A DNA stretch of 60,000 nt from Lytechinus pictus. Taxonomy: Eukaryota. The notes below the pieces were generated by a model, which did no database searches, was not told the DNA's origin, and saw nothing but the letters and a program-made list of their open reading frames with translations. The translations under genes were made by a program, and so were the position numbers. Every line of letters begins with the position of its first letter. Positions within the stretch are counted from its first letter, which is position 1. This document shows positions 1 to 60,000 of this stretch, piece after piece. The stretch covers positions 16,308,001-16,368,000 of the forward strand of contig NC_087245.1 in the NCBI RefSeq assembly GCF_037042905.1. Direction: 5' to 3'.

Positions 1-391
1 ATTCACAATATAATAAGTAACAATATTGCTTGAAATCATACCTTACGTATCATTTTACACATGTCACTCAAAGATTATCAGTTTACTGTAATATTACAAG
101 TTTGTCACATATTAGGCATCAAAGATAAGTTAATCAATAAACATTTGGGTATGCAAGATCATTATTGGCGAATTTACATTCTGAAAGAAGTTTCGAACCG
201 GCTCCCTTCCCATATATCAAACAATAGTGAAATCTTTAAGAAAAAAGAATGCCCAACGGAAATGTCCTCAGCAATCTTAATTATTCCTTAACTTAAAAGA
301 AACAAACCCTTAAAACTATAGACATTTGCATTATTGGCAATGTTTTTAACAATTGAAAAGCAAACAATTGATTTATAATACTACTTTACAG

Positions 392-584
392 TTTCCGTGA
401 TATACTTTTTAAGGATCTTACCAAAGCAGAAAGAACTCCGGAGTGCGATGAAAGTGAAGTATTCCTAGAGCAAAACACTAAACACACCCTTCAGAAAAGA
501 CCATATACTGCACAGATCTTCACTAGAATGGGGTTAGAAAGACTCGATATCGCAGTGACAAGAAAAACGCAGAGACTCAGCTGA
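392..584 (+). CDS. Possible last coding exon of an unidentified + strand gene (FRDILFKDLTKAERTPECDE...TQRLS*)
   Basis: ctttacag| acceptor then 63 open codons; no recognisable domain. Confidence 0.25.
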
Positions 585-3500
585 TAAAGCAAGCAAGGCA
601 CACAAGAACACTCCTGGTGAAATCACCAAGGCATTAAAGAAAGGGCATTGGCGACCCGTCCATCGATAAGGTCATACAAACGGAGGTGTGACGTCATTGC
701 ATGGGAAGCATGATGGCATTTTCCGGATACTGTATACAAACATCTCAGTGGGATCTCATTAATGCATCAATAATATTTAAATCAACACATCGATATATTT
801 CTAATACAAAAAGAATCATAATACCTTATAAATGCAATAAGCATGATTTAGCAAGGACATTAAGAAAGTTTTAGAAAAAATACGCATCTTCATTTTTTTT
901 TTGCTTTATATTCATCTTTCAATTTGTACAATTGTATTGATCTGTTCATCAAAAATGTAATGCCACAATGAAAAAAAATTAGTTTTACAAAGTCAAAATA
1001 ATTTTTTGATATGAAAGTAAAATAGCGTCGTTAATCAACAGTGCAATAAATTCATGACTAAAATAAAGACTTTGAAAGCTCTTTTCTCATTTTTGTTTTA
1101 TTCATTTCTCTTTAGCTATAAAACTGCAGGTGAGTTCTACTTTGGTCCTTGGGATTCTATTCCTGACACATGACTTGGATTCCTGTGGTTTTTATTCTTC
1201 ACGATTTAGTACGAGTTATTTCGGATACCTAATCTGGTGTTTCCGAGTTTGGAAGATACTTGCTTACGTCACTGAAAATGGTATGAGCCCTCATAATAGA
1301 GCCTTGCACCACGCGTCAACAAGCTCCAAGGGACCAGTATCTTAAAACGAGTAGGGGCATAACAAGGCCTCTAATAGGTTCGTCTGGAAGGGGTGAGTTA
1401 TATATTCATTTTTATCTCTTAAATTTGATAATAATATGTGCACTCCAGGAGCGGATCTAGCTTTTTGCTAAAGGGGGGGGGGGGGTGGGGGCTGATTTCT
1501 CGGTTGTACTGTGTGTTGCCCAAGTTTATATCACCATTAGTGAAAATTAAGCCTACAATACGTTGCCAAGTGGTATTGTTTTATGATAATCTTCAATAGT
1601 TAGAAACTAAGAAACTGCTTGTTTTTTATTTCATTAATTTTTTTTTAACTTAAACACACATTCATCCGAATATTGATGTTTTAAGAATGATCTATACGTA
1701 TGTCAAAGTGACCATGGTGACAGCATTATATTCAGGAAACTAATTTGCTCGGGAACGATAAACTATGCTGATATTGTTTTAGTTTTGATTGTAGGCTAAA
1801 CGAATTATCTTGAAGAATACTAGTTCTAATTAAATACGAAAAGAAAATGTTTTCGATCGCAACATCATATATATATATGAAAAATACAGCAAGGTCAAAT
1901 GTACCAACATCGGATATAGATTTATAAGGAAAATGGCGATACTAAAAAGTTGTAATGAATAATTTGCTTTTAGCTAATTATGGAGATTGAGATGGGCATT
2001 ACAATGCGATAAATGTTTGAACCATGTTTTGAAAAGGTGTTGATAACTTCATGGAATGTGTATTATTGCTAAAATGATTGATAAAGATTGAATATGTTAA
2101 AGTATAATAATCGTATTGATCAAAATGAAGAACCACTAATATGAAGGTTTTATCTACAAATGACTAACTACTGCCATTAGAGAAATGGCATACTGGGATC
2201 GATGACCCTCTTTCATTTTCACAAAGGTAAAACAAAATCTGAAAATCTTTGCATTGTATTTACACACACTATAATTGGAATAAATGATGATGATAAAAAT
2301 ATTTCCTCAATTCCATCTACTACCCTATCCATCCACCCCCCCCCCCAAAAAAAAAAAACAATAAATTGAAAAAGGAAAAAAAAATAAAACGAGGGACAAA
2401 CTCGGTATACGTAATCTTTGGAAGTAAGAAGGAAATGTCGACATAATGCCTGCACGTAAGTCGCCGATATGAATAGGAACGTAAATAAAAATAAAATTGC
2501 AAATTGCAAAACATTTAAATACAAAGCGATGAGCAGGTTAAATTACATATGGGAAGTTTGTCAACAAAACCCTAGGTAAAAATTTAAATAGAGAGGTATA
2601 GATATAATAACTGTAATAAAACCAAGTTGTTGATATAATGAAAACTTTAAATGAAACATCAAATCACTAATTACAAGGCGATATAAAATCGCAAATGGTA
2701 TTACATAACAATATCAGTATATGAAACAAAATTAAACTTCGTTAGTAAAAAAAATGTAATCTTTAATGATGAAGCTGGTGTAAAATGAAATAGCGTTGGT
2801 TTAACAAAGGTTACATGTATGGTGAGATGATAAATGAAAAGCTCAAATTACACCCATATTAAATTTCAAAGCGATTGAAAATAGAATATGACGTTACATA
2901 TGGGAAATCAGTCTCAGTAAAAAAATATATATTTCTCGAAATATATACCATCGAAGAACTGATAGAGAACACTTTCTATAGGCGATTAAGGAGGACATAA
3001 TGATTAAGAAAAAATAATCATTAATGTTCATCGAAAATTAAAGAAAAATTAACCTAGGTGAAAACATTATACCGAGTGGGTCTGTACATTATTATATTAT
3101 AGAAGATAGCGGAAAGAGATGAAAAGTGTCTAGAGCTTCGGAATGAAACAGTCGTATAATTAAAAAAAATGTTTTGTTTTGTTGATGTATATACAAAAGA
3201 AAATTCTAGAGAAGAAAACAAATCAACAATAAGAGAGGATCAATGTTAGAAAGACATTGCTTGGAGTTTGATTCTGAACTAGCCTAGATTTTGTCTACAT
3301 ATAGTTGACGTTCTAACCAAGTAGATATATGGTTTCTCTTGCTTGACATTCTTCGAATTCCAAATACAGACAGGAAAAGCGAAGAAACGTCCGACCCGAC
3401 ATTACACGCTCCTGACTCTCCATCCATTTTGGTTTTCGAGTTTAAAGCCCCCATTTCTAAAATTCACTTGACGAAAATCTCCCAGCAAAAAGAACTTAAC

Positions 3501-3685
3501 TCAATAATTTGAAATATAATAATGAAATCTTTGAAGGAAAAAATACGATTTTTGGCTTACCAGAAAAGAAGAAAAGGATGCAGTTGAAAGTGTTGGGCTT
3601 TTGCCGAAGATACTTCCCCACGCCTGAACTGAACGGAGTTCCCTTTCTCGCGTACGTCCTGATAGAGACACAGAGAAATCTTACG

Positions 3686-3740
3686 ATCCCATAATGCTTT
3701 GCGAGCGCTGGGGTCGATGGGAGGAGCTAAATAAAATGGC
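3686..3740 (+). promoter_or_regulatory. Promoter-like motif pair: ZNF143/Staf SBS-like ATCCCATAATGCTTTGCG and YY1-like AAAATGGC
   Basis: Close match to the SBS consensus (YYCCCA.AATGC.TTGCG) within a CpG-richer patch. Confidence 0.45.
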
Positions 3741-5824
3741 AGGCTGCATAGGCCCGTATGTATCGCCTATAGAAAAAGTGTTTGCGTGTGTGTAAAGGAA
3801 TGGAGAGGTTTAGAGGGAGCTTGTTTCCCCTATACCAGCCCGATGAAAGGAAGCTTATACCTTAATCGCTGCTCGCTCAAGAAACTATGTGCTAAAGCTA
3901 ACCCACTCTCGTTTAACACAAATTCAAAGTTGAAGGATGTTTCAATTTCAGTCATTTTCCAGACTTAGTAATCTTTGGATTCTGTTTGTGCTTGATCCAT
4001 AGGTAATTTATTGCATTCTTTTACTCAGAAATCACATTTGGATTTCAAAATGATAGAGAACATGTTGCTTATCGACAGAGATGAATTTGATTAAAAGTAT
4101 CTCGGACATGATGCACCCCCCCCCCCCTCCAAAGGAAAAAAAGAAACATATTCACTAAATTTCATATATTTCATTCGTAGCGATAAAATTTGGGTATGAG
4201 ATTAAATAATCATTTTCAATTAATGTGATATATGTTTATTATGAATGAAAGAGAGCTTGTACTTGTTTTTTCCCCTCGAGTATTCATTCCATCGCGGCGT
4301 GTTTGCGATATATTACACTGGTCTGTGGCGCCCAAAGGCTCGGTCACATCACAAACAGCGCACTGGCGAAGACGATCCCTGAATATTGGAATGCCGGGAA
4401 TTCATCGCCATGTATGGTAATGAGCAGGATCACTTCCAACAAATCACGTGCGCTCCCTACTAGAAGGGGCGCGAGTGCGGTCTGCTGTCAACGGGGGTCG
4501 CCGTCATATCGTTCGGACTGCAAGCGGGTGTTCGGTTTTGTCATCCGATTCGGATACTTGACCGGAGAGATACGGGGTCATTGTGATGTCATATCATCAC
4601 ATTCATTCACTCTGACCCTTACATCCATTCCATTGACTTTTTGTTTGGATAGAAACCAATAAGGCCTACATTGTCACAGACTATCGATTTACAAACGAGG
4701 CAAGACAGTAAGAAGGAATATCATTACTCTAACCATTATTGTTACTCTAATTGCCATTATTATTGTTATCATTTTCATCGTCATTATAATACGTTTGAAC
4801 ATTATCATTGTTGTTGTTATTAATATCAATAATTTTATTATTATTGTTATTATTATTATTGTTGTTGTTGTTGTTTCATTATTAATATTATTAGCATAGG
4901 TGATAGTATTTCATCAATAAAATGTAGCTTATTTCATATCATTCTAAGATACCAAGACTTGAAGAAACACTTGTAATCAATTCGAGGTCTGTGGTATTCT
5001 TTATTCTAATCATTATAATGATATCAAGTATTCTGTATATTAATTTACCATTGATATTTAGTGTTACTAATATTATTGTATTACCATTATATTTTCTAAT
5101 GTTTTATTATTATTCTTATTATTTTTATTATTATTATTATTATTATCATTATTATTATTATTGGATTGCATAAAAATAAAAAATACACGTAGCCTTTTTC
5201 AAATCATTCGTAGATGTGAACTGTGACTGATCTCTTTGTTGCGGACCAAGTTGAGGTGTATTTCTGTAGCACTTTTTTACGGACTGCAATTTACTAATTG
5301 TTAGTTATCATGGTTATCGACATGACAAGCAAATCCACTAATCCAGAATAATCTTTTGCGAACAACAAACAAGTTTTAAATGTGCACAGTGTTATAAACC
5401 AATCTATAGGCTAAATTCATATTTCGTTTAATCACCTCAGAACCTATTCGTATGAACACTTTGAAAAATGATGAAAAAGGGTATTTGAAACTTGAAAATA
5501 TGGTGAGAAAAAAATATGCACAAGTATAAAACCATCAGTAATCCCCTAAAACCACACATTTTTATTTCTAAATAATGGAGCTCCCGCTTCTCTTCTCCTC
5601 ATATTTCTCTATCTCTCTCCCTCTGTCACTCGCTATTTCTCTATATACCTCTCTCTGCATCTTTCTCTTCCCATTTGTTTTCCATTTTTTTTCTCTATTA
5701 TATCTTCTTATTGCTTCTTTCAAATATTCACGAAATCATAACTACGATGTCCACCAGATTTTCAACTTCAAAGTCGAAATGAAATCTTTCCTTTGATTAG
5801 CTTCTCTCCTACCTTGTTTATATA

Positions 5825-6643
5825 CAGTGCGTCCCACAAAAAACGAATCCGAGATTTATCGATGATTTATCATAACTTAATCACAAATACAATAAGCAAA
5901 TGACCTACCATTGTAAAGCTTAGAATCTCCTCTTTCATTTGGAATTACTTAGATTATTCCTCATTCACGCATGAGTGAGCAAAGACAATTTGAAGAGGGG
6001 ATATCAAAAAGTCAATTGGCGGGCTGTATCTGGGTTTCAAAAAGAAAAACAAACTTTTAAAAAGTTCAGTATCTGCTCTTTAATTTGATACCTCAATTAC
6101 AGAAAATGGTCAAAAAATAACAAAGTTCTGGTTATTTGAAATAAGGCTTGAATTTCAATAATTTCATAAAATGAAGAGGTTTTACAGGCCAGCGTTCAAA
6201 CTCACTCGACACTCCGTTTTGTTGACGATCAGCCATGCATTAAGTCTTTTGTTAACCATGCGATACCTTCTGTGGGAAACCGGTGAAAACGCGTTTATTT
6301 AATGAAATTAAGGAAATACAAGCATTGTTTCGAGGGAACATATCTTTTTTACTTCTTGACCATTTTTCGTGATTAAGGTATCAAATAAAAGAGCAGATAT
6401 TGAACTTTTTAGGCATGTGATTTTCTTTTTAAAATTCAGATACCCCCGCCAAATGACTTTTTGATATCCCCTCTTCAAATTGTTTTTGCTCACTCATGCA
6501 TGAATGAGGAATAATCTCAGTAATATCAGATGAAAGAGGAGATTCTAAGCTTTACATTGGTAGGTCATTTGTCTATTGTATTTGAGATTAAGTTATGATA
6601 AATCATCGCTTCATCTCGGTTTCGTTTTTTCTGGGACGCACTG
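5825..6643. mobile_element. Tc1/mariner-type non-autonomous fold-back element (MITE)
   Basis: CAGTGCGTCCCA...TGGGACGCACTG ends, about 330-bp imperfect inverted arms, TA on both sides. Confidence 0.9.
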
Positions 6644-9442
6644 TATACATTCTTCAACATTTGACATATCAATTCTACCTCTTCTCCTAAAATCTCCGAA
6701 AGGTCGTGTATGCAAAATTGATAAATCCTTTGATTTCTCTCAAAAGCTGTTTAAAACACATTGCACTATTTTATTTTTATTTGCTTTTTCTGATAAAATT
6801 CAAATTCAATATATGATAATTCAAATAATACTTTTAGCTTTATTTTTCATCTTTGAAGAAAAAAAAAACAATTTTGAAATTACGTCATTTAGCTGGATTC
6901 CTCATTCCCTCTCCTCCCCTCGCTCGATCCCTTCTACATCTACCTCTTTCACGCTCTTTCACCCCCCTCACTTTCTTTCTCTCTCCCCTCCCCATTTACT
7001 TACAGTTCTCTTTAAATTTCCTTCTATATATTCCTTTAACCTAACCTCGTTCCCCTCTCTCATTCCTTCTTTAAACTTGTTCAAACACCTCTCCAGTCAT
7101 CCTACCCACCTAATTATTCTCCTTTTTTACTCGATATACACAAAGACCACATGTATTTCGCACGTCTCCGTTTATTTATCAACACCCCCTCCACACACAC
7201 ACACACATACCCTCTCACCCACCCACATACACTTACATACAGGTTTCATCATGGGACTAAGAGGGCTGTGTCCCCTTTCAGAGACCCTTTTGGGGGGAGG
7301 GGAAGTGGGGCATCATTGGACCCAACCCTGCATATACACACCCACACATCCCTATGCAAATGCAGAAACATACACTCACCCACACACATTTCAATCTGCC
7401 GTTCATCAACACCAAATTCGTCGCTATTCTTCCTTATCCTGCAACTCGATACCATTAGATATCCACGCTCACCCACTCCCACAATTCAATTTCTCTCACT
7501 CTGCTTAAAATGGACACTTTCTTATTTATACAAATCCACTCATTCTTCTTTTCTCTTTCTTACTTGACGCCTCTCTATCTCTATATCTCTCTAGATAATA
7601 CAATCTTAAAATCCAGCATGACTTAAAACTCCCACTCACACACGAACACATACCCACTATTCTACAGAATTACTTACAACAAAGTCAAGGCCACTATATA
7701 TGTTTTTTTTAGAGTATGAAAAGCACAAAATGTATATACATAAATGACGCATGGTCTGTTTATTAAGTAGTGAAGAGAACTATCTAACCGTTGCTGCATG
7801 GGACACAGACATTGGAATATTGTTTTGTTGTCTTCCTTTGTGTCTAACACAAAATTGTGATATGACAAACACAATCATATAACTATTCAAGTGGCTTTCA
7901 TAACTGTACGTTTTAGTTTTCTTCTCTCCACCCAATGGGTACAAAATTTGTCATATCTACTTTTCAGTAACTAAGCCAAATTAATCCATGAGTAGATAAT
8001 AATTCTTTGCGATATATCCATTTCGTATGTACTAATAATGTGCACTAACACAGCGATCACCTAATATTAACAAGGAAATTGAAATATTACTTTATGATAA
8101 GTATGTTAAATGATAACAAACTTTGTTCAGTAAAAGTGAAAATTGCAAGTGCTAGAGCTTGAATTGCGCCTTGGGAAACAGGTATAAAGTTGCTAGGCAC
8201 ATAGAACATATCACATGAATTGAAAAGAAATAATAATGTTGATAATGATCAGGCAGTTTTGCTGGTATTTTCGATAACTACGATAGTGTGTCTGAACCGG
8301 ATATCGATAGTACCCTTCTAATTGTTGCAATAATCATCCATTGCATTTGACAGGAAAAATATATATAACTGACACATAAATAATATTTCTCTCTCGAAGT
8401 GTGATATGTCGCTGTAATGGCATGTCTTTGTAAAACATAATTTGTAAATTATCATTGTAGTTGGCAATTTGCAGTTATTAATGCTTATCAATTTGAAGCA
8501 TAATGAACAATGTATTTTTTATCTATGCGTTTACATAACGTACCTCTTACATTAGACCATCCCTATGCTTAGGAATTAAGAAGATACAATATACAGATTT
8601 ACATGAGACACGTCATATAGCAAACAGTGATTTTCAATTTGCACACACTACGACAATTTGCTGTAAACATCGAATAGAAATATTCATAAAACAGTAACAA
8701 ATATACGATATAGCTGAGTCATGTCTTGTTTTCTGAGATCCTGAATTTTCTGGAAGACTTTCTTAGCATTTGATTCCCTTTTTTTCCTTTTTTACACCCC
8801 AGTAGAAAAGTTGATAATATACATCTTTTCCAATTCCCAGTAAATGTGCCTTATTTTCATTTCTTTTGTACAAAAAATTCCAGAAACACTAAAAACCACA
8901 GCTTTTCGAATCCTCATATATTTTTTCAAGGTTTATAATAAAGCCTTTGAATGTCAAAGTGCAAAAAGCGTTATACATATTCATACTCAGCCCCAATAAA
9001 TAACAATTGTAATAAAACAAAATAAAAGACGATTCTCGTATGAATGTAGAAATCACGTTCGATTTTTTTTAAAACAAACAATATCTTTGTTTCGAAAATT
9101 AATCTTATCCCTCACCTTAACATCGATTGCACGACTAAACCATATTTTTTTGCCTAAAATAGTTAGAAAAATCCACCCTTTTGTTGTATTAATTTTACGA
9201 CTTGGGCTTCCACTTTGAGATGTTATTATTGGCAAGTTTGTGGAGCGACTCAAGTAGAACGGAATATGTGTTCTTATTTGGAATATTGCCGCTGAAACCA
9301 GTCCTTTTAACGTTACTATTGTAACATAAGAGAACTGCATACCATTCAAAGTGAAAATCAAGTCAGGCCCATGTTGGCGCAGAAAAAGGGGTGCCTATTA
9401 AGATTGAATGATTGCATTAACTTAATGATACTAAAACTTAAA

Positions 9443-9816
9443 TTAGGCTTTGTGCTCCTTCTTCTTGATTAGATTACGAGCGGTTTCTGGAAGAGGCTCG
9501 ATTACAACATCGCCTTCGACTCTTGTTTCCCCTCCTTTTTTGTCCGTGGCAATGCAAATATATTTTCCGTCATCGGCCATGACAAGCTCTTGAAAGACGA
9601 TGGCGTAGGTACCAGCCTCCGGTGAGTCTTCCTGCGAGACACGGACGCCGTCAAACTTGATATCAACCTCGTCTCCATATTCGCCTTCGTCGTCAGCTGT
9701 GCAGTGCTTCCACTTGATGCTGGCTAGGTCTGCGGGGTTGTCAATCTCGACTTCCAACCTCTCACCGCTGGCTTCCAGCACTTGCGTGGTCTCGGGAAGG
9801 GCCTTGGAAAACAGCA
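9443..9816 (-). CDS. Acidic single I-set Ig-domain protein (telokin-like, 126 aa with exon 1), terminal exon
   Basis: ttctttatacacag|TG acceptor; LFSKAL start, IKWKH Trp and DDGKYICIA motif; GC-rich coding-like composition; TAA at 9445-9443; no signal peptide or TM segment. Confidence 0.88.
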
Positions 9817-12333
9817 CTGTGTATAAAGAAAATAAATGCAATGGAATAAAACGACGATGAATCGCTAAATACAAAATTATTTCAAGTGAATTAGCGTCAT
9901 GGTTCTCTATGACTCTTCATGAATTCTATGAGATGAGATAAATCAGATGTGACCAACATAATGCCATATAATTTGGGTTATACAATGTAATGATTTGATG
10001 ACAATAAAAAAACATTAAAATGTCTCGGATCATAGTAGTATTTATTGTCAAATATTGTGAATGTTGTCAAGAGTAGAAGGAAATTGCTGTCCCATTGCAG
10101 TTTGTAACTATTATGAAACTACAAATAGAAATGTTGCATTCTGAATAAGGATCACGGTCCATTTAAGGTAGTTTGGGTCCTCAGATGGCGCTCTTCAAAT
10201 TAGCTGTGTTATGGGACCTTTAAAGATCATTCCGGGAGTCCCCTGTTTAACCCCGAAATATTTTGCTTTCTTAATTACCGGGGTCATTAAACGTACGTTA
10301 TCCGATTTAGAATTCGCCATGTGCCTCATCTATACCTATTGGGCCGGATTCCAAGATTCCAATGAACATTTTAATACGGTTTCTTGAAAACTATGAATTG
10401 CAGAGATTTAAATAATAATAATAATAGATAACATTTATAAGGTGCTTACTATTGGTGTTCCTAAGCGCTCTTTGTTCTGTTTCAAAGTAACTAGGGACCA
10501 ACCGAATTCTGAATTTAGTTTGAATTAAAAAAATAAAAATAAATCTCGAGGGATTCGATATTAAATCTTTTGAGATTAAAAAAAGAATCTTAGGGATTCA
10601 AACTAATTCATAATTCCATTGGTCCCTAACTACACTTGTTTTTATATTTAATCCCTGAAATTTAGAATGTGTTTATCTTACACTAAAGCACCTTCAAATA
10701 ATCGATGTCCTTTTGAAAACGACGAGATTAAATCTAATATTTGGGGGATGTTTTAATGTAATTATATAACTTAATACGTAATGAAAAACAGTGCTTCTAC
10801 TATTACGAATTCTGCAATTTCATGCGAAAGAATGCAAAGAAAAACTAAACATAGTACATGAGATACTCGACGATTTCGAATAGGTGATGCCACAAGTTAA
10901 AACAACATTGAATTTAAAAAAAAATGATCAATTCCGGCATTCAACCAAAGCACTGTCACATGAGGGACGATCTCCAAATAAAAGAGAGGATTCTTTTATA
11001 TATAACGAACTGAATTAAGATATACAAATGGACGGCAATGATACAAAAAGAAAACAATACGACAACTATATGCCAATCAATATTCCATTAAATTGACGAT
11101 TACTTCCATAATCGCATTTAATAAAGTGTATATAAAAAAATTAATGTATGTTCAACAATTAACTACCAATAGGATTTAATTATAATAATTAAAAAATGAT
11201 TCCATGAAAAAAAATATATTTCCAATTTAACAAATTAGCAATCGTAATCAATGTAGATATTAACTTCGGAAAAAAATCGCAATTCTAAAGAAGGGGAGTT
11301 TCGAAAAAAAGAGCATAAATGAATAATGATATTATTATTGTTTTTAATATTCATAACCACACGAATTTCATATGCGAAATTTGAAGAAAAAAAATAGAAA
11401 ACATATATATTTTGTTTATGTTTCTACAACTTTTTCCGGAATTGGGGTTTAAAAAAGTCAACGCTTGTATAACTACATAGTATTAATGGTTTATTTGAAT
11501 TAAATTGAATTTTCAGATTAAATGAATGTTAAAAGGTGTAAGGATACAAAAGAAGTAAACAACAAAGCCAAAGGAACAAAGATTGATTTCGTATTCAAAT
11601 TCTTCGAGGTAGAAGGAAACAGCAAGATGTATAACTATTTTTTTCTTTCTAGAAATGAAACCAAATAATAATCATCTTGGTAAATTATTCTATAAGACGT
11701 GTAGCATACCCAAAATTTAATCAATAATTTGAAAGAGAGTAGAGTTCAGTCTGTGAAACGTTCTACTCGAAAAGTGAAAGAAAGGACATACTAAAGATTT
11801 TAAAATATTGAAATCAAGGGATCGGAAAAATATTAACGTAATCAAAATGTATATATCACTTCCGGTAAAAAACGGTTTTGCTTATGGGGACGCCAACGCA
11901 AAATGGCGTTCTATTCACCACAATGCCATCACAGGTCGTTGTACTATGACCTTTGACCCCATATACGGAATATTCCAGAACTAGTATCCATATACTACTA
12001 CTACGCAGTGAATGAATACCAATTCGTTCATTAGACAATATTAGTTTATACATAAAAAGAAGTTAGATTACAACATTCCTTCAAATAATGCGTCGTAAAA
12101 TCGCGCTATTATGATTATAGATGATTGGATGAAATGTGTATGAATGTTTTTATTAAATTCCAACTTAATGATGGGGTGATAAAGATCGATATATATCCAT
12201 AACATATACTATGCAGTTAAATTAAGTAAGATAATACAGTAAAAAGGGGTGATTGCTATCTAAAAAACAGCTAACAGGATTTATGGCGTCTAAATTACTA
12301 CATTTGGGAAATGCAATCAGAGAAAATCATCCG

Positions 12334-12414
12334 CATTCCACTATTGCTCACATGCAATGTTACAAGGAGTCAAGAAATCAAGGCTGAGCCTCGTAGATCC
12401 ATAAAAGGCATTCC
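12334..12414. promoter_or_regulatory. Candidate muscle enhancer: CArG box CCATAAAAGG (12399-12408) with MCAT/TEAD CATTCC sites (12334-12339, 12409-12414)
   Basis: Exact CC(A/T)6GG abutting CATTCC, about 270 bp into the intron after the start exon. Confidence 0.45.
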
Positions 12415-12679
12415 ATTCATTCGAGCTCACATCCCCCTATCCATTTGCTTTCTCCTCATAAAAAATCAAATCATTTAAGTTCCGAAAATCACAAAAATTC
12501 AGTTAGAAATTTCTTTGCATAGTGACAGCAGATCATTGAGATATCTTGCCAAGTAAAACTGAAGTATTGATAAACGTTTATATGCATCGGCTACGCGGTT
12601 TATCTATTTTGGACATGCAGACCTACGACATTGTGAACAAACTTTCAAACTTCAAATATAACAAAAAATATGAACTTAC

Positions 12680-12686
12680 CACTCAT
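12680..12686 (-). CDS. Start-codon micro-exon (ATG AGT G) of the single-Ig protein; whole exon 12711-12680
   Basis: tttttcgacag| acceptor, CAAAATG start context, G|gtaagt donor; phase 1 matches exon 9816. Confidence 0.75.
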
Positions 12687-15479
12687 TTTGGTTGATATGT
12701 CAGGCGTCGACCTGTCGAAAAAAGAAGAATGTTATTAAAATTGATGCGTTTGGGTGAGCTTGGAGTGGATTAGAACCACAAGAAATATCCGGACTGTGGA
12801 CTTGGATACGGGAAGAGCAGAGAAGAGGACGGAGTGGTGAACCGAGATGGTTGGCTAGACACGGATGTTGGGATTCATCAGGCAATACCACAGACAGAAA
12901 GAGGGGAGGAGGGGAGGGAGGCTGGTAAAGATTGAAACCTAACGCGGGTTAAAGGTTATTAATACACACGCGTGTAAATGTACACGCACAATACTGACAC
13001 ACACACGCAGATCCAAGACACACTCTTATAGATGTACGGTAGTATCTTTGGTGGAATCTGAAACACGCAGGGAGAAGCAAGGAGTGTAAGAAAACATGGA
13101 AACCTCAATTCTGACCAATCATGAGTAAGGATGCATCCTTTACCACGAAGTGTCGCCCTTTGTCATTGGTTAACGAGTAGTTGCCCCCATGAAACAGTAA
13201 CCCAGCTGTGTGGGTGTTGAATGCTACCTGGAAGTTTCGAAAATGAATTGAATAAACGGTACTGTGTGTTGATAATTCCCTACCAATGGGCTTACCATAA
13301 TCAAACATTCTTGGAATAACAGTTTATCATTTCAAAAACAACAAAGTATCAATGACTCCATTTACGCCAGTACCAGGCAGTGGTAAACAACATCGAAGTA
13401 AAACAATATTTGATACCAAGATTTTGTGTAAAAATATAGTTTTAAAACAGAAATCAAATTAGAAAAAACAAAGAAACGAAAGAACTATTAGAGAATATGA
13501 TTAATAACTACAATCAAACTAAGCAGCAGATTTAAGCTACACTCCGTCCTCTACAATGACTGTCTTTTTAAGTTCTAGAACATATGGAGTAAACAGAGCG
13601 ATTGAGGAATAACGTAATTAGGAGTGAACTATCTACATTAAAGAAGTGAATATGAATAACATTGTTTAAATATTAAAACCTGTATGAAATCTTCTCGTAA
13701 TGCATAATTCATTTTATTCCAAGTTTGTAAGATAAGTACAAGTACAGATTTCAATTAGTAATACTACAAATTATTTAATTTTTTACTTCTCCCAACATGG
13801 TTTTGAATATTGCAAATCAGTTTATTCTTATTTTTTTTCTTCCTATAATAACCAGAGTTTTTAAAGTATATTTTGTTTTATTTTAAAAGCTCTATTTTGA
13901 GACATTCTATATTTTAAAATAGTATAGACATATAAATTGATGAATATATTTTTTTTCTTTCATACTCGATACTGCAGACATTATCTGAAAAAATAGGACA
14001 GATAAAATTTGCAAATGTATTTAAATGATTATTTTCATATCAAAGTTAATATATTTTGTATAAGAATCTGGAGAACTAGTTGTTAATCAGACAATAGTAG
14101 TAAGCAACTTGAGTGAATTTCCTCCATCGACTCTGTTTTATATTTCTGTTTAATGAATCTTTTCATCTTTCTGTCAATCTCGTGCTTTCCTCCATTCTTT
14201 TATTTGGATATTGTCACGTAATTCATATGGTAGAGTGATTAGCGAAGGTATTATTCCTTTGTCTATCACAGTTAGGAATATCCATCTCACTAAACTAATT
14301 AAAAGAACTCGTCACAGCGTGTAGTTTGATAATTGGTTCCCTTCTTTCATTTAGAATCTGTTTATGCTGCCAATAGTTCTTAAAGGAAATATTCGATTAC
14401 ATATTTGATGAGAATAGAGCACAAGTGATTGTAATTGTTTGTGATATTTTAAACATTTCTCTTCGTCGATTATACCGCGGTCATTGATGAAATAGGTCTG
14501 ACTAATCGATTAGATATTCAATCAAAATAATAAGCAAATACATTGCAATCCTAATGAATTATAAATTTGTATTTTTGGTCCAACCATTGATGGAAATTAG
14601 AGAACCTCTTTTCGCCAATTAAAATATCTAATTATTATCTTATCCTAATTTGTTTTTGTTACTGCACGGTACACCCTCTCTTTTATGGTTCCATTACTCA
14701 CATGAATGCTAAACCAATTATTTCCCTTTTTATGTAGATATTATAACTCTGTTTGGTCTCTTGATTTTGTGTGCGGTGTATTTTGTGTTGTGTGTGTGCG
14801 CGCGCGCGGGCGTGTGTGTGTGTGTGTTGTATGTAGGGGTACGCGCATTTGTGTTTCCTATTCCACTATTTCCATCGGCACTGTTACTCATTCCCATTCC
14901 AATAGTTTGCTATCCTTTGCTAGTTATTGAATAATTGACTTATATTAAAAAGTATGTTGATAATTCTTAAAATCGTTAAAAATTGACAAAATGAACTAAG
15001 CACGATTGGAACGACTGAAAGACATACAATTTTATTTTCCCTGCTGGACAGTTTATGAGGCCCAACCGGAGTATATTTTGATGCGATTACAGACGTTAGA
15101 TTGTTTTCACATATTTTCATTTATAAACCTTCTTCGGATTAATGGGCTTGGCTAGTTATACGTAGGTACGTTATCTACTCATTATCTTTTACGTATATAT
15201 ACAAATGAGAATTAAATGCTTGACTATAATCTCTTTAAGTCACTATCTCGCGTCTGTATACAAAAGCGACACACGCTACTCCGATCGGTTCATAAATATT
15301 TGGTCACGTGACTTATATCAAACCATAAGCTCTATTCCTCCTTTCGTTCTCACATCCTTTTTCATATATCTAATTTTTACGAAAAGTAATGATAATGCAA
15401 CTATGGAAGAAGTCGTAATTGTTGCAGAAGTAGAATAGTGGTGGTAGTAGAGCTATAGTAGAAGTATATGTTAGAAGAA

Positions 15480-15522
15480 TTAGTAATAGAATGAGTAGTA
15501 GTAGTAGAAGTAGTAGTAGTAT

Positions 15523-15557
<35 letters not shown>

Positions 15558-15586
15558 TAGTAGTAGTAGTAGTAGCAGCAGCAGCA
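15480..15586. repeat. (TAG)n/(CAG)n microsatellite
   Basis: Seen directly in the sequence. Confidence 0.9.
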
Positions 15587-16417
15587 GTGGCGTAACTACG
15601 GGGGGCACTTGCCCCCCCCCCCGCCCCCCTCAAAAAAAATTCGGCAGAGAAATAGGGAAAGAAAGAGAAGCATATTGGGAAAGGAATTATTTATTTCACA
15701 CTTTTATGAAACATGATTTGCTTAGGGCCAATGTGCTCACTCCTCCCAGTGCACGCATTGAAACAGAATACCTGTTCAAGGGTCATTAAATGGCGTTTAT
15801 AACATTACGTTTTCAAGTCAATATATCAAATATTTCCCCTGGCGCCTCGAGCTTTCATCATTTTAGTTTATAATATATGCATTTGTTTTCAATGTTAAAT
15901 GTCGATTTTTAAAGTCTGGACATCAATATTTTTTAGTTTTCGCTTCTCATTCGAATTACTTTATTAGTACGTATGTTCTTCATTATTTCCTACAAACAGT
16001 CCTTGAAATTACTCTCCTTTAAGTTCTGAATATATAAGATTTCAAGATCGTGATTCGCACTCGCAATATTTGGTTATTCGGTTATGTCTCCTGGTTGCCT
16101 TTTTTTCTGCTTTTAATTTTCAATCTGAAAGAAATTACGTTCGCGCTTCGCGCCCGAATTGTTTATTTGGCAAGATATGTGGCATCATTAGAAATATCTA
16201 GTACTATGACTAAACTATTTCTTGTTTGAATATCAAAACCATTTCAGCTCGTGCTTTTTGCTCGCATTATTTGATTATTGAGAACCATATCCTCTTCATG
16301 AATTCCTATAAAAGGTCAATCCTTAAATTGTCATCTTTTTAGGTCAGTGTACCTGCTCTTTGACTCACAAATTTTGTCCTAATGCCATGAACCACTGTGA
16401 ACCACGGTAGGCCACTG
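15585..16417. mobile_element. Degenerate non-autonomous DNA transposon with CAGTGGCGTA ends (hAT-like)
   Basis: CAGTGGCGTA / TAGGCCACTG termini, G/C runs, repeated degenerate TCGCGCTTCGCGC motifs inside. Confidence 0.5.
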
Positions 16418-16633
16418 GGAGCGGCAACTAAACATACATGTTTAACAATGACAGCAATACAACATAATTTAGAAATATTAGTAATATTTCGTTCAGGATT
16501 GCATGGTTTCCATTATTTTCCATCCTTAAATCATAACGAGTGAAACACATTGATCAAAATCAATCGAAATTTTCTGGGTGTCTATTTAATGAAATAAAAT
16601 CTCATTGGTAGTACTGAGAGTTTTTTGGGGAAA

Positions 16634-16742
16634 ATACTACTACTACTACTACTACTACTACTAATACTACTACTACTACTAATACTACTACTACCACTAC
16701 TACTACCACTACTACTACCACTACTACTACCACTACTACTAA

Positions 16743-16811
<69 letters not shown>

Positions 16812-17015
16812 CACTACTACCACTGTTACTACCACCACTACTACTACTGCTGCTACTACTACTACTACTACTACTAATACTACTACTACCACTACTACTA
16901 CTACCACTACTACTACTACCACCACTACTACCACTACTACTACTACTACTAATACTACTACTACTACCACTACTACTACCACTACTACTACCACTACTAC
17001 TACCACTACTACTAA

Positions 17016-17084
<69 letters not shown>

Positions 17085-17205
17085 CACTACTACCACTGTT
17101 ACTACCACCACAACTACTACTGCTGCTACTACTACTACTACTACTAATACTACTACTACCACTACTACCACTACTATCGCTACTACCACCACTACTACCA
17201 CTACT

Positions 17206-17250
<45 letters not shown>

Positions 17251-17296
17251 GCTGCTGCTACTACTACTTCTTCTTCTTCTTCTACTCCTACTACTA
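16634..17296. repeat. (CTA/CCA)n compound microsatellite
   Basis: About 660 bp of trinucleotide repeat. Confidence 0.97.
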
Positions 17297-20200
17297 CGTC
17301 TTGCTTTTCATGCCTTATCGAAGTTGCAAAATTATGGAGTTCTCATTCCACGACGTACGACGGATTCAAGAACATAGAAAATGTATTGTCAAATTAAGAA
17401 GTCTTTGTCGAAAGTTGGTGTATGAAATTAACAGTTTCATCCTGGACTTGGGGGAAAACAATTTTGCAAGTTTTCGTCTGCTCTGAAATTTAGGACGAAA
17501 CTGCTGTTCCGGTTAACTAGTTTTCGACAAAGGCCTCCCAGCTGTTCATTGTCATTTGACGGAAATTTTCATTACATGTATTATGTACCGTGTGTTTTAA
17601 ATTTCCCTAGTGGCAACATCTACATCACTGAATGATCCGTATACCTCGTTGCTGTTGGCAAAAACACGTTGCCCTTTGTCTTTACCAAAATTAATCTATT
17701 GATTTTATTTACAATATTAATTGACATGCTCATACACACTTTTCCGTACACTCACACACAATCGCGCGCACACACACTCTAACACCTTTGCCGACAAGAC
17801 ATTAGTCCGTTACACGTAGATTTACCTTAACTTGCGAATCTCAAACAGTGATTTTGATTAATTAATAGTGGGCTGTGGGTGTGTTGAACCAAATGCTCCA
17901 ATATCTGCAGATTTGATTGACCATTGCACGTTTGCAAACTCACGCCTTTCGTATGGAACCCTTTGGCCGTGTTGCTTAAATTCGCTGTCTTTGACACAAA
18001 TCCATTGAAAACTGTTGTCTGGTTGGCCCAGAAGCATTATTGTGACAGTGCTTATACAAGCTCCATGTTCATAAAACGGTGCTCAAAACGAGGAAATAAT
18101 GACGCGTGTTCAGATAAGCAACACGCAAAATAATAATCTTCTCAAGAAGATAAAAAAAAGTCAAAGAAGAAAACGGCATTGTATGCTGTTTCGACTCTCT
18201 TATACATAGAACACTAATGGATTCATAGTATTCTAATGTCTGACATCATTATAATTCATTATCATGATTTTTTATAACTATCATTATTAATATCACATCA
18301 TTATTATTGTTAGCATTATCATTATAAATATAATGATTATGATTAAAGTAACCATATATTAACTAATAGGTTCTGTTGTCAATACCATTACATTTTCTTT
18401 AAAATATTTGGATAAATAATAACCCGTTTTCATCCTACAATATTCCGAAAGGCCCACAACATAAGTTGATGAGAATCCCGGCGTGTTCTTTGCAAAATAT
18501 GTTTGCGTGGAACGCATATACTTGCTTTGATGAGAATTCTTCAGATGTTACCAATTATATCAGACGAATCCCTGCCCACCTCGTAGATTCCAGAGGGAAA
18601 TAAGCTTGTTTTTTATCCCATCATTTTTTTAACAGACTTTGTTTAAAAAAAATAAAACCTCTTCAGAAGACATGGTAACACTGTCCATTATCCACAGTTT
18701 TCATCTGTTATCTAAATTTGTCGTTTGTCTTTTTAATTAAAATTGTTCATTATCTTTATTTTTTTCTATTCTCCATGGCTAACTTCTGTGTACAAATGTC
18801 ATTGAGCCGTTGGGTTACGCATGATTTAAAGAATTCATTTAAAATCAATTATCACTTCTCAAACGCCAAAATAACAGTATAACGTCCCTTTTTATAAAGT
18901 GTGCTTACGACATGTTTGAACGCGGGAAGATACATTTAGCTGAGGATTATCAAATTACATTTTCGATAAACTTAAAGGAATTTACTATTCAAAACAAAAA
19001 ATAGAAATACAAATATTTTATCATTTCAAATAATTGAACTCACTGAACGGTAAAAAGGTCGGATAGATTATTATTACACCAAATATATAATTTCTCACAC
19101 TTCACAAATCCCCGCCAATTACGCTTATGACTTATGAAATAATACTTTTCGCCTTTATGTGCTCACTTATGCCCAATTTAACTAAACATTATACATTTTT
19201 TCGCAGAATTTATCCATAACTTAGGCGTAGCAACGCCCCTCATAAAATATTTCGTTACAATTCGTTTCGTTAAAAACTCACGGTATTTTGAAAGAGGGTG
19301 TTACTCTTTGGTGCGTTTAGAAATAGAAATAAGAAACGAAATACTGTTTCAGTTACAGGAACATTTACCCAAATATTTCATAACTTTAATTGCGATTATC
19401 CTTTTTTCAAATATGCCCATACAAATCCATTTATGAAACTCTTACATCCAAATTCATCACAGAAATCACTCAATTTAAATGAATTAGACACCTAACTTTC
19501 TACCAAACTTTTTTTCTGATATTAGCAAACGATCATTCCACATTCGGCACAACTTTGCTCACAATAATCAAATAGTAATATGAGAAGGTTCGCTTTCTTA
19601 CTAGGTTTACAAAATAATGAACGTGATATCTCAGTTGTATCGTTACTAGTACCGAAAATGTATCTTATACTAATATTATATTGTAGGATTCGATTTTATA
19701 CTCTTTAAATAATGACATTTGAGCAAATAAACATGTATGCTCCATCTCTCTCTTTTTTCCTTCTTTTTTTTTTTTTTTTTTTTGGGGGGGGAGGATAAAC
19801 ATTTAGGTGAAGACCAGTTGAACTTGCTAATACATCTTTTACATCCAATCAATGCACAGATATTTTGTTTACTCCACGTTACTCAATTTAAAAAAGCCAA
19901 GACCATATTCTTTCATAAGATATTTTGATTATTATTTTTTCCATTCAGTATTATTTTTTTACCCCTTTAGTCAAATTCCATTAACTCGATGAAAGACGGA
20001 ATATAATGCATCTTTTGCCTGAAAATCAGTGTAGATAATGAAATGAATAGTAAAAGATATATTTTCAATTATGTTATTGGTAATGTTAATATCAATTAGA
20101 GTTTACACCTCTTTATTGTTGTTCCTCGGAAGGCAAAACTACTAAGCATGCAGTAAACTTTTAATAATAATAAAAAAACTTATACGGTAAATCATCATGG

Positions 20201-22086
20201 TAGCGCAAGTATTACCAATTCAAGCAAAATTAATGATATTAAGTTAGAGAGCAAAAGGAACATGTTATCATTTTATTATCTTTATTCTTGTAGATCAATG
20301 CTGGAATTTCGTGAAAGGAAATAAAATTATGATTTGCAATATTAAACCTAAATCATTGCGTTTCCATAAGGGATTTTTGTTCATTACATCCTGGCCCAAG
20401 TCCCTAGAAACCTAAACTTTGAGGATTTCAGTAGCATAACTTGGGTACAGTTGGGGGAGGGGGCCATGGATCCCCGAACTTTCCATGCACAAGAAAATAA
20501 AAGGAGAAAGTGAAAGAAAAAAAAAAGGAAAGTGGGTAAAGTATATTTTTCTGCATACATTATCGAAATCTATCACAAAATTATGTATTTTTTTTATTTG
20601 AAAAAAGTAAAGAACTTTGATTGTTCGTTTCGCTCGCAGATTTATAAATTGTGTATTTGCATTTATTTAGACAAGTAAAACCTGCAAAGTAAAACATGTC
20701 AAGGGATACAAAAAAGGGCTTGAAACCCCCATACAAGTTTAAATCCCAATAAAATATGATTACCACAAAGTAACATCAAGAAATATTCCCCCTTACGCTA
20801 TGTCTGAAAAGCATTGGGGTATTTCATGACTGCAATGAACAGTATTGAAGTACGACACTGTGCTTCTACTTGCCGCCACGGCGTCCTGGTATTTTGTATA
20901 CATTCCCAGCCGAGTCATGTATTCTCTCCACCGGGCCCCAGCCCATGCCCCTTCATTCAACGACCGTGGTATTAGGTGCTATTCCGGTGGTGATGGATGG
21001 CAAAGCCTCGCCCTCCATTTGACCTTATTATTTGCACTTTCGCTAACAATACTTTAACACTGCTGTCTACCTCGTTTGCCTTCAAAACGATTAATACCGA
21101 TTTAATGGTATCATTCAATGGAGAAGTGACATTTATACTTGTAGTAGGCTATCCAGTTACAAGCATAATCACTTTCTCACAAGATGCTCATAATAAACTG
21201 ATTATTTAATCTAATTGCCATGCGCGCCAGCATGCACTTTCTTAGTTGGTCTTAGTAAGTTTCCTTAGGGCAATTTAGTTAGTTTGTTAGTTTCCATTCA
21301 ATTCAAAATAACATGCAACGTAACAACGAAACAAGCAAAGCAATTACATGTAGACACAATATGGCATATTAGCTGCATTCGAATGTGCATATTTAGTGTA
21401 GGATTACATTCAAAATGAATGAATGTATTTCGTGATTTCTTGATTTACCCTTAAATAAATTATTTTATACGCAACAAGGTGTTCCATAGCAGTAAATAAA
21501 GGTTTACTACGGCTGACCAGCTTTGGCCTTATATGCATGGAAGTGCAAAATCATTTTTATGATTATTATTGTCAAGTTTTTAGTATGATTAATGCATATT
21601 TACTAAGAAATGAATGTATAAAAGTACAATCTTCTAATTTAGGACTTACCAATTTCAATCTTATCAGTTGTAAAAATATTCGTCTTTATCACTGAGTTTT
21701 GAGCATTGAAAGGCTGGTCACTTATCTGTTAGATATATTCTTGACAGATACCATTGATTATTTAATTATATGCATTTAAATTTTTTCATCGCTGTTATTG
21801 ATTGTATATATTTTTATCATAACCATTTCATGTATTGTGGTACCCACGTTTTGTTCCTGCTCTTTAATAAAAATTCGTCAGTTTATTCAGAATATCACCG
21901 TGCCGGCAATTGTTCTAGAAAGTTTCTTTCAGATTTATATGGTACGAGCGTGTTTTATAAAGACAGCCCATGCATAACACGGTCACGATTTGGGGAAACT
22001 CAATTACTTCTTCCCAACACTCTTCATGTTAGTCAAGAAGTGAAATTAACGTCCGATGGACACCTTTAACCATAAACCTCCTCGAG

Positions 22087-22410
22087 ATGAAGCACCATAG
22101 CCATGGGTTCAAACTTCTGAGAAGATCCCTGAGGAAGATGGGCTCCAGGGCGCCCATCGCGCATCCAGGGGTCCGGTATAGAACGAGCGGTGGAGCCAAA
22201 TCACCTCCTTATATGTCTAACGGGGCGCCTCCGGTGATGGGAGAAACGTCGCCATATATAGATAGACCGGTGCTATCCGACCCGCTTCCACCTCACTGGG
22301 TCCAGCACCGACTGTACACAGTTCGAGAAGCTTACCCGGTTCAACCGTGGATGATGCCCACCACTGTCCAGTCTCGCAAGCCCCGATGTTTCGTAAGCAA
22401 GCATCATTGA
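22087..22410 (+). CDS. Possible 107-aa Pro-rich small ORF in a GC-rich island
   Basis: The ORF coincides almost exactly with a GC-rich patch; no domain recognised. Confidence 0.25.
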   Translation: MKHHSHGFKLLRRSLRKMGSRAPIAHPGVRYRTSGGAKSPPYMSNGAPPVMGETSPYIDRPVLSDPLPPHWVQHRLYTVREAYPVQPWMMPTTVQSRKPRCFVSKHH

Positions 22411-22962
22411 GCTGCTAACACTCGAGGGCCCTGGATGAACATTATGAATTTTAGATGAGGGGTGTCACCCCTAGCTAGTGAAAGGGCCATGAGAAACTCC
22501 ATGCATTACTCATGTTAATCACATGAATGTCACTTGTATTACTTCACTATACATGTAGCGTCATCTGTATTTTGCCACCACCATGACCACGCCCATTTGT
22601 ATCCACTTACCAAAACTTCCTGTTTTCTCTCATTACATCTTTGCCATTTCCCTCTTATTTCAGACATTCATTAAAAAAAAAACAGTCCTTATTTTTTTCC
22701 CCGACGAATCTTCAAACAGTCGGTCCTTCACTTATACAGTATAATACAAGCATCCTTAATCTTGACGAAAAAGACACCAAAGTTGGGTCAATATTAATCC
22801 CCAAATTTTCAACCTTCATCCCGTCCGCATAAGCATAACACTTTTCTATATACACAACCCTTTGCCTTATATAAAAGCGGATTATTATTATTATTATTAT
22901 TTCTCCAGGGACGGTATCCATGTGTATTGTTTCGGGGTGAGATGATCTTCGGTCTATATATA

Positions 22963-23231
22963 CACGTGGGTCGTGTGGTTTAGTGGTTAGAGCATTGGAC
23001 TCATAATCGCAAGGTTGTGAGTTCGAATCCCAACTCTGCCATTGTCTCCACTTTGATAAAAAGGCCCGAGAGTGATATCTGTCGTCTATAACGTCAGCCA
23101 CTATGACTGATTAACCTAGACGTAAAATGTTTCATAGGTAATTGGTTATATACCAGCTTGGCGTTTACCAGCAAAATGCTGTCCTGCCGAGTTCCTACGG
23201 GAGTTATCACAAACAGAAACAGAAACAGAAA
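22963..23231 (+). mobile_element. tRNA-derived SINE, apparently full length
   Basis: A box TGGTTTAGTGG (22976), B box GTTCGAATCC (23021), tRNA-like head, unrelated body, (CAGAAA)n tail, TATATA on both flanks. Confidence 0.8.
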
Positions 23232-24902
23232 TATATAAGACAAAAGAAATAGGGACATGGACATCACATCATCACCTTTCCCATACTCTTTTTTCTTAAT
23301 GTTTTCATATTTAAACCGTAGAGCATAGACCAGCCCTTGCCCTTTAGCACCGATTTCCTCTTACACAATTATTTACTTTGGCAAAATTAGTTCCTGATTT
23401 GTCTCTTTATTCGTCTACCATAAATAGATAAAACAGTACCCAAAGCATCACTTCATTTTCGTCGAGTTTACTTTGCTGTCGTGTCCCTAGTCCCTCTTAT
23501 TTTAAGAGAAGCATACCTTATTACAGTCTGTTAGTCTTTTCATAAAACAAAGCCCCCTCCCTTCACCTCTCCTGCATGTCATATGGTAATTATGAATAAA
23601 GAAAAGGTGATATTAATTGCCACCGACATCTAACAACATTCCATCCTGTTCTGAAAGCTATATCCTATCATCGAAGTCACTGACCTTTCTACCACAAGCC
23701 GCATATATAGAGTATGGACGAGAGCGGTATGACGGAGTATGGGATAAGAATTACCTCCAAACGGCGAATAGAATCCTTAACTTCTAAATATGGAATGACA
23801 CATGGGCTTGTTTGATAAGATCGGAGCTGAAAGGAGACGCCAAGAAGTCTCTGGCTCAAGTTCGCCTTTATTTTTTGTTGAGTGTTTTCTTTCTTCTTTT
23901 GGGGGCAACGAATTTCTTAATCAAGGTATGTCGTGTCGTTTGAAGAGATTATAAGTTTCATGATCCGTCAATTTCCATTTCAATATAATTTCCCCTTTAT
24001 TTCTATCTGTATACACATTCATCACACATGACCACCCTAACCCACGCACACGCGTTCATTGATAATTAGCGGGTTCATTCGCTTCTTCCATCTATCCCCT
24101 CTTTCTACATTGTGTCCCTCATTGTATTTTTTCTCTCGACAACACACTTTTGTTTCTCCAACACACAATGCCAAAATACTCAAAATACTTTGTTTCTCGT
24201 TTTATCACGTCCAAAGAAAAAATATGTCTGTTAAATTATTATTTTTTTTACTATCGCAGGTTTGATTTCAAAATCAAGCAATTTTATTGCCTTTTTTTTT
24301 AGAGCAAATGTTAAAAAGAGAATGTGCGAAATAAAATCCTTCTGTTTTTAATCTATGGACTCTACCGAATCAAGGTTTTCTTTTACATATAATGTTTTAT
24401 TGCGAAATGGGCGGTTCGTTCAAATATTTGACTAATTATGTCCATCAACATCAATACCACGATATTATCTTAGGCTCTGATGCCTTTGGATTGAACCCCA
24501 TACCTCGTATTTTCTTGATCCAAGACATCTCTAAAATAGTATTAAGCTGTTGGGAATATCATCAAATGAAATTTAATGGGTCACAAGCCTCTCCCTAAAA
24601 CGGATATCACTTCCATTTTCCGTCGGTAGGGGGCTCCCAATCATTTCATCGACGGTGAGCTAATGAGTGGAGCACGATCAGGCCTTATCTACACTACATG
24701 AAACCAGGGAGTACCCGGGGAGTACTTTCAAAGTCCTTGATGAAACCAATGAATTTGGTAAAGTTTGTGTGAGCCGATTAAGTGGTGCAATAGGGGAAGG
24801 AATCGTGGGACATATTTTATTCTGTAACTTCAATAAAGTCATACCCTTCTTAAAGAAGCATCCCTTCTACCTGCAAATAAACAAGTTCCAAAGAGGGAGA
24901 AA

Positions 24903-25421
24903 ATATGCAACTATCTCCTCAAATCCTGATAACTGGTGGCTATAAATCCATTATTAAATGCAGTTTTTAAAAATCTCTTGCTTGTGAAGATATGCAACTA
25001 TCTCCTCAAATCCTGATAACTGGCGGTTATAAATCCATTATTAAATGCAGTTTTTTAAAATCTCTTGCTCGTGAAGATATGCAACTATCTCCTCAAATCC
25101 TGATAACTGGTGGCTATAAATCCATTATTAAATGCAGTTTTTAAAAATCTCTTGCTTGTGAAGATATGCAACTATCTCCTCAAATCCTGATAACTGGTGG
25201 CTATAAATCCATTATTAAATGCAGTTTTTAAAAATATCTTGCTTGTGAAGATATGCAACTATCTCCTCAAATCCTGATAACTGGTGGCTATAAATCCATT
25301 ATTAAATGCAGTTTTTAAAAATATCTTGCTTGTGAAGATATGCAACTATCTCCTCAAATCCTGATAACTGGCGGTTATAAATCCATAATCAAATTCAGTT
25401 TTTAAAAATCTCTAGCTTGTG
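24903..25421. repeat. 87-bp minisatellite, 6 near-identical copies
   Basis: ATATGCAACTATCTCCTCAAATCC... recurs at 24903, 24990, 25077, 25164, 25251, 25338. Confidence 0.97.
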
Positions 25422-26535
25422 CGTCCTTATTTGCTTTTATCAAAATTATCATATGTCTCTAACGACACTCCATATAAGAAAAATCCACCTAAGAAAACAT
25501 CCTTTGTTAGAGCATATGAATTGGAAAATTATTTTTTTTAATGTAAAAGACGTAAGACAATGAATATATCATAATTTCTGTTTAAAAATAAGATCACCAA
25601 CAATATTAAAAAATCTTTATTTCAGGGCAATAAACCAACTATAACATAGATAGATATTGCGTTATATGTTCATATAGAGTAAATCTTGAGAAAAAAATTA
25701 TTGGAGGTAACAATGATGTCTCTATATACCCCGCATCACAATTATATGAAATTCCCATATAAAATTGATCACACATTTTCACGATGCATAACTTTCTTAT
25801 TTTTTTATTAATATTATTCAAACTTTCATGAGTCTGCTTCTCTATTTTTCTTCTTTTTTGTAGAACAAAATCAATTTGATTCGGATTCCGTTCGAAATGG
25901 TCAATGATAATATGGCTCATTAATATGAAAGTAAACAAAATAATGAAATCATATATTACTACCCAACTTCGTTATTTGGCCACATATAGATGCTTTCATA
26001 CCGTCGTTTAGGTCGCCACGCGAAACAAGGGTCTCGAGAATTATCCTGCAAATTGATAGTGGCACGTAAAAAGCATACTATATACTACAAGAGTAAATGC
26101 AACGGGCTTGTTCAGGTCTCGACGACGAGCCCTTTTTAAATAAAAAACGGGTTGTTTTGACTGTGATGAATATGACTATTGGAGTTAGAAATGATTAAAC
26201 TTTTGCCTATTGCCAGTACATACAGTACTTTGGGGAGATTTACTGACTATCTTGACTATCTTGACAGTTTTTGAACTGCCTGAACAGTCTTAAACTACCT
26301 CTGCAGCATATCGAGTTGAAACACTTATATAAAATGGACTTATAGCCAATGGTACATGTATATCCCTATACATAGTAATAGAAAATTAAATGAAAATCTG
26401 AAAAGAGGTGAACTTTAAAAAATCTTCACGAATATCTGTATGAAATATTGCACTTTTAAAACACACAGGACACGTTTCCAATTCCAAGGAATTTAGGAAT
26501 AGTGCACTAACAAACAAGGCAGACTGGTTCGTCTT

Positions 26536-28775
26536 TCACATATCTATGCTGTCTTGTCTATCTGTCGACGGGCTCATACCAGAACTAAAGCAAGTGTCAC
26601 TTATGTTCCCATTGGCTCCATTATCAGGAGGATGGCTTCCGTCAATCGTTCGCCTCATCTCTTTGGTAAATGAACAGTGATCATGTAACCGGTCTGAGGG
26701 CACTAAACAGTTTCCACCGTCCTCTGGTCTCGTATCATCGGGAATTACTTTCGACGAGTTTTCTGTCATAATTCCATCATCCTGAGGATCATTGCCGTTA
26801 TCCTCATTCAAACAGCTATTAGAATGATCTGTACCATTTCCTATTTTGTCTTCATGGCCGTCAATCGTACCGTTTAACATATGAGGTGCTCTCTGGTCAA
26901 TTGTATGCTCCGGAAAGATATCCGTATCAAATTGTAGATTATGTAGTCTCTCTGTACTATGCGGATAATGGTTTCCGTGTTCTTCTAAACTGGAATCGCT
27001 GAAATCTTCAGAGTCGATTGGAGAAGACAGTCTGTCGCCATCGGGAAACTGCTGAAATTTATCTTCTTGGTGGGCCTGCAGAGAATCGATAGATCCGGCA
27101 TGAGATGGAAAGTCACCGCATGCTTGCCCATTGTCATTGTGTCGAGGACGACGCAGAATGGTCCGACCTTGCAACCTGCCATGAATGTCATCATCGCTGG
27201 AAGATGAATCTGTTGAATGGTCACGGTTCCTTCTCCTAATCGATAGTGTCCTTAGAAGGGGATTCCGTGATGGTCTTGAATATCTAGGTGGATACAAACT
27301 ACCGAAACTGTGCCTCCGCTTTCCATCATAATTGTGAATATGTGTAATATCATCAACCGAGTCCAGTGATCTTGTGACAGGTAGGGGCCTCCGTGGCACC
27401 CTTTTCCTCGTCAACTCTTGGCTGAACAAACTTTGTTTTAGCAAATCACAGAGCGGTGTTCTTTTGACTTTCTGACCAGTGATTGCACTTCTTCCAAATA
27501 ACGCTTTCCGAAGACTGTTGTTATTATTGTTTACATTTTCCTCTTGACCATCCGCCACTTGTTCCACTTGAGGAGCTTGGGTAGTACTTTCATTTTCCAT
27601 CCCCTGATCACGAACAGTCACCGCTATATTTCCCACTAGTTCTGACATTACCTTCAGCGAATCCTCAAGACTACACTGTCCCCAGATGTTACCTTCACTT
27701 TGAATCCTTGATACGTTGATATTCACATCTGATCCATCGATATATTCCCCATTGCTGTCTGACATATGTAGAAGATCCCCCTTGCTAAACTTTTCTTTTC
27801 TACGATGAGATGGAGTACCCCTTCTAGAGCTCAAACTTCCTGCATCTGATTCAGAATCGCCGAATTTTTGAACCAGTGTGTCCAACTTTTGACGCAATTT
27901 TTCTTCCGTTTCATTCTCATTCTCATCATAAGAAGTCAGAGTCAGCAGATCATCGATTATGTCTAGACAGGAATCCACCTTTTCAGTAAGCTCATCGGCC
28001 TTCTCAAGATCTAACCTGACACGTTCTGCATTCTTCGAATGTATGGGAGACTTCTTTCTTCGACTAGATGGTCGTTTCTTTCTAGATGACTTACTTCTCG
28101 GGAAACCATTAACCTCGTCCAAATCAATGAACTCGGTGATGGCTTTGTCAGCTGATGGTAGTGAATGGCTGACTTTTGTTGGTGATTTAAGATGGTTGCG
28201 ACGAGAAGTCCTCCGCTTTGAACCTTTATGATGTTTGAGCTCGCTTATATTGTCTCCTTCAGGTGTGCCCAAATAGACTCTCTTATCAAATGGATCATCA
28301 TCCTCACCTCGTGGTCCTTCTGCTGAAACATAGGCCTCCGAGCTGTTCGTTTCACTGCGCCTACGGGTCACACCGTCATTGCTGGTCACACTTAGTCTAT
28401 CATCGTACATATTCTGCTGGAATTCTCTCGGATCGTACGTGGACAAAACTGAGTTTAGTATGTCATCCATATTTCTGTTGGTTATTTCACCAGAGTTTAG
28501 TTGATAACTTTGAGTCGTACCTGCAACAGTGACATCTTTCACCGTGGTATCAACCCCTTCTTCATCAGACTTGTTCCTGCTGACCTGGTCAAAGGTTTCG
28601 CTGTTTGATTGATTTAAATCATTATTTGGAACAACGCTCCCTTCATTGCCAATCTTTGATGGTACGACAGTTTCGGTTTCTCCGATAAACTGTCTGAATA
28701 TTTCAGGTTCTGTGATTACCAGCATCGGAGTTCTCTGTTTCACTTGTCGACTATCTTCTGCCCAACAAGTTGAAT
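26536..28775 (-). CDS. Probable terminal coding exon, Ser/Arg/Asp-rich low-complexity tail ending QDSIDM*
   Basis: ttttttttcag|AT acceptor (phase 1) in frame with the 735-aa ORF; TGA at 26538-26536. Confidence 0.85.
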
Positions 28776-29880
28776 CTGAAAAAAAATTATATGAATGTCT
28801 TAAAAATAATTTACCTAGCAGCTCAGACGAGTATGTGTAATCTGTAAATAAGGGATTCGGAAACGTGCGTTTATACCTATATCTTATTCATGTGCGGTAC
28901 AATTCCGTAATGAATAATATTTGCTCTACTGGTTACCCTTACAAACATATTCTTTTAAATTATTATTATTTATTTTTTGACATTTGGGAGTGTTATGTCA
29001 TGATTTATAGGGCATTTAAATATATGTATCTTGCTAACAGACAAAGACAAAATTTATATTTCGACCTAACCATAATTAACAACTGTTTGCCAAACACTTG
29101 GGGATTGTTGAAATTTCGGCTTTGCCAGTCTCCGATTTGTTGAACTAAATGTGAAAATATCTGGCTAAGCAAGATATAATATGTGAGTACATGTATATAA
29201 TACATGCACGTAATTACTCTTTTTGCAATAATATAGTAGCCGCAAAAATGGACAAGGCAATACCTTAGATGTGGATTGATGTACATAGAGGACCACAGTG
29301 TTATTTTTGTTATTAGTTCAAAACCTATGGGTATTATTAAATTCAAATTCAAATTCAATTCGGTTTTATTCAACAATACTCATCAAAAAGTCCGAAGACT
29401 AACAATGTGAGTTTACAATAAAAAAACATATAACAGAGAAAAAAAAAAAAATACATAACATGCAGTGGCCATTAAAGAAGAAAAAAATGTATTATGTTTA
29501 AAATGCAATAGTATAACAAGAAATATTACAACACCTTTGGTTAATACTTTAAAACTCTTTTGTATTGTGTTCAATCTCTTAGGCGTAATTAACACCACGT
29601 GAAGTGGTCCTCTACGGGTGCCAACTGGTGTCAGAGTAACACCCGAGGTTTTAATAGCCCTTGGAAATAAAATAATTCTTACCCTAGTAACTATCGGGTT
29701 AGTGGGCTTTACCCATATCAAAGAGATTTCATGATTAATCGACAATTGCAAATTCATTTTCTTCAATTAAGTGCAGACTCCTACAAAGAAAATATGCATT
29801 TCATTGATTGATTGGTGGAGTAATTAAGGGGGAATTATAAAAATGGTAAATATGAAAATCAAGATTGAAAACATTCCTAC

Positions 29881-30087
29881 CTTGCACTTCCAAAAGGCTG
29901 ACACAGAGCACGATTCCCTTGTCATTGGCGGCACTGCAGACATACAAACCAGCATCAGAGGGTATGATGTCCCGGATGTGAAGACAATGAATGCTACCTT
30001 CAACTCTGAGAGTGACGCGGTCATCACCATGGTTACTTGTGATATGGGTGTCATCTTTTGACCATTTCACTTCCGGGAGTGGCTCAC
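29881..30087 (-). CDS. Exon encoding the second half of I-set Ig domain 2 (GEPLPEVKWSKD...SDAGLYVCSAANDKG)
   Basis: Canonical I-set motifs; gtttaag| acceptor and G|gtagga donor; phase 1->1. Confidence 0.92.
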
Positions 30088-30560
30088 CTTAAACGAGATC
30101 AATGAATACAACTCTTATAGGCTGAATGAAAGAAATATGAAATAGACCTAGTTACATGTATCAAAGCATTAAATACGAAGACTTATTTTAATTGGACTGA
30201 ATACCAAATCTCACTGACATGGACATTCATTTGTAATCATAATAAGATGCATGTAGATACTAAATATAATAATAAAGGTCTATCACTGAATTACAGGTTT
30301 TGATATCTTGTATTTATTTGAATTTCTGTAATAATGTTACCACTCCTTTTTAGAATGTGATCGTTGAGTTTGAAATTAGAAGCACAATTACAGTAATTTT
30401 ATCGGTACACGATAGCAGTGGCATTACGCTACTCGGTATACTCTGCTTATATATCAAAACAGTTCTAGTGTACGTAATATCTTTAAATTTTGTATCCAGG
30501 TGAGCTCGTATAAACGCGATAGGTACGTTGGTGTTTCAGTGTTGCTGCTCGTGTATTTAC

Positions 30561-30709
30561 CTTCAACAGGGCAGAAGAATGTTGCCTTTGATCCCACAAG
30601 TGCTTGAACCTTCTGGCTGGGAAGTGACGCTGAAGGGATGTGCACTTGTTTCGCCAGACGTAAATCATCATCTCTGTCTGAAGTCTCTATTTCAGGTTGG
30701 CTACTTAAC
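30561..30709 (-). CDS. Exon encoding the linker and first half of I-set Ig domain 2 (...VGSKATFFCPVEG)
   Basis: G-x-x-A-x-F-x-C-x-V-x-G motif; aaatag| acceptor and G|gtaaat donor; phase 2->1. Confidence 0.88.
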
Positions 30710-31079
30710 CTATTTGAATTATGAAAGACGCCATTAGAATGACGTTTATCTTGTCAAGGAACATATGGTAATATGGATATTATCTACAATGTTATTTGTA
30801 CTTTTTTTGGGGTTTTCTATTTGCCATCTTGTCAATCGCCCAATTTTCTTATTTATCTCATTTTCTAAACACTTGCCTTTCTTTCGTATCATGCATCTAT
30901 TTTGTTTCAAATGTATCATACAGGTATATTTCGCCATTTTTTCATTACAGCTGCAGTTTTAAAAATGTAACTTGGATAAATCGATTCATAATTTCTTCAA
31001 AATTACTAATTTAAGGTTCTCAGAAATTGGACATTAAAACGTATTACAGTTGGTTTTCAAATAAGGTCTGTGTACTCAC

Positions 31080-31122
31080 CCATCAACGTCAGCACTCTTA
31101 GACTGTTGAACTGGCCCAGAAT
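31080..31122 (-). CDS. Linker micro-exon (DSGPVQQSKSADVDG)
   Basis: actttccaag| acceptor, GG|gtgagt donor; phase 1->2 bridges its neighbours exactly. Confidence 0.75.
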
Positions 31123-31431
31123 CTTGGAAAGTAAAGTGTTAGAAACACAAAGGACGTTCAGGCAAATCTACCAATCATAATTGTGCAATGGCAATTCATC
31201 GTTCCAAGAACTAAAGTATAATAATTCATCACCATAAGGAGCCTAACGACAGCTACAAGATATCCAAAAGGATTTATTTCTACTTTTCATCTACCTAACA
31301 TGCTCAAGCTCAAAATTATGGATCATAGAAGTTAGTTGCAGTTATTTGTCACCAATGGTGTCACCTTGTTATCATCACTATTATCACGATTATGAATTAT
31401 TATGTTTTCTACATGCAATTTTGTATATTAC

Positions 31432-31668
31432 CTCGTTCCTCGACATCGAGTTGAGCGGAAGAGAATGCCTGACCTTGGGGGTTGATTGCTACACATGCGT
31501 ATTCGCCTTTGTCCTCGAACTTGACCTCGACAATGTCCAAGATAGACACCAATGCGCATGCGTCATCATTGTTGTCTTCGCCGTAGTCTGTGATTTTCAG
31601 ACGGTTGTTCCTCTCCGGTCTGATGACCTTACCGGAAGCAAACCAGCTGATGTCAGGTCGAGGTGAGC
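31432..31668 (-). CDS. Exon encoding the second half of I-set Ig domain 1 (GSPRPDISWF...EDKGEYACVAINPQG)
   Basis: G-x-P-x-P-x-I-x-W and D-x-G-x-Y-x-C-x-A-x-N-x-x-G motifs; canonical splice sites; phase 1->1. Confidence 0.92.
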
Positions 31669-31779
31669 CTGAAGTAAGAAACAATGATCTCACTTGTCAT
31701 GTCCGATTAGTCAAGATACTTTGGTCCTTTCATCGGCCTCATCTTTCATACTTCATTACTGAACCTCTTTCAATTCTAA

Positions 31780-31939
31780 TACATCGGTCATATTTGCTGT
31801 ACGGCGGCCGTACGGCGAGTCGAAAACAGCCGTTTTAACATTTTTTGTATCAGCTACATAGGTGATTTGAATAATAATGAATGAAACGGCTGTTTCCGAC
31901 TTGCCGTATGGCCGCCGTAGAGCAAATGTGACCGAGGTA
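31780..31939. mobile_element. PIF/Harbinger-type MITE
   Basis: About 55-bp GC-rich TIRs (TACATCGGTCATATTTGCT.../...AGCAAATGTGACCGAGGTA), TAA on both sides. Confidence 0.85.
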
Positions 31940-32495
31940 TAATTCGGGCTTTACTAAGGAGAACAAGGGCTTTAATGAAAATGGATTTAAGAATAGTGAA
32001 TTCCTATAATATATTAATACTGCAGGAAAAATTTTCCACACTTAGGTTGCACCACGATGGTATATTCACAGAGGCAGTGCTATATTCTGAGAATGTCACT
32101 AAAACCAAGAACAAGGCTTTCAGTATCGTTCTTACGCGGTGCGTGCACAAGAGTATTTGGTATCGTTGGTTACCTTTCTTCTCTACACCATAACGTTTCT
32201 TGTATTTCTATTGACTTGACTCTTTCTCAATCAAAAAGGCTCTCTTAATTATATAAATATCGAATATATTGCTTTTTTGAAATGCTTTTCCGAAAAAACA
32301 CGATTTCAGAAAACACTGGTATACAAAACCCGACAGCTTCACTGTCAGTGATACTCTAGACATCTTGTTGAATTTAGTAGATCTAGACAGTCAGTGCTCT
32401 TTAATAATTAATCTTAAAATGGGAGGAATTATGATGTGTTTATAGCAATCATCATCAATAATTCATCGATGCCTGTCAAATGGGATAATACTCAC

Positions 32496-32644
32496 CCGTC
32501 ATACAGCAAACAAAGCGAGCATGGTCCCCATGGAAACATGATGCGTTATTTGGTCGAATCAGAAATCGAGGAGAGTGATGTTGAGTAGCAGTCTTCATCA
32601 GTATCGGTTCTTCCTGGACTAGCGTCCTCTCCAGTTCGTCTATT
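32496..32644 (-). CDS. Exon encoding the first half of I-set Ig domain 1 (SPRFLIRP...ARFVCCMTG)
   Basis: P-x-F start and F-x-C-x-x-x-G motif of I-set Ig; ttaacag| acceptor and G|gtgagt donor; phase 2->1. Confidence 0.88.
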
Positions 32645-33134
32645 CTGTTAACATACAATACAATGTTGGAATTTTGCATTTTGTACAATTTTCAAAGCAA
32701 AAACCAGCCATTTACAAGTAGAAATGTATTTTATAAAATGTGTCTGTATTTTTTTAACCTCATCTCGCGACAAGAAGTTATTTTTCTTTCGTTTAATTAA
32801 ATTCACATTTTTTATTTCATGGATGGCACACCAATAGTTTCATGTCAAACGTTTAATTTATAATTAATGAAGAATTTAGAGAAAATTGTAATTCCCTGTA
32901 ATCTTGGATTATTTCATTAAAGTTCTAAAGTCACATTATTTTCTTATAAAGATTATCAAGCCCTCCATGAAAATGCATATAAGTATTGGTCGAAGAATTA
33001 TTCAACCATTGAATATGACTAGATGCTAAATGTTCTCAAACAAACATGAGTAAATTCACAAATTTTTTTGAGCACTTAATTGCAAAAAGTACGATCATGA
33101 TGATAGAAAATTATAAAAGCGCAATGGCTGACTG

Positions 33135-33384
33135 CACTGTAAAAAATATTGGGTAAATTGTTTACCACCACGAGGGTAATGTGTCCAACCAATGTGGGAC
33201 AGTATTTTACCCAATGCGGGAAGCATATTGTCCTGTAAGGTTAAAAAATAAGCAGCAGTTACTTTAGAATGGGCAAAAATTTTCATCACACTGGATAAAT
33301 AAAAATGCCCAAAAGAAATGCGCAATGTTGATTGGATACATCATTACCCCCATGGAGCACTTTTACCCAATTTTTTTTAGAGTG
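33135..33384. mobile_element. EnSpm/CACT-ended MITE (degenerate)
   Basis: CACTGTAAAAAATATTGGGTAAA / TTTACCCAATTTTTTTTAGAGTG inverted ends; TSD not preserved. Confidence 0.65.
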
Positions 33385-33470
33385 TTTCTGTTCGGCTAAG
33401 CACAAAAACAGCACACCGCGTAGCGTTCTCCGAGTGTTCTTAAGAAAAAAAAAATGTTGATAACTCTTAC

Positions 33471-33534
33471 CGGTCGGAGAAATCTGAGTATGCAGTCTCG
33501 TACTCGGTGTCATCAGATACTTGTTCAAGATAAC
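33471..33534 (-). CDS. Large Ig/IQ protein exon (GYLEQVSDDTEYETAYSDFSDR)
   Basis: ctacag| acceptor, CG|gtaaga donor, phase 1->2. Confidence 0.75.
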
Positions 33535-36196
33535 CTGTAGTTTAAGAGCAAAAAATGGCCCAACGACAGAATTAAAAGAAATGACAGAGAGTATCATAAC
33601 AATGGCCCTGAAAATATGTCTAATGTGACCGTTGTTTGCCACATTAATGATGGCAGGAAGTTGAACAGTAATTTTTTGGAAGAGATACGGGGAGACCGGA
33701 ATATGGATTAATGACATTTTAAAGCTGAATATAGCGAAAAAGGGGAAATCAGAAATTAACATTAAGAAAGGGAAGGGATATTAATGGTGGATCAATCGGA
33801 AAGTTTACACATGCTGTGATAACATATGTTTCGAGAAAAGAATGCAGAAAATTAGAAAATGGAGAATATGAGAAAAAGGGGTTTATTCTTGCAAAACAAA
33901 ATCTTTGCAATCTAGTTTATGAAATATAAAACCCTGAAAAAATAAAATAGGTCATGTACTCTTTAGCAAGTCGAGCCAAAAACTAAGTCAAGTCGGGCAC
34001 ACACCTCTTCCCTGTTTTCCTCTTAAAACCTTATTTCAAATCCTTTTCTCCGCTCTTAAATCCTGGCCGCGTAATCCTAAATACTCAAGCTGATCTCCTC
34101 CAACCAGGTCCATGATTCCAGACAGTTTCAAACACTTCTTCAACGCTGCAAAATCTTTAATTTTATTCCGAATATGGACGATGGCGTTCTACAATTTGTC
34201 AATGCTGGACGCAGTATTTAAGCTTTAACAGTTAGCTTCATCGTTGAGCTTATAGAGCAAACCCCATTTAGAAGATGTCCTGTCATGGTACCCTACTTTA
34301 CTGGCGGGACGTTTGTTTTGCCCAAGTACTGGTCACTCAACGTATAGAGGGAAATGTGGGAAATGAACGCATACCCTTACCCTTGATGAACTGCTATCAT
34401 GTAACTGAATTAAAGGTCGTTCTCATTGATATTTTGCGAAGAGTATTTTCCTGTAAACCTACTATTACTATATGTGTTACAACTCGGTTGAAAAAGGCGT
34501 AGATAACCGTCTTCTGTGACTCTTCTTAGATACTTATAATGTAGTTGTAAAAAAATAATTGTCTTGATTTGTATCATCAAGTAAACATTTGCTTTTACTA
34601 ACTCAGAGTCGTGGGGGTCATATAAGAATCCATATTTTAATGAAAAGCAAGAAGTAGTTAAAGTCTACGCAAATTCGAATAAATTGCGCAACCACTTTCT
34701 TTGAGCTGACAAGAATTTTCCCCTTAATATTCTGAGTTCATATCTCATTAATCTCTCGATTAACATTTTTAAAAGACAAACATTTTCTCATTGTTGTCAT
34801 TTGATCTGTCTCAATATAACAATGGATTGATTTACAAGTACAATTGGCACCAAGCAATTAGGTTTAAAACACCCTATGTTAAAGGGTGAGTTGAGGAAAG
34901 GGGTTTGATTATCAAATCTATTCTAGTACACCTACTGGTTCAAGATGAGCCAATAGCAACACAATCAAATTGTGATGGTAATCAGAAATATATTACTAAT
35001 TAGTTCCAAATTTAAAACATAATGTTAACGATTTGGCCTCGTAAGAAGGCAACATGGAAACGGATACCGGATTATTGGGATAAGTCAATTAGCTGAAACG
35101 GATCGCGTTTTGACAGTTTGTTAATTTGTCTATATTGCGTCGTGTTTAAGAGCGTGGATTTTGTTAGGTTGGAGATTTCTTTGCACTTACAGGAAGGAGC
35201 CTTTAATAACATAATGCTTTTGCTTAGACAGGATTCACTCGAGAATGATTCATATCTGCAGAGATCGAATCGACAGAATGTTGCTATAAGGTATTCTATA
35301 TTTGGCTTTCTTGAGGGATAACTTACCGGCGGATTTTTTTCCCCATTGCAAAAATTTGCTTTGGGCTGGGTAATTTCAAATATTTTTAGAATTGGGCAAT
35401 AAATTTTAAGTGGCTTTATTGAATGAATACACTTTCTCTGCTCGTTTTGATATAAAATCCCGAATTTCCCCACGACGATTGCCGACTTTGTTCTTTAAAA
35501 AAAACCACGTTCCCCCTTCCCCCTTCCCCATTACCAAACTTCCTAATATCTTGTAAGGGTAGGAAACGCCGGTAGCTTTCATTTCTTCACGTGGTCTTCC
35601 CCAGGGTCGTGACGAATTCTCAAGTACAATCCAAATTCATATACGGATGAAGATTGTTGTCTTTATAATTTGTGCTTGGACTAGTCAAAAAATGTGTCAT
35701 TGTCACAAACACGACTTTATCGCCACAATTTGTTTTGAAAAAAATTGCATGGGATACATGACTATCTATACTATCGCTGATATATCACAAAGGTATTAGC
35801 TTTACCAAAACACCATGATATAATACCTCATGGAAAAGGTAAATACTTTATTTAAAAATTTGATAATGCTCTACAAGATGCAAAGAGAGTTTTTAAATTG
35901 TTATAGCTGAAGTATTGAATACAACCAAATACATATCTCAAGATGAATTGGCTTTTCATTTGGGGCAAGTCTTTGAGCTTGATTTAATTTAAAAATGCCT
36001 TAGCCAAATGAAAGGTGATTATTTCATTGTTACTGCAAAAAAAAATGCAATCTCACATGAGATCTCACCATGAATATGATACCTCAAGAAATTTGAATAC
36101 TTTCGTTTGAATCAACTAAATTTGATCAATTTCGTTCTAAAAACATAGAGAGCTCTTAAAGTAAAAATATTAAATGCAATCGAATAGAAATCTCAC

Positions 36197-36535
36197 CATG
36201 AAAATGTTTTCCATTGACGTAGCTCGTCGATGTTGATTGCAAACGACTGGTGTCGACATCATCTTCTCGGTCTCGGGTTCGTCGGCTGACTGGAACGGTG
36301 GTCAATGACGTCGGAGAACATGGCATAGGGCTGTTGCTTATGTTAACATGTCCATTCCTTTCTGTAGTTGCCATAGTAGTCGTAATGAGTCTTTCGATGT
36401 CAACTTCATCCTGATTTTTCAGCAACGACGCCGTGGATGACGAGGGAAGTATTGGAAGTTGATTGACATCGACGTAGTGAACGGATGCTGAGCTCCTAAA
36501 ATCGTGGTTGAGGGTGAACTTATCACCTTTGGCAC
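36197..36535 (-). CDS. Large Ig/IQ protein exon (GAKGDKFTLNH...KHFH)
   Basis: ttttacatgtag| acceptor, G|gtgaga donor, 339 nt open, phase 1->1. Confidence 0.8.
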
Positions 36536-37357
36536 CTACATGTAAAATAAGTAAATTGCAGAATTAGCGTGACCATGGAGCAAGAAATAAATTTCACAAA
36601 TATCAAATCCCTGAAGTTTGACAAAAAATTATTCGATTTTAAAACTCTTTCTCATTATCATATTAGCTTACATGTTATGCTATCATTTTTCCTGTACCTG
36701 AAAAATCATTGTATAACACTTTATTTCACGATTCATTTGATAGGTTCCAATAGAATAAACCTTCAATGCTTTTGAAGTCGTGTATGATTCCATGTATATG
36801 TCAGTAAATATTTTTCATATCGACAACGTAAGTAACTCCATTAAAACAAACCAGAACTCATTTGGTGTTTATAAAATGTCTCACTTCAATAAATCAAATT
36901 TTGTGCCCCACTAGTGATTCAGATTCTATATCACGAGTGAAAAAAAAATGAATTGTGAAACCTTAATTGATTTTAATTGAGGATATAAAGACTGCTCATG
37001 AACGGAAGATGTATCCATTAGTAAATAATCTAAAGGACATCTTAGTATTGCTTTCAATGAACTCTGTCACATGATCATTTTGACAAGTAACTGTAAGAGT
37101 TTAGACAAATGATTAGATATATTTGCTTTGATATGCCTTATTGCCGTGTGAGTCAAAAAGTCACAGACTATAAACATTGACTAGAAAGAAACAAGAATTG
37201 CAATGTATCTCAGTGTAATACAAGAGTCACATCAGCGAAACCGTCTTAAGACCGATCGAATTTATTACGTTATTACCGATTGCATAATATCGGATGGGTT
37301 GGAGTCGGTTTCGTTGGTATGGCTGTGGCACTACCCCCCATGTCTTGAAGAAACACG

Positions 37358-38159
37358 CACTGCAAAAACTCCAGTGTTGATTTAACACCAGCTCGGAATA
37401 TATATATGTCCACACCAGAGAAGTATTGAAACAACAACAGTTTGGACAAACTTGTTTTTATAAGAAAAAGAAAAATCAGACAAGTTGATAGGTGAAAGTT
37501 TGAACAATATTGGACAAACAACAAGAAAGTTATGAATTTTTAAAAGTTGTAAATATTGGTAATCACTATACCCATGGAGACTTCAAATTGGCCGCATATG
37601 GGGTGTCATAGTGATGTAAGGCAAGGACTACTCTTCCATGTATTCCAATACATATTATGGCTAAAATGTTATTTTTTCCAAAGGTTTTATTTCAAGTTAT
37701 ATTTTTCTTTCATGAGGACATAAAACAATATACTACCTGGATTACATTTAGATTACTGCCCCAGGGGAATGGGTACTTAGGAGAAAACCACAAATCCCTG
37801 ATAATAAAGTACATGGCCTATGGGAAAGTTGTCCTTGCCCCTTGTCATAATTTACTTACCCAGTTGCCAATTTGAAATCTACATACTATTAGTGATCTCA
37901 ATTTTAAAGCAGCTATAACTTTCTTATTGCTTGTTCGATTTCTTTCAAACTTTCACCATTCTGTTTAAATTATTTTTATCCTTCCCAACACAACATTTTA
38001 TGGCCAAGGCTGGATTCCCCTTTTTAATACTAATTGGTGTTGTATAAACACCTATCTGGTGTTAGACCAAAAGGAAACTGATGTTGTTTAAAACTTCTCT
38101 GGTGTGGACATATATAGATTTTGGGCTGGTGTTATATCAACACCAGACTTTTTGCAGTG
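37358..38159. mobile_element. EnSpm-type MITE (same family as 49803-50044) interrupted by a nested insertion
   Basis: CACTGCAAAAA...TTTTTGCAGTG ends, 2-bp TSD CG, arms match the 49803 copy. Confidence 0.85.
37447..38027. mobile_element. Kolobok-like (TTAA-targeting) element, left-truncated, nested in a MITE
   Basis: Ends GGATTCCCCTTTTTAA; internal imperfect inverted arms resembling 56412-56998. Confidence 0.65.
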
Positions 38160-38251
38160 CGTCTTTTCTCGACTGTCCCTTCACGATATCCTGATCCTAT
38201 GAGTAGTCAAAAACTCCACACGGAAATTCATCCTGAAATAACCTCACTTAC

Positions 38252-38276
38252 CTGATGTACAGCACGCTGATCCCAT
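38252..38276 (-). CDS. Candidate alternative first coding exon MGSACCTS(G)
   Basis: ATCATGG context; consensus donor CAG|gtaagt; phase 1, compatible with exon 36535-36197. Confidence 0.6.
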
Positions 38277-39439
38277 GATCAAACACCAAACCCTCAAACC
38301 AATCCTGACATGAACTCAGCACAATTCATTCAGACAAAAATATACGCACGTCCGAATAACTCTCTTCAAATTGGGCTTATTTCCCCCGACATATCATGTG
38401 TAGCCTATCAGGTAAACCGCAATAGTACGTATTCCAATCGGATAATCGGATAAAGTCGATTTAGCGGTTGGTAACCCGCAGACTAGATAGTTATCGCTGA
38501 ATGCAGCGCATGAAACAGTAAATAGATCGAAAAGCAGCACAAATCCTATTTCTGTCTACCGTTATGATTTTAGTCGATAATATATAATTTCAACGCTAGG
38601 GTGAACTTTGCGTTCACACCTGTCAACCTGTAACAGGTCACAACTCAACACATTTGGATGAGAACCTGCCAGCTGACGCTCTAGTTGGAACCAATTCGCA
38701 TACGCTCACAACAAATACAATAATGTCAATAAATGTTGTGGAATAATTCGTTTTCCCATATATTTCTACTGTCTATTGAATCCCGCTTCTTTTTCATTGG
38801 ACAATGATTATATCGCATTTTGACGCCTCGTTAATGTCCAGGAAATGACTCGAAATTTAGGGTCAATAGATGGGCCAAGCTATCTAGCGGTTAATATGGC
38901 AACGGAAGATGTAGGGTATATAGCGTCTTCAGAGAAGAGGATTAGAGGGATTGGATGTTTCTTGTCATGGTCAGCGAATGTTTATCTTCAAGGAAATTAG
39001 CACTTTTCCGTTCAGACTTAACGGAGATATACGGTCAGATGGCGAGACCTCAAGTGCAACGAGATAGCTTGAAGAGCACGTCCCCAGAAGAATCCCCCAA
39101 AACACCTCTCCATTTAAAATGAATCTACAGCATCCAAACTACATCTGTTGATGATTTCGTCATTCATTACACTTACTAAATCACTACCAATAAAGGATCG
39201 TCCTATCATCATGCCTATAAAGCCCTGTTTCATTAATTCAATCGACTTATCATTTCCATCACATTGACGTCAGAAATGTAAGAATTTAAGATAAAAGAAA
39301 ATGAATTAAAAGGATTACTAATTTCTTCAAAGATTTTCATTGATCGCTTATTCTATATCTGTTACATCACAGTAATTTTTTAAATGATTAAAATGGGTGT
39401 TATTTTGATTACCACAATTATAGTAGGAGTCGTAACGTT

Positions 39440-39479
39440 ATAGTAGTAGTAGTAGTAGTAGGAGGAGGAGGAGGAGGAG

Positions 39480-39545
<66 letters not shown>

Positions 39546-39568
39546 AAATAGTAGTAGTAGTAGTAGTG

Positions 39569-39614
<46 letters not shown>

Positions 39615-39667
39615 CAGGACTAGTAATAGTATAGGAAAAAGTAGTAGTATAGAAGAAGAAGAAGAAG
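39440..39667. repeat. (TAG)n/(GGA)n/(GAA)n microsatellite
   Basis: Seen directly in the sequence. Confidence 0.95.
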
Positions 39668-39835
39668 TGCGTTCTGAATATAGTTTTAGACGGACACAAT
39701 TAATGGTCTTTCATCAGCTTATGTGCAAGTAATTAAATATTGCAAGCTTACCTTTAATAGAACTTTGAAGAAAATTAATTATCCTATTATTGAGTTGATA
39801 TCTCAGATATTTTTAAGATCCCGTAATTGACTTAC

Positions 39836-40028
39836 CTTCAACTAAAGTGGGCTGGACGGGGCAAGCACGAGTTGCACTAATGGCGTCATTGAGGTCTGTG
39901 ACTCCACCGCCATCATCGCAAGGTATTCTGGGAGAGAAAAGCTCAGATGCCGCCGAGACAGTCTTTTGGGAGTCGTGATCATCATCGCTCGGATGTGAGC
40001 CATTTTCTGCTATCCTTTGCGATTCCGT
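39836..40028 (-). CDS. Large Ig/IQ protein exon (TESQRIAENG...PTLVE)
   Basis: attctgtag| acceptor, open frame, G|gtaagt donor; phase 0->1. Confidence 0.8.
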
Positions 40029-41040
40029 CTACAGAATACGAATCGTGGCATCAGTTCGAGTAATTTTGTGAATGAAATTGATTATATGAATGTTGGTCTA
40101 ATTGGGTTTGAATATGACATGGGATGTTTTCGCTCAAATATTTATGAGCCTATCTTTTGTGTTATTCATATACAGGAAGTCCAATAGAACGTGCCCGACA
40201 TGAATTAAAAATCACATTGGACATAAACGCAAATGATTTTGTTTTAAAAAGTTTAATCAAGACGAACTATCCTGCACTTGGGCCGTTCATCATTTATAAT
40301 ACTCAATTGTTCTTTGCAAATTGAAGGCCAAGATACATTGAATTAAATAAATTCACAGAAATGTGGAAGTTTGTATATATATATAAATATTATGATTACG
40401 CTAAAACTGACACTCCTCTTTAGTTGTATGGGTACCTGGGGTGTGTTTCATGAATATTTTTGTTAATGATCTTCTTTGACAGGTGTTATAAGCAACTGGA
40501 AATCCTTGTATCTGATTAGTTGAGAACAAATTAGTCAGATAATTTTAGTTGACTGGCTATTCTGTGGTGGTGATGATGATAGAAATGAAATACTTTATTT
40601 CCGAGGAGCAATGTACAAGTTTAGGTACTGAGATAAATATGCGTCATTTACAATAATGGTATAAGATGCAATCCTCCCAAATAAACCATAATCATGACCG
40701 AAAATTATGGTCATACCACCAAGGCATCTGTCCCAGTGAATAAAGCAAATAATTAAGAAGACAAGATGACGTTCACACATTGTTAAGAATATTACTAATT
40801 CCTAGGTGATCTGAATGTTGTATCCTTAATCACGCTCGTCATAATTAGATTCAAAGGGTGTTGACTTTGTTGTTTACCAATTGACCGAGTTCGCGTTTAA
40901 TGGAGATGATCATCATCCAACCTAAGGCTAAACACCCATCCATGAAATATGACTGGGTCGTATCATAATGGTGTAATCAAATGATAAAATTGCCTATCAG
41001 CCTATTAATAATTACATATTTTCAATTTATTGTGACCTAC

Positions 41041-44000
41041 CTTATCACAGAATGTTCCATGTGGCTCGCCTATTTTGTTATCTTTTGATACTTCGTCATT
41101 AACCTTTGCCAGTTCTCCTCCACCGTATCTATTAGAAGACTGCATCATTCGTTCATCATCGTCAGTGTTGCCATGGCAATCATCAGATACCATCGATGCC
41201 TTGGTTTCCTTTCTTCCCTTTTCACCGCGATCTAAAAACGAGGTTGATATCATCGGCATTGTTTGAAGCTTCGAACCAATTGAAGTGGCAGCAGCCGACT
41301 TCAGACGTGTGAGAGATTTCTTAGACTCGCCCTTGCTGGGAGTCTCACCCGTCTTCGAAGGAGTTCTTTTTCTTTTGAATATGTTCTGAATTTTCCTTGT
41401 CACCTCTTTTACTTTAGTATCATTCAGGTCTATGTCAATCTCAGTGGTCTGTTTTGATGATGTCGAGACGAGATTACCTGTGTTTGAATTAAAGATTTCA
41501 GGTCGTGCTTTTGCCGTATCATTGTTTGTACTTTGAAATATTTTCTCAAGTTCTTCGCATTTCATTGAAGATGTTGGTGCTTCCGATCTTTCAGTTCTAT
41601 TATAGACTTTGGTATCAAGCTCATAATGATTTAACCCAACACTAGCGGATTCCACTTTTCCATTGTCATTTCCAATCAAGGTCCCATTCTTTTTCTTCGA
41701 GGTAGCACTTTCATTCATATTCCGGCATGTCAAATTATTAGTATTAGTTTCCACACTCTTTCCAGGTACATCTTTCTTAGTAGAGGTAGTTTGTGTCTTA
41801 TTTTTGCTAGTCTTCTTTTTCCAAAAGGCACTTTGAAGTTTGAAAACGGTTTTCCGAACATCGGGGTCTGATAAATCAATATCTACGTCCACATCTGTCC
41901 CAGACTTGTTGGTTTTATTCGTATCCGATGGCGCATCTGTTAGGTCAACAGGGAAATTTGCATCATTTGATTCTGGTAAATTTTGATTATTCAGCTTCTT
42001 CAATTCTAAATCCGTTTCATTTATTAGCACTATATCCTGTAGTTCCTCATTGGTTGGAAACCTCGTAGGAGACGGTAGAGATTTAAGTTTTTCAGTTACT
42101 TCCTTTACTTCTGCATCTAGGAGATCGATGTCTATGTCATCGCCCAAATTTGCTTCTTTAATCGATGAAGCTCGTTTCATCGGGTGCTTCTTTTCAAGCG
42201 GTGATCGAAAATTGGCGTTAGCATCTGCACGAGTTATGTTTTCCCTTTCCGGTGAGGTTGGCTTAGGATTACTTTCTAGGTGTCCTGAAAGCTTTTCATT
42301 GACAATAACCACACCTTTGTATGTTTGGTAGCCTACAGTAGCAGGTGTGTTTCCAAGAGTAACGTCTATTGGCTCTAAACTATTAGTTGATGATATATTT
42401 CCAGTTGGGTCTTTAAGTTGCTGTTCGTTTGACAAGATGTTTTTATCCAGTTCATCATCAGATATTACGACATTCACTGTAGTGTCGGCAAATAAAATCG
42501 GAGGGCAATCAGTTCTATCAGAATCAGAAACTTTTTGCATTTCTTTGGTAATAGGAGTATCTGGAGGTGATGCGAAATGGTTTAAAGAATTTGCTTTATT
42601 TGCTTGTACTTTTTTGCATGCTTTGTCCTCTACCGATCCTTTGCTTCTCTTGCTGTGCAACTTCTTACGACGAAAGACTTGCTGAATCATCTTCGATGCA
42701 TCTTGAACTTTAGGATCTTTAAGATCAATATCAGGTTCCAGGACCGTACCGGGACCAGACTCTTGCAGGTTTTCTTCTGAGGTATCCATTGGTTGCTGGT
42801 CATTTCCCGTGATACATCTCAGTTTCTTATCTAGATCTTCTCCTTCAGATGTTTCTTTGGAGAGTTCCATACTCGGATTCACCACCTCGCTTGGAGACGA
42901 AGGACCAAGTGGCGCACGCGTGTTGTCTGCTACTTCTTTGATGAAAACTTCTTCTGAAAGAGCAATGCCCGGGTTTCCATTTTCAAATGGTTCTAATTCT
43001 CTGTCATTTTCTTCAACAGATTGAACTGAGAGTCTATTATCTGTTAAAGATTGTTCTTGCTGTTCTATTAATGAGGTGGCGTAAGGCTGATATTGTGAAA
43101 CTGATTTTTGTCGTGAAAGTTTCTTGCAAACCCTCTCTTTTGCTTTTTCTTTAGTCTTGAGCGAATCAGGAGGAATGTTATCACCTCTTACATTTTTGTG
43201 AGCTTGAGAATTGGCGAAATCGATTGGAAGTGAATGGTGTCTGATCATCTGAACCCCTCTGTTCTCTGTGGGAGTGTCAACCTGAAATGGATTATGATTT
43301 TCCAAAGACGCTGAACTACAAATGCCTAAAGATCTATAGGAAACCGAATCTGATTCGGCTCGCATTCTCTGCATTGATCTGAACTTTTTTGACCCATGGA
43401 GTTCCCTTCTCTTCCGAAAGGCCAATTGCATTCTTTTCGTTGCTTCTAATACATCTGGATCTGATAAATCAATATCGATGGGTTCTACAATAGATTCTTG
43501 ATTTCCCATTTTCTCGTCCTTTATGGTCCTGCAATTTTCTTTTGCACCTTGATTACCATTCGGGGTATTGGGATGTACTTCACTATCATCTTCATCAACA
43601 CGTTTCTTAACAATAGTTATGTTTTCATAATGCACGAATTTGAGCTGTCCAAGGGCCATCGGCCTTGCAGGGATAGAAGGTCCATTTCCAGTCAGAGAAA
43701 CGAGACCAATGTTATTAATTTGCGTATCAGGATGATGGTTATTGTCTTGTGGCAAACTGTACTCTGTTTTCTTTGAAGATGTAATTAGTTTCTGAAGACC
43801 TTCAAGAATTTGCCTTCTGTTTGAAGAAGATTGATCTAGAGAAGAAGATTCTGTCTTTAAAGAGGTTCTTATTTTCACATCAGATTCTTCTCTATCTACA
43901 CCCGAATCGGACGTGTAATTTGTTTGTTCTTTTTCAATCTGTGACTTGGCCTGTTCCTGGCACTGTCCTTTGTTGGAATGCAAACGATTCGTAGCATCTG

Positions 44001-45395
44001 ATTCATCAAGTGAACTATGGTTAGCATCGGTGTCCTGACAACCACTGTCGCTACTTGAATTGCCAGGTTGTCTTAACCGCCCACGGATCTTCATTCTCAT
44101 ATTCTCGAGCAGTTGACTTCTTTTATCTTCAGACCTCAGGGCCTTGTCAAAGGCCTCACTTTGAGAGGGATATGGATAGTCCCAGTATTCCGACCTCATT
44201 GCGTGAGTATCCATCATATCCTGGGCATAGTCACTTTGCTCATGGAGTCCTGGTATCTGCTCTTCAAGTCGCAAAGTGATCAACTCGTTCTTTTGGATTT
44301 GCACATCATCAAGTTCCTCCTTTTCTGCACTTGTCAATAAACGATGGAATGTTGGCAAGTTCTTAAAGTATTCCTTTCCTTCCACGTATCCGCTGAAATC
44401 CTCTTCGTATTGTGGTTCGAATCCAAATGATCCATCACTCCCTTGCGAAAGTCGTTTATATCCCTCCTTCTGGGGAACTGTTTTAACATCTGCAGTAGCA
44501 CCAGATATGTTCTCTACTCCCTCTTCTCCAGGTGAAGAAGTTTCTATTTTTCCATCAGAATGACTATCTAACACTATTTCACTATCTACCTCCTCTTCAA
44601 AAATTGTTTCATAGGCAGGAGAATTGCATTTTTCTACAGACGCTGTAATCGAATCTAGAACCCACAACGGATTGATCTCTGATCCAGATTCAAGGGAATC
44701 CGTACTGGTTTCCAACAATTCACCTTGATCTTTCGTGGCTGCCTCCTTTGGTTGATTTTGTTGTTCTTTCTCATCTTCTATAAACTTTTTGAGCTCACTG
44801 ATTGGACTTAATTCACTGCCAGAATTTTCTTCCCTGCTAGCTTCCATCACTTTTTCAGTTTCCAAAGAGCACGATTTGGAGTCTACAAATGATTCAGTCG
44901 AAAAATTTCCAAGAGTAGATTGACCGTTTGGGGAAACACTATCAATTTCAAATTGCACCCTTCCTTGTCGTCGTAGAGGTGAGCAATGTCTTGTTGTGTC
45001 TATATCAAGCGCCCTCTGTTTCCTCAGTGATTTCTCTTCAGATCCACCTCCATTCAAGGATGTCCTCTTCGATTTAGGATCCTCTGGTTCATGTCGTTTG
45101 AAGTCAATTTCACCATTTTCTTTTCCACTATGATAAAAAACACACCGATTGCACTCCTCCCCACTTGCTTTTAAAGCTCCCCTTGCGAATTTAGATCCTT
45201 GCGACACAGTCTTCGAGCCAGTTGGAATGTGTTCCACAGAGTTGCGAAACTTGACTTCCTTAGGATTCGGTAGTGAAGGTGAAATGGCAAGAAAAGCCTC
45301 TGAGCGATATCGAGGCTGTTTTAAGAGAGGTATCTTCATAGAAACAGTGGCATCGTGTTTGACTTGTACCGCAGCGATACTGTTTGCCGGAAGGT
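41041..45395 (-). CDS. Large Ig/IQ protein, giant exon (4355 nt; low complexity, five acidic-IQ motifs)
   Basis: 1471-aa ORF; acceptor ttcttgacag|AC (phase 1); donor AAG|gtaggt (phase 0). Confidence 0.9.
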
Positions 45396-45854
45396 CTGTC
45401 AAGAAATGTGATAAAACCACAATCAGAACCTTGTATCTATTTTGACCACACCAGAACTAATGACTCAATGTTACATCCCAACCACTAAGACTACTTTATT
45501 GATAACTCTGTGCCTCCAGTTGCGATTACTGGATTCCAAACATAAATTGACTCATCCGTTCACATAGTCACATAATGATTTCCTCTCCAAGAAGACTTTT
45601 GTTGGGGCCAGAACTTTTGTTACCACAATCATGGGCGGCGATCCCGGAGTGGGGACGGAAAGATGTGTCCCCTTCTTGAATTTTGAATTTTGTACAAGAG
45701 AAACGGTCATCTCGTGTCCCCCCCCCCCCCCCTCTAGACGAACCAAATATCATGATAAGTATGATACAATAACAAAATAAATGTGATAAAACCATACAAA
45801 TATACATCACTAATTTCCAATGGAGTATTTGCAGAAAATATCATGTGATATTAC

Positions 45855-45933
45855 CTTTTCGTCGATGGTTCAACGACACCTCGATGGTTACAGGTGATGT
45901 TTTGGGTGGCAAAACCCGTTGATCTGACTCCAT
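45855..45933 (-). CDS. Large Ig/IQ protein, coding exon 1 (MESDQRVLPPKTSPVTIEVSLNHRRK)
   Basis: Acceptor ttcttctatag, exon starts 45950; ATG in a strong ACCATGG context; donor AAAG|gtaata, phase 1, matching the giant exon. Confidence 0.75.
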
Positions 45934-46668
45934 GGTAAAGATCTAAGTTCCTATAGAAGAAACAAAATAGGTAATGCGTTGTAACAATCCCTCACCATCT
46001 TTTAAAAAAGCGATATATATATAACTAAGAGTGTAGATACACTCATGATCGTTGGTATAAAATGAAAAAAAAAATGTAAAGGGGAAAAAGATGGTGAGGT
46101 GTGCCGCGTTATGTTACCGGTGTCGTGTTTTTTTTTTTTTCGTGCGGCCTTAATCAATGGGAGGAATAAGTTATAAAAACTTTTAACATCCAATGAGAAA
46201 GATATATCGGAATAAACACAGTGCATTTCAAATTAATACAAGATTCATTCTCGATTAGGCGTGGCCTTCGTGGGTTTTTTATTAATATTTTGTTTGTAAA
46301 TATGCTAAACAAACTAATAATTCAGTTTCTTCTACAAAGGAGACTTAACATCATGACATTCCATGGAATTCAGGGATAATTTATATGAATACATTTCAGC
46401 AAATTCATTGACGTTGGTCATGTTGGTACCATAATATGTTAAAGTGCATATACTGCATTGCAACATCGATAATTTCTATAGGCCTGTAATTATTTTCGAA
46501 TATCTAATGGCGAAATTTATACATTGCAAAGAAGAAATAAAAACATCATGCATGTTTTCTCTATATTAAATTAAAAATCTCTTTTATTAAAATAAAATCG
46601 GATATATATCAGCTATTGAATGTTTTTGTTTTAATTTATTATCGTTTATGTGCAAATGATTTACTTAC

Positions 46669-46761
46669 CCTTATTTATAAAACCGTGAGTTCAAGGACCA
46701 TTTTATCCAGAAGGTCTTTGTTTTAATCGGTAGAATCATCTTTGGGTATGGTGTTCATCTT
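46669..46761 (-). other. Probable 5'UTR exon of the large gene, containing three uORFs
   Basis: ttttacacag| acceptor and AGG|gtaagt donor; stops in all three frames. Confidence 0.55.
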
Positions 46762-47261
46762 CTGTGTAAAACAGATGAAAGAAGTAAAAATATGTTCATG
46801 TCGGTCGAAAATCCTTGCAAAAAACTTGTTTACAAATTATAAATACGAGGTTATACAACCTTTTTTAGCTTACCAACAATGACGTCAAGAATGAGCACAA
46901 CAAAACTATATTAAGCTCGCAGAAAATACAATATGTTTTTATTTTTCGTTGGATCGCCACCTTTGCTTCCATTTATACGCTAATGATGTAAATGCTCGGT
47001 CAGTGATCAATATCTTTAGAGCACATTATAGATGAATTATGCGTGCAGGCCTAGATGACACCTTGTAGGCTAAATGAGGTTGTTACAATCATGTTTGCAG
47101 TGGTAAACGTCAATATATCCATAAGAAACCACGGACGTGATCTGAAGTAGTCCCCAACCTTCAGTCGAAAAGCATTTCTTTTGGAATATAATCCTCAATG
47201 TCTCGTTCAATGTATACAATTGTATTTTGATGAAAGATGTGCATTTCGCCAAATTTCTCAC

Positions 47262-47680
47262 TTTTCTCGATAACCATGATCAGATACTATCCCGGTCCGA
47301 TTCGCAGGCACGCGACCAAGATTTGATATTTCGGATGCTGGAGGAGGGGGAGAGTGAAAGAGACAGATGCCTTGCTGTCACTCACTGTAGCACCACCCCT
47401 GTCATGATGAGCGCATCACTTAAACCGGCACGGATTCCAGCCCTTCCCAAATGTCTTCTTCAAATGAATAGGGCGAAGTAAAGGTTTGACAATCCCACGG
47501 ATTTGAAATAGACGTGACAGAAGACGAAGGGGTTCACTTAATGGGCAAGGCAAGCGCCTGGGAGAAGTGATTTCAGTAAATACGTCCATACATGTAATCA
47601 CCTCATAATTATCATGATTATACGCATGCTGTACGGCGGAACACACCCATTTCACTCTTTCCCGCGCTGCAGGTCACAAA
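47262..47680 (-). promoter_or_regulatory. Candidate promoter/first non-coding exon of the large gene
   Basis: Locally GC/CpG-richer; pyrimidine-rich tract on the minus strand; possible donor AAA|gtgaga at 47261. Confidence 0.3.
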
Positions 47681-47827
47681 ATCATTGCTATTTGCCTATG
47701 TTACGCCCAGGTCATTATGACCATTATGACAATCTAGATAACAAATACAGATGAAAAAAAATACTCGGACAACAAACAAGTTAAAAAGCGGATGAAGTAT
47801 ACATTGCATATAAAAATGTAAAACATT

Positions 47828-48041
47828 CCCTGCCGGGTAAAACACAGTGTGATACACATTGTAGCAACAAGGTGTGGACAATGTGTTTGCAGTGTGACGA
47901 CTATGAAGATTCGGCCCATTTTCACAGTACCAATTGGAAACACTCACAGTGTTGTACTTTTACACTGTGAAACACAGTGTCACAATATGTCCACAATGTT
48001 CACACTGTTGGGTTACTTTGGCGGGTTTTTTTCTGGCAGGG
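47828..48041. mobile_element. Small MITE with CCCTGCC termini
   Basis: CCCTGCCGGGTAAAA / TTTTTTCTGGCAGGG ends, internal CACAGTGT repeats. Confidence 0.55.
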
Positions 48042-49802
48042 ATACCATCTAAAAAGGGGGAAGCGTATCCACAAAGCTTTGCAGTTTGACAAACTCAGTT
48101 TGTTCATTCTTTCAAATCAATCAAGAACCACCCCCATAAAAACAACATACTAGAGTTTGCGATATTGAGCCCAATGTGATTTATTTCATTCAGATTTTCG
48201 ACAGTCTTCCTCCGAATTTCAATTGTATCAAATATTCCAAAAGATGGATATTCATTTCTCTCCCTGTAACAAAAAGACATCATTTTCCCCTATGATTTCA
48301 TTGCAGGGATGAGGCCATACGAGCTCCTGTTATATACTGCACGACTCATTCTCTATACGTAAAATATTTCGTGTGTCGATTAATAGAAATGTAGCATAAC
48401 GGGTGAGTATAGGCTACCCCTATCTATCTTCCCAGTTCCACACCCTCATCCCGGCCCTTGGGTTATTCGCACCCTCGCCTTGCCCTCGGTCCCGATTACA
48501 ACTTGCGTGAATTAAATTTCCTGTAAAATTACAAATTACAATCTATTGCACTGCTATGCCGGACAATAATCAATTAGAAGGAAACCATAAAAGATTAAAT
48601 CGATTATCTATCTAGCCAAGAACTTGACGTGTGTCTGTCTTGAAGTTAAGTCTCTATAATATAATGGCCATACGCAAAAAATGTAAACTTTTACGAAAAA
48701 AAAATCGAAAGCGAAAGAGCGAAGCCCGTCATTGTTGCGCTTTTGCAATTGTATGGTGAACTTGAAGTAATTCGTTCTTTGATGATTTTCGTGGAAATTT
48801 TTATCAAAAAAATGTGAGTTTTCAAAATTTCTGAGTACGGGCATAAGCTTTGTCAATATAGATATAAAGTCATTGGATACATTGAATATATTGTCTTCTT
48901 TACTGTTCAGTTCCTACCGCAATGCGTGCAATCGTCATGCGAATATGGCACAGTTTTATAGATCTCAGTCACAACCCTCGGAGCTAGTTTGATTTCTTAT
49001 TTCCTAACACGCCTAGCTACATGCGTCTCATCGTCTTAACATGTGTTTATGAACTAGACCCTGCCCTAGGCTTAGCGTCTACGTTCAAAATAAACCCCGC
49101 CTGGTCGACGATGAAATTGTATTTCGTCAATATTAAGAGGGCAACTATTTACAGTTGTACACCTGCTTTTGCTAATTTTGGTTTTATATACTGCTTCGTT
49201 ATATATTAAAGCGGCTTATTCATTTTATCGATAGATGTACGCTGAAATGTTGTTGATATCAGACAGATTAGTATGATTCTATTACTGTAGTAAAATTACT
49301 GCTAATGATATTCAATATATTTTAAGTTTCTCGATTTGTTCAAAGTTGATTTTTGTTTTGTTTTCTCCTATGGTTATTGTAAAAAAAGAAACATATATTA
49401 CAGTAGACTAAAAACGTACATATATTATTTAATCAGTATTAGTAATAAGTTAGGCCTGGAAGAATGTTCTTTCTCCTGCTTTTTCTTTACCACAAGTTAT
49501 GTAGTTATCAATTGTCAATACTGATTGATGTAGGAATGTTATCTAAATGTGCGTCGGGCGAAATTATTATGTGAGAACAAACCATGTCAAAAATGAATTT
49601 CTGTAAGCTCGAAAAACATGTTTTCTCCAGAGCAGATTGGGAGTAGGTACAAATGAAATAAAGGTTCCAAATGTTACCCCAGTTTTTCGCAGTAATTGAT
49701 TAGGTTAATGGAAACCGTCCTCTCCAGTCTACAACGTTTAGAAAGACGTGGAAGTATAGTAACTAAACATGCTAAAAGATGCGATATGACTCCTTGTACT
49801 AA

Positions 49803-50044
49803 CACTGCAAAAACCTTGGTGTTGATTTAACACCAGTCCGGAATCTATATATGTCCACACCAGAGAAGTGTTAAACAACACCAGTTTGGTTTTGGTCTAA
49901 CACCAGATAGGTGTTTATACTACACCAATTAGTATTTAAACAGCATCAGTTTGATTCCAAACTGGTGTTGTTTCAATACTTCTCTGGTGTGGACATATGT
50001 AGATTCCGGACTGGTGTTAAATCAACACCGGGGTTTTTGCAGTG
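49803..50044. mobile_element. Intact EnSpm-type MITE
   Basis: About 85-bp TIRs with CACTGCAAAAAC ends, 2-bp TSD AA, internal ACACCA repeats. Confidence 0.9.
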
Positions 50045-50652
50045 AAGGAGTTATTATTTTTTCTACACTTGGCTCGATGGAAATACGGTCTCAAGGTGAC
50101 CCCATTTCAGGTGAGGTGAAGGGGAGTCTCATGTTTAATGATATTACCACGTATTAGGTACAGGTGTCTAACCGGGGCATTTATTAGGGCTTACCTTGAA
50201 CGAGGTCTACCTAGAGGATGTCATACTTATAGATATACAGCGGGTAGTGTCGGGTATAACTTTTAATGATTTTCTTATGTATCTCATTCTCCTTTGATTT
50301 CAATAATTTTAAAGAGAAGAACATGAACTGTGATGACAAGAAATTCAAAGTGACAACTAAAGTAGGCTTACGATAAAGCATGGTGTACTTGCCTTCAATT
50401 CAAATATAAAGAAAAAGACTATTCTTGAGTCTATTGACTTATACATGAATAGAATTCATAATCTTCATTATGACATTGTTTGCTGTATGAAGTTTTAATC
50501 ATTTTCGTTCATTTTTCTTCTATTTTCAGCAGTCTGTTGCCTTGTTATTTTCTTACTGGTTTCATTGTAAAATTCAAAGATACATATTCGATATGCATGT
50601 ATATTAAATAATCCATCAATTTTAAACAGTATATCCGATTAAATGAAATACT

Positions 50653-51124
50653 GGGGGTCTTTCATAAAGCTAGCTGTCCATAAGTTATGCATGAGTTTAC
50701 ACATGACATGTCGATCTGTTCTTGCGCTATATTGGACGGTGGGCCATTAGGGAACACTTAATAACTTGCGCATTTTCCTTCAGCAAGAAATTTACTCACA
50801 TTGTGCTGCACTCAACCCAGGTGAGATAAATGTGTACCCGGCAGGATTAATTCATCAAGTACACAAAAACTATAGAAATAACGGTTCGAGAATGAATGTC
50901 CCTGACGTTTTTACAAAGTGGGCCGAATCCTTTACACCTCCAACCAAATTGTGATAAATTATAAGCCCTCCATTCCAACATTTGTTCGCAAAACAGTATA
51001 TCAATCTGCAAAGATCGGATTTTAAAGTTAGCTGACGGGAATGAGAATGATTGTGAAGCGGATTTAACAGCCGCGAACAAGTTCAAGTCGTGCTTAAGTC
51101 ATGATCAGCTTCATGAAACACCCT
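50653..51124. mobile_element. Degenerate Harbinger-like MITE containing a SINE-body fragment (about 50770-50850)
   Basis: GGGGGTCTTTCATAAAGCT / AGCTTCATGAAACACCC ends; internal TGCTGCACTCAACCCAGGTGAG..AAATG.GTACC resembles a SINE central domain. Confidence 0.4.
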
Positions 51125-52039
51125 AGGTAACCAAAGTGAGTATGACTAATTGATGAAATTCTGGAGTTTGAAGCAGATTGCTGCAGTTGCTATAGTTACT
51201 TGAAGGTGTTTACGAAGAGAATGGCGGTCTTAAACTTGTCAAAATCCATTATTATCCATCACACTTATTTTTGTATTTTTTTTCATTACTTAAATCCTTT
51301 TAGGAAGCATAAAATTGTTACTTACCTTTTGATAATTGACATTGCAAGCTTTCCTGGGTTTTTATTTTTATTTTATTTGTTATGTGTTGTTGGGGGTCAA
51401 TGTTTCATTTTCTCACCACACTTGCACTTCCCTACTCTCAACTACAATGACAATTGCACTTGCATCAGCTTTCGATACATTACAAATTTTTTGCCGATAA
51501 CTTTTACCTATTATAATTATCTTGGAATATGAATAATTCTGAAACCAGACTTTTACTTTGACTTGTAATTCAAATTAGTGCATATTGTAATTTTTGCGTG
51601 AGCCATGTATACCTGAGTTAAAATTATTTCCTCATGTTGACACGTTTTCACCATTTTCTTCTGTGTATAGACGTTGTACATTGTATCTACATGTGTGTAA
51701 AATCCTTTATGGACAATAAAGTTATTCAATTCCATTCAATTCTCGCTTAATTTCATTTTTGATCGCTTGAAAATCTTAGGAGCAGGCTCATGTGACGCTT
51801 GTAAGTTATTCTACCTGGCTGCTTATAAAATGTAACAAGTGGAACGCCTCTGGCAGTCTCGCCTGCATTACGCAATTTAATATAGCAGCAGTGCTAACTT
51901 TGAAAACTACTATAAAATAATCATTAACAAAAACATCATTCATATAATGACATAATACCACGTTCATTGACCATAAATGACATTTGAACAGAGACTTAAG
52001 ACTGTCAACTACACCCATGTCCACATTTCATTCACTCTA

Positions 52040-52940
52040 TCCATAAACTTTCAAAGTTATGATGGCACTTCAACAATTACCCCAACATGGCCTAAGTTTA
52101 TTGACCTTAACTGACCTTTGACTTGGTTTTGTGACCTGAAACTCACAGAGGATGTTCAATGATGCTTGATTACTCTTATGTCCAAGTTTTATGAACTAGA
52201 TCCATAAACTTTCAGAGTTAGGATGGTAATTTAACATATACCCCCAACATGGCCTAAGTTTATTGACCTTAAATGACCATTGACCATGGTCATGTGACCT
52301 GAAACTCAGGCAGGATGTTCACTAATACTTGATTAACCTTATGTCCAAGTTTCATGGACTAGATCCATAAATTTTCAAAGTTATGATAGTAATTCAATAA
52401 ATACCCCCAACTTGACCAAAGTTCATTGACCCTAAATGACCTTTGACCTTGGTCACGTGACCTGAAACTCAGGCAGGATGTTCACTAATACTTGATTAAC
52501 CTTATGTCCAAGTTTCATGGACTAGATCCATAAATTTTCAAAGTTATGATAGTAATTCAACAAATACCCCCAACTTGACCAAAGTTCATTGACCCTAAAT
52601 GACCTTTGACCTTGGTCACGTGACCTGAAACTCGAGCAGGATGTTCACTAATACTTGATTAACCTTATGCCCAAGTTTCATGAACTAGGTCCATATACTT
52701 TCTAAGTTATGATGTCATTTCAAAAACTTAACCTTCGGTTAAGATTTTGAAAATAATTTTCCCAACATGGTCTAAGTTCATTGACCCTAAATGACCTTTG
52801 ACCTTGGTCATGTGACCTGAAACTCAGGCAAGATGTTCAGTAATACTTGATTAACCTTATGTCCAAGTTTCATGAACTAGGTCCATATACTTTCTAAGTT
52901 ATGATGTCATTTCAAAAACTTAACCTTAGGTTAAGATTTG
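52040..52940. repeat. About 163-bp tandem array (about 5 copies) inside the HINE-like element
   Basis: TCCATA unit starts at 52040, 52201, 52364, 52527, 52690, 52882; TGACCTTTGACCT motifs. Confidence 0.9.
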
Positions 52941-52991
52941 ATGTTGACGCCGCCGCCGCCGCCGCCGTCGCCGCCGCCGCCGCCACCGCCG

Positions 52992-54225
52992 CACAGTGGG
53001 CCGGGGCGAAACAAAAGTGCGCCAAAAGTCATTTTGGGCAATTTCAGATTTTTAATTTTTGTAATGCCCAGCTGAAAGACAACACTTTGAAGAATACTTC
53101 AGCAAAATATTTCATTCCGGAATTTGCATAAAGGTTGTTAATTTCCTACCTCAAATCGTAAAATGTGACATTTTGCGAAATGTCGCTTATATGACAACCT
53201 AGTTAAAAAACAGACCATTTCACAGGAGGTTTTTCATGAAGGAATCTGAAATGGCTCCCACATAATCCTGATATATTCTTTCTTCGTGTGAAAGGGTTCA
53301 AAGTAGATAAAAGACACCTTTCAGGAGGTTTATAGGATGATTATTCCTCGAAATAGGCTGAAAATCCATGTTTTTTGCATTTACATTAGAAACGTTTAGA
53401 TTTCCGTGGATTTCCGTCTAAATTCTATAAGCATCATTTTACCCGATGTCTAAGCTTTAAGTCGATTCCAAATTTAGCTGCCCGTTTTTGCCCGTTTTCA
53501 TGTTAGAGCCGATTTTACTTGACACAACACCCCAAAAACCTGTTAAAAAACGGTCATTTTTATACCACGCAGTCGTCGTAGCGCATCGTATGGGTGTACA
53601 TTGCCGTTCGCTTTTGCACAGCGAGGACGATTCCCCTTACATTCCATGAAAATGACATGAATTCCGGGCATAACGTAAACAAAATAAAGGTTGCTAACGC
53701 AAGTTAGGGCTATACCCACAACTCTTCCAGAGATAAAACTTACTTGTAGAATAATTTCAGCCAAAAACCCTCCTTATAGTGATACATTCGTGGTGTTATA
53801 CACTCTGCGTTTTACACAAGTCAACACAGCTTGATAAAGCACGGTTAATATTTTTCAGATTTTAAAGGTTTTTATTTATAAATCTAATTAATGATAATTT
53901 TGATGCCATGAAATTATTTTCGGCATCTCATACACACTTTTTAGGCATGTGAAAAGCATAAACCAACATTCACTCTGGTCAATCTGAAAGTAGCACATGC
54001 ATAACACAAAGTTTATATACTACACATTGTTTAGCGTAATTTGTCTTAACACAGATAGGTTTTAAGTAGCCAATCAAAATTTGGTATCAAGGTGACGTCA
54101 CATCGGCCTTAAATTATGTTTAGTCGATTCTACACCCAAAAAAAACCCCTAATCAACATGTTAAAGTAAAAATATGACTCGGAATATAATTTTGGCGCAC
54201 TTTCAACTCATTCTGGCCCACTGTG
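52992..54225. mobile_element. Non-autonomous Transib-like DNA transposon (1234 bp)
   Basis: CACAGTGGGCC...AAAGTGCGCCAAAA TIRs at both ends, CGCCG on both flanks, no transposase ORF. Confidence 0.85.
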
Positions 54226-54288
54226 CGCCGCCGCCGCCGCCGTCGGAAAAGCGGCGCCTATAGTCTCGCTCTGCTATGCAGGCGAGAC

Positions 54289-54518
54289 AAAAACGCTGCT
54301 TAATATTTCTATACAATGTTGTTCACTATAATATGAACCTTACAGTATTTGTTTTGAAACAGTTTTAACAAGTGTATAAAATCTTAAACAACAATGTTTC
54401 TTTTTTAAAACATCATTCTCAATAAATTAAGCCTGGTTGTTTACACTGGTTGTTTAAAATATTGTAGGTTCATATAGTAAGCAACGTTGTATGAATTATT
54501 TACAACGTTTTTACTGTG
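54289..54518. mobile_element. CACAG-ended MITE whose left tip is split by the HINE-like insertion
   Basis: AAAAACGCTG...TATGAACCTTACA is inverted to TGTAGGTTCATA...CAACGTTTTTACTGTG. Confidence 0.6.
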
Positions 54519-55208
54519 TAATATCGTTATTGCTTGTTAATAATGTGCATAAAAATGGCATTTCGGTCCTCTTCAAGGGACCTGATAATGTAGGTATATT
54601 ATAATAGTTATATATCGAAAATACCTTTTCTCTCTCTCTCTCTCTCTCTTTCTAAAGATGCAGAGTGAAAGCTTCGCTCAAAGAAAGGGTGAATATCACC
54701 AATTTCTCATCAAAACTGATTTTAATTCCTTTGCCAAAATATGTGTTTGTTTTTTATGGAAACTAAAGTAATGAACATGTCACAGTGAGTATCTTTCTTC
54801 TGCCAACAAATCACCTGTTCTATCCTACAACAAACATATTGATTGAATGATCCATCAATATTCGGGATAATTGATATCGGGAACGCAACACCACAAACCA
54901 TTTTATCAATGAATATCATTACCACTACGTCTGCGTGTGGCAGGTGAAATGATCTACACAAGGTGATTGTAATCAATAGCTTTTAAGTAGATGGAAATTG
55001 CCCAGTCATTATCAAGTTATCTCGGGACTATACATCGTTTTATGGCATCTCATAATCAATAATCAAAACGAGAAAGCGATCAACATCGAGGTAAAATCGG
55101 TCGACAATTGACTCTGAAAATTCGACCAAAAGCAAAAACAGGACTATGAATTACAAATTTTATGGTATTTACTTTTGCAGGAAAAAAGGGGGTATATGTA
55201 GTGATATC

Positions 55209-55442
55209 GATGATGATTATGGATGTGATGATGATGGTGATGACGACGACGACGATGATGAAAAATACAACTACTATTCCTACTACTACTACTACTACTA
55301 CTAGACCTACTACTTCTACCACTATACTACCACTATTACTACTACTACTACTACTACTACTATATACTACTACTACTACTACTACTTCTACTACGACTAC
55401 TACCGACTACGACTACTACTAACTACTCCTAATACTACTACT
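55209..55442. repeat. (GAT/GAC)n and (CTA)n microsatellite
   Basis: Seen directly in the sequence. Confidence 0.9.
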
Positions 55443-56411
55443 CTGGGGTATTCTATGTCTGTTACAATGAGAAGCATGATACAAAGTTAATTTTCTTTCA
55501 TAGAAAAGAGATATGTTCCTTTCAACTTTAAACGTACTTTAAAAGGTTTTTTTGGGGGGTAAACAATTCCGAATTTATCGTCGTTTTATTTCCTTGAATG
55601 AATAATATATAGAGCATTATTTAGTATGTGACTGTTACTACTGCTGTCAACCCATATATATGCCTAAATAATATGCAGAAAATACTCAAAACACTTGACA
55701 CTCGTACCTGGGCTCAAATACAATCTGAGCAGCAACGCATGGAAAAAGCTAGCAACGGCAGACAGTCATCCCTTTAACTATAGCAACAATGGCTGTTGGC
55801 ATGGCAACCATACTTCACAACAGAATAGCACGCGTGTTGATAAAAGCACCGAGTTTGATTTAAAGTAGGTGCATGTTTATCAACAACAAAGGACGTCATC
55901 AATGCAATTAGGTAATAAGTTCTCTAATAGGGATTTACTAATTATTGGTAGCAAATGCCCTTTTCATATACTAGGAGTGGGATAAAAGTGTAAATATGTG
56001 AAGATAATTTTCCTTGGTGTATAATTTGTGTAATTTGAATTTGAAAGAAAACTCGAAAGTCTTTCATTGCTGTTTTCTTACTCATTTAAGAGCAACTTTG
56101 TTGCATTTTCTATATTTATGTAGGCCTGCTCATTCTTTTCTTTTAATTCTGAATGGTATTCTTTTCAAAATATGGTATTAAGTGACTCTAAGTGAACATT
56201 CTAAATAACTGCGGCAGTTAGTGAATTTATAAATTTAATATTTGAAAATAGCTAAACCCCGTATTGTCGACGTATACTTTCATTTTTTTTTTAATGTACA
56301 GAATCTTCATCGATTCTCGCAGTATATCAAGTGGTTGCAATATGTAATCAACATCATGAATCACTCACTATATATACTGTGTGAAAACTTGACACCTCAC
56401 GAATCCCCAAG

Positions 56412-56998
56412 TTAAAGGAGAATGAAACTCTTGGAGCAAGTTAGCTTTTGTGAAAGCAGAAAAATCAAAGAATAAGATCAACAAAACTTTGAGTAAAATA
56501 GGACTAGCAATAAAAGAGTTATGAGCATTTGAATGTCGAGATCACTAATGCTATGGAGATCCTCCCATTGGCAATGCGACCAAGATCTGTGATGTCACAC
56601 ACGTACAACTCTCCCATTTGGACACTGAAAATATACCCCAAAACATCTCTTTTTGCTTATTCTAATCATATGACAAACGATTCATCAATGGTATAATGTT
56701 GTGAAACCTCTATACTTGTCATCTCATAAAGAGAACACCTCACCTTGTGATAGACTCTATAAAAGTGAGAATATAAGTGAAATAAGTACTAGAATAATGA
56801 GGGAGTTGTACGTGTGTGATATCACAGATCTTGGTTGCATTGCCGATGGGAGGATCTACATGGCACTAGTGATCTCAATATTTAAATGCTCATAACTTTC
56901 TTATTATTCATTCAATCTTCCTCAAACTTTCAACAATATGTTTCTTTGATTTTTCTCTTTGATATGGATTCAGCTGGTTTCAAGGGTTTCATTTTTAA
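56412..56998. mobile_element. Kolobok-like MITE (TTAA flanks)
   Basis: TTAAAGGAGAATGAAAC / GTTTCATTTTTAA ends; about 200-bp imperfect inverted arms including CCAAGATCTGTGATGTCACACACGTACAACTC. Confidence 0.8.
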
Positions 56999-57036
56999 GA
57001 TAAATAATGTCATGAACGCATAATTATTATACATGG

Positions 57037-57525
57037 CTGGAAAGAGTGTCTTCTCCCAAATAATTTGATACCATATTTGTGTTGTATGTTTTCACGCTTG
57101 GATAATCAATAGTTATTCTTTGCAGTGATGTAAATTTTGATTTACGCCAAAGTAAGGCATGAATGCAATTAATGAATCCAGATGCCAAAGATGTCATAAT
57201 CCTGCACGAGTAAGTCAACATATTTGCAACCCTTTTCAATGAAATTAACTTCAGAATTGATACTAAAAAGTCTTTATTAAACAATTATAATGTAAATTAA
57301 TGAAAAGGTGTTTTAAAAATTGATTTTAATGCAACCCTTGTATGATTGGGGCATCATTGGCACCTGGATTCATTCATTGCAGTCATGCCTTACTTTGGCG
57401 AAAATCAAAATTTACATCACTGCAAAGAATACCTCCCGATCATCCAAGCGTTAAAACATACCACATAAATTAATATGTTATCATATATATATATTTTTTT
57501 TGGGGGGGGGAACATACCCTTTCAG
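57037..57525. mobile_element. Fold-back element (about 210-bp inverted arms)
   Basis: TTCTTTGCAGTGATGTAAATTTTGATTT..GCCAAAGTAAGGCATGA mirrored at about 57385-57430. Confidence 0.75.
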
Positions 57526-58364
57526 GTAATTTTTTTCCTTAAATTCGAGATTTTTTAAGAATCAAGTTCTCAAGTCATTTTTTTTATTCACACGGTAGAT
57601 GAAGTAGCCCGAAATTTCTTTAATTTACCAAAATATACAGTTTGCATAATTGTGCCTCAACACAACTACACACCCTCTCCCCTAATTAAACCCCCTCCCC
57701 CCTCTCTCTCTCTTTGACAGGCCTGGGTATTTCGAAATTCATAATACACTCTATAAGTAGTAAAGCAGTTGCCACATTCATAAACATGATAAACGTTAGC
57801 CAGCCCAATTATCACCAAACTGCATGGATAGCTGTAGCCAATAGGATTAGTTGACAATTGACGTCAAAATGAAGATTAATAATCATAAGTCAGACATATC
57901 AGCTTGCATTTTCTGTGTATCAACCATAAACGTATCTCTTACAACCTACTTAATATACATATACATATCGCTAAAACTTACTTGTTAAAAGGATAAACAC
58001 GATTAATGTAAATTTCTTAACCATGTTCTTATGGTGATTTCAGCGAATGATTCTCATCAAGTCTAAATATCAATTCAAACAAACGGATCGTAAAATTTAT
58101 TCAGACATACGGAATTAACAAAATATATATATATGGTTGTATAAATATTCCGATTGTCTTCTTTATCGACAATGCACCTTTGCACTTAACTCGGCAAATA
58201 TCCTATTCTTTATTTGATCTGTCTTGTTCTTTTTTTAAACCGGGCATTATCTGATGAGAACATGGGTACACACATTGACAATGCAATATGTACAATAAAA
58301 CAGAAAACTTGTTGTGTGTCAATATGTGAGAAGAAGGTAAGTCAGACGAGATCAAACATCCTCT

Positions 58365-58496
58365 GGGGCCCGTAACACAAAGCTTAGCAATCACCGTAGA
58401 ACATTTTTTTAACGAATGATTGCATTGATTAAAATGAATAATTAATCGTGAAAGTCAAGCGTACGATCAATCGTTAACTTTTGTGCTACGGAACCC
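58365..58496. mobile_element. Short Harbinger-like MITE
   Basis: GGGGCCCGTAACACAAAG / CTTTTGTGCTACGGAACCC ends. Confidence 0.6.
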
Positions 58497-59906
58497 TTGT
58501 GTTGTTGAAACCTATCTCCTATTCCGCCGCGACAGGTGCCCATCTATCGGTGTCCGATTTTCAAAGATATTATTACATAGAATTCTATTTTTACTCCTAC
58601 ATTCTTGATGTACATTATTTTGTTTCTTTGAATGTTTAGTCAAATCACAATGTATTTCACTCGTCAGGCTGCAAGTGGAGGACATTTTTTTTTCTATTTT
58701 GGTTTCCATTTAAATCAGACAAAAATATTTCAATCTTGAATAAGGGAAACTCTTTTCCACATTATCTGGAGGGAAGAGGTTTTAAGTTATTGATTCAAAT
58801 CAATCATGATAGAGGGAAAATTATTTCTGTGTATAAATTTACCCCCCAGACTCCTCAAAAATACTCATTTCCCCTCTCTCTTCCTCTTTCTCTCCCCCCC
58901 CCCCCCCTTGCTCGTTCCTCATCTCTGTTTCGCTGCTCCTAACTTTCGTTTTCCTCATTCATTTTCTCAAGGGCTTCGTGTCAAAGAGAGAAAATCACCG
59001 TAGAAACCTGTAAATCGAACGTGCATAATTAATTTGTTGGCATAATATGCGATGTAATGATACCCGTCTAATGAACAAATAATTTAATCAGTAATATTTA
59101 TCTATCAATCTCAGTTAGTACCTCTGCAATCGTAACAGCTTACGTGAACTTGTAAAATTACGTCATTATAGGATGAGACCAATAGGCATGCGACTTTAAC
59201 ACTGACCACTGACCAACATACTGACGTCATTATCTGGTGACCAATAGACAGGTTATTTCCTACTGAATATAATATAAAGAAAGCAAGTATTCATTGAAAT
59301 TAAGTTGCGAATGAAATGAGAAAGATACATGTAACCTTCGAGATATTATTTTAATTAATTGGTTGATATTAATACAATTAATTAATACAATCAATATAGT
59401 ATTCCGTTACAGAAAGGCGCGAGCCTTTTAATGTATATATACTTGTATCATGGTATCCAATCAAAACAAGTCTTTCTTATGTTTAATCCAGAGTCTTCCT
59501 TCCTTCGAATTTATTCTATTATATTCGCCCCCTAGTATATTTTGATAGTCAAGATTTGCTATCACTGTCGCCCAAATTGCATTTTAATGTATAATCAGGG
59601 TGAGCCCCTATTGAATTAATAAATGGTATCAAAGTACGTTGTTGCTTTAAGAACGTCAGAGCATGAAACATTAATGCAGAAGAGAGATGCTGCTGTTTAG
59701 CGCTGGCTCTCACCCAATCTATCAGAAACTGTATTACTCTTTCAGCTTATTCATTCTTATTATAAAAACTATAATAATAATAATTATTATTATTCTAATC
59801 GTAATCATCATCATCATCATCATTATAAAGAAAGTAATCATAATCCTGATAATGAATACGATTTCCAATATGTAATATCTGTTTGAATTCAATAACCCGG
59901 CGCATT

Positions 59907-59914
59907 AAAAAAAA
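59907..59914 (-). terminator. Pol III terminator (T8) of tRNA-Ser
   Basis: T-run 4 nt after the discriminator base. Confidence 0.85.
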
Positions 59915-59918
59915 GAGC

Positions 59919-60000
59919 CGTCATGGACAGGATTCGAACCTGCGCGGGGAAACCCCATTGGATTTCGAGTCCAACGCCTTAACCACTCGGCCACCATGAC
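59919..60000 (-). tRNA. tRNA-Ser(CGA): tRNA-Ser, anticodon CGA
   Basis: GTCATGG/CCATGAC acceptor stem; D arm TGGCCGAGTGG; anticodon arm TTGGA-CT-CGA-AA-TCCAA; long variable arm GGGG-TTT-CCCC; GGTTCGAATCC T-loop; discriminator G; 82 nt. Confidence 0.97.

What the first reader, a model, noticed from the sequence alone, without database searches (positions are those of the whole stretch)
38252..38276. Alternative first exon MGSACCTS: promoter switch from calmodulin-binding array to lipid anchor
Inside an intron lies ATG GGA TCA GCG TGC TGT ACA TCA G|gtaagt. It has a good start context, a consensus donor and the phase needed by the next exon. Met-Gly followed by Cys-Cys is the established pattern for N-myristoylation plus S-palmitoylation. 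The resulting isoform of about 1150 aa would lose all five IQ motifs, keep both Igs and the tail, and gain membrane targeting. One locus would then give a Ca2+/CaM-responsive form and a membrane-anchored form (inference). The exon is too short for the ORF track.
Basis: partly seen in the sequence, partly recalled or inferred. Interest (0 to 1): 0.7.

Follow-up and report, generated by a model that had tools for sequence, protein, structure and literature searches.

The report
Sea urchin lipid-anchor alternative first exon
A tiny alternative first exon in a sea urchin scaffold-protein gene most likely gives one version of the protein a fatty-acid membrane anchor in place of a long front end; this is a real but familiar trick of animal genes.

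Summary
The exon is real. ATG 38276, 25 coding bases, donor after 38252 and phase 1 into the exon at 36535 check out; chance gives 0.005 such sites per 60-kb strand. Lytechinus variegatus RefSeq isoform X2 of LOC121424958 already starts with this exon (7 of 8 residues identical). One public assembly holds a minor contig covering 38552-38252 that ends as a splice to 36535 predicts, though no junction was printed. The short protein is 1150 aa with two Ig domains and no transmembrane segment. Its N-terminus fits the relaxed myristoylation motif, so dual acylation is likely but untested. The calmodulin half is weaker: 0 of 5 repeats reach Pfam IQ, four fit the PEP-19 acidic/IQ register, one is degenerate, and no transcript or database protein holding them was found; RefSeq X1 starts downstream of all five. 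The promoter is unmapped, and the motif was not found at an N-terminus outside Lytechinus. The gene resembles the front half of crinoid UNC-89/obscurin-like proteins. Swapping a domain for a lipid anchor by first-exon choice is known (SAP97/PSD-95, AKAP12, HK1S, KChIP): new member of a known kind.

The parts
38252..38276 (-). Coding part of the alternative first exon: MGSACCTS plus the first base of Gly9 (predicted myristoyl-Gly2, palmitoyl-Cys5/Cys6)
   Evidence: L. variegatus P0001 starts MGSACCTA, 7 of 8 identical
38277..38552 (-). Transcribed 5' leader of that exon (at least 276 nt), with five upstream ATGs (38511, 38397, 38392, 38329, 38311), all out of frame and closed before 38276
   Evidence: X18 record 6 covers 38552-38250 at depth 2.2; ATG list
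38579..38586 (-). TATA-like element 34 nt upstream of the contig's 5' end; candidate core promoter, unproven
   Evidence: only TATAWAW on the minus strand in 38250-39400; about 2% chance in a given 16-nt slot
36536..38251 (-). Intron 1 of the short form (gtaagt ... tag); holds a high-copy MITE-like element at 37351-38166
   Evidence: depth in the thousands over the element
36197..36535 (-). First shared exon (E4, 339 nt, phase 1 to 1), low-complexity
   Evidence: X18 record 4 and X4 record 8; 105 of 113 residues identical to P0001
33471..33534 (-). E4b, 64 nt, carries the EYETA motif
   Evidence: gap in the spliced contigs, candidate search, 21 of 21 identical to P0001
32496..32644 (-). E5, start of Ig domain 1
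31432..31668 (-). E6, rest of Ig domain 1 (I-set)
   Evidence: Pfam I-set 39.4 bits, cut-off 23.7
31080..31122 (-). E6b, 43-nt linker exon
   Evidence: gap in spliced contigs; 13 of 14 identical to P0001
30561..30709 (-). E7, linker and start of Ig domain 2
29881..30087 (-). E8, rest of Ig domain 2 (I-set)
   Evidence: Pfam I-set 43 bits
26536..28775 (-). E9, last coding exon (746 codons to the stop), mostly low-complexity, with a conserved helical motif at about 27850-28050 shared with crinoid UNC-89-like proteins
39836..40028 (-). E3, the competing upstream exon (193 nt, phase 0 to 1) that also joins 36535
   Evidence: present in L. variegatus X1, P0007 residues 74-137; not in the stretch laid with reads
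41041..45395 (-). E2, 4355-nt open exon with five DIDL repeats starting at 43476, 42732, 42132 (degenerate), 41883 and 41436; skipped by the short form
   Evidence: 1451 open codons, P about 7e-44 by composition; repeats; only its last 73 residues are in a database protein
45855..45933 (-). E1, predicted first coding exon of the long form (ATG 45933, phase 1)
   Evidence: sequence only; no transcript or homologue support

Best explanation
A second, internal transcription start near 38550-38560 makes a first exon of about 300 nt whose last 25 bases encode MGSACCTS and splice to the shared exon at 36535. The product is a 1150-aa, mostly disordered scaffold with two Ig domains. Inferred mechanism: Met1 is removed, N-myristoyltransferase adds myristate to Gly2, the weakly bound protein meets membrane palmitoyl transferases, and Cys6 and/or Cys5 are palmitoylated, which holds it on the cytosolic face of Golgi or plasma membrane. 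Transcripts from upstream use E3 (and probably all of E1-E2) instead, lack the anchor, and carry four PEP-19-type acidic/IQ-like repeats that may hold calmodulin largely independent of Ca2+. Shown: exon, frame, length, use in a congener, exclusion of E2/E3. Indirect: the junction in this species. Inferred, with my odds: own promoter 0.75, myristoylation 0.8, palmitoylation 0.7, full repeat-bearing long form 0.8, calmodulin binding 0.6. The confidence given is for 'real first exon whose product is lipid-anchored and lacks the repeats'.
For: Pattern rare by chance, 0.005 per strand. RefSeq X2 of L. variegatus starts with this exon and X1 with E2-end/E3, both joining the same E4. X18 record 6 (329 nt, depth 2.2) matches 38552-38250 and stops matching at the intron; it has 28 letters beyond 38252, the same tail as record 4 has beyond the E8 donor, a junction that X4 record 8 spans directly, and record 4 starts at AG+E4. 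Excess depth at the E4 start (about 25 over 30 nt) points to a second, larger upstream path outside the laid stretch, as expected for E3. Positions 2, 3, 5 and 6 fit the motif MG[^DEFRWY]X[^DEKR][ACGST][KR]; a Ser6-to-Cys G-alpha-o peptide still bound membranes and went more to the plasma membrane; the similar MGSLCSR peptide bound Golgi (PMC9018777, passages). No hydrophobic segment that could serve as another anchor (highest 19-residue hydropathy 1.41, inside an Ig strand). A profile of two hemichordate DIDL-IQ motifs finds the E2 frame at E 8e-12 among 1431 six-frame segments.
Against: No junction was printed: 15 of 177 joint rows were shown, all from repeats, and record 6 has under the 31 letters the tool asks for to call a bridge. 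It is one contig in one run at about a tenth of the E4 contig's depth. Five upstream ATGs precede the start. Position 6 is not Ser/Thr and position 7 is not basic; Cys5 alone was a poor palmitoylation site in the MGNTC peptide. Identity of 7 of 8 residues to the congener is what the 89-100% identity of the other exons predicts, so it does not show selection. Diadema models (3 proteins) start inside the E4-equivalent region without the motif; of 164 proteins examined, 7 start with MG and only P0001 has the Cys pair. Pfam IQ hits 0 of 5 repeats. Two searches for longer forms found nothing among 4652 and 2773 candidates (the tool calls this weak evidence).
Confidence: 0.6

Rival explanations
1. 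The exon and the anchor are real, but there is no trade against a calmodulin array: the main competing transcript starts near the 3' end of E2 (as RefSeq X1 does) and has no repeats, or the diverged repeats no longer bind calmodulin. The choice is then only anchored versus soluble.
For: P0007 (X1) begins at long-model residue 1406, after the last repeat at 1347-1370; no database protein with the repeats was found; 0 of 5 Pfam IQ hits, no Gly after the FR; no solved-structure match to the repeat profile better than E 0.9.
Against: E2 is open for 1451 codons (P about 7e-44) and in frame with the part that X1 uses; four repeats keep Gln and Phe in the PEP-19 register and three also the Pro; hemichordate UNC-89/titin-like proteins carry the same DIDL-IQ motif, Pfam-positive in P0085.
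Confidence: 0.2
2. The exon is transcribed and spliced at a low level but yields little or no functional protein: a young, genus-restricted start damped by upstream ORFs.
For: Depth 2.2 against 22.1 in one run (depth is a poor measure); five upstream ATGs; not found at an N-terminus outside Lytechinus.
Against: Used in two species with the frame, start context and donor intact; a chance intronic start would rarely spell MG..CC (0.16 per 60-kb strand even without a donor).
Confidence: 0.1
3. It is the first coding exon but not the first exon: a non-coding upstream exon splices into it and skips E1-E3, so the choice is made by splicing, not by a promoter.
For: The contig's 5' end lies beside AG dinucleotides at 38555, 38551 and 38545; contigs cannot show a transcription start (tool statement); a probable non-coding exon exists at about 46669-46761.
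Against: Those AGs have only 6-8 pyrimidines in 20 nt against 10-16 for the 12 modelled acceptors; record 6 has no unmatched letters at its 5' end; a TATA-like element lies 34 nt upstream.
Confidence: 0.08
4. Chance motif in intron sequence, not an exon.
For: ATG-to-donor mini-exons occur about 29 times per strand by chance; no junction row was printed.
Against: RefSeq X2 starts with it; contig stops matching at the donor with the expected tail; full pattern 0.005 per strand.
Confidence: 0.02

Closest known systems
Lytechinus variegatus LOC121424958 isoform X2 (XP_041476802.1) and X1 (XP_041476794.1), 'uncharacterized protein'
   Same: Orthologue: X2 starts with the same exon and matches the 1150-aa model at 999 of its 1100 residues; X1 uses the E2 end and E3. 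The exon is thus already in a public annotation.
   Different: No function or lipid anchor is named in the record; X1 lacks all five repeats; X2 ends about 50 residues earlier. No paper in the library holds the locus id.
SAP97 and PSD-95 alpha/beta isoforms
   Same: Alternative N-terminal exons give either a palmitoylated Cys pair or a protein-interaction module (L27), with different localisation (PMC6365469, passages). Closest logic: domain traded for lipid.
   Different: Palmitoylation only, no Gly2 myristoylation; unrelated sequences; tested by experiment.
AKAP12/gravin alpha, beta, gamma
   Same: Large scaffold, separate promoters, only the alpha N-terminus is myristoylated and retargets the protein (PMC7670535, passages).
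   Different: Isoforms differ only at the very N-terminus and share >95% of sequence; here about 1540 residues are exchanged for 8.
Sperm hexokinase HK1S (MGQICQ) and KChIP N-terminal variants
   Same: Isoform-specific N-terminus with Gly2 myristoylation plus Cys5 palmitoylation moves HK1S to the plasma membrane (PMC4736023, abstract); KChIP alternative 5' exons give cytosolic, myristoylated, palmitoylated or transmembrane forms (PMC3973911, passages).
   Different: An enzyme and a channel subunit, unrelated to this gene.
UNC-89/obscurin-like proteins of crinoids (Anneissia XP_033098278.1, Antedon XP_071942485.1) and Saccoglossus (XP_006823010.1)
   Same: Same order EYETA, Ig domains, then a helical motif that scores 111-113 against 41-43 for shuffles (0 of 200 reach it) in both crinoids; best non-urchin hit of Ig1 among fetched proteins is the Anneissia protein; Saccoglossus has DIDL-type IQ, Ig, EYETA. 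C. elegans unc-89 uses three promoters (PMC12812942, passages).
   Different: The urchin gene stops after E9; no SH3, RhoGEF, PH or kinase was found in the 26 kb downstream or in the Lytechinus and Diadema models scanned. The crinoid models have no DIDL-IQ repeats and no MG start. Ig2 does not pick the crinoid proteins as best hits.
PEP-19/PCP4, neurogranin and obscurin IQ motifs
   Same: Hydrophobic-Asp-Ile-Asp-hydrophobic, Pro seven places on and Gln seventeen places on match PEP-19 residues 30-34, 37 and 47 (PMC5122967, passages).
   Different: No RG after the Phe, Pfam IQ not reached; arrayed in a 1450-residue exon rather than a single motif; binding untested.

Membership tests
Alternative first exon (alternative promoter isoform) | Start codon, donor and phase that fit a shared downstream exon, with no upstream in-frame coding continuation | tested here: met
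Alternative first exon (alternative promoter isoform) | Spliced transcript joining it to the shared exon | tested here: met
   RefSeq model in the congener; indirect contig-length evidence here, no printed junction
Alternative first exon (alternative promoter isoform) | Own transcription start site | tested here: inconclusive
   contig 5' end 38552, TATA-like at 38586, poor acceptors nearby; contigs cannot map starts
Alternative first exon (alternative promoter isoform) | Tissue- or stage-regulated switching between starts | not testable with these tools
   the two raw-read runs had under 0.6x depth on the exons
N-myristoylated, S-palmitoylated (SH4-type) N-terminus | Gly at position 2 after the initiator Met | tested here: met
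N-myristoylated, S-palmitoylated (SH4-type) N-terminus | Relaxed NMT motif at positions 3, 5, 6 ([^DEFRWY], [^DEKR], [ACGST]) | tested here: met
   Ser3, Cys5, Cys6 against the motif quoted in PMC9018777
N-myristoylated, S-palmitoylated (SH4-type) N-terminus | Preferred Ser/Thr at 6 and Lys/Arg at 7 (preferences, not requirements) | tested here: not met
   Cys6, Thr7; PMC2133112 and PMC9018777 passages; G-alpha subunits also lack the basic residue
N-myristoylated, S-palmitoylated (SH4-type) N-terminus | Cys within the first ten residues and no signal or transmembrane segment | tested here: met
   Cys5, Cys6; highest 19-residue hydropathy 1.41; no dedicated signal-peptide predictor was run
N-myristoylated, S-palmitoylated (SH4-type) N-terminus | Covalent lipid and membrane localisation | not testable with these tools
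   needs labelling, mass spectrometry or imaging
IQ calmodulin-binding motif (Pfam PF00612) | Reaches the Pfam IQ score | tested here: not met
   0 of 5 repeats, also none for the whole exon; control P0085 gives 4 stretches
PEP-19-type acidic/IQ motif | Acidic DIDL plug, Pro37, Gln47 register | tested here: inconclusive
   Gln and Phe in 4 of 5, Pro and Gln together in 3 of 5, repeat 3 has neither; profile bits 21.7, 13.7, 7.8, 4.1, -0.1
PEP-19-type acidic/IQ motif | Binds calmodulin | not testable with these tools
UNC-89/obscurin | I-set Ig domains | tested here: met
   two I-set domains
UNC-89/obscurin | SH3-RhoGEF-PH cassette and/or kinase domains in the same gene | tested here: not met
   none in the window by tblastn at E<=5 with P0114, P0156, P0066; none in P0001, P0004; exons beyond the window cannot be excluded
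UNC-89/obscurin | Orthology to crinoid UNC-89-like proteins | tested here: inconclusive
   shared helix motif and order; no reciprocal search, tree or synteny test

The most novel reading that the evidence does not exclude
The gene is the front half of an echinoderm UNC-89/obscurin locus that lost or split from its SH3-RhoGEF-PH half in sea urchins, and first-exon choice toggles it between a soluble PEP-19-like calmodulin reservoir with four sites and a dually acylated membrane scaffold. The anchor may be old: all 7 Antedon isoforms carry LGNCCTPG 85 residues before EYETA, the place where the urchin peptide sits (125 before), and G-x(1-2)-CCT occurs at only one other locus among 172 fetched proteins (520,903 residues). 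If the crinoid motif can also be an N-terminus, this would be a lipid-anchored obscurin-family isoform kept across echinoderm classes, which my searches did not find described.
Probability: 0.12. Interest if true: 0.6.

Novelty: new member of a known kind. Interest (0 to 1): 0.33.

Why it matters
If the inference holds, it gives an uncharacterised sea urchin gene a concrete, cheaply testable working model: one Ig scaffold, either tethered to membranes or loaded with calmodulin, chosen at the promoter. It would add an invertebrate case to the known first-exon lipid-anchor switches and a possible link to the obscurin family, for which the review I searched mentions no fatty acylation. It does not open a new class of mechanism, and the exon is already in the RefSeq annotation of a sister species.

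Tried and rejected
No whole genome is held for this window, so paralogues and exons beyond it were not examined. The run search listed 24 runs, no holder on record as RNA; shares of 0.14-0.34 are confounded by the intronic repeat and were not used. Raw-read runs X21 (about 6% read) and X24 (about 25% read) had under 0.6x depth on the exons and say nothing on the junction; repeats swamped the joint and loose-end tables. The laid stretch ended at 39390, so E1-E3 were not covered by reads. My first exon draft had wrong E5 and E7 borders and gave stops; a 69-nt exon idea was replaced by the 64-nt E4b. Searches for longer homologues were empty, as was the metagenome scan (596 pattern matches, 0 confirmed). 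The 1.84-billion-protein search was dominated by generic Ig proteins (4085 hits, best 150 listed). Atlas look-ups gave only scores of 0.75 (one cluster 10% IQ) or nothing. The repeat profile matched no solved structure below E 0.9. A resemblance by eye between the long form's first residues and the crinoid N-termini (IEV...YRSE) failed shuffle tests (230 and 354 of 1000 shuffles as good) and is rejected. The EYETA region alone is only marginal against shuffles (5-9 of 200, and the best alignment was at EYETA in 1 of 3 proteins). The sigma-70 scan is irrelevant to an animal gene. The first 'obscurin' paper search matched 'obscuring'. Three look-ups of earlier scan findings returned nothing. No structure or complex prediction was run. 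No supplements were opened; those of PMC9018777 (lists of G-alpha N-termini) could bear on how Cys5/Cys6 behave.

Full report
Observation. The minus strand reads ATG GGA TCA GCG TGC TGT ACA TCA G at 38276-38252, followed by gtaagt. The start has A at -3 and G at +4, and an in-frame stop lies upstream at 38318. The acceptor at 36535 needs phase 1, which the exon supplies. It is the only MG-x(0-4)-CC start on either strand of the window. In 200 resampled strands that keep trinucleotide statistics, MG..CC with a phase-1 donor appeared 0.005 times per 60 kb, MG..CC alone 0.16 times and any ATG-to-donor mini-exon 29 times. The peptide content, not the splice signal, is what exceeds chance.

Gene model. 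The gene runs on the minus strand: E1 (ATG 45933), E2 (45395-41041), E3 (40028-39836), then shared exons E4 (36535-36197), E4b (33534-33471), E5 (32644-32496), E6 (31668-31432), E6b (31122-31080), E7 (30709-30561), E8 (30087-29881) and E9 (28775-26536). The long model has 2684 aa, the short one 1150 aa, each with one terminal stop. Spliced contigs of runs X18 and X4 join E4 to E9 and their gaps fixed the two small exons. E5-E6 and E7-E8 encode two I-set Ig domains.

Is the exon used? A search with E9 gave 6 hits among 7998 candidates; the best, at 89% identity, is Lytechinus variegatus LOC121424958 isoform X2, XP_041476802.1, which starts MGSACCTAGAKGDKF and matches the short model at 999 of 1100 residues. 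Isoform X1 of the same gene starts with the last 73 residues of E2, then E3, then the same E4. The window is therefore most likely another Lytechinus species (inference), and both 5' ends are in a public annotation. These are computed models; that an 8-codon first exon is rarely modelled without aligned transcripts is my recall. In the reads laid here, X18 record 6 (329 nt, depth 2.2) matches 38552-38250 and then stops matching instead of running into the intron; the two bases past 38252 are GT in both the intron and E4. It has 28 letters after 38252. In the same run record 4 has 28 letters after the E8 donor, a junction spanned directly by X4 record 8, and records 3 and 2 overlap by 30; record 4 itself begins at AG+E4, the suffix shared by this exon and E3. 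This is the signature of a splice to 36535, but it is indirect: the 26 unlaid letters were not shown, 15 of 177 joint rows were printed and none was this one, and the record falls short of the tool's 31-letter rule for a bridge. Excess depth at the start of E4 implies another upstream path of depth above 20 from outside the laid stretch, so the short form looks minor, about a tenth, in that one sample; depth is a poor measure. The two raw-read runs barely covered the gene.

Is it a promoter? The contig's 5' end is 38552. The only TATAWAW between 38250 and 39400 starts at 38586, 34 nt upstream (about 2% chance in a 16-nt slot). AG sites near the 5' end have 6-8 pyrimidines in 20 nt against 10-16 for the modelled acceptors. 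This favours a start site over a spliced-in leader but does not map it. Five out-of-frame ATGs precede the start in this leader and may lower output.

Lipid anchor. PMC9018777 (passages) quotes the NMT motif MG[^DEFRWY]X[^DEKR][ACGST][KR]. The peptide fits positions 2, 3, 5 and 6 and misses the basic residue at 7, as G-alpha subunits do. The classical preference for Ser/Thr at 6 (PMC2133112, passages) is not met. In the G-alpha-o peptide series, Cys at 6 kept membrane binding and raised plasma-membrane share, Cys5 alone in MGNTC was poorly palmitoylated, and MGSLCSR went to Golgi. So myristoylation is likely, palmitoylation likely at Cys6 at least, and Golgi versus plasma membrane is open. The protein has no transmembrane-like segment. 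None of this was tested on this protein.

The calmodulin side. E2 holds five DIDL repeats. None hits Pfam IQ, whereas the Saccoglossus control does four times. A profile from two hemichordate DIDL-IQ motifs finds E2 at E 8e-12, with 21.7, 13.7, 7.8, 4.1 and -0.1 bits for repeats 4, 1, 2, 5 and 3. In PEP-19 numbering (residues 30-34, Pro37, Gln47 from PMC5122967, passages; Phe50 recalled), four repeats keep Gln and Phe, three also Pro, and repeat 3 keeps none. PEP-19 binds apo-calmodulin and tunes Ca2+ kinetics, and the obscurin IQ binds calmodulin with or without Ca2+ (PMC2196875, passages), so a calmodulin reservoir is a better guess than a Ca2+ switch. More important, the repeat-bearing form itself is unproven: X1 starts at residue 1406 of the long model, after the last repeat, two searches for longer proteins were empty and E1-E3 were not covered by the reads. 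In its favour, E2 is open for 1451 codons (P about 7e-44) and in frame with the part X1 uses.

Family. Two crinoid proteins, Anneissia 'muscle M-line assembly protein unc-89-like' and its Antedon counterpart, share the order EYETA, Ig domains and a helical motif of E9 (scores 111 and 113, 0 of 200 shuffles), then continue into Ig, SH3, RhoGEF and PH domains. No such domains were found downstream in the window or in the Lytechinus and Diadema models scanned. I read the gene as related to the front half of echinoderm UNC-89/obscurin-like genes, but it fails the RhoGEF test and orthology was not established. Outside Lytechinus no protein starts with the motif: three Diadema models begin inside the E4-equivalent region, and among 164 proteins 7 start with MG and only P0001 has the Cys pair. 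All 7 Antedon isoforms carry an internal LGNCCTPG at the equivalent place, the single Anneissia isoform does not; the pattern was chosen after seeing it and is a lead only.

Comparison and novelty. [quoted passage not shown] I found no paper with the locus id; of 13 listed UNC-89/obscurin papers one mentions myristoylation once (search listing), the obscurin review has no 'myristoyl' or 'palmitoyl', and none of the 15 listed of 568 echinoderm/Lytechinus/obscurin papers concerns this gene (search listing). The library lacks most subscription journals.

Verdict. A real alternative 5' exon, already annotated in a sister species, that probably supplies a dual-acylation anchor to a 1150-aa Ig scaffold. 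The trade against a calmodulin-binding array is plausible but rests on an unproven long isoform and diverged motifs. New member of a known kind; interest 0.33.

Noticed in passing
window 12680-12710 and 9443-9817, minus strand: A separate small gene downstream: an exon ending ATG AGT G|gtaagt, apparently spliced to an exon encoding one Ig I-set domain that ends in a stop (about 126 aa, telokin-like in size). Pfam I-set 20.3 bits, below the cut-off. It could also be a further piece of an obscurin/titin-like cluster.
   Followed up: partly
P0114 and P0165-P0170 (Antedon mediterranea), residue 922-929: Internal LGNCCTPG 85 residues before EYETA, resembling the urchin N-terminal peptide; could mark a hidden alternative start or an internal palmitoylation site.
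   Followed up: partly
window 37351-38166: MITE-like element with 80-nt terminal inverted repeats (86% complementary) 85 nt downstream of the exon's donor; very high copy in RNA runs. A related copy lies at about 49800-50045.
   Followed up: partly
window 41041-41259 versus P0007: L. variegatus X1 starts at an internal Met near the end of E2 (71 of 73 residues identical). Either a third 5' end inside E2 or a broken or partial model in that assembly.
   Followed up: partly
window about 27850-28050 (E9 residues 244-305): A conserved, probably helical motif shared by Lytechinus, Diadema, two unnamed echinoid-like records and crinoid UNC-89-like proteins, with no Pfam family.
   Followed up: partly
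P0004, P0005, P0008 (Diadema): Diadema models have one Ig domain where Lytechinus has two, and also end without RhoGEF or kinase.
   Followed up: no
P0113 (unnamed, 2583 aa): An Ig/Fn3/kinase giant protein that starts MGSVSSK, a textbook myristoylation motif; another possible lipid-anchored member of the titin/SPEG-like group.
   Followed up: no
window about 46669-46761, minus strand: Probable non-coding exon upstream of E1 (strong acceptor, gtaagt donor, short upstream ORF).
   Followed up: no
window 28748-29180: X18 record 3 runs from the E8-E9 intron into E9 (depth 2.4, 29 differences): retained intron or a further 5' end just upstream of E9.
   Followed up: no
window 59919-60000, minus strand: tRNA-Ser(CGA) gene.
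   Followed up: no
window 24899-25421, 52017-52939, 16635-17297, 39441-39631: An 87-nt tandem array (6 copies), a 163/192-nt array and long (TAC/TAG)n microsatellites that create spurious long ORFs.
   Followed up: no

Follow-up and report, generated by a model that had tools for sequence, protein, structure and literature searches.

Structure of the host gene and its protein

The window analysed here, a stretch of 60,000 nucleotides from Lytechinus pictus, carries on its minus strand the gene LOC129264114, which consists of 11 exons from 45933 to 26536, all with GT-AG boundaries (Table 1). The translation of this exon model corresponds to RefSeq XP_063953257.1, 2,684 amino acids long, with 0 mismatches. 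Exon 2 harbours the five repeats that are the subject of this study, and its giant size, proposed in the preliminary description, is borne out by its splice sites (AG|45395 and 41041|GT), by the RefSeq model and by contigs that end exactly at both limits with unaligned overhangs of 179 letters (at 45395) and 252 letters (at 41041). Another contig links 36194-36533 with 27325-28775 through 846 intervening letters, which equal the 849 nt of exons 5-10 given a 3-letter overshoot at the end of exon 4. The contigs stem from 4 of 16 sequencing runs, whose RNA label is a guess; no run is recorded as RNA among the 16 entries, and contig depth is unfit for ranking expression. As no contig among those listed covers parts of the giant exon as well as of the Ig exons, the link between the two rests on the RefSeq model and the overhang.

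Table 1. Coding exons, repeats and conserved island of LOC129264114 (positions in the window)
Feature	Position	Strand	Basis or characteristics
Coding exon 1	45855..45933	-	ATG at 45933
Giant coding exon 2, 4,355 nt	41041..45395	-	Splice sites, RefSeq, contig ends
Non-IQ conserved island, aa 326-482 of P0001	44011..44481	-	Best-kept part in Diadema and P0129
R1, whole acidic-IQ repeat	43405..43479	-	Translation; best match to PEP-19 determinants among R1-R5
R2, whole repeat	42661..42735	-	Pro at 30, Lys at 38; conserved basic/Ser tail after it
R3, leader and first helix half only	42061..42135	-	No IQ, Phe or basic tail
R4, whole repeat	41812..41886	-	D31, D33, P37, D38 present; Trp at 51
R5, whole repeat	41365..41439	-	Thr at 37, Lys at 38 and 51
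Coding exon 3	39836..40028	-	Gene model, RefSeq
Coding exon 4	36197..36535	-	Contigs, gene model, RefSeq
Coding exon 5	33471..33534	-	Gene model, RefSeq
Exons 6 (32644-32496) and 7 (31668-31432)	31432..32644	-	First I-set Ig domain
Exons 8 (31122-31080), 9 (30709-30561) and 10 (30087-29881)	29881..31122	-	Linker and second I-set Ig domain
Last coding exon 11, ~746 aa	26536..28775	-	No Pfam domain; stop at 26536

In the L. pictus and S. purpuratus proteins (P0171 and P0173), the only domains identified by Pfam are two of the I-set type, and Fn3, kinase and GEF domains are absent from both; the term 'giant Ig protein' used in the preliminary description therefore overstates a protein of this length with two such domains. 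These Ig domains show a generic 24-28% identity to those of titin, hemicentin and obscurin-like proteins. A search with the Ig region returned 17 matches of 792 candidates, comprising only generic Ig proteins and the L. pictus record, with no non-echinoid orthologue. Relatives of 2,597-5,000 amino acids were sought among 4,316 candidates and none was found, a result that is uninformative since cluster members of 2,684 and 2,704 amino acids exist. The giant exon is low in hydrophobic residues and, judged from its composition and its lack of Pfam domains, is probably disordered for the most part, while a single-sequence fold of 44760-43770 was uninformative (pTM 0.17, mean pLDDT 55.5). The last exon contains a block, at window ~28000-27600 on the minus strand (near aa 2190-2320 of P0171), that shares ~90% identity with S. 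purpuratus and gives a weak coiled-coil-like Pfam match below the cut-off. No paper on this gene was found in the open-licence literature.

Downstream of the gene lies a coding unit of ~127 amino acids with a single Ig domain (12711-12680 and 9816-9443, minus strand), 86% identical to S. purpuratus, which the older S. purpuratus model P0174 fuses to the last exon of the host gene. A three-Ig isoform including the 9.8-kb Ig exon was considered and rejected, as the strong donor at 26579 closes the frame and only the poor donor at 26569 opens it; because the strong donor gives no open fused frame in the window, the single-Ig unit is probably a separate small gene. Introns contain high-copy interspersed repeats at 37358-38146, 31776-31942 and 33178-33371, where contig depth is very high and many contig ends are loose. 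The first of these repeats is bounded by inverted ends, as a small non-autonomous transposon would be, and has a relative near 49800-50050. A diverged tandem repeat with a period of ~150 nt, read by eye, lies upstream of the gene at window ~52050-52930, and long trinucleotide microsatellites at 16600-17400, 39430-39660 and 15400-15600 give rise to spurious open frames.

Acidic-IQ repeats of the giant exon

All five repeats (R1 to R5) fall within one stop-to-stop frame of 1,483 codons (45456-41005, minus strand), and their translations match those of the preliminary description in every case, at the positions given there. They are separated by 80-250 amino acids, and R2-R5 share only 26-38% identity with R1. 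The short pattern DIDL.D..V is matched by all five repeats and the longer pattern DIDL.D..V......[ILM]Q..F.[RK][KR] by four. When the protein was shuffled 20,000 times, the short pattern appeared at a rate of 0.00025 per shuffle, never more than once in any, and the long pattern did not appear; both patterns were derived from the repeats themselves, so that these figures are evidence of repetition and not of function. The predicted helices of the repeats are in the top 4% of the giant exon by hydrophobic moment. R3, R4 and R5 have [RK][RK]x[ST] sites next to them, and R5 ends in K[KR]x[KR].

The urchin repeats align without gaps to PEP-19 residues 30-54 (numbering of PMC5122967) and likewise to neurogranin residues 13-49 as printed in 10.1101/2024.03.21.586151. 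According to PMC5122967, the plug that PEP-19 inserts between calmodulin helices E and F consists of Phe30, Ile32 and Met34, rate modulation depends on Asp31, Asp33 and Pro37, and the helix 38-58 makes contacts through Thr39, Ala42, Ala43, Ala45, Ile46, Gln47, Phe50 and Phe53; A42D, F50G, R51K, K56A and K57A each reduced the activity of the peptide. At the plug positions, the repeats have hydrophobic residues at 32 and 34 in five of five cases and at 30 in four, R2 having Pro. D31 and D33 are present in all five L. pictus repeats, with Asn33 in R1 of S. purpuratus. Pro37 and an acidic residue at 38 occur together in R1 and R4, Pro alone in R2, the acid alone in R3, and neither in R5. The dipeptide [ILM]Q at 46-47 and Phe50, ungapped from the leader, are found in every repeat except R3. 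Arg51 is confined to R1 and R2, R4 having Trp and R5 Lys; no repeat has a hydrophobic residue at 53 or a basic one at 56, and Lys57 occurs in R4 only. R1 combines I30, D31, I32, D33, L34, P37, D38, A42, MQ, F50 and R51, and is the only repeat in which D31, D33, P37, acidic 38 and R51 are found together. Equal function of all five copies is thus not upheld, as R3 has no IQ half, P37 is missing from R3 and R5, R2 and R5 have Lys at 38, and R4 has Trp at 51.

In a Pfam scan of the giant exon and of R1-R5, IQ matched none of the five repeats, and Pfam IQ (PF00612, IQxxxRGxxxR) was absent from the scans of P0171, P0173 and P0159. A profile of the repeats searched against the PDB reached neither PEP-19 nor neurogranin at E 10 and gave one chance match. 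In the ESM Atlas, the best matches to the R1 region scored 0.76-0.77 and included IQ and IQCJ-SCHIP1 clusters, all of them below 0.9 and of use as leads only.

Distribution of the acidic-IQ family

A profile of the five repeats, a search that the preliminary description had suggested, was run against 1.84 billion protein representatives and matched 391 clusters at the cut-off of E 0.001 or better, 152 of them at 1e-10. Family counts were made on the best 150 of the 391 matches, from which three urchin orthologues and P0027 (no motif) were removed, leaving 146; the acidic-IQ unit is present in 142 of these 146 listed proteins, in five or more copies in 52 of them, with 745 copies in total. The family consensus is IDIDLxDPEVxxAAxKIQAxF[KR]GxxxRK. 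Among 30 family proteins looked up for source and domains, array carriers include twitchin-like proteins of Ptychodera and Saccoglossus, a Saccoglossus MLCK-like Ig protein, and proteins of scallop, midge, Nematostella, Priapulus, Lineus, Gigantopelta and the protist Cantina, with a RIIa (Sp17-like) domain in those of scallop, midge and Nematostella. Pfam IQ was found in 16 of the 17 non-orthologous family proteins scanned.

Among the hemichordate proteins P0074, P0045 and P0083, twitchin-like kinases close with six to seven canonical acidic-IQ repeats that follow their final Ig domain, and an MLCK-like Ig protein has three such repeats between its Ig domains; the array in a giant Ig protein envisaged in the preliminary description is better matched by these proteins than by the urchin gene. 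Up to ~20 acidic-IQ copies are found in P0003, P0006, P0009, P0014, P0028 and P0046, of which several begin with a RIIa (Sp17-like) domain and some end with a GST-like one. As judged from these sequences, acidic-IQ arrays are common within large proteins, true giant Ig proteins included. The rarity implied by the preliminary description does not agree with 391 clusters or with the 2016 proposal, in PMC5122967, that the acidic-IQ motif might be used as a module within larger proteins. A search of the open-licence literature on acidic-IQ arrays, including igloo/PEP-19 arrays of invertebrates, Sp17 repeats, twitchin IQ tails and urchin IQ proteins, found no paper on the arrays described here.

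Two of two family members tried match PEP-19 (2n77_B, PDB) at E 1e-4 and 1.2e-3. Since the repeats miss PEP-19 directly while family members match it, the link from the urchin repeats to PEP-19 passes through one intermediate step. With a profile made from 646 non-echinoid repeats, the four whole urchin repeats score 19-28 bits, and no further site in the six frames of the window comes near them. The urchin leaders rank at the 5th-37th percentile of 646 distinct family copies and the IQ halves below all 646, a contrast that is partly built in, as it was the urchin profile that retrieved the family, and the family's own matrix that scored it. Gly52, basic 56 and hydrophobic 53, found in no whole repeat of the window, are present in 88%, 90% and 78% of the 745 listed family copies, and Arg at 51 in only 43% of the copies listed. 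Shortened IQ halves are not unique to the urchin, as 68 copies in 20 family proteins lack both Gly52 and Arg56. The assignment to a PEP-19/neurogranin-type module made in the preliminary description thus stands as regards the gapless register and the family link to PEP-19, and fails as regards Pfam IQ and a direct match in the PDB; putative kinship with the PEP-19/neurogranin acidic-IQ module is supported by the register together with the wide family.

Conservation among sea urchins

Identity was counted mainly against the S. purpuratus orthologue XP_030830402.1, to which the repeats are identical at 109 of 125 positions, their flanks at 322 of 608 and the remaining exon at 723 of 1227. Only 128 of 100,000 random draws of five windows reach the identity of the repeats. 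Against L. variegatus, the repeats are identical at 124/125 positions and the flanks at 537/608; against the Logan protein P0170, the figures are 106/125 and 328/608. The repeats are therefore conserved islands relative to their flanks, a point that the preliminary description had proposed to check, yet other parts of the exon are equally conserved. Identity to S. purpuratus is 22/25 for R1, 25/25 for R2, 22/25 for R4 and 24/25 for R5, and the 0.88 of R1 and R4 is also reached by 14% of the 25-residue windows of the exon. The islands at aa 246-295 and 326-482, within the exon, equal the repeats in conservation, the former corresponding to 44721-44572 on the minus strand. For these islands, Pfam, the fold and the ESM Atlas (0.75-0.77 for the non-IQ island, below 0.9 and of use as leads only) gave no clue to a family.

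Copy number is labile between urchin lineages. In Diadema two copies are whole, the counterparts of R3 and R4, R2 keeps its basic/Ser tail but has lost its leader, and R1 and R5 are unrecognisable; in the distant urchin protein P0129 a single copy is whole, and R3 consists of its leader only. The truncation of R3 is common to L. pictus, S. purpuratus and P0129, R3 being whole in Diadema, and R4 aligns with a whole repeat in every orthologue compared. The L. variegatus protein XP_041485787.1 (P0010) stops just past R5, its frame shifted near window ~41340 on the minus strand; read by eye, this end looks like a one-base assembly difference that splits the gene.

Predicted complex with calmodulin

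R1 (38 amino acids) was co-folded with an invertebrate-type calmodulin from the metagenome locus L013 as a stand-in for urchin calmodulin, and the complex received weak support, 0.38 against 0.02 for the best control. This prediction, of the kind called for in the preliminary description, covered R1 of the five repeats. The pLDDT of the partner was 60-61, and at least 85% of contacts agreed between runs. Of 78 solved pairs 51 attain the mark for such predictions, as do 2 of 108 mismatched ones; only 5 of the 78 solved pairs, but all 4 false passes of 180, score no higher than 0.60, and the benchmark pairs include no peptides or disordered chains. As calmodulin-IQ complexes have already been solved, the pass of R1 may reflect memory and show likeness only. 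Viral contigs scanned for a calmodulin motif gave no match.

Possible function of the array

With slightly more confidence than doubt, we regard the repeats, on the strength of these comparisons, as a diverged echinoid acidic-IQ array that may tether calmodulin locally on a scaffold. By analogy with the PEP-19 structure (PMC5122967), the whole repeats would fold on binding the C-lobe of calcium-free calmodulin: leader positions 30, 32 and 34 would plug between helices E and F of that lobe, V39 to F50 would form an amphipathic helix in its semi-open groove, and the basic tail would lie against the acidic surface of calmodulin. The calcium-free form would be the main partner, and canonical copies would probably bind it more tightly than the urchin repeats do. 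Up to four calmodulins could be held near wherever the Ig domains anchor, and a rise in calcium would release or re-seat them; cytoskeletal anchoring is a guess from the I-set domains, no signal peptide having been noticed. Faster calcium exchange might be expected at R1 and perhaps R4 only, an effect that we consider rather doubtful. The bulk calmodulin reservoir of the preliminary description is unlikely, because such a role would need high abundance and four sites on 2,684 residues would make a costly buffer. Against tethering stand the missing Pfam IQ match, IQ halves below the family, labile copy number and equally conserved non-IQ windows; the lowering of PEP-19 activity by R51K (PMC5122967) counts against R4 (Trp) and R5 (Lys).

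Other explanations share part of this evidence. That the repeats are decaying relics free of present selection would agree with IQ halves diverged from the family and with copies gained and lost between lineages, but the excess of identity over the flanks in both S. purpuratus and L. variegatus largely refutes it, and we hold it to be very improbable. It is less improbable, though still unlikely, that the repeats dock another EF-hand protein, their IQ half having drifted to fit a partner such as a troponin-C-like protein, a myosin light chain, a centrin or an echinoid calmodulin-like protein, for instance of the Spec family. IQ halves outside the canonical range and strongly conserved non-canonical residues (R2 and R5 against S. 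purpuratus) favour such a partner, and the complex prediction is blind to which family member binds. Amphioxus CaVP, which binds a target with an IQ motif and two Ig domains, provides a precedent, although a literature search for it found no paper naming CaVP. Retention of the leader residues that contact calmodulin in PEP-19 speaks against another partner. About equally improbable is a change of task, in which repeats descended from acidic-IQ units would now serve as amphipathic or polybasic motifs for membrane, cytoskeleton or nuclear-import binding, or as kinase sites. The tail kept without its leader in Diadema R2, the leader without IQ of R3 in three lineages, and the basic motifs beside R3, R4 and R5 and at the end of R5 would all fit such a change of task; short basic motifs are, however, common by chance in a Lys-rich exon, and the leader, I/L/M-Q and Phe are kept in exact register in four copies, in Diadema and in P0129, which calmodulin binding alone needs.

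The PEP-19 model does not explain a leader-only R3 kept in three lineages. It is conceivable, if improbable, that the leader and first helix half form a docking unit of their own, so that the array would tune calcium exchange on a calmodulin or calmodulin-like lobe held by a neighbouring or separate site; at the same low likelihood, selection in these urchin proteins would have kept the leader, with the IQ half left to drift or, in R3, to be lost. Were this so, the PEP-19 mechanism would split into a separable tuner and anchor, and the family of 391 clusters (twitchin tails, Sp17-like proteins, protists) would be an overlooked layer of kinetic control over calmodulin. How a protein can alter the speed of calcium uptake and release by calmodulin has been worked out for PEP-19 and neurogranin, and the urchin gene, and more so the wide family, offers natural test cases with graded changes at P37, acid 38 and R51 and a leader-only copy. 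The array is of value as a lead open to test; it is hardly surprising, the module being known and such arrays common.

Comparison with known systems

The urchin repeats resemble PEP-19/PCP4 (PDB 2N77; PMC5122967) in their hydrophobic-acidic leader, Pro37 (R1, R2 and R4), IQ-type dipeptide and Phe50, all in gapless register, and also in having no Gly at 52 and a basic tail. Unlike PEP-19, a free regulator of 62 amino acids with one site, the urchin protein has 2,684 amino acids and four to five sites; its repeats are without the Phe53 and Lys56 that PEP-19 uses, Ala42-Ala43 is mostly replaced, and R2 and R5 have fewer acids.

With neurogranin, the repeats share an acidic leader at the spacing of residues 13-49. 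Neurogranin, neuromodulin and igloo all have the canonical IQxxxRGxxxR, whereas the urchin repeats have neither the Gly nor the last Arg. Several acidic-IQ motifs are present in igloo. These three proteins are included in the calpacitin group (PMC9618489), igloo being cited in PMC2139842 as well. Calpacitins (PEP-19, neurogranin, GAP-43 and igloo) are small free proteins with calmodulin binding as their sole activity, unlike the urchin host with its large size and two Ig domains.

Like the urchin array, those of other invertebrates and of protists contain multiple copies in long low-complexity regions, some of them beside Ig domains; unlike the urchin copies, theirs are near-identical within a protein, often close-set, and match Pfam IQ. 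An IQ motif and I-set Ig domains are combined in one protein in amphioxus CaVPT, and obscurin and CaVPT have one IQ motif each. Obscurin (PMC2196875) likewise resembles the urchin protein in joining the IQ motif to I-set Ig domains. Titin, twitchin and obscurin possess many tandem Ig or Fn3 domains and usually a kinase or GEF domain, unlike the urchin protein with only two I-set domains. The urchin repeats would work like a PEP-19-type module but fall outside the canonical IQ family, the calpacitins and the titin class.
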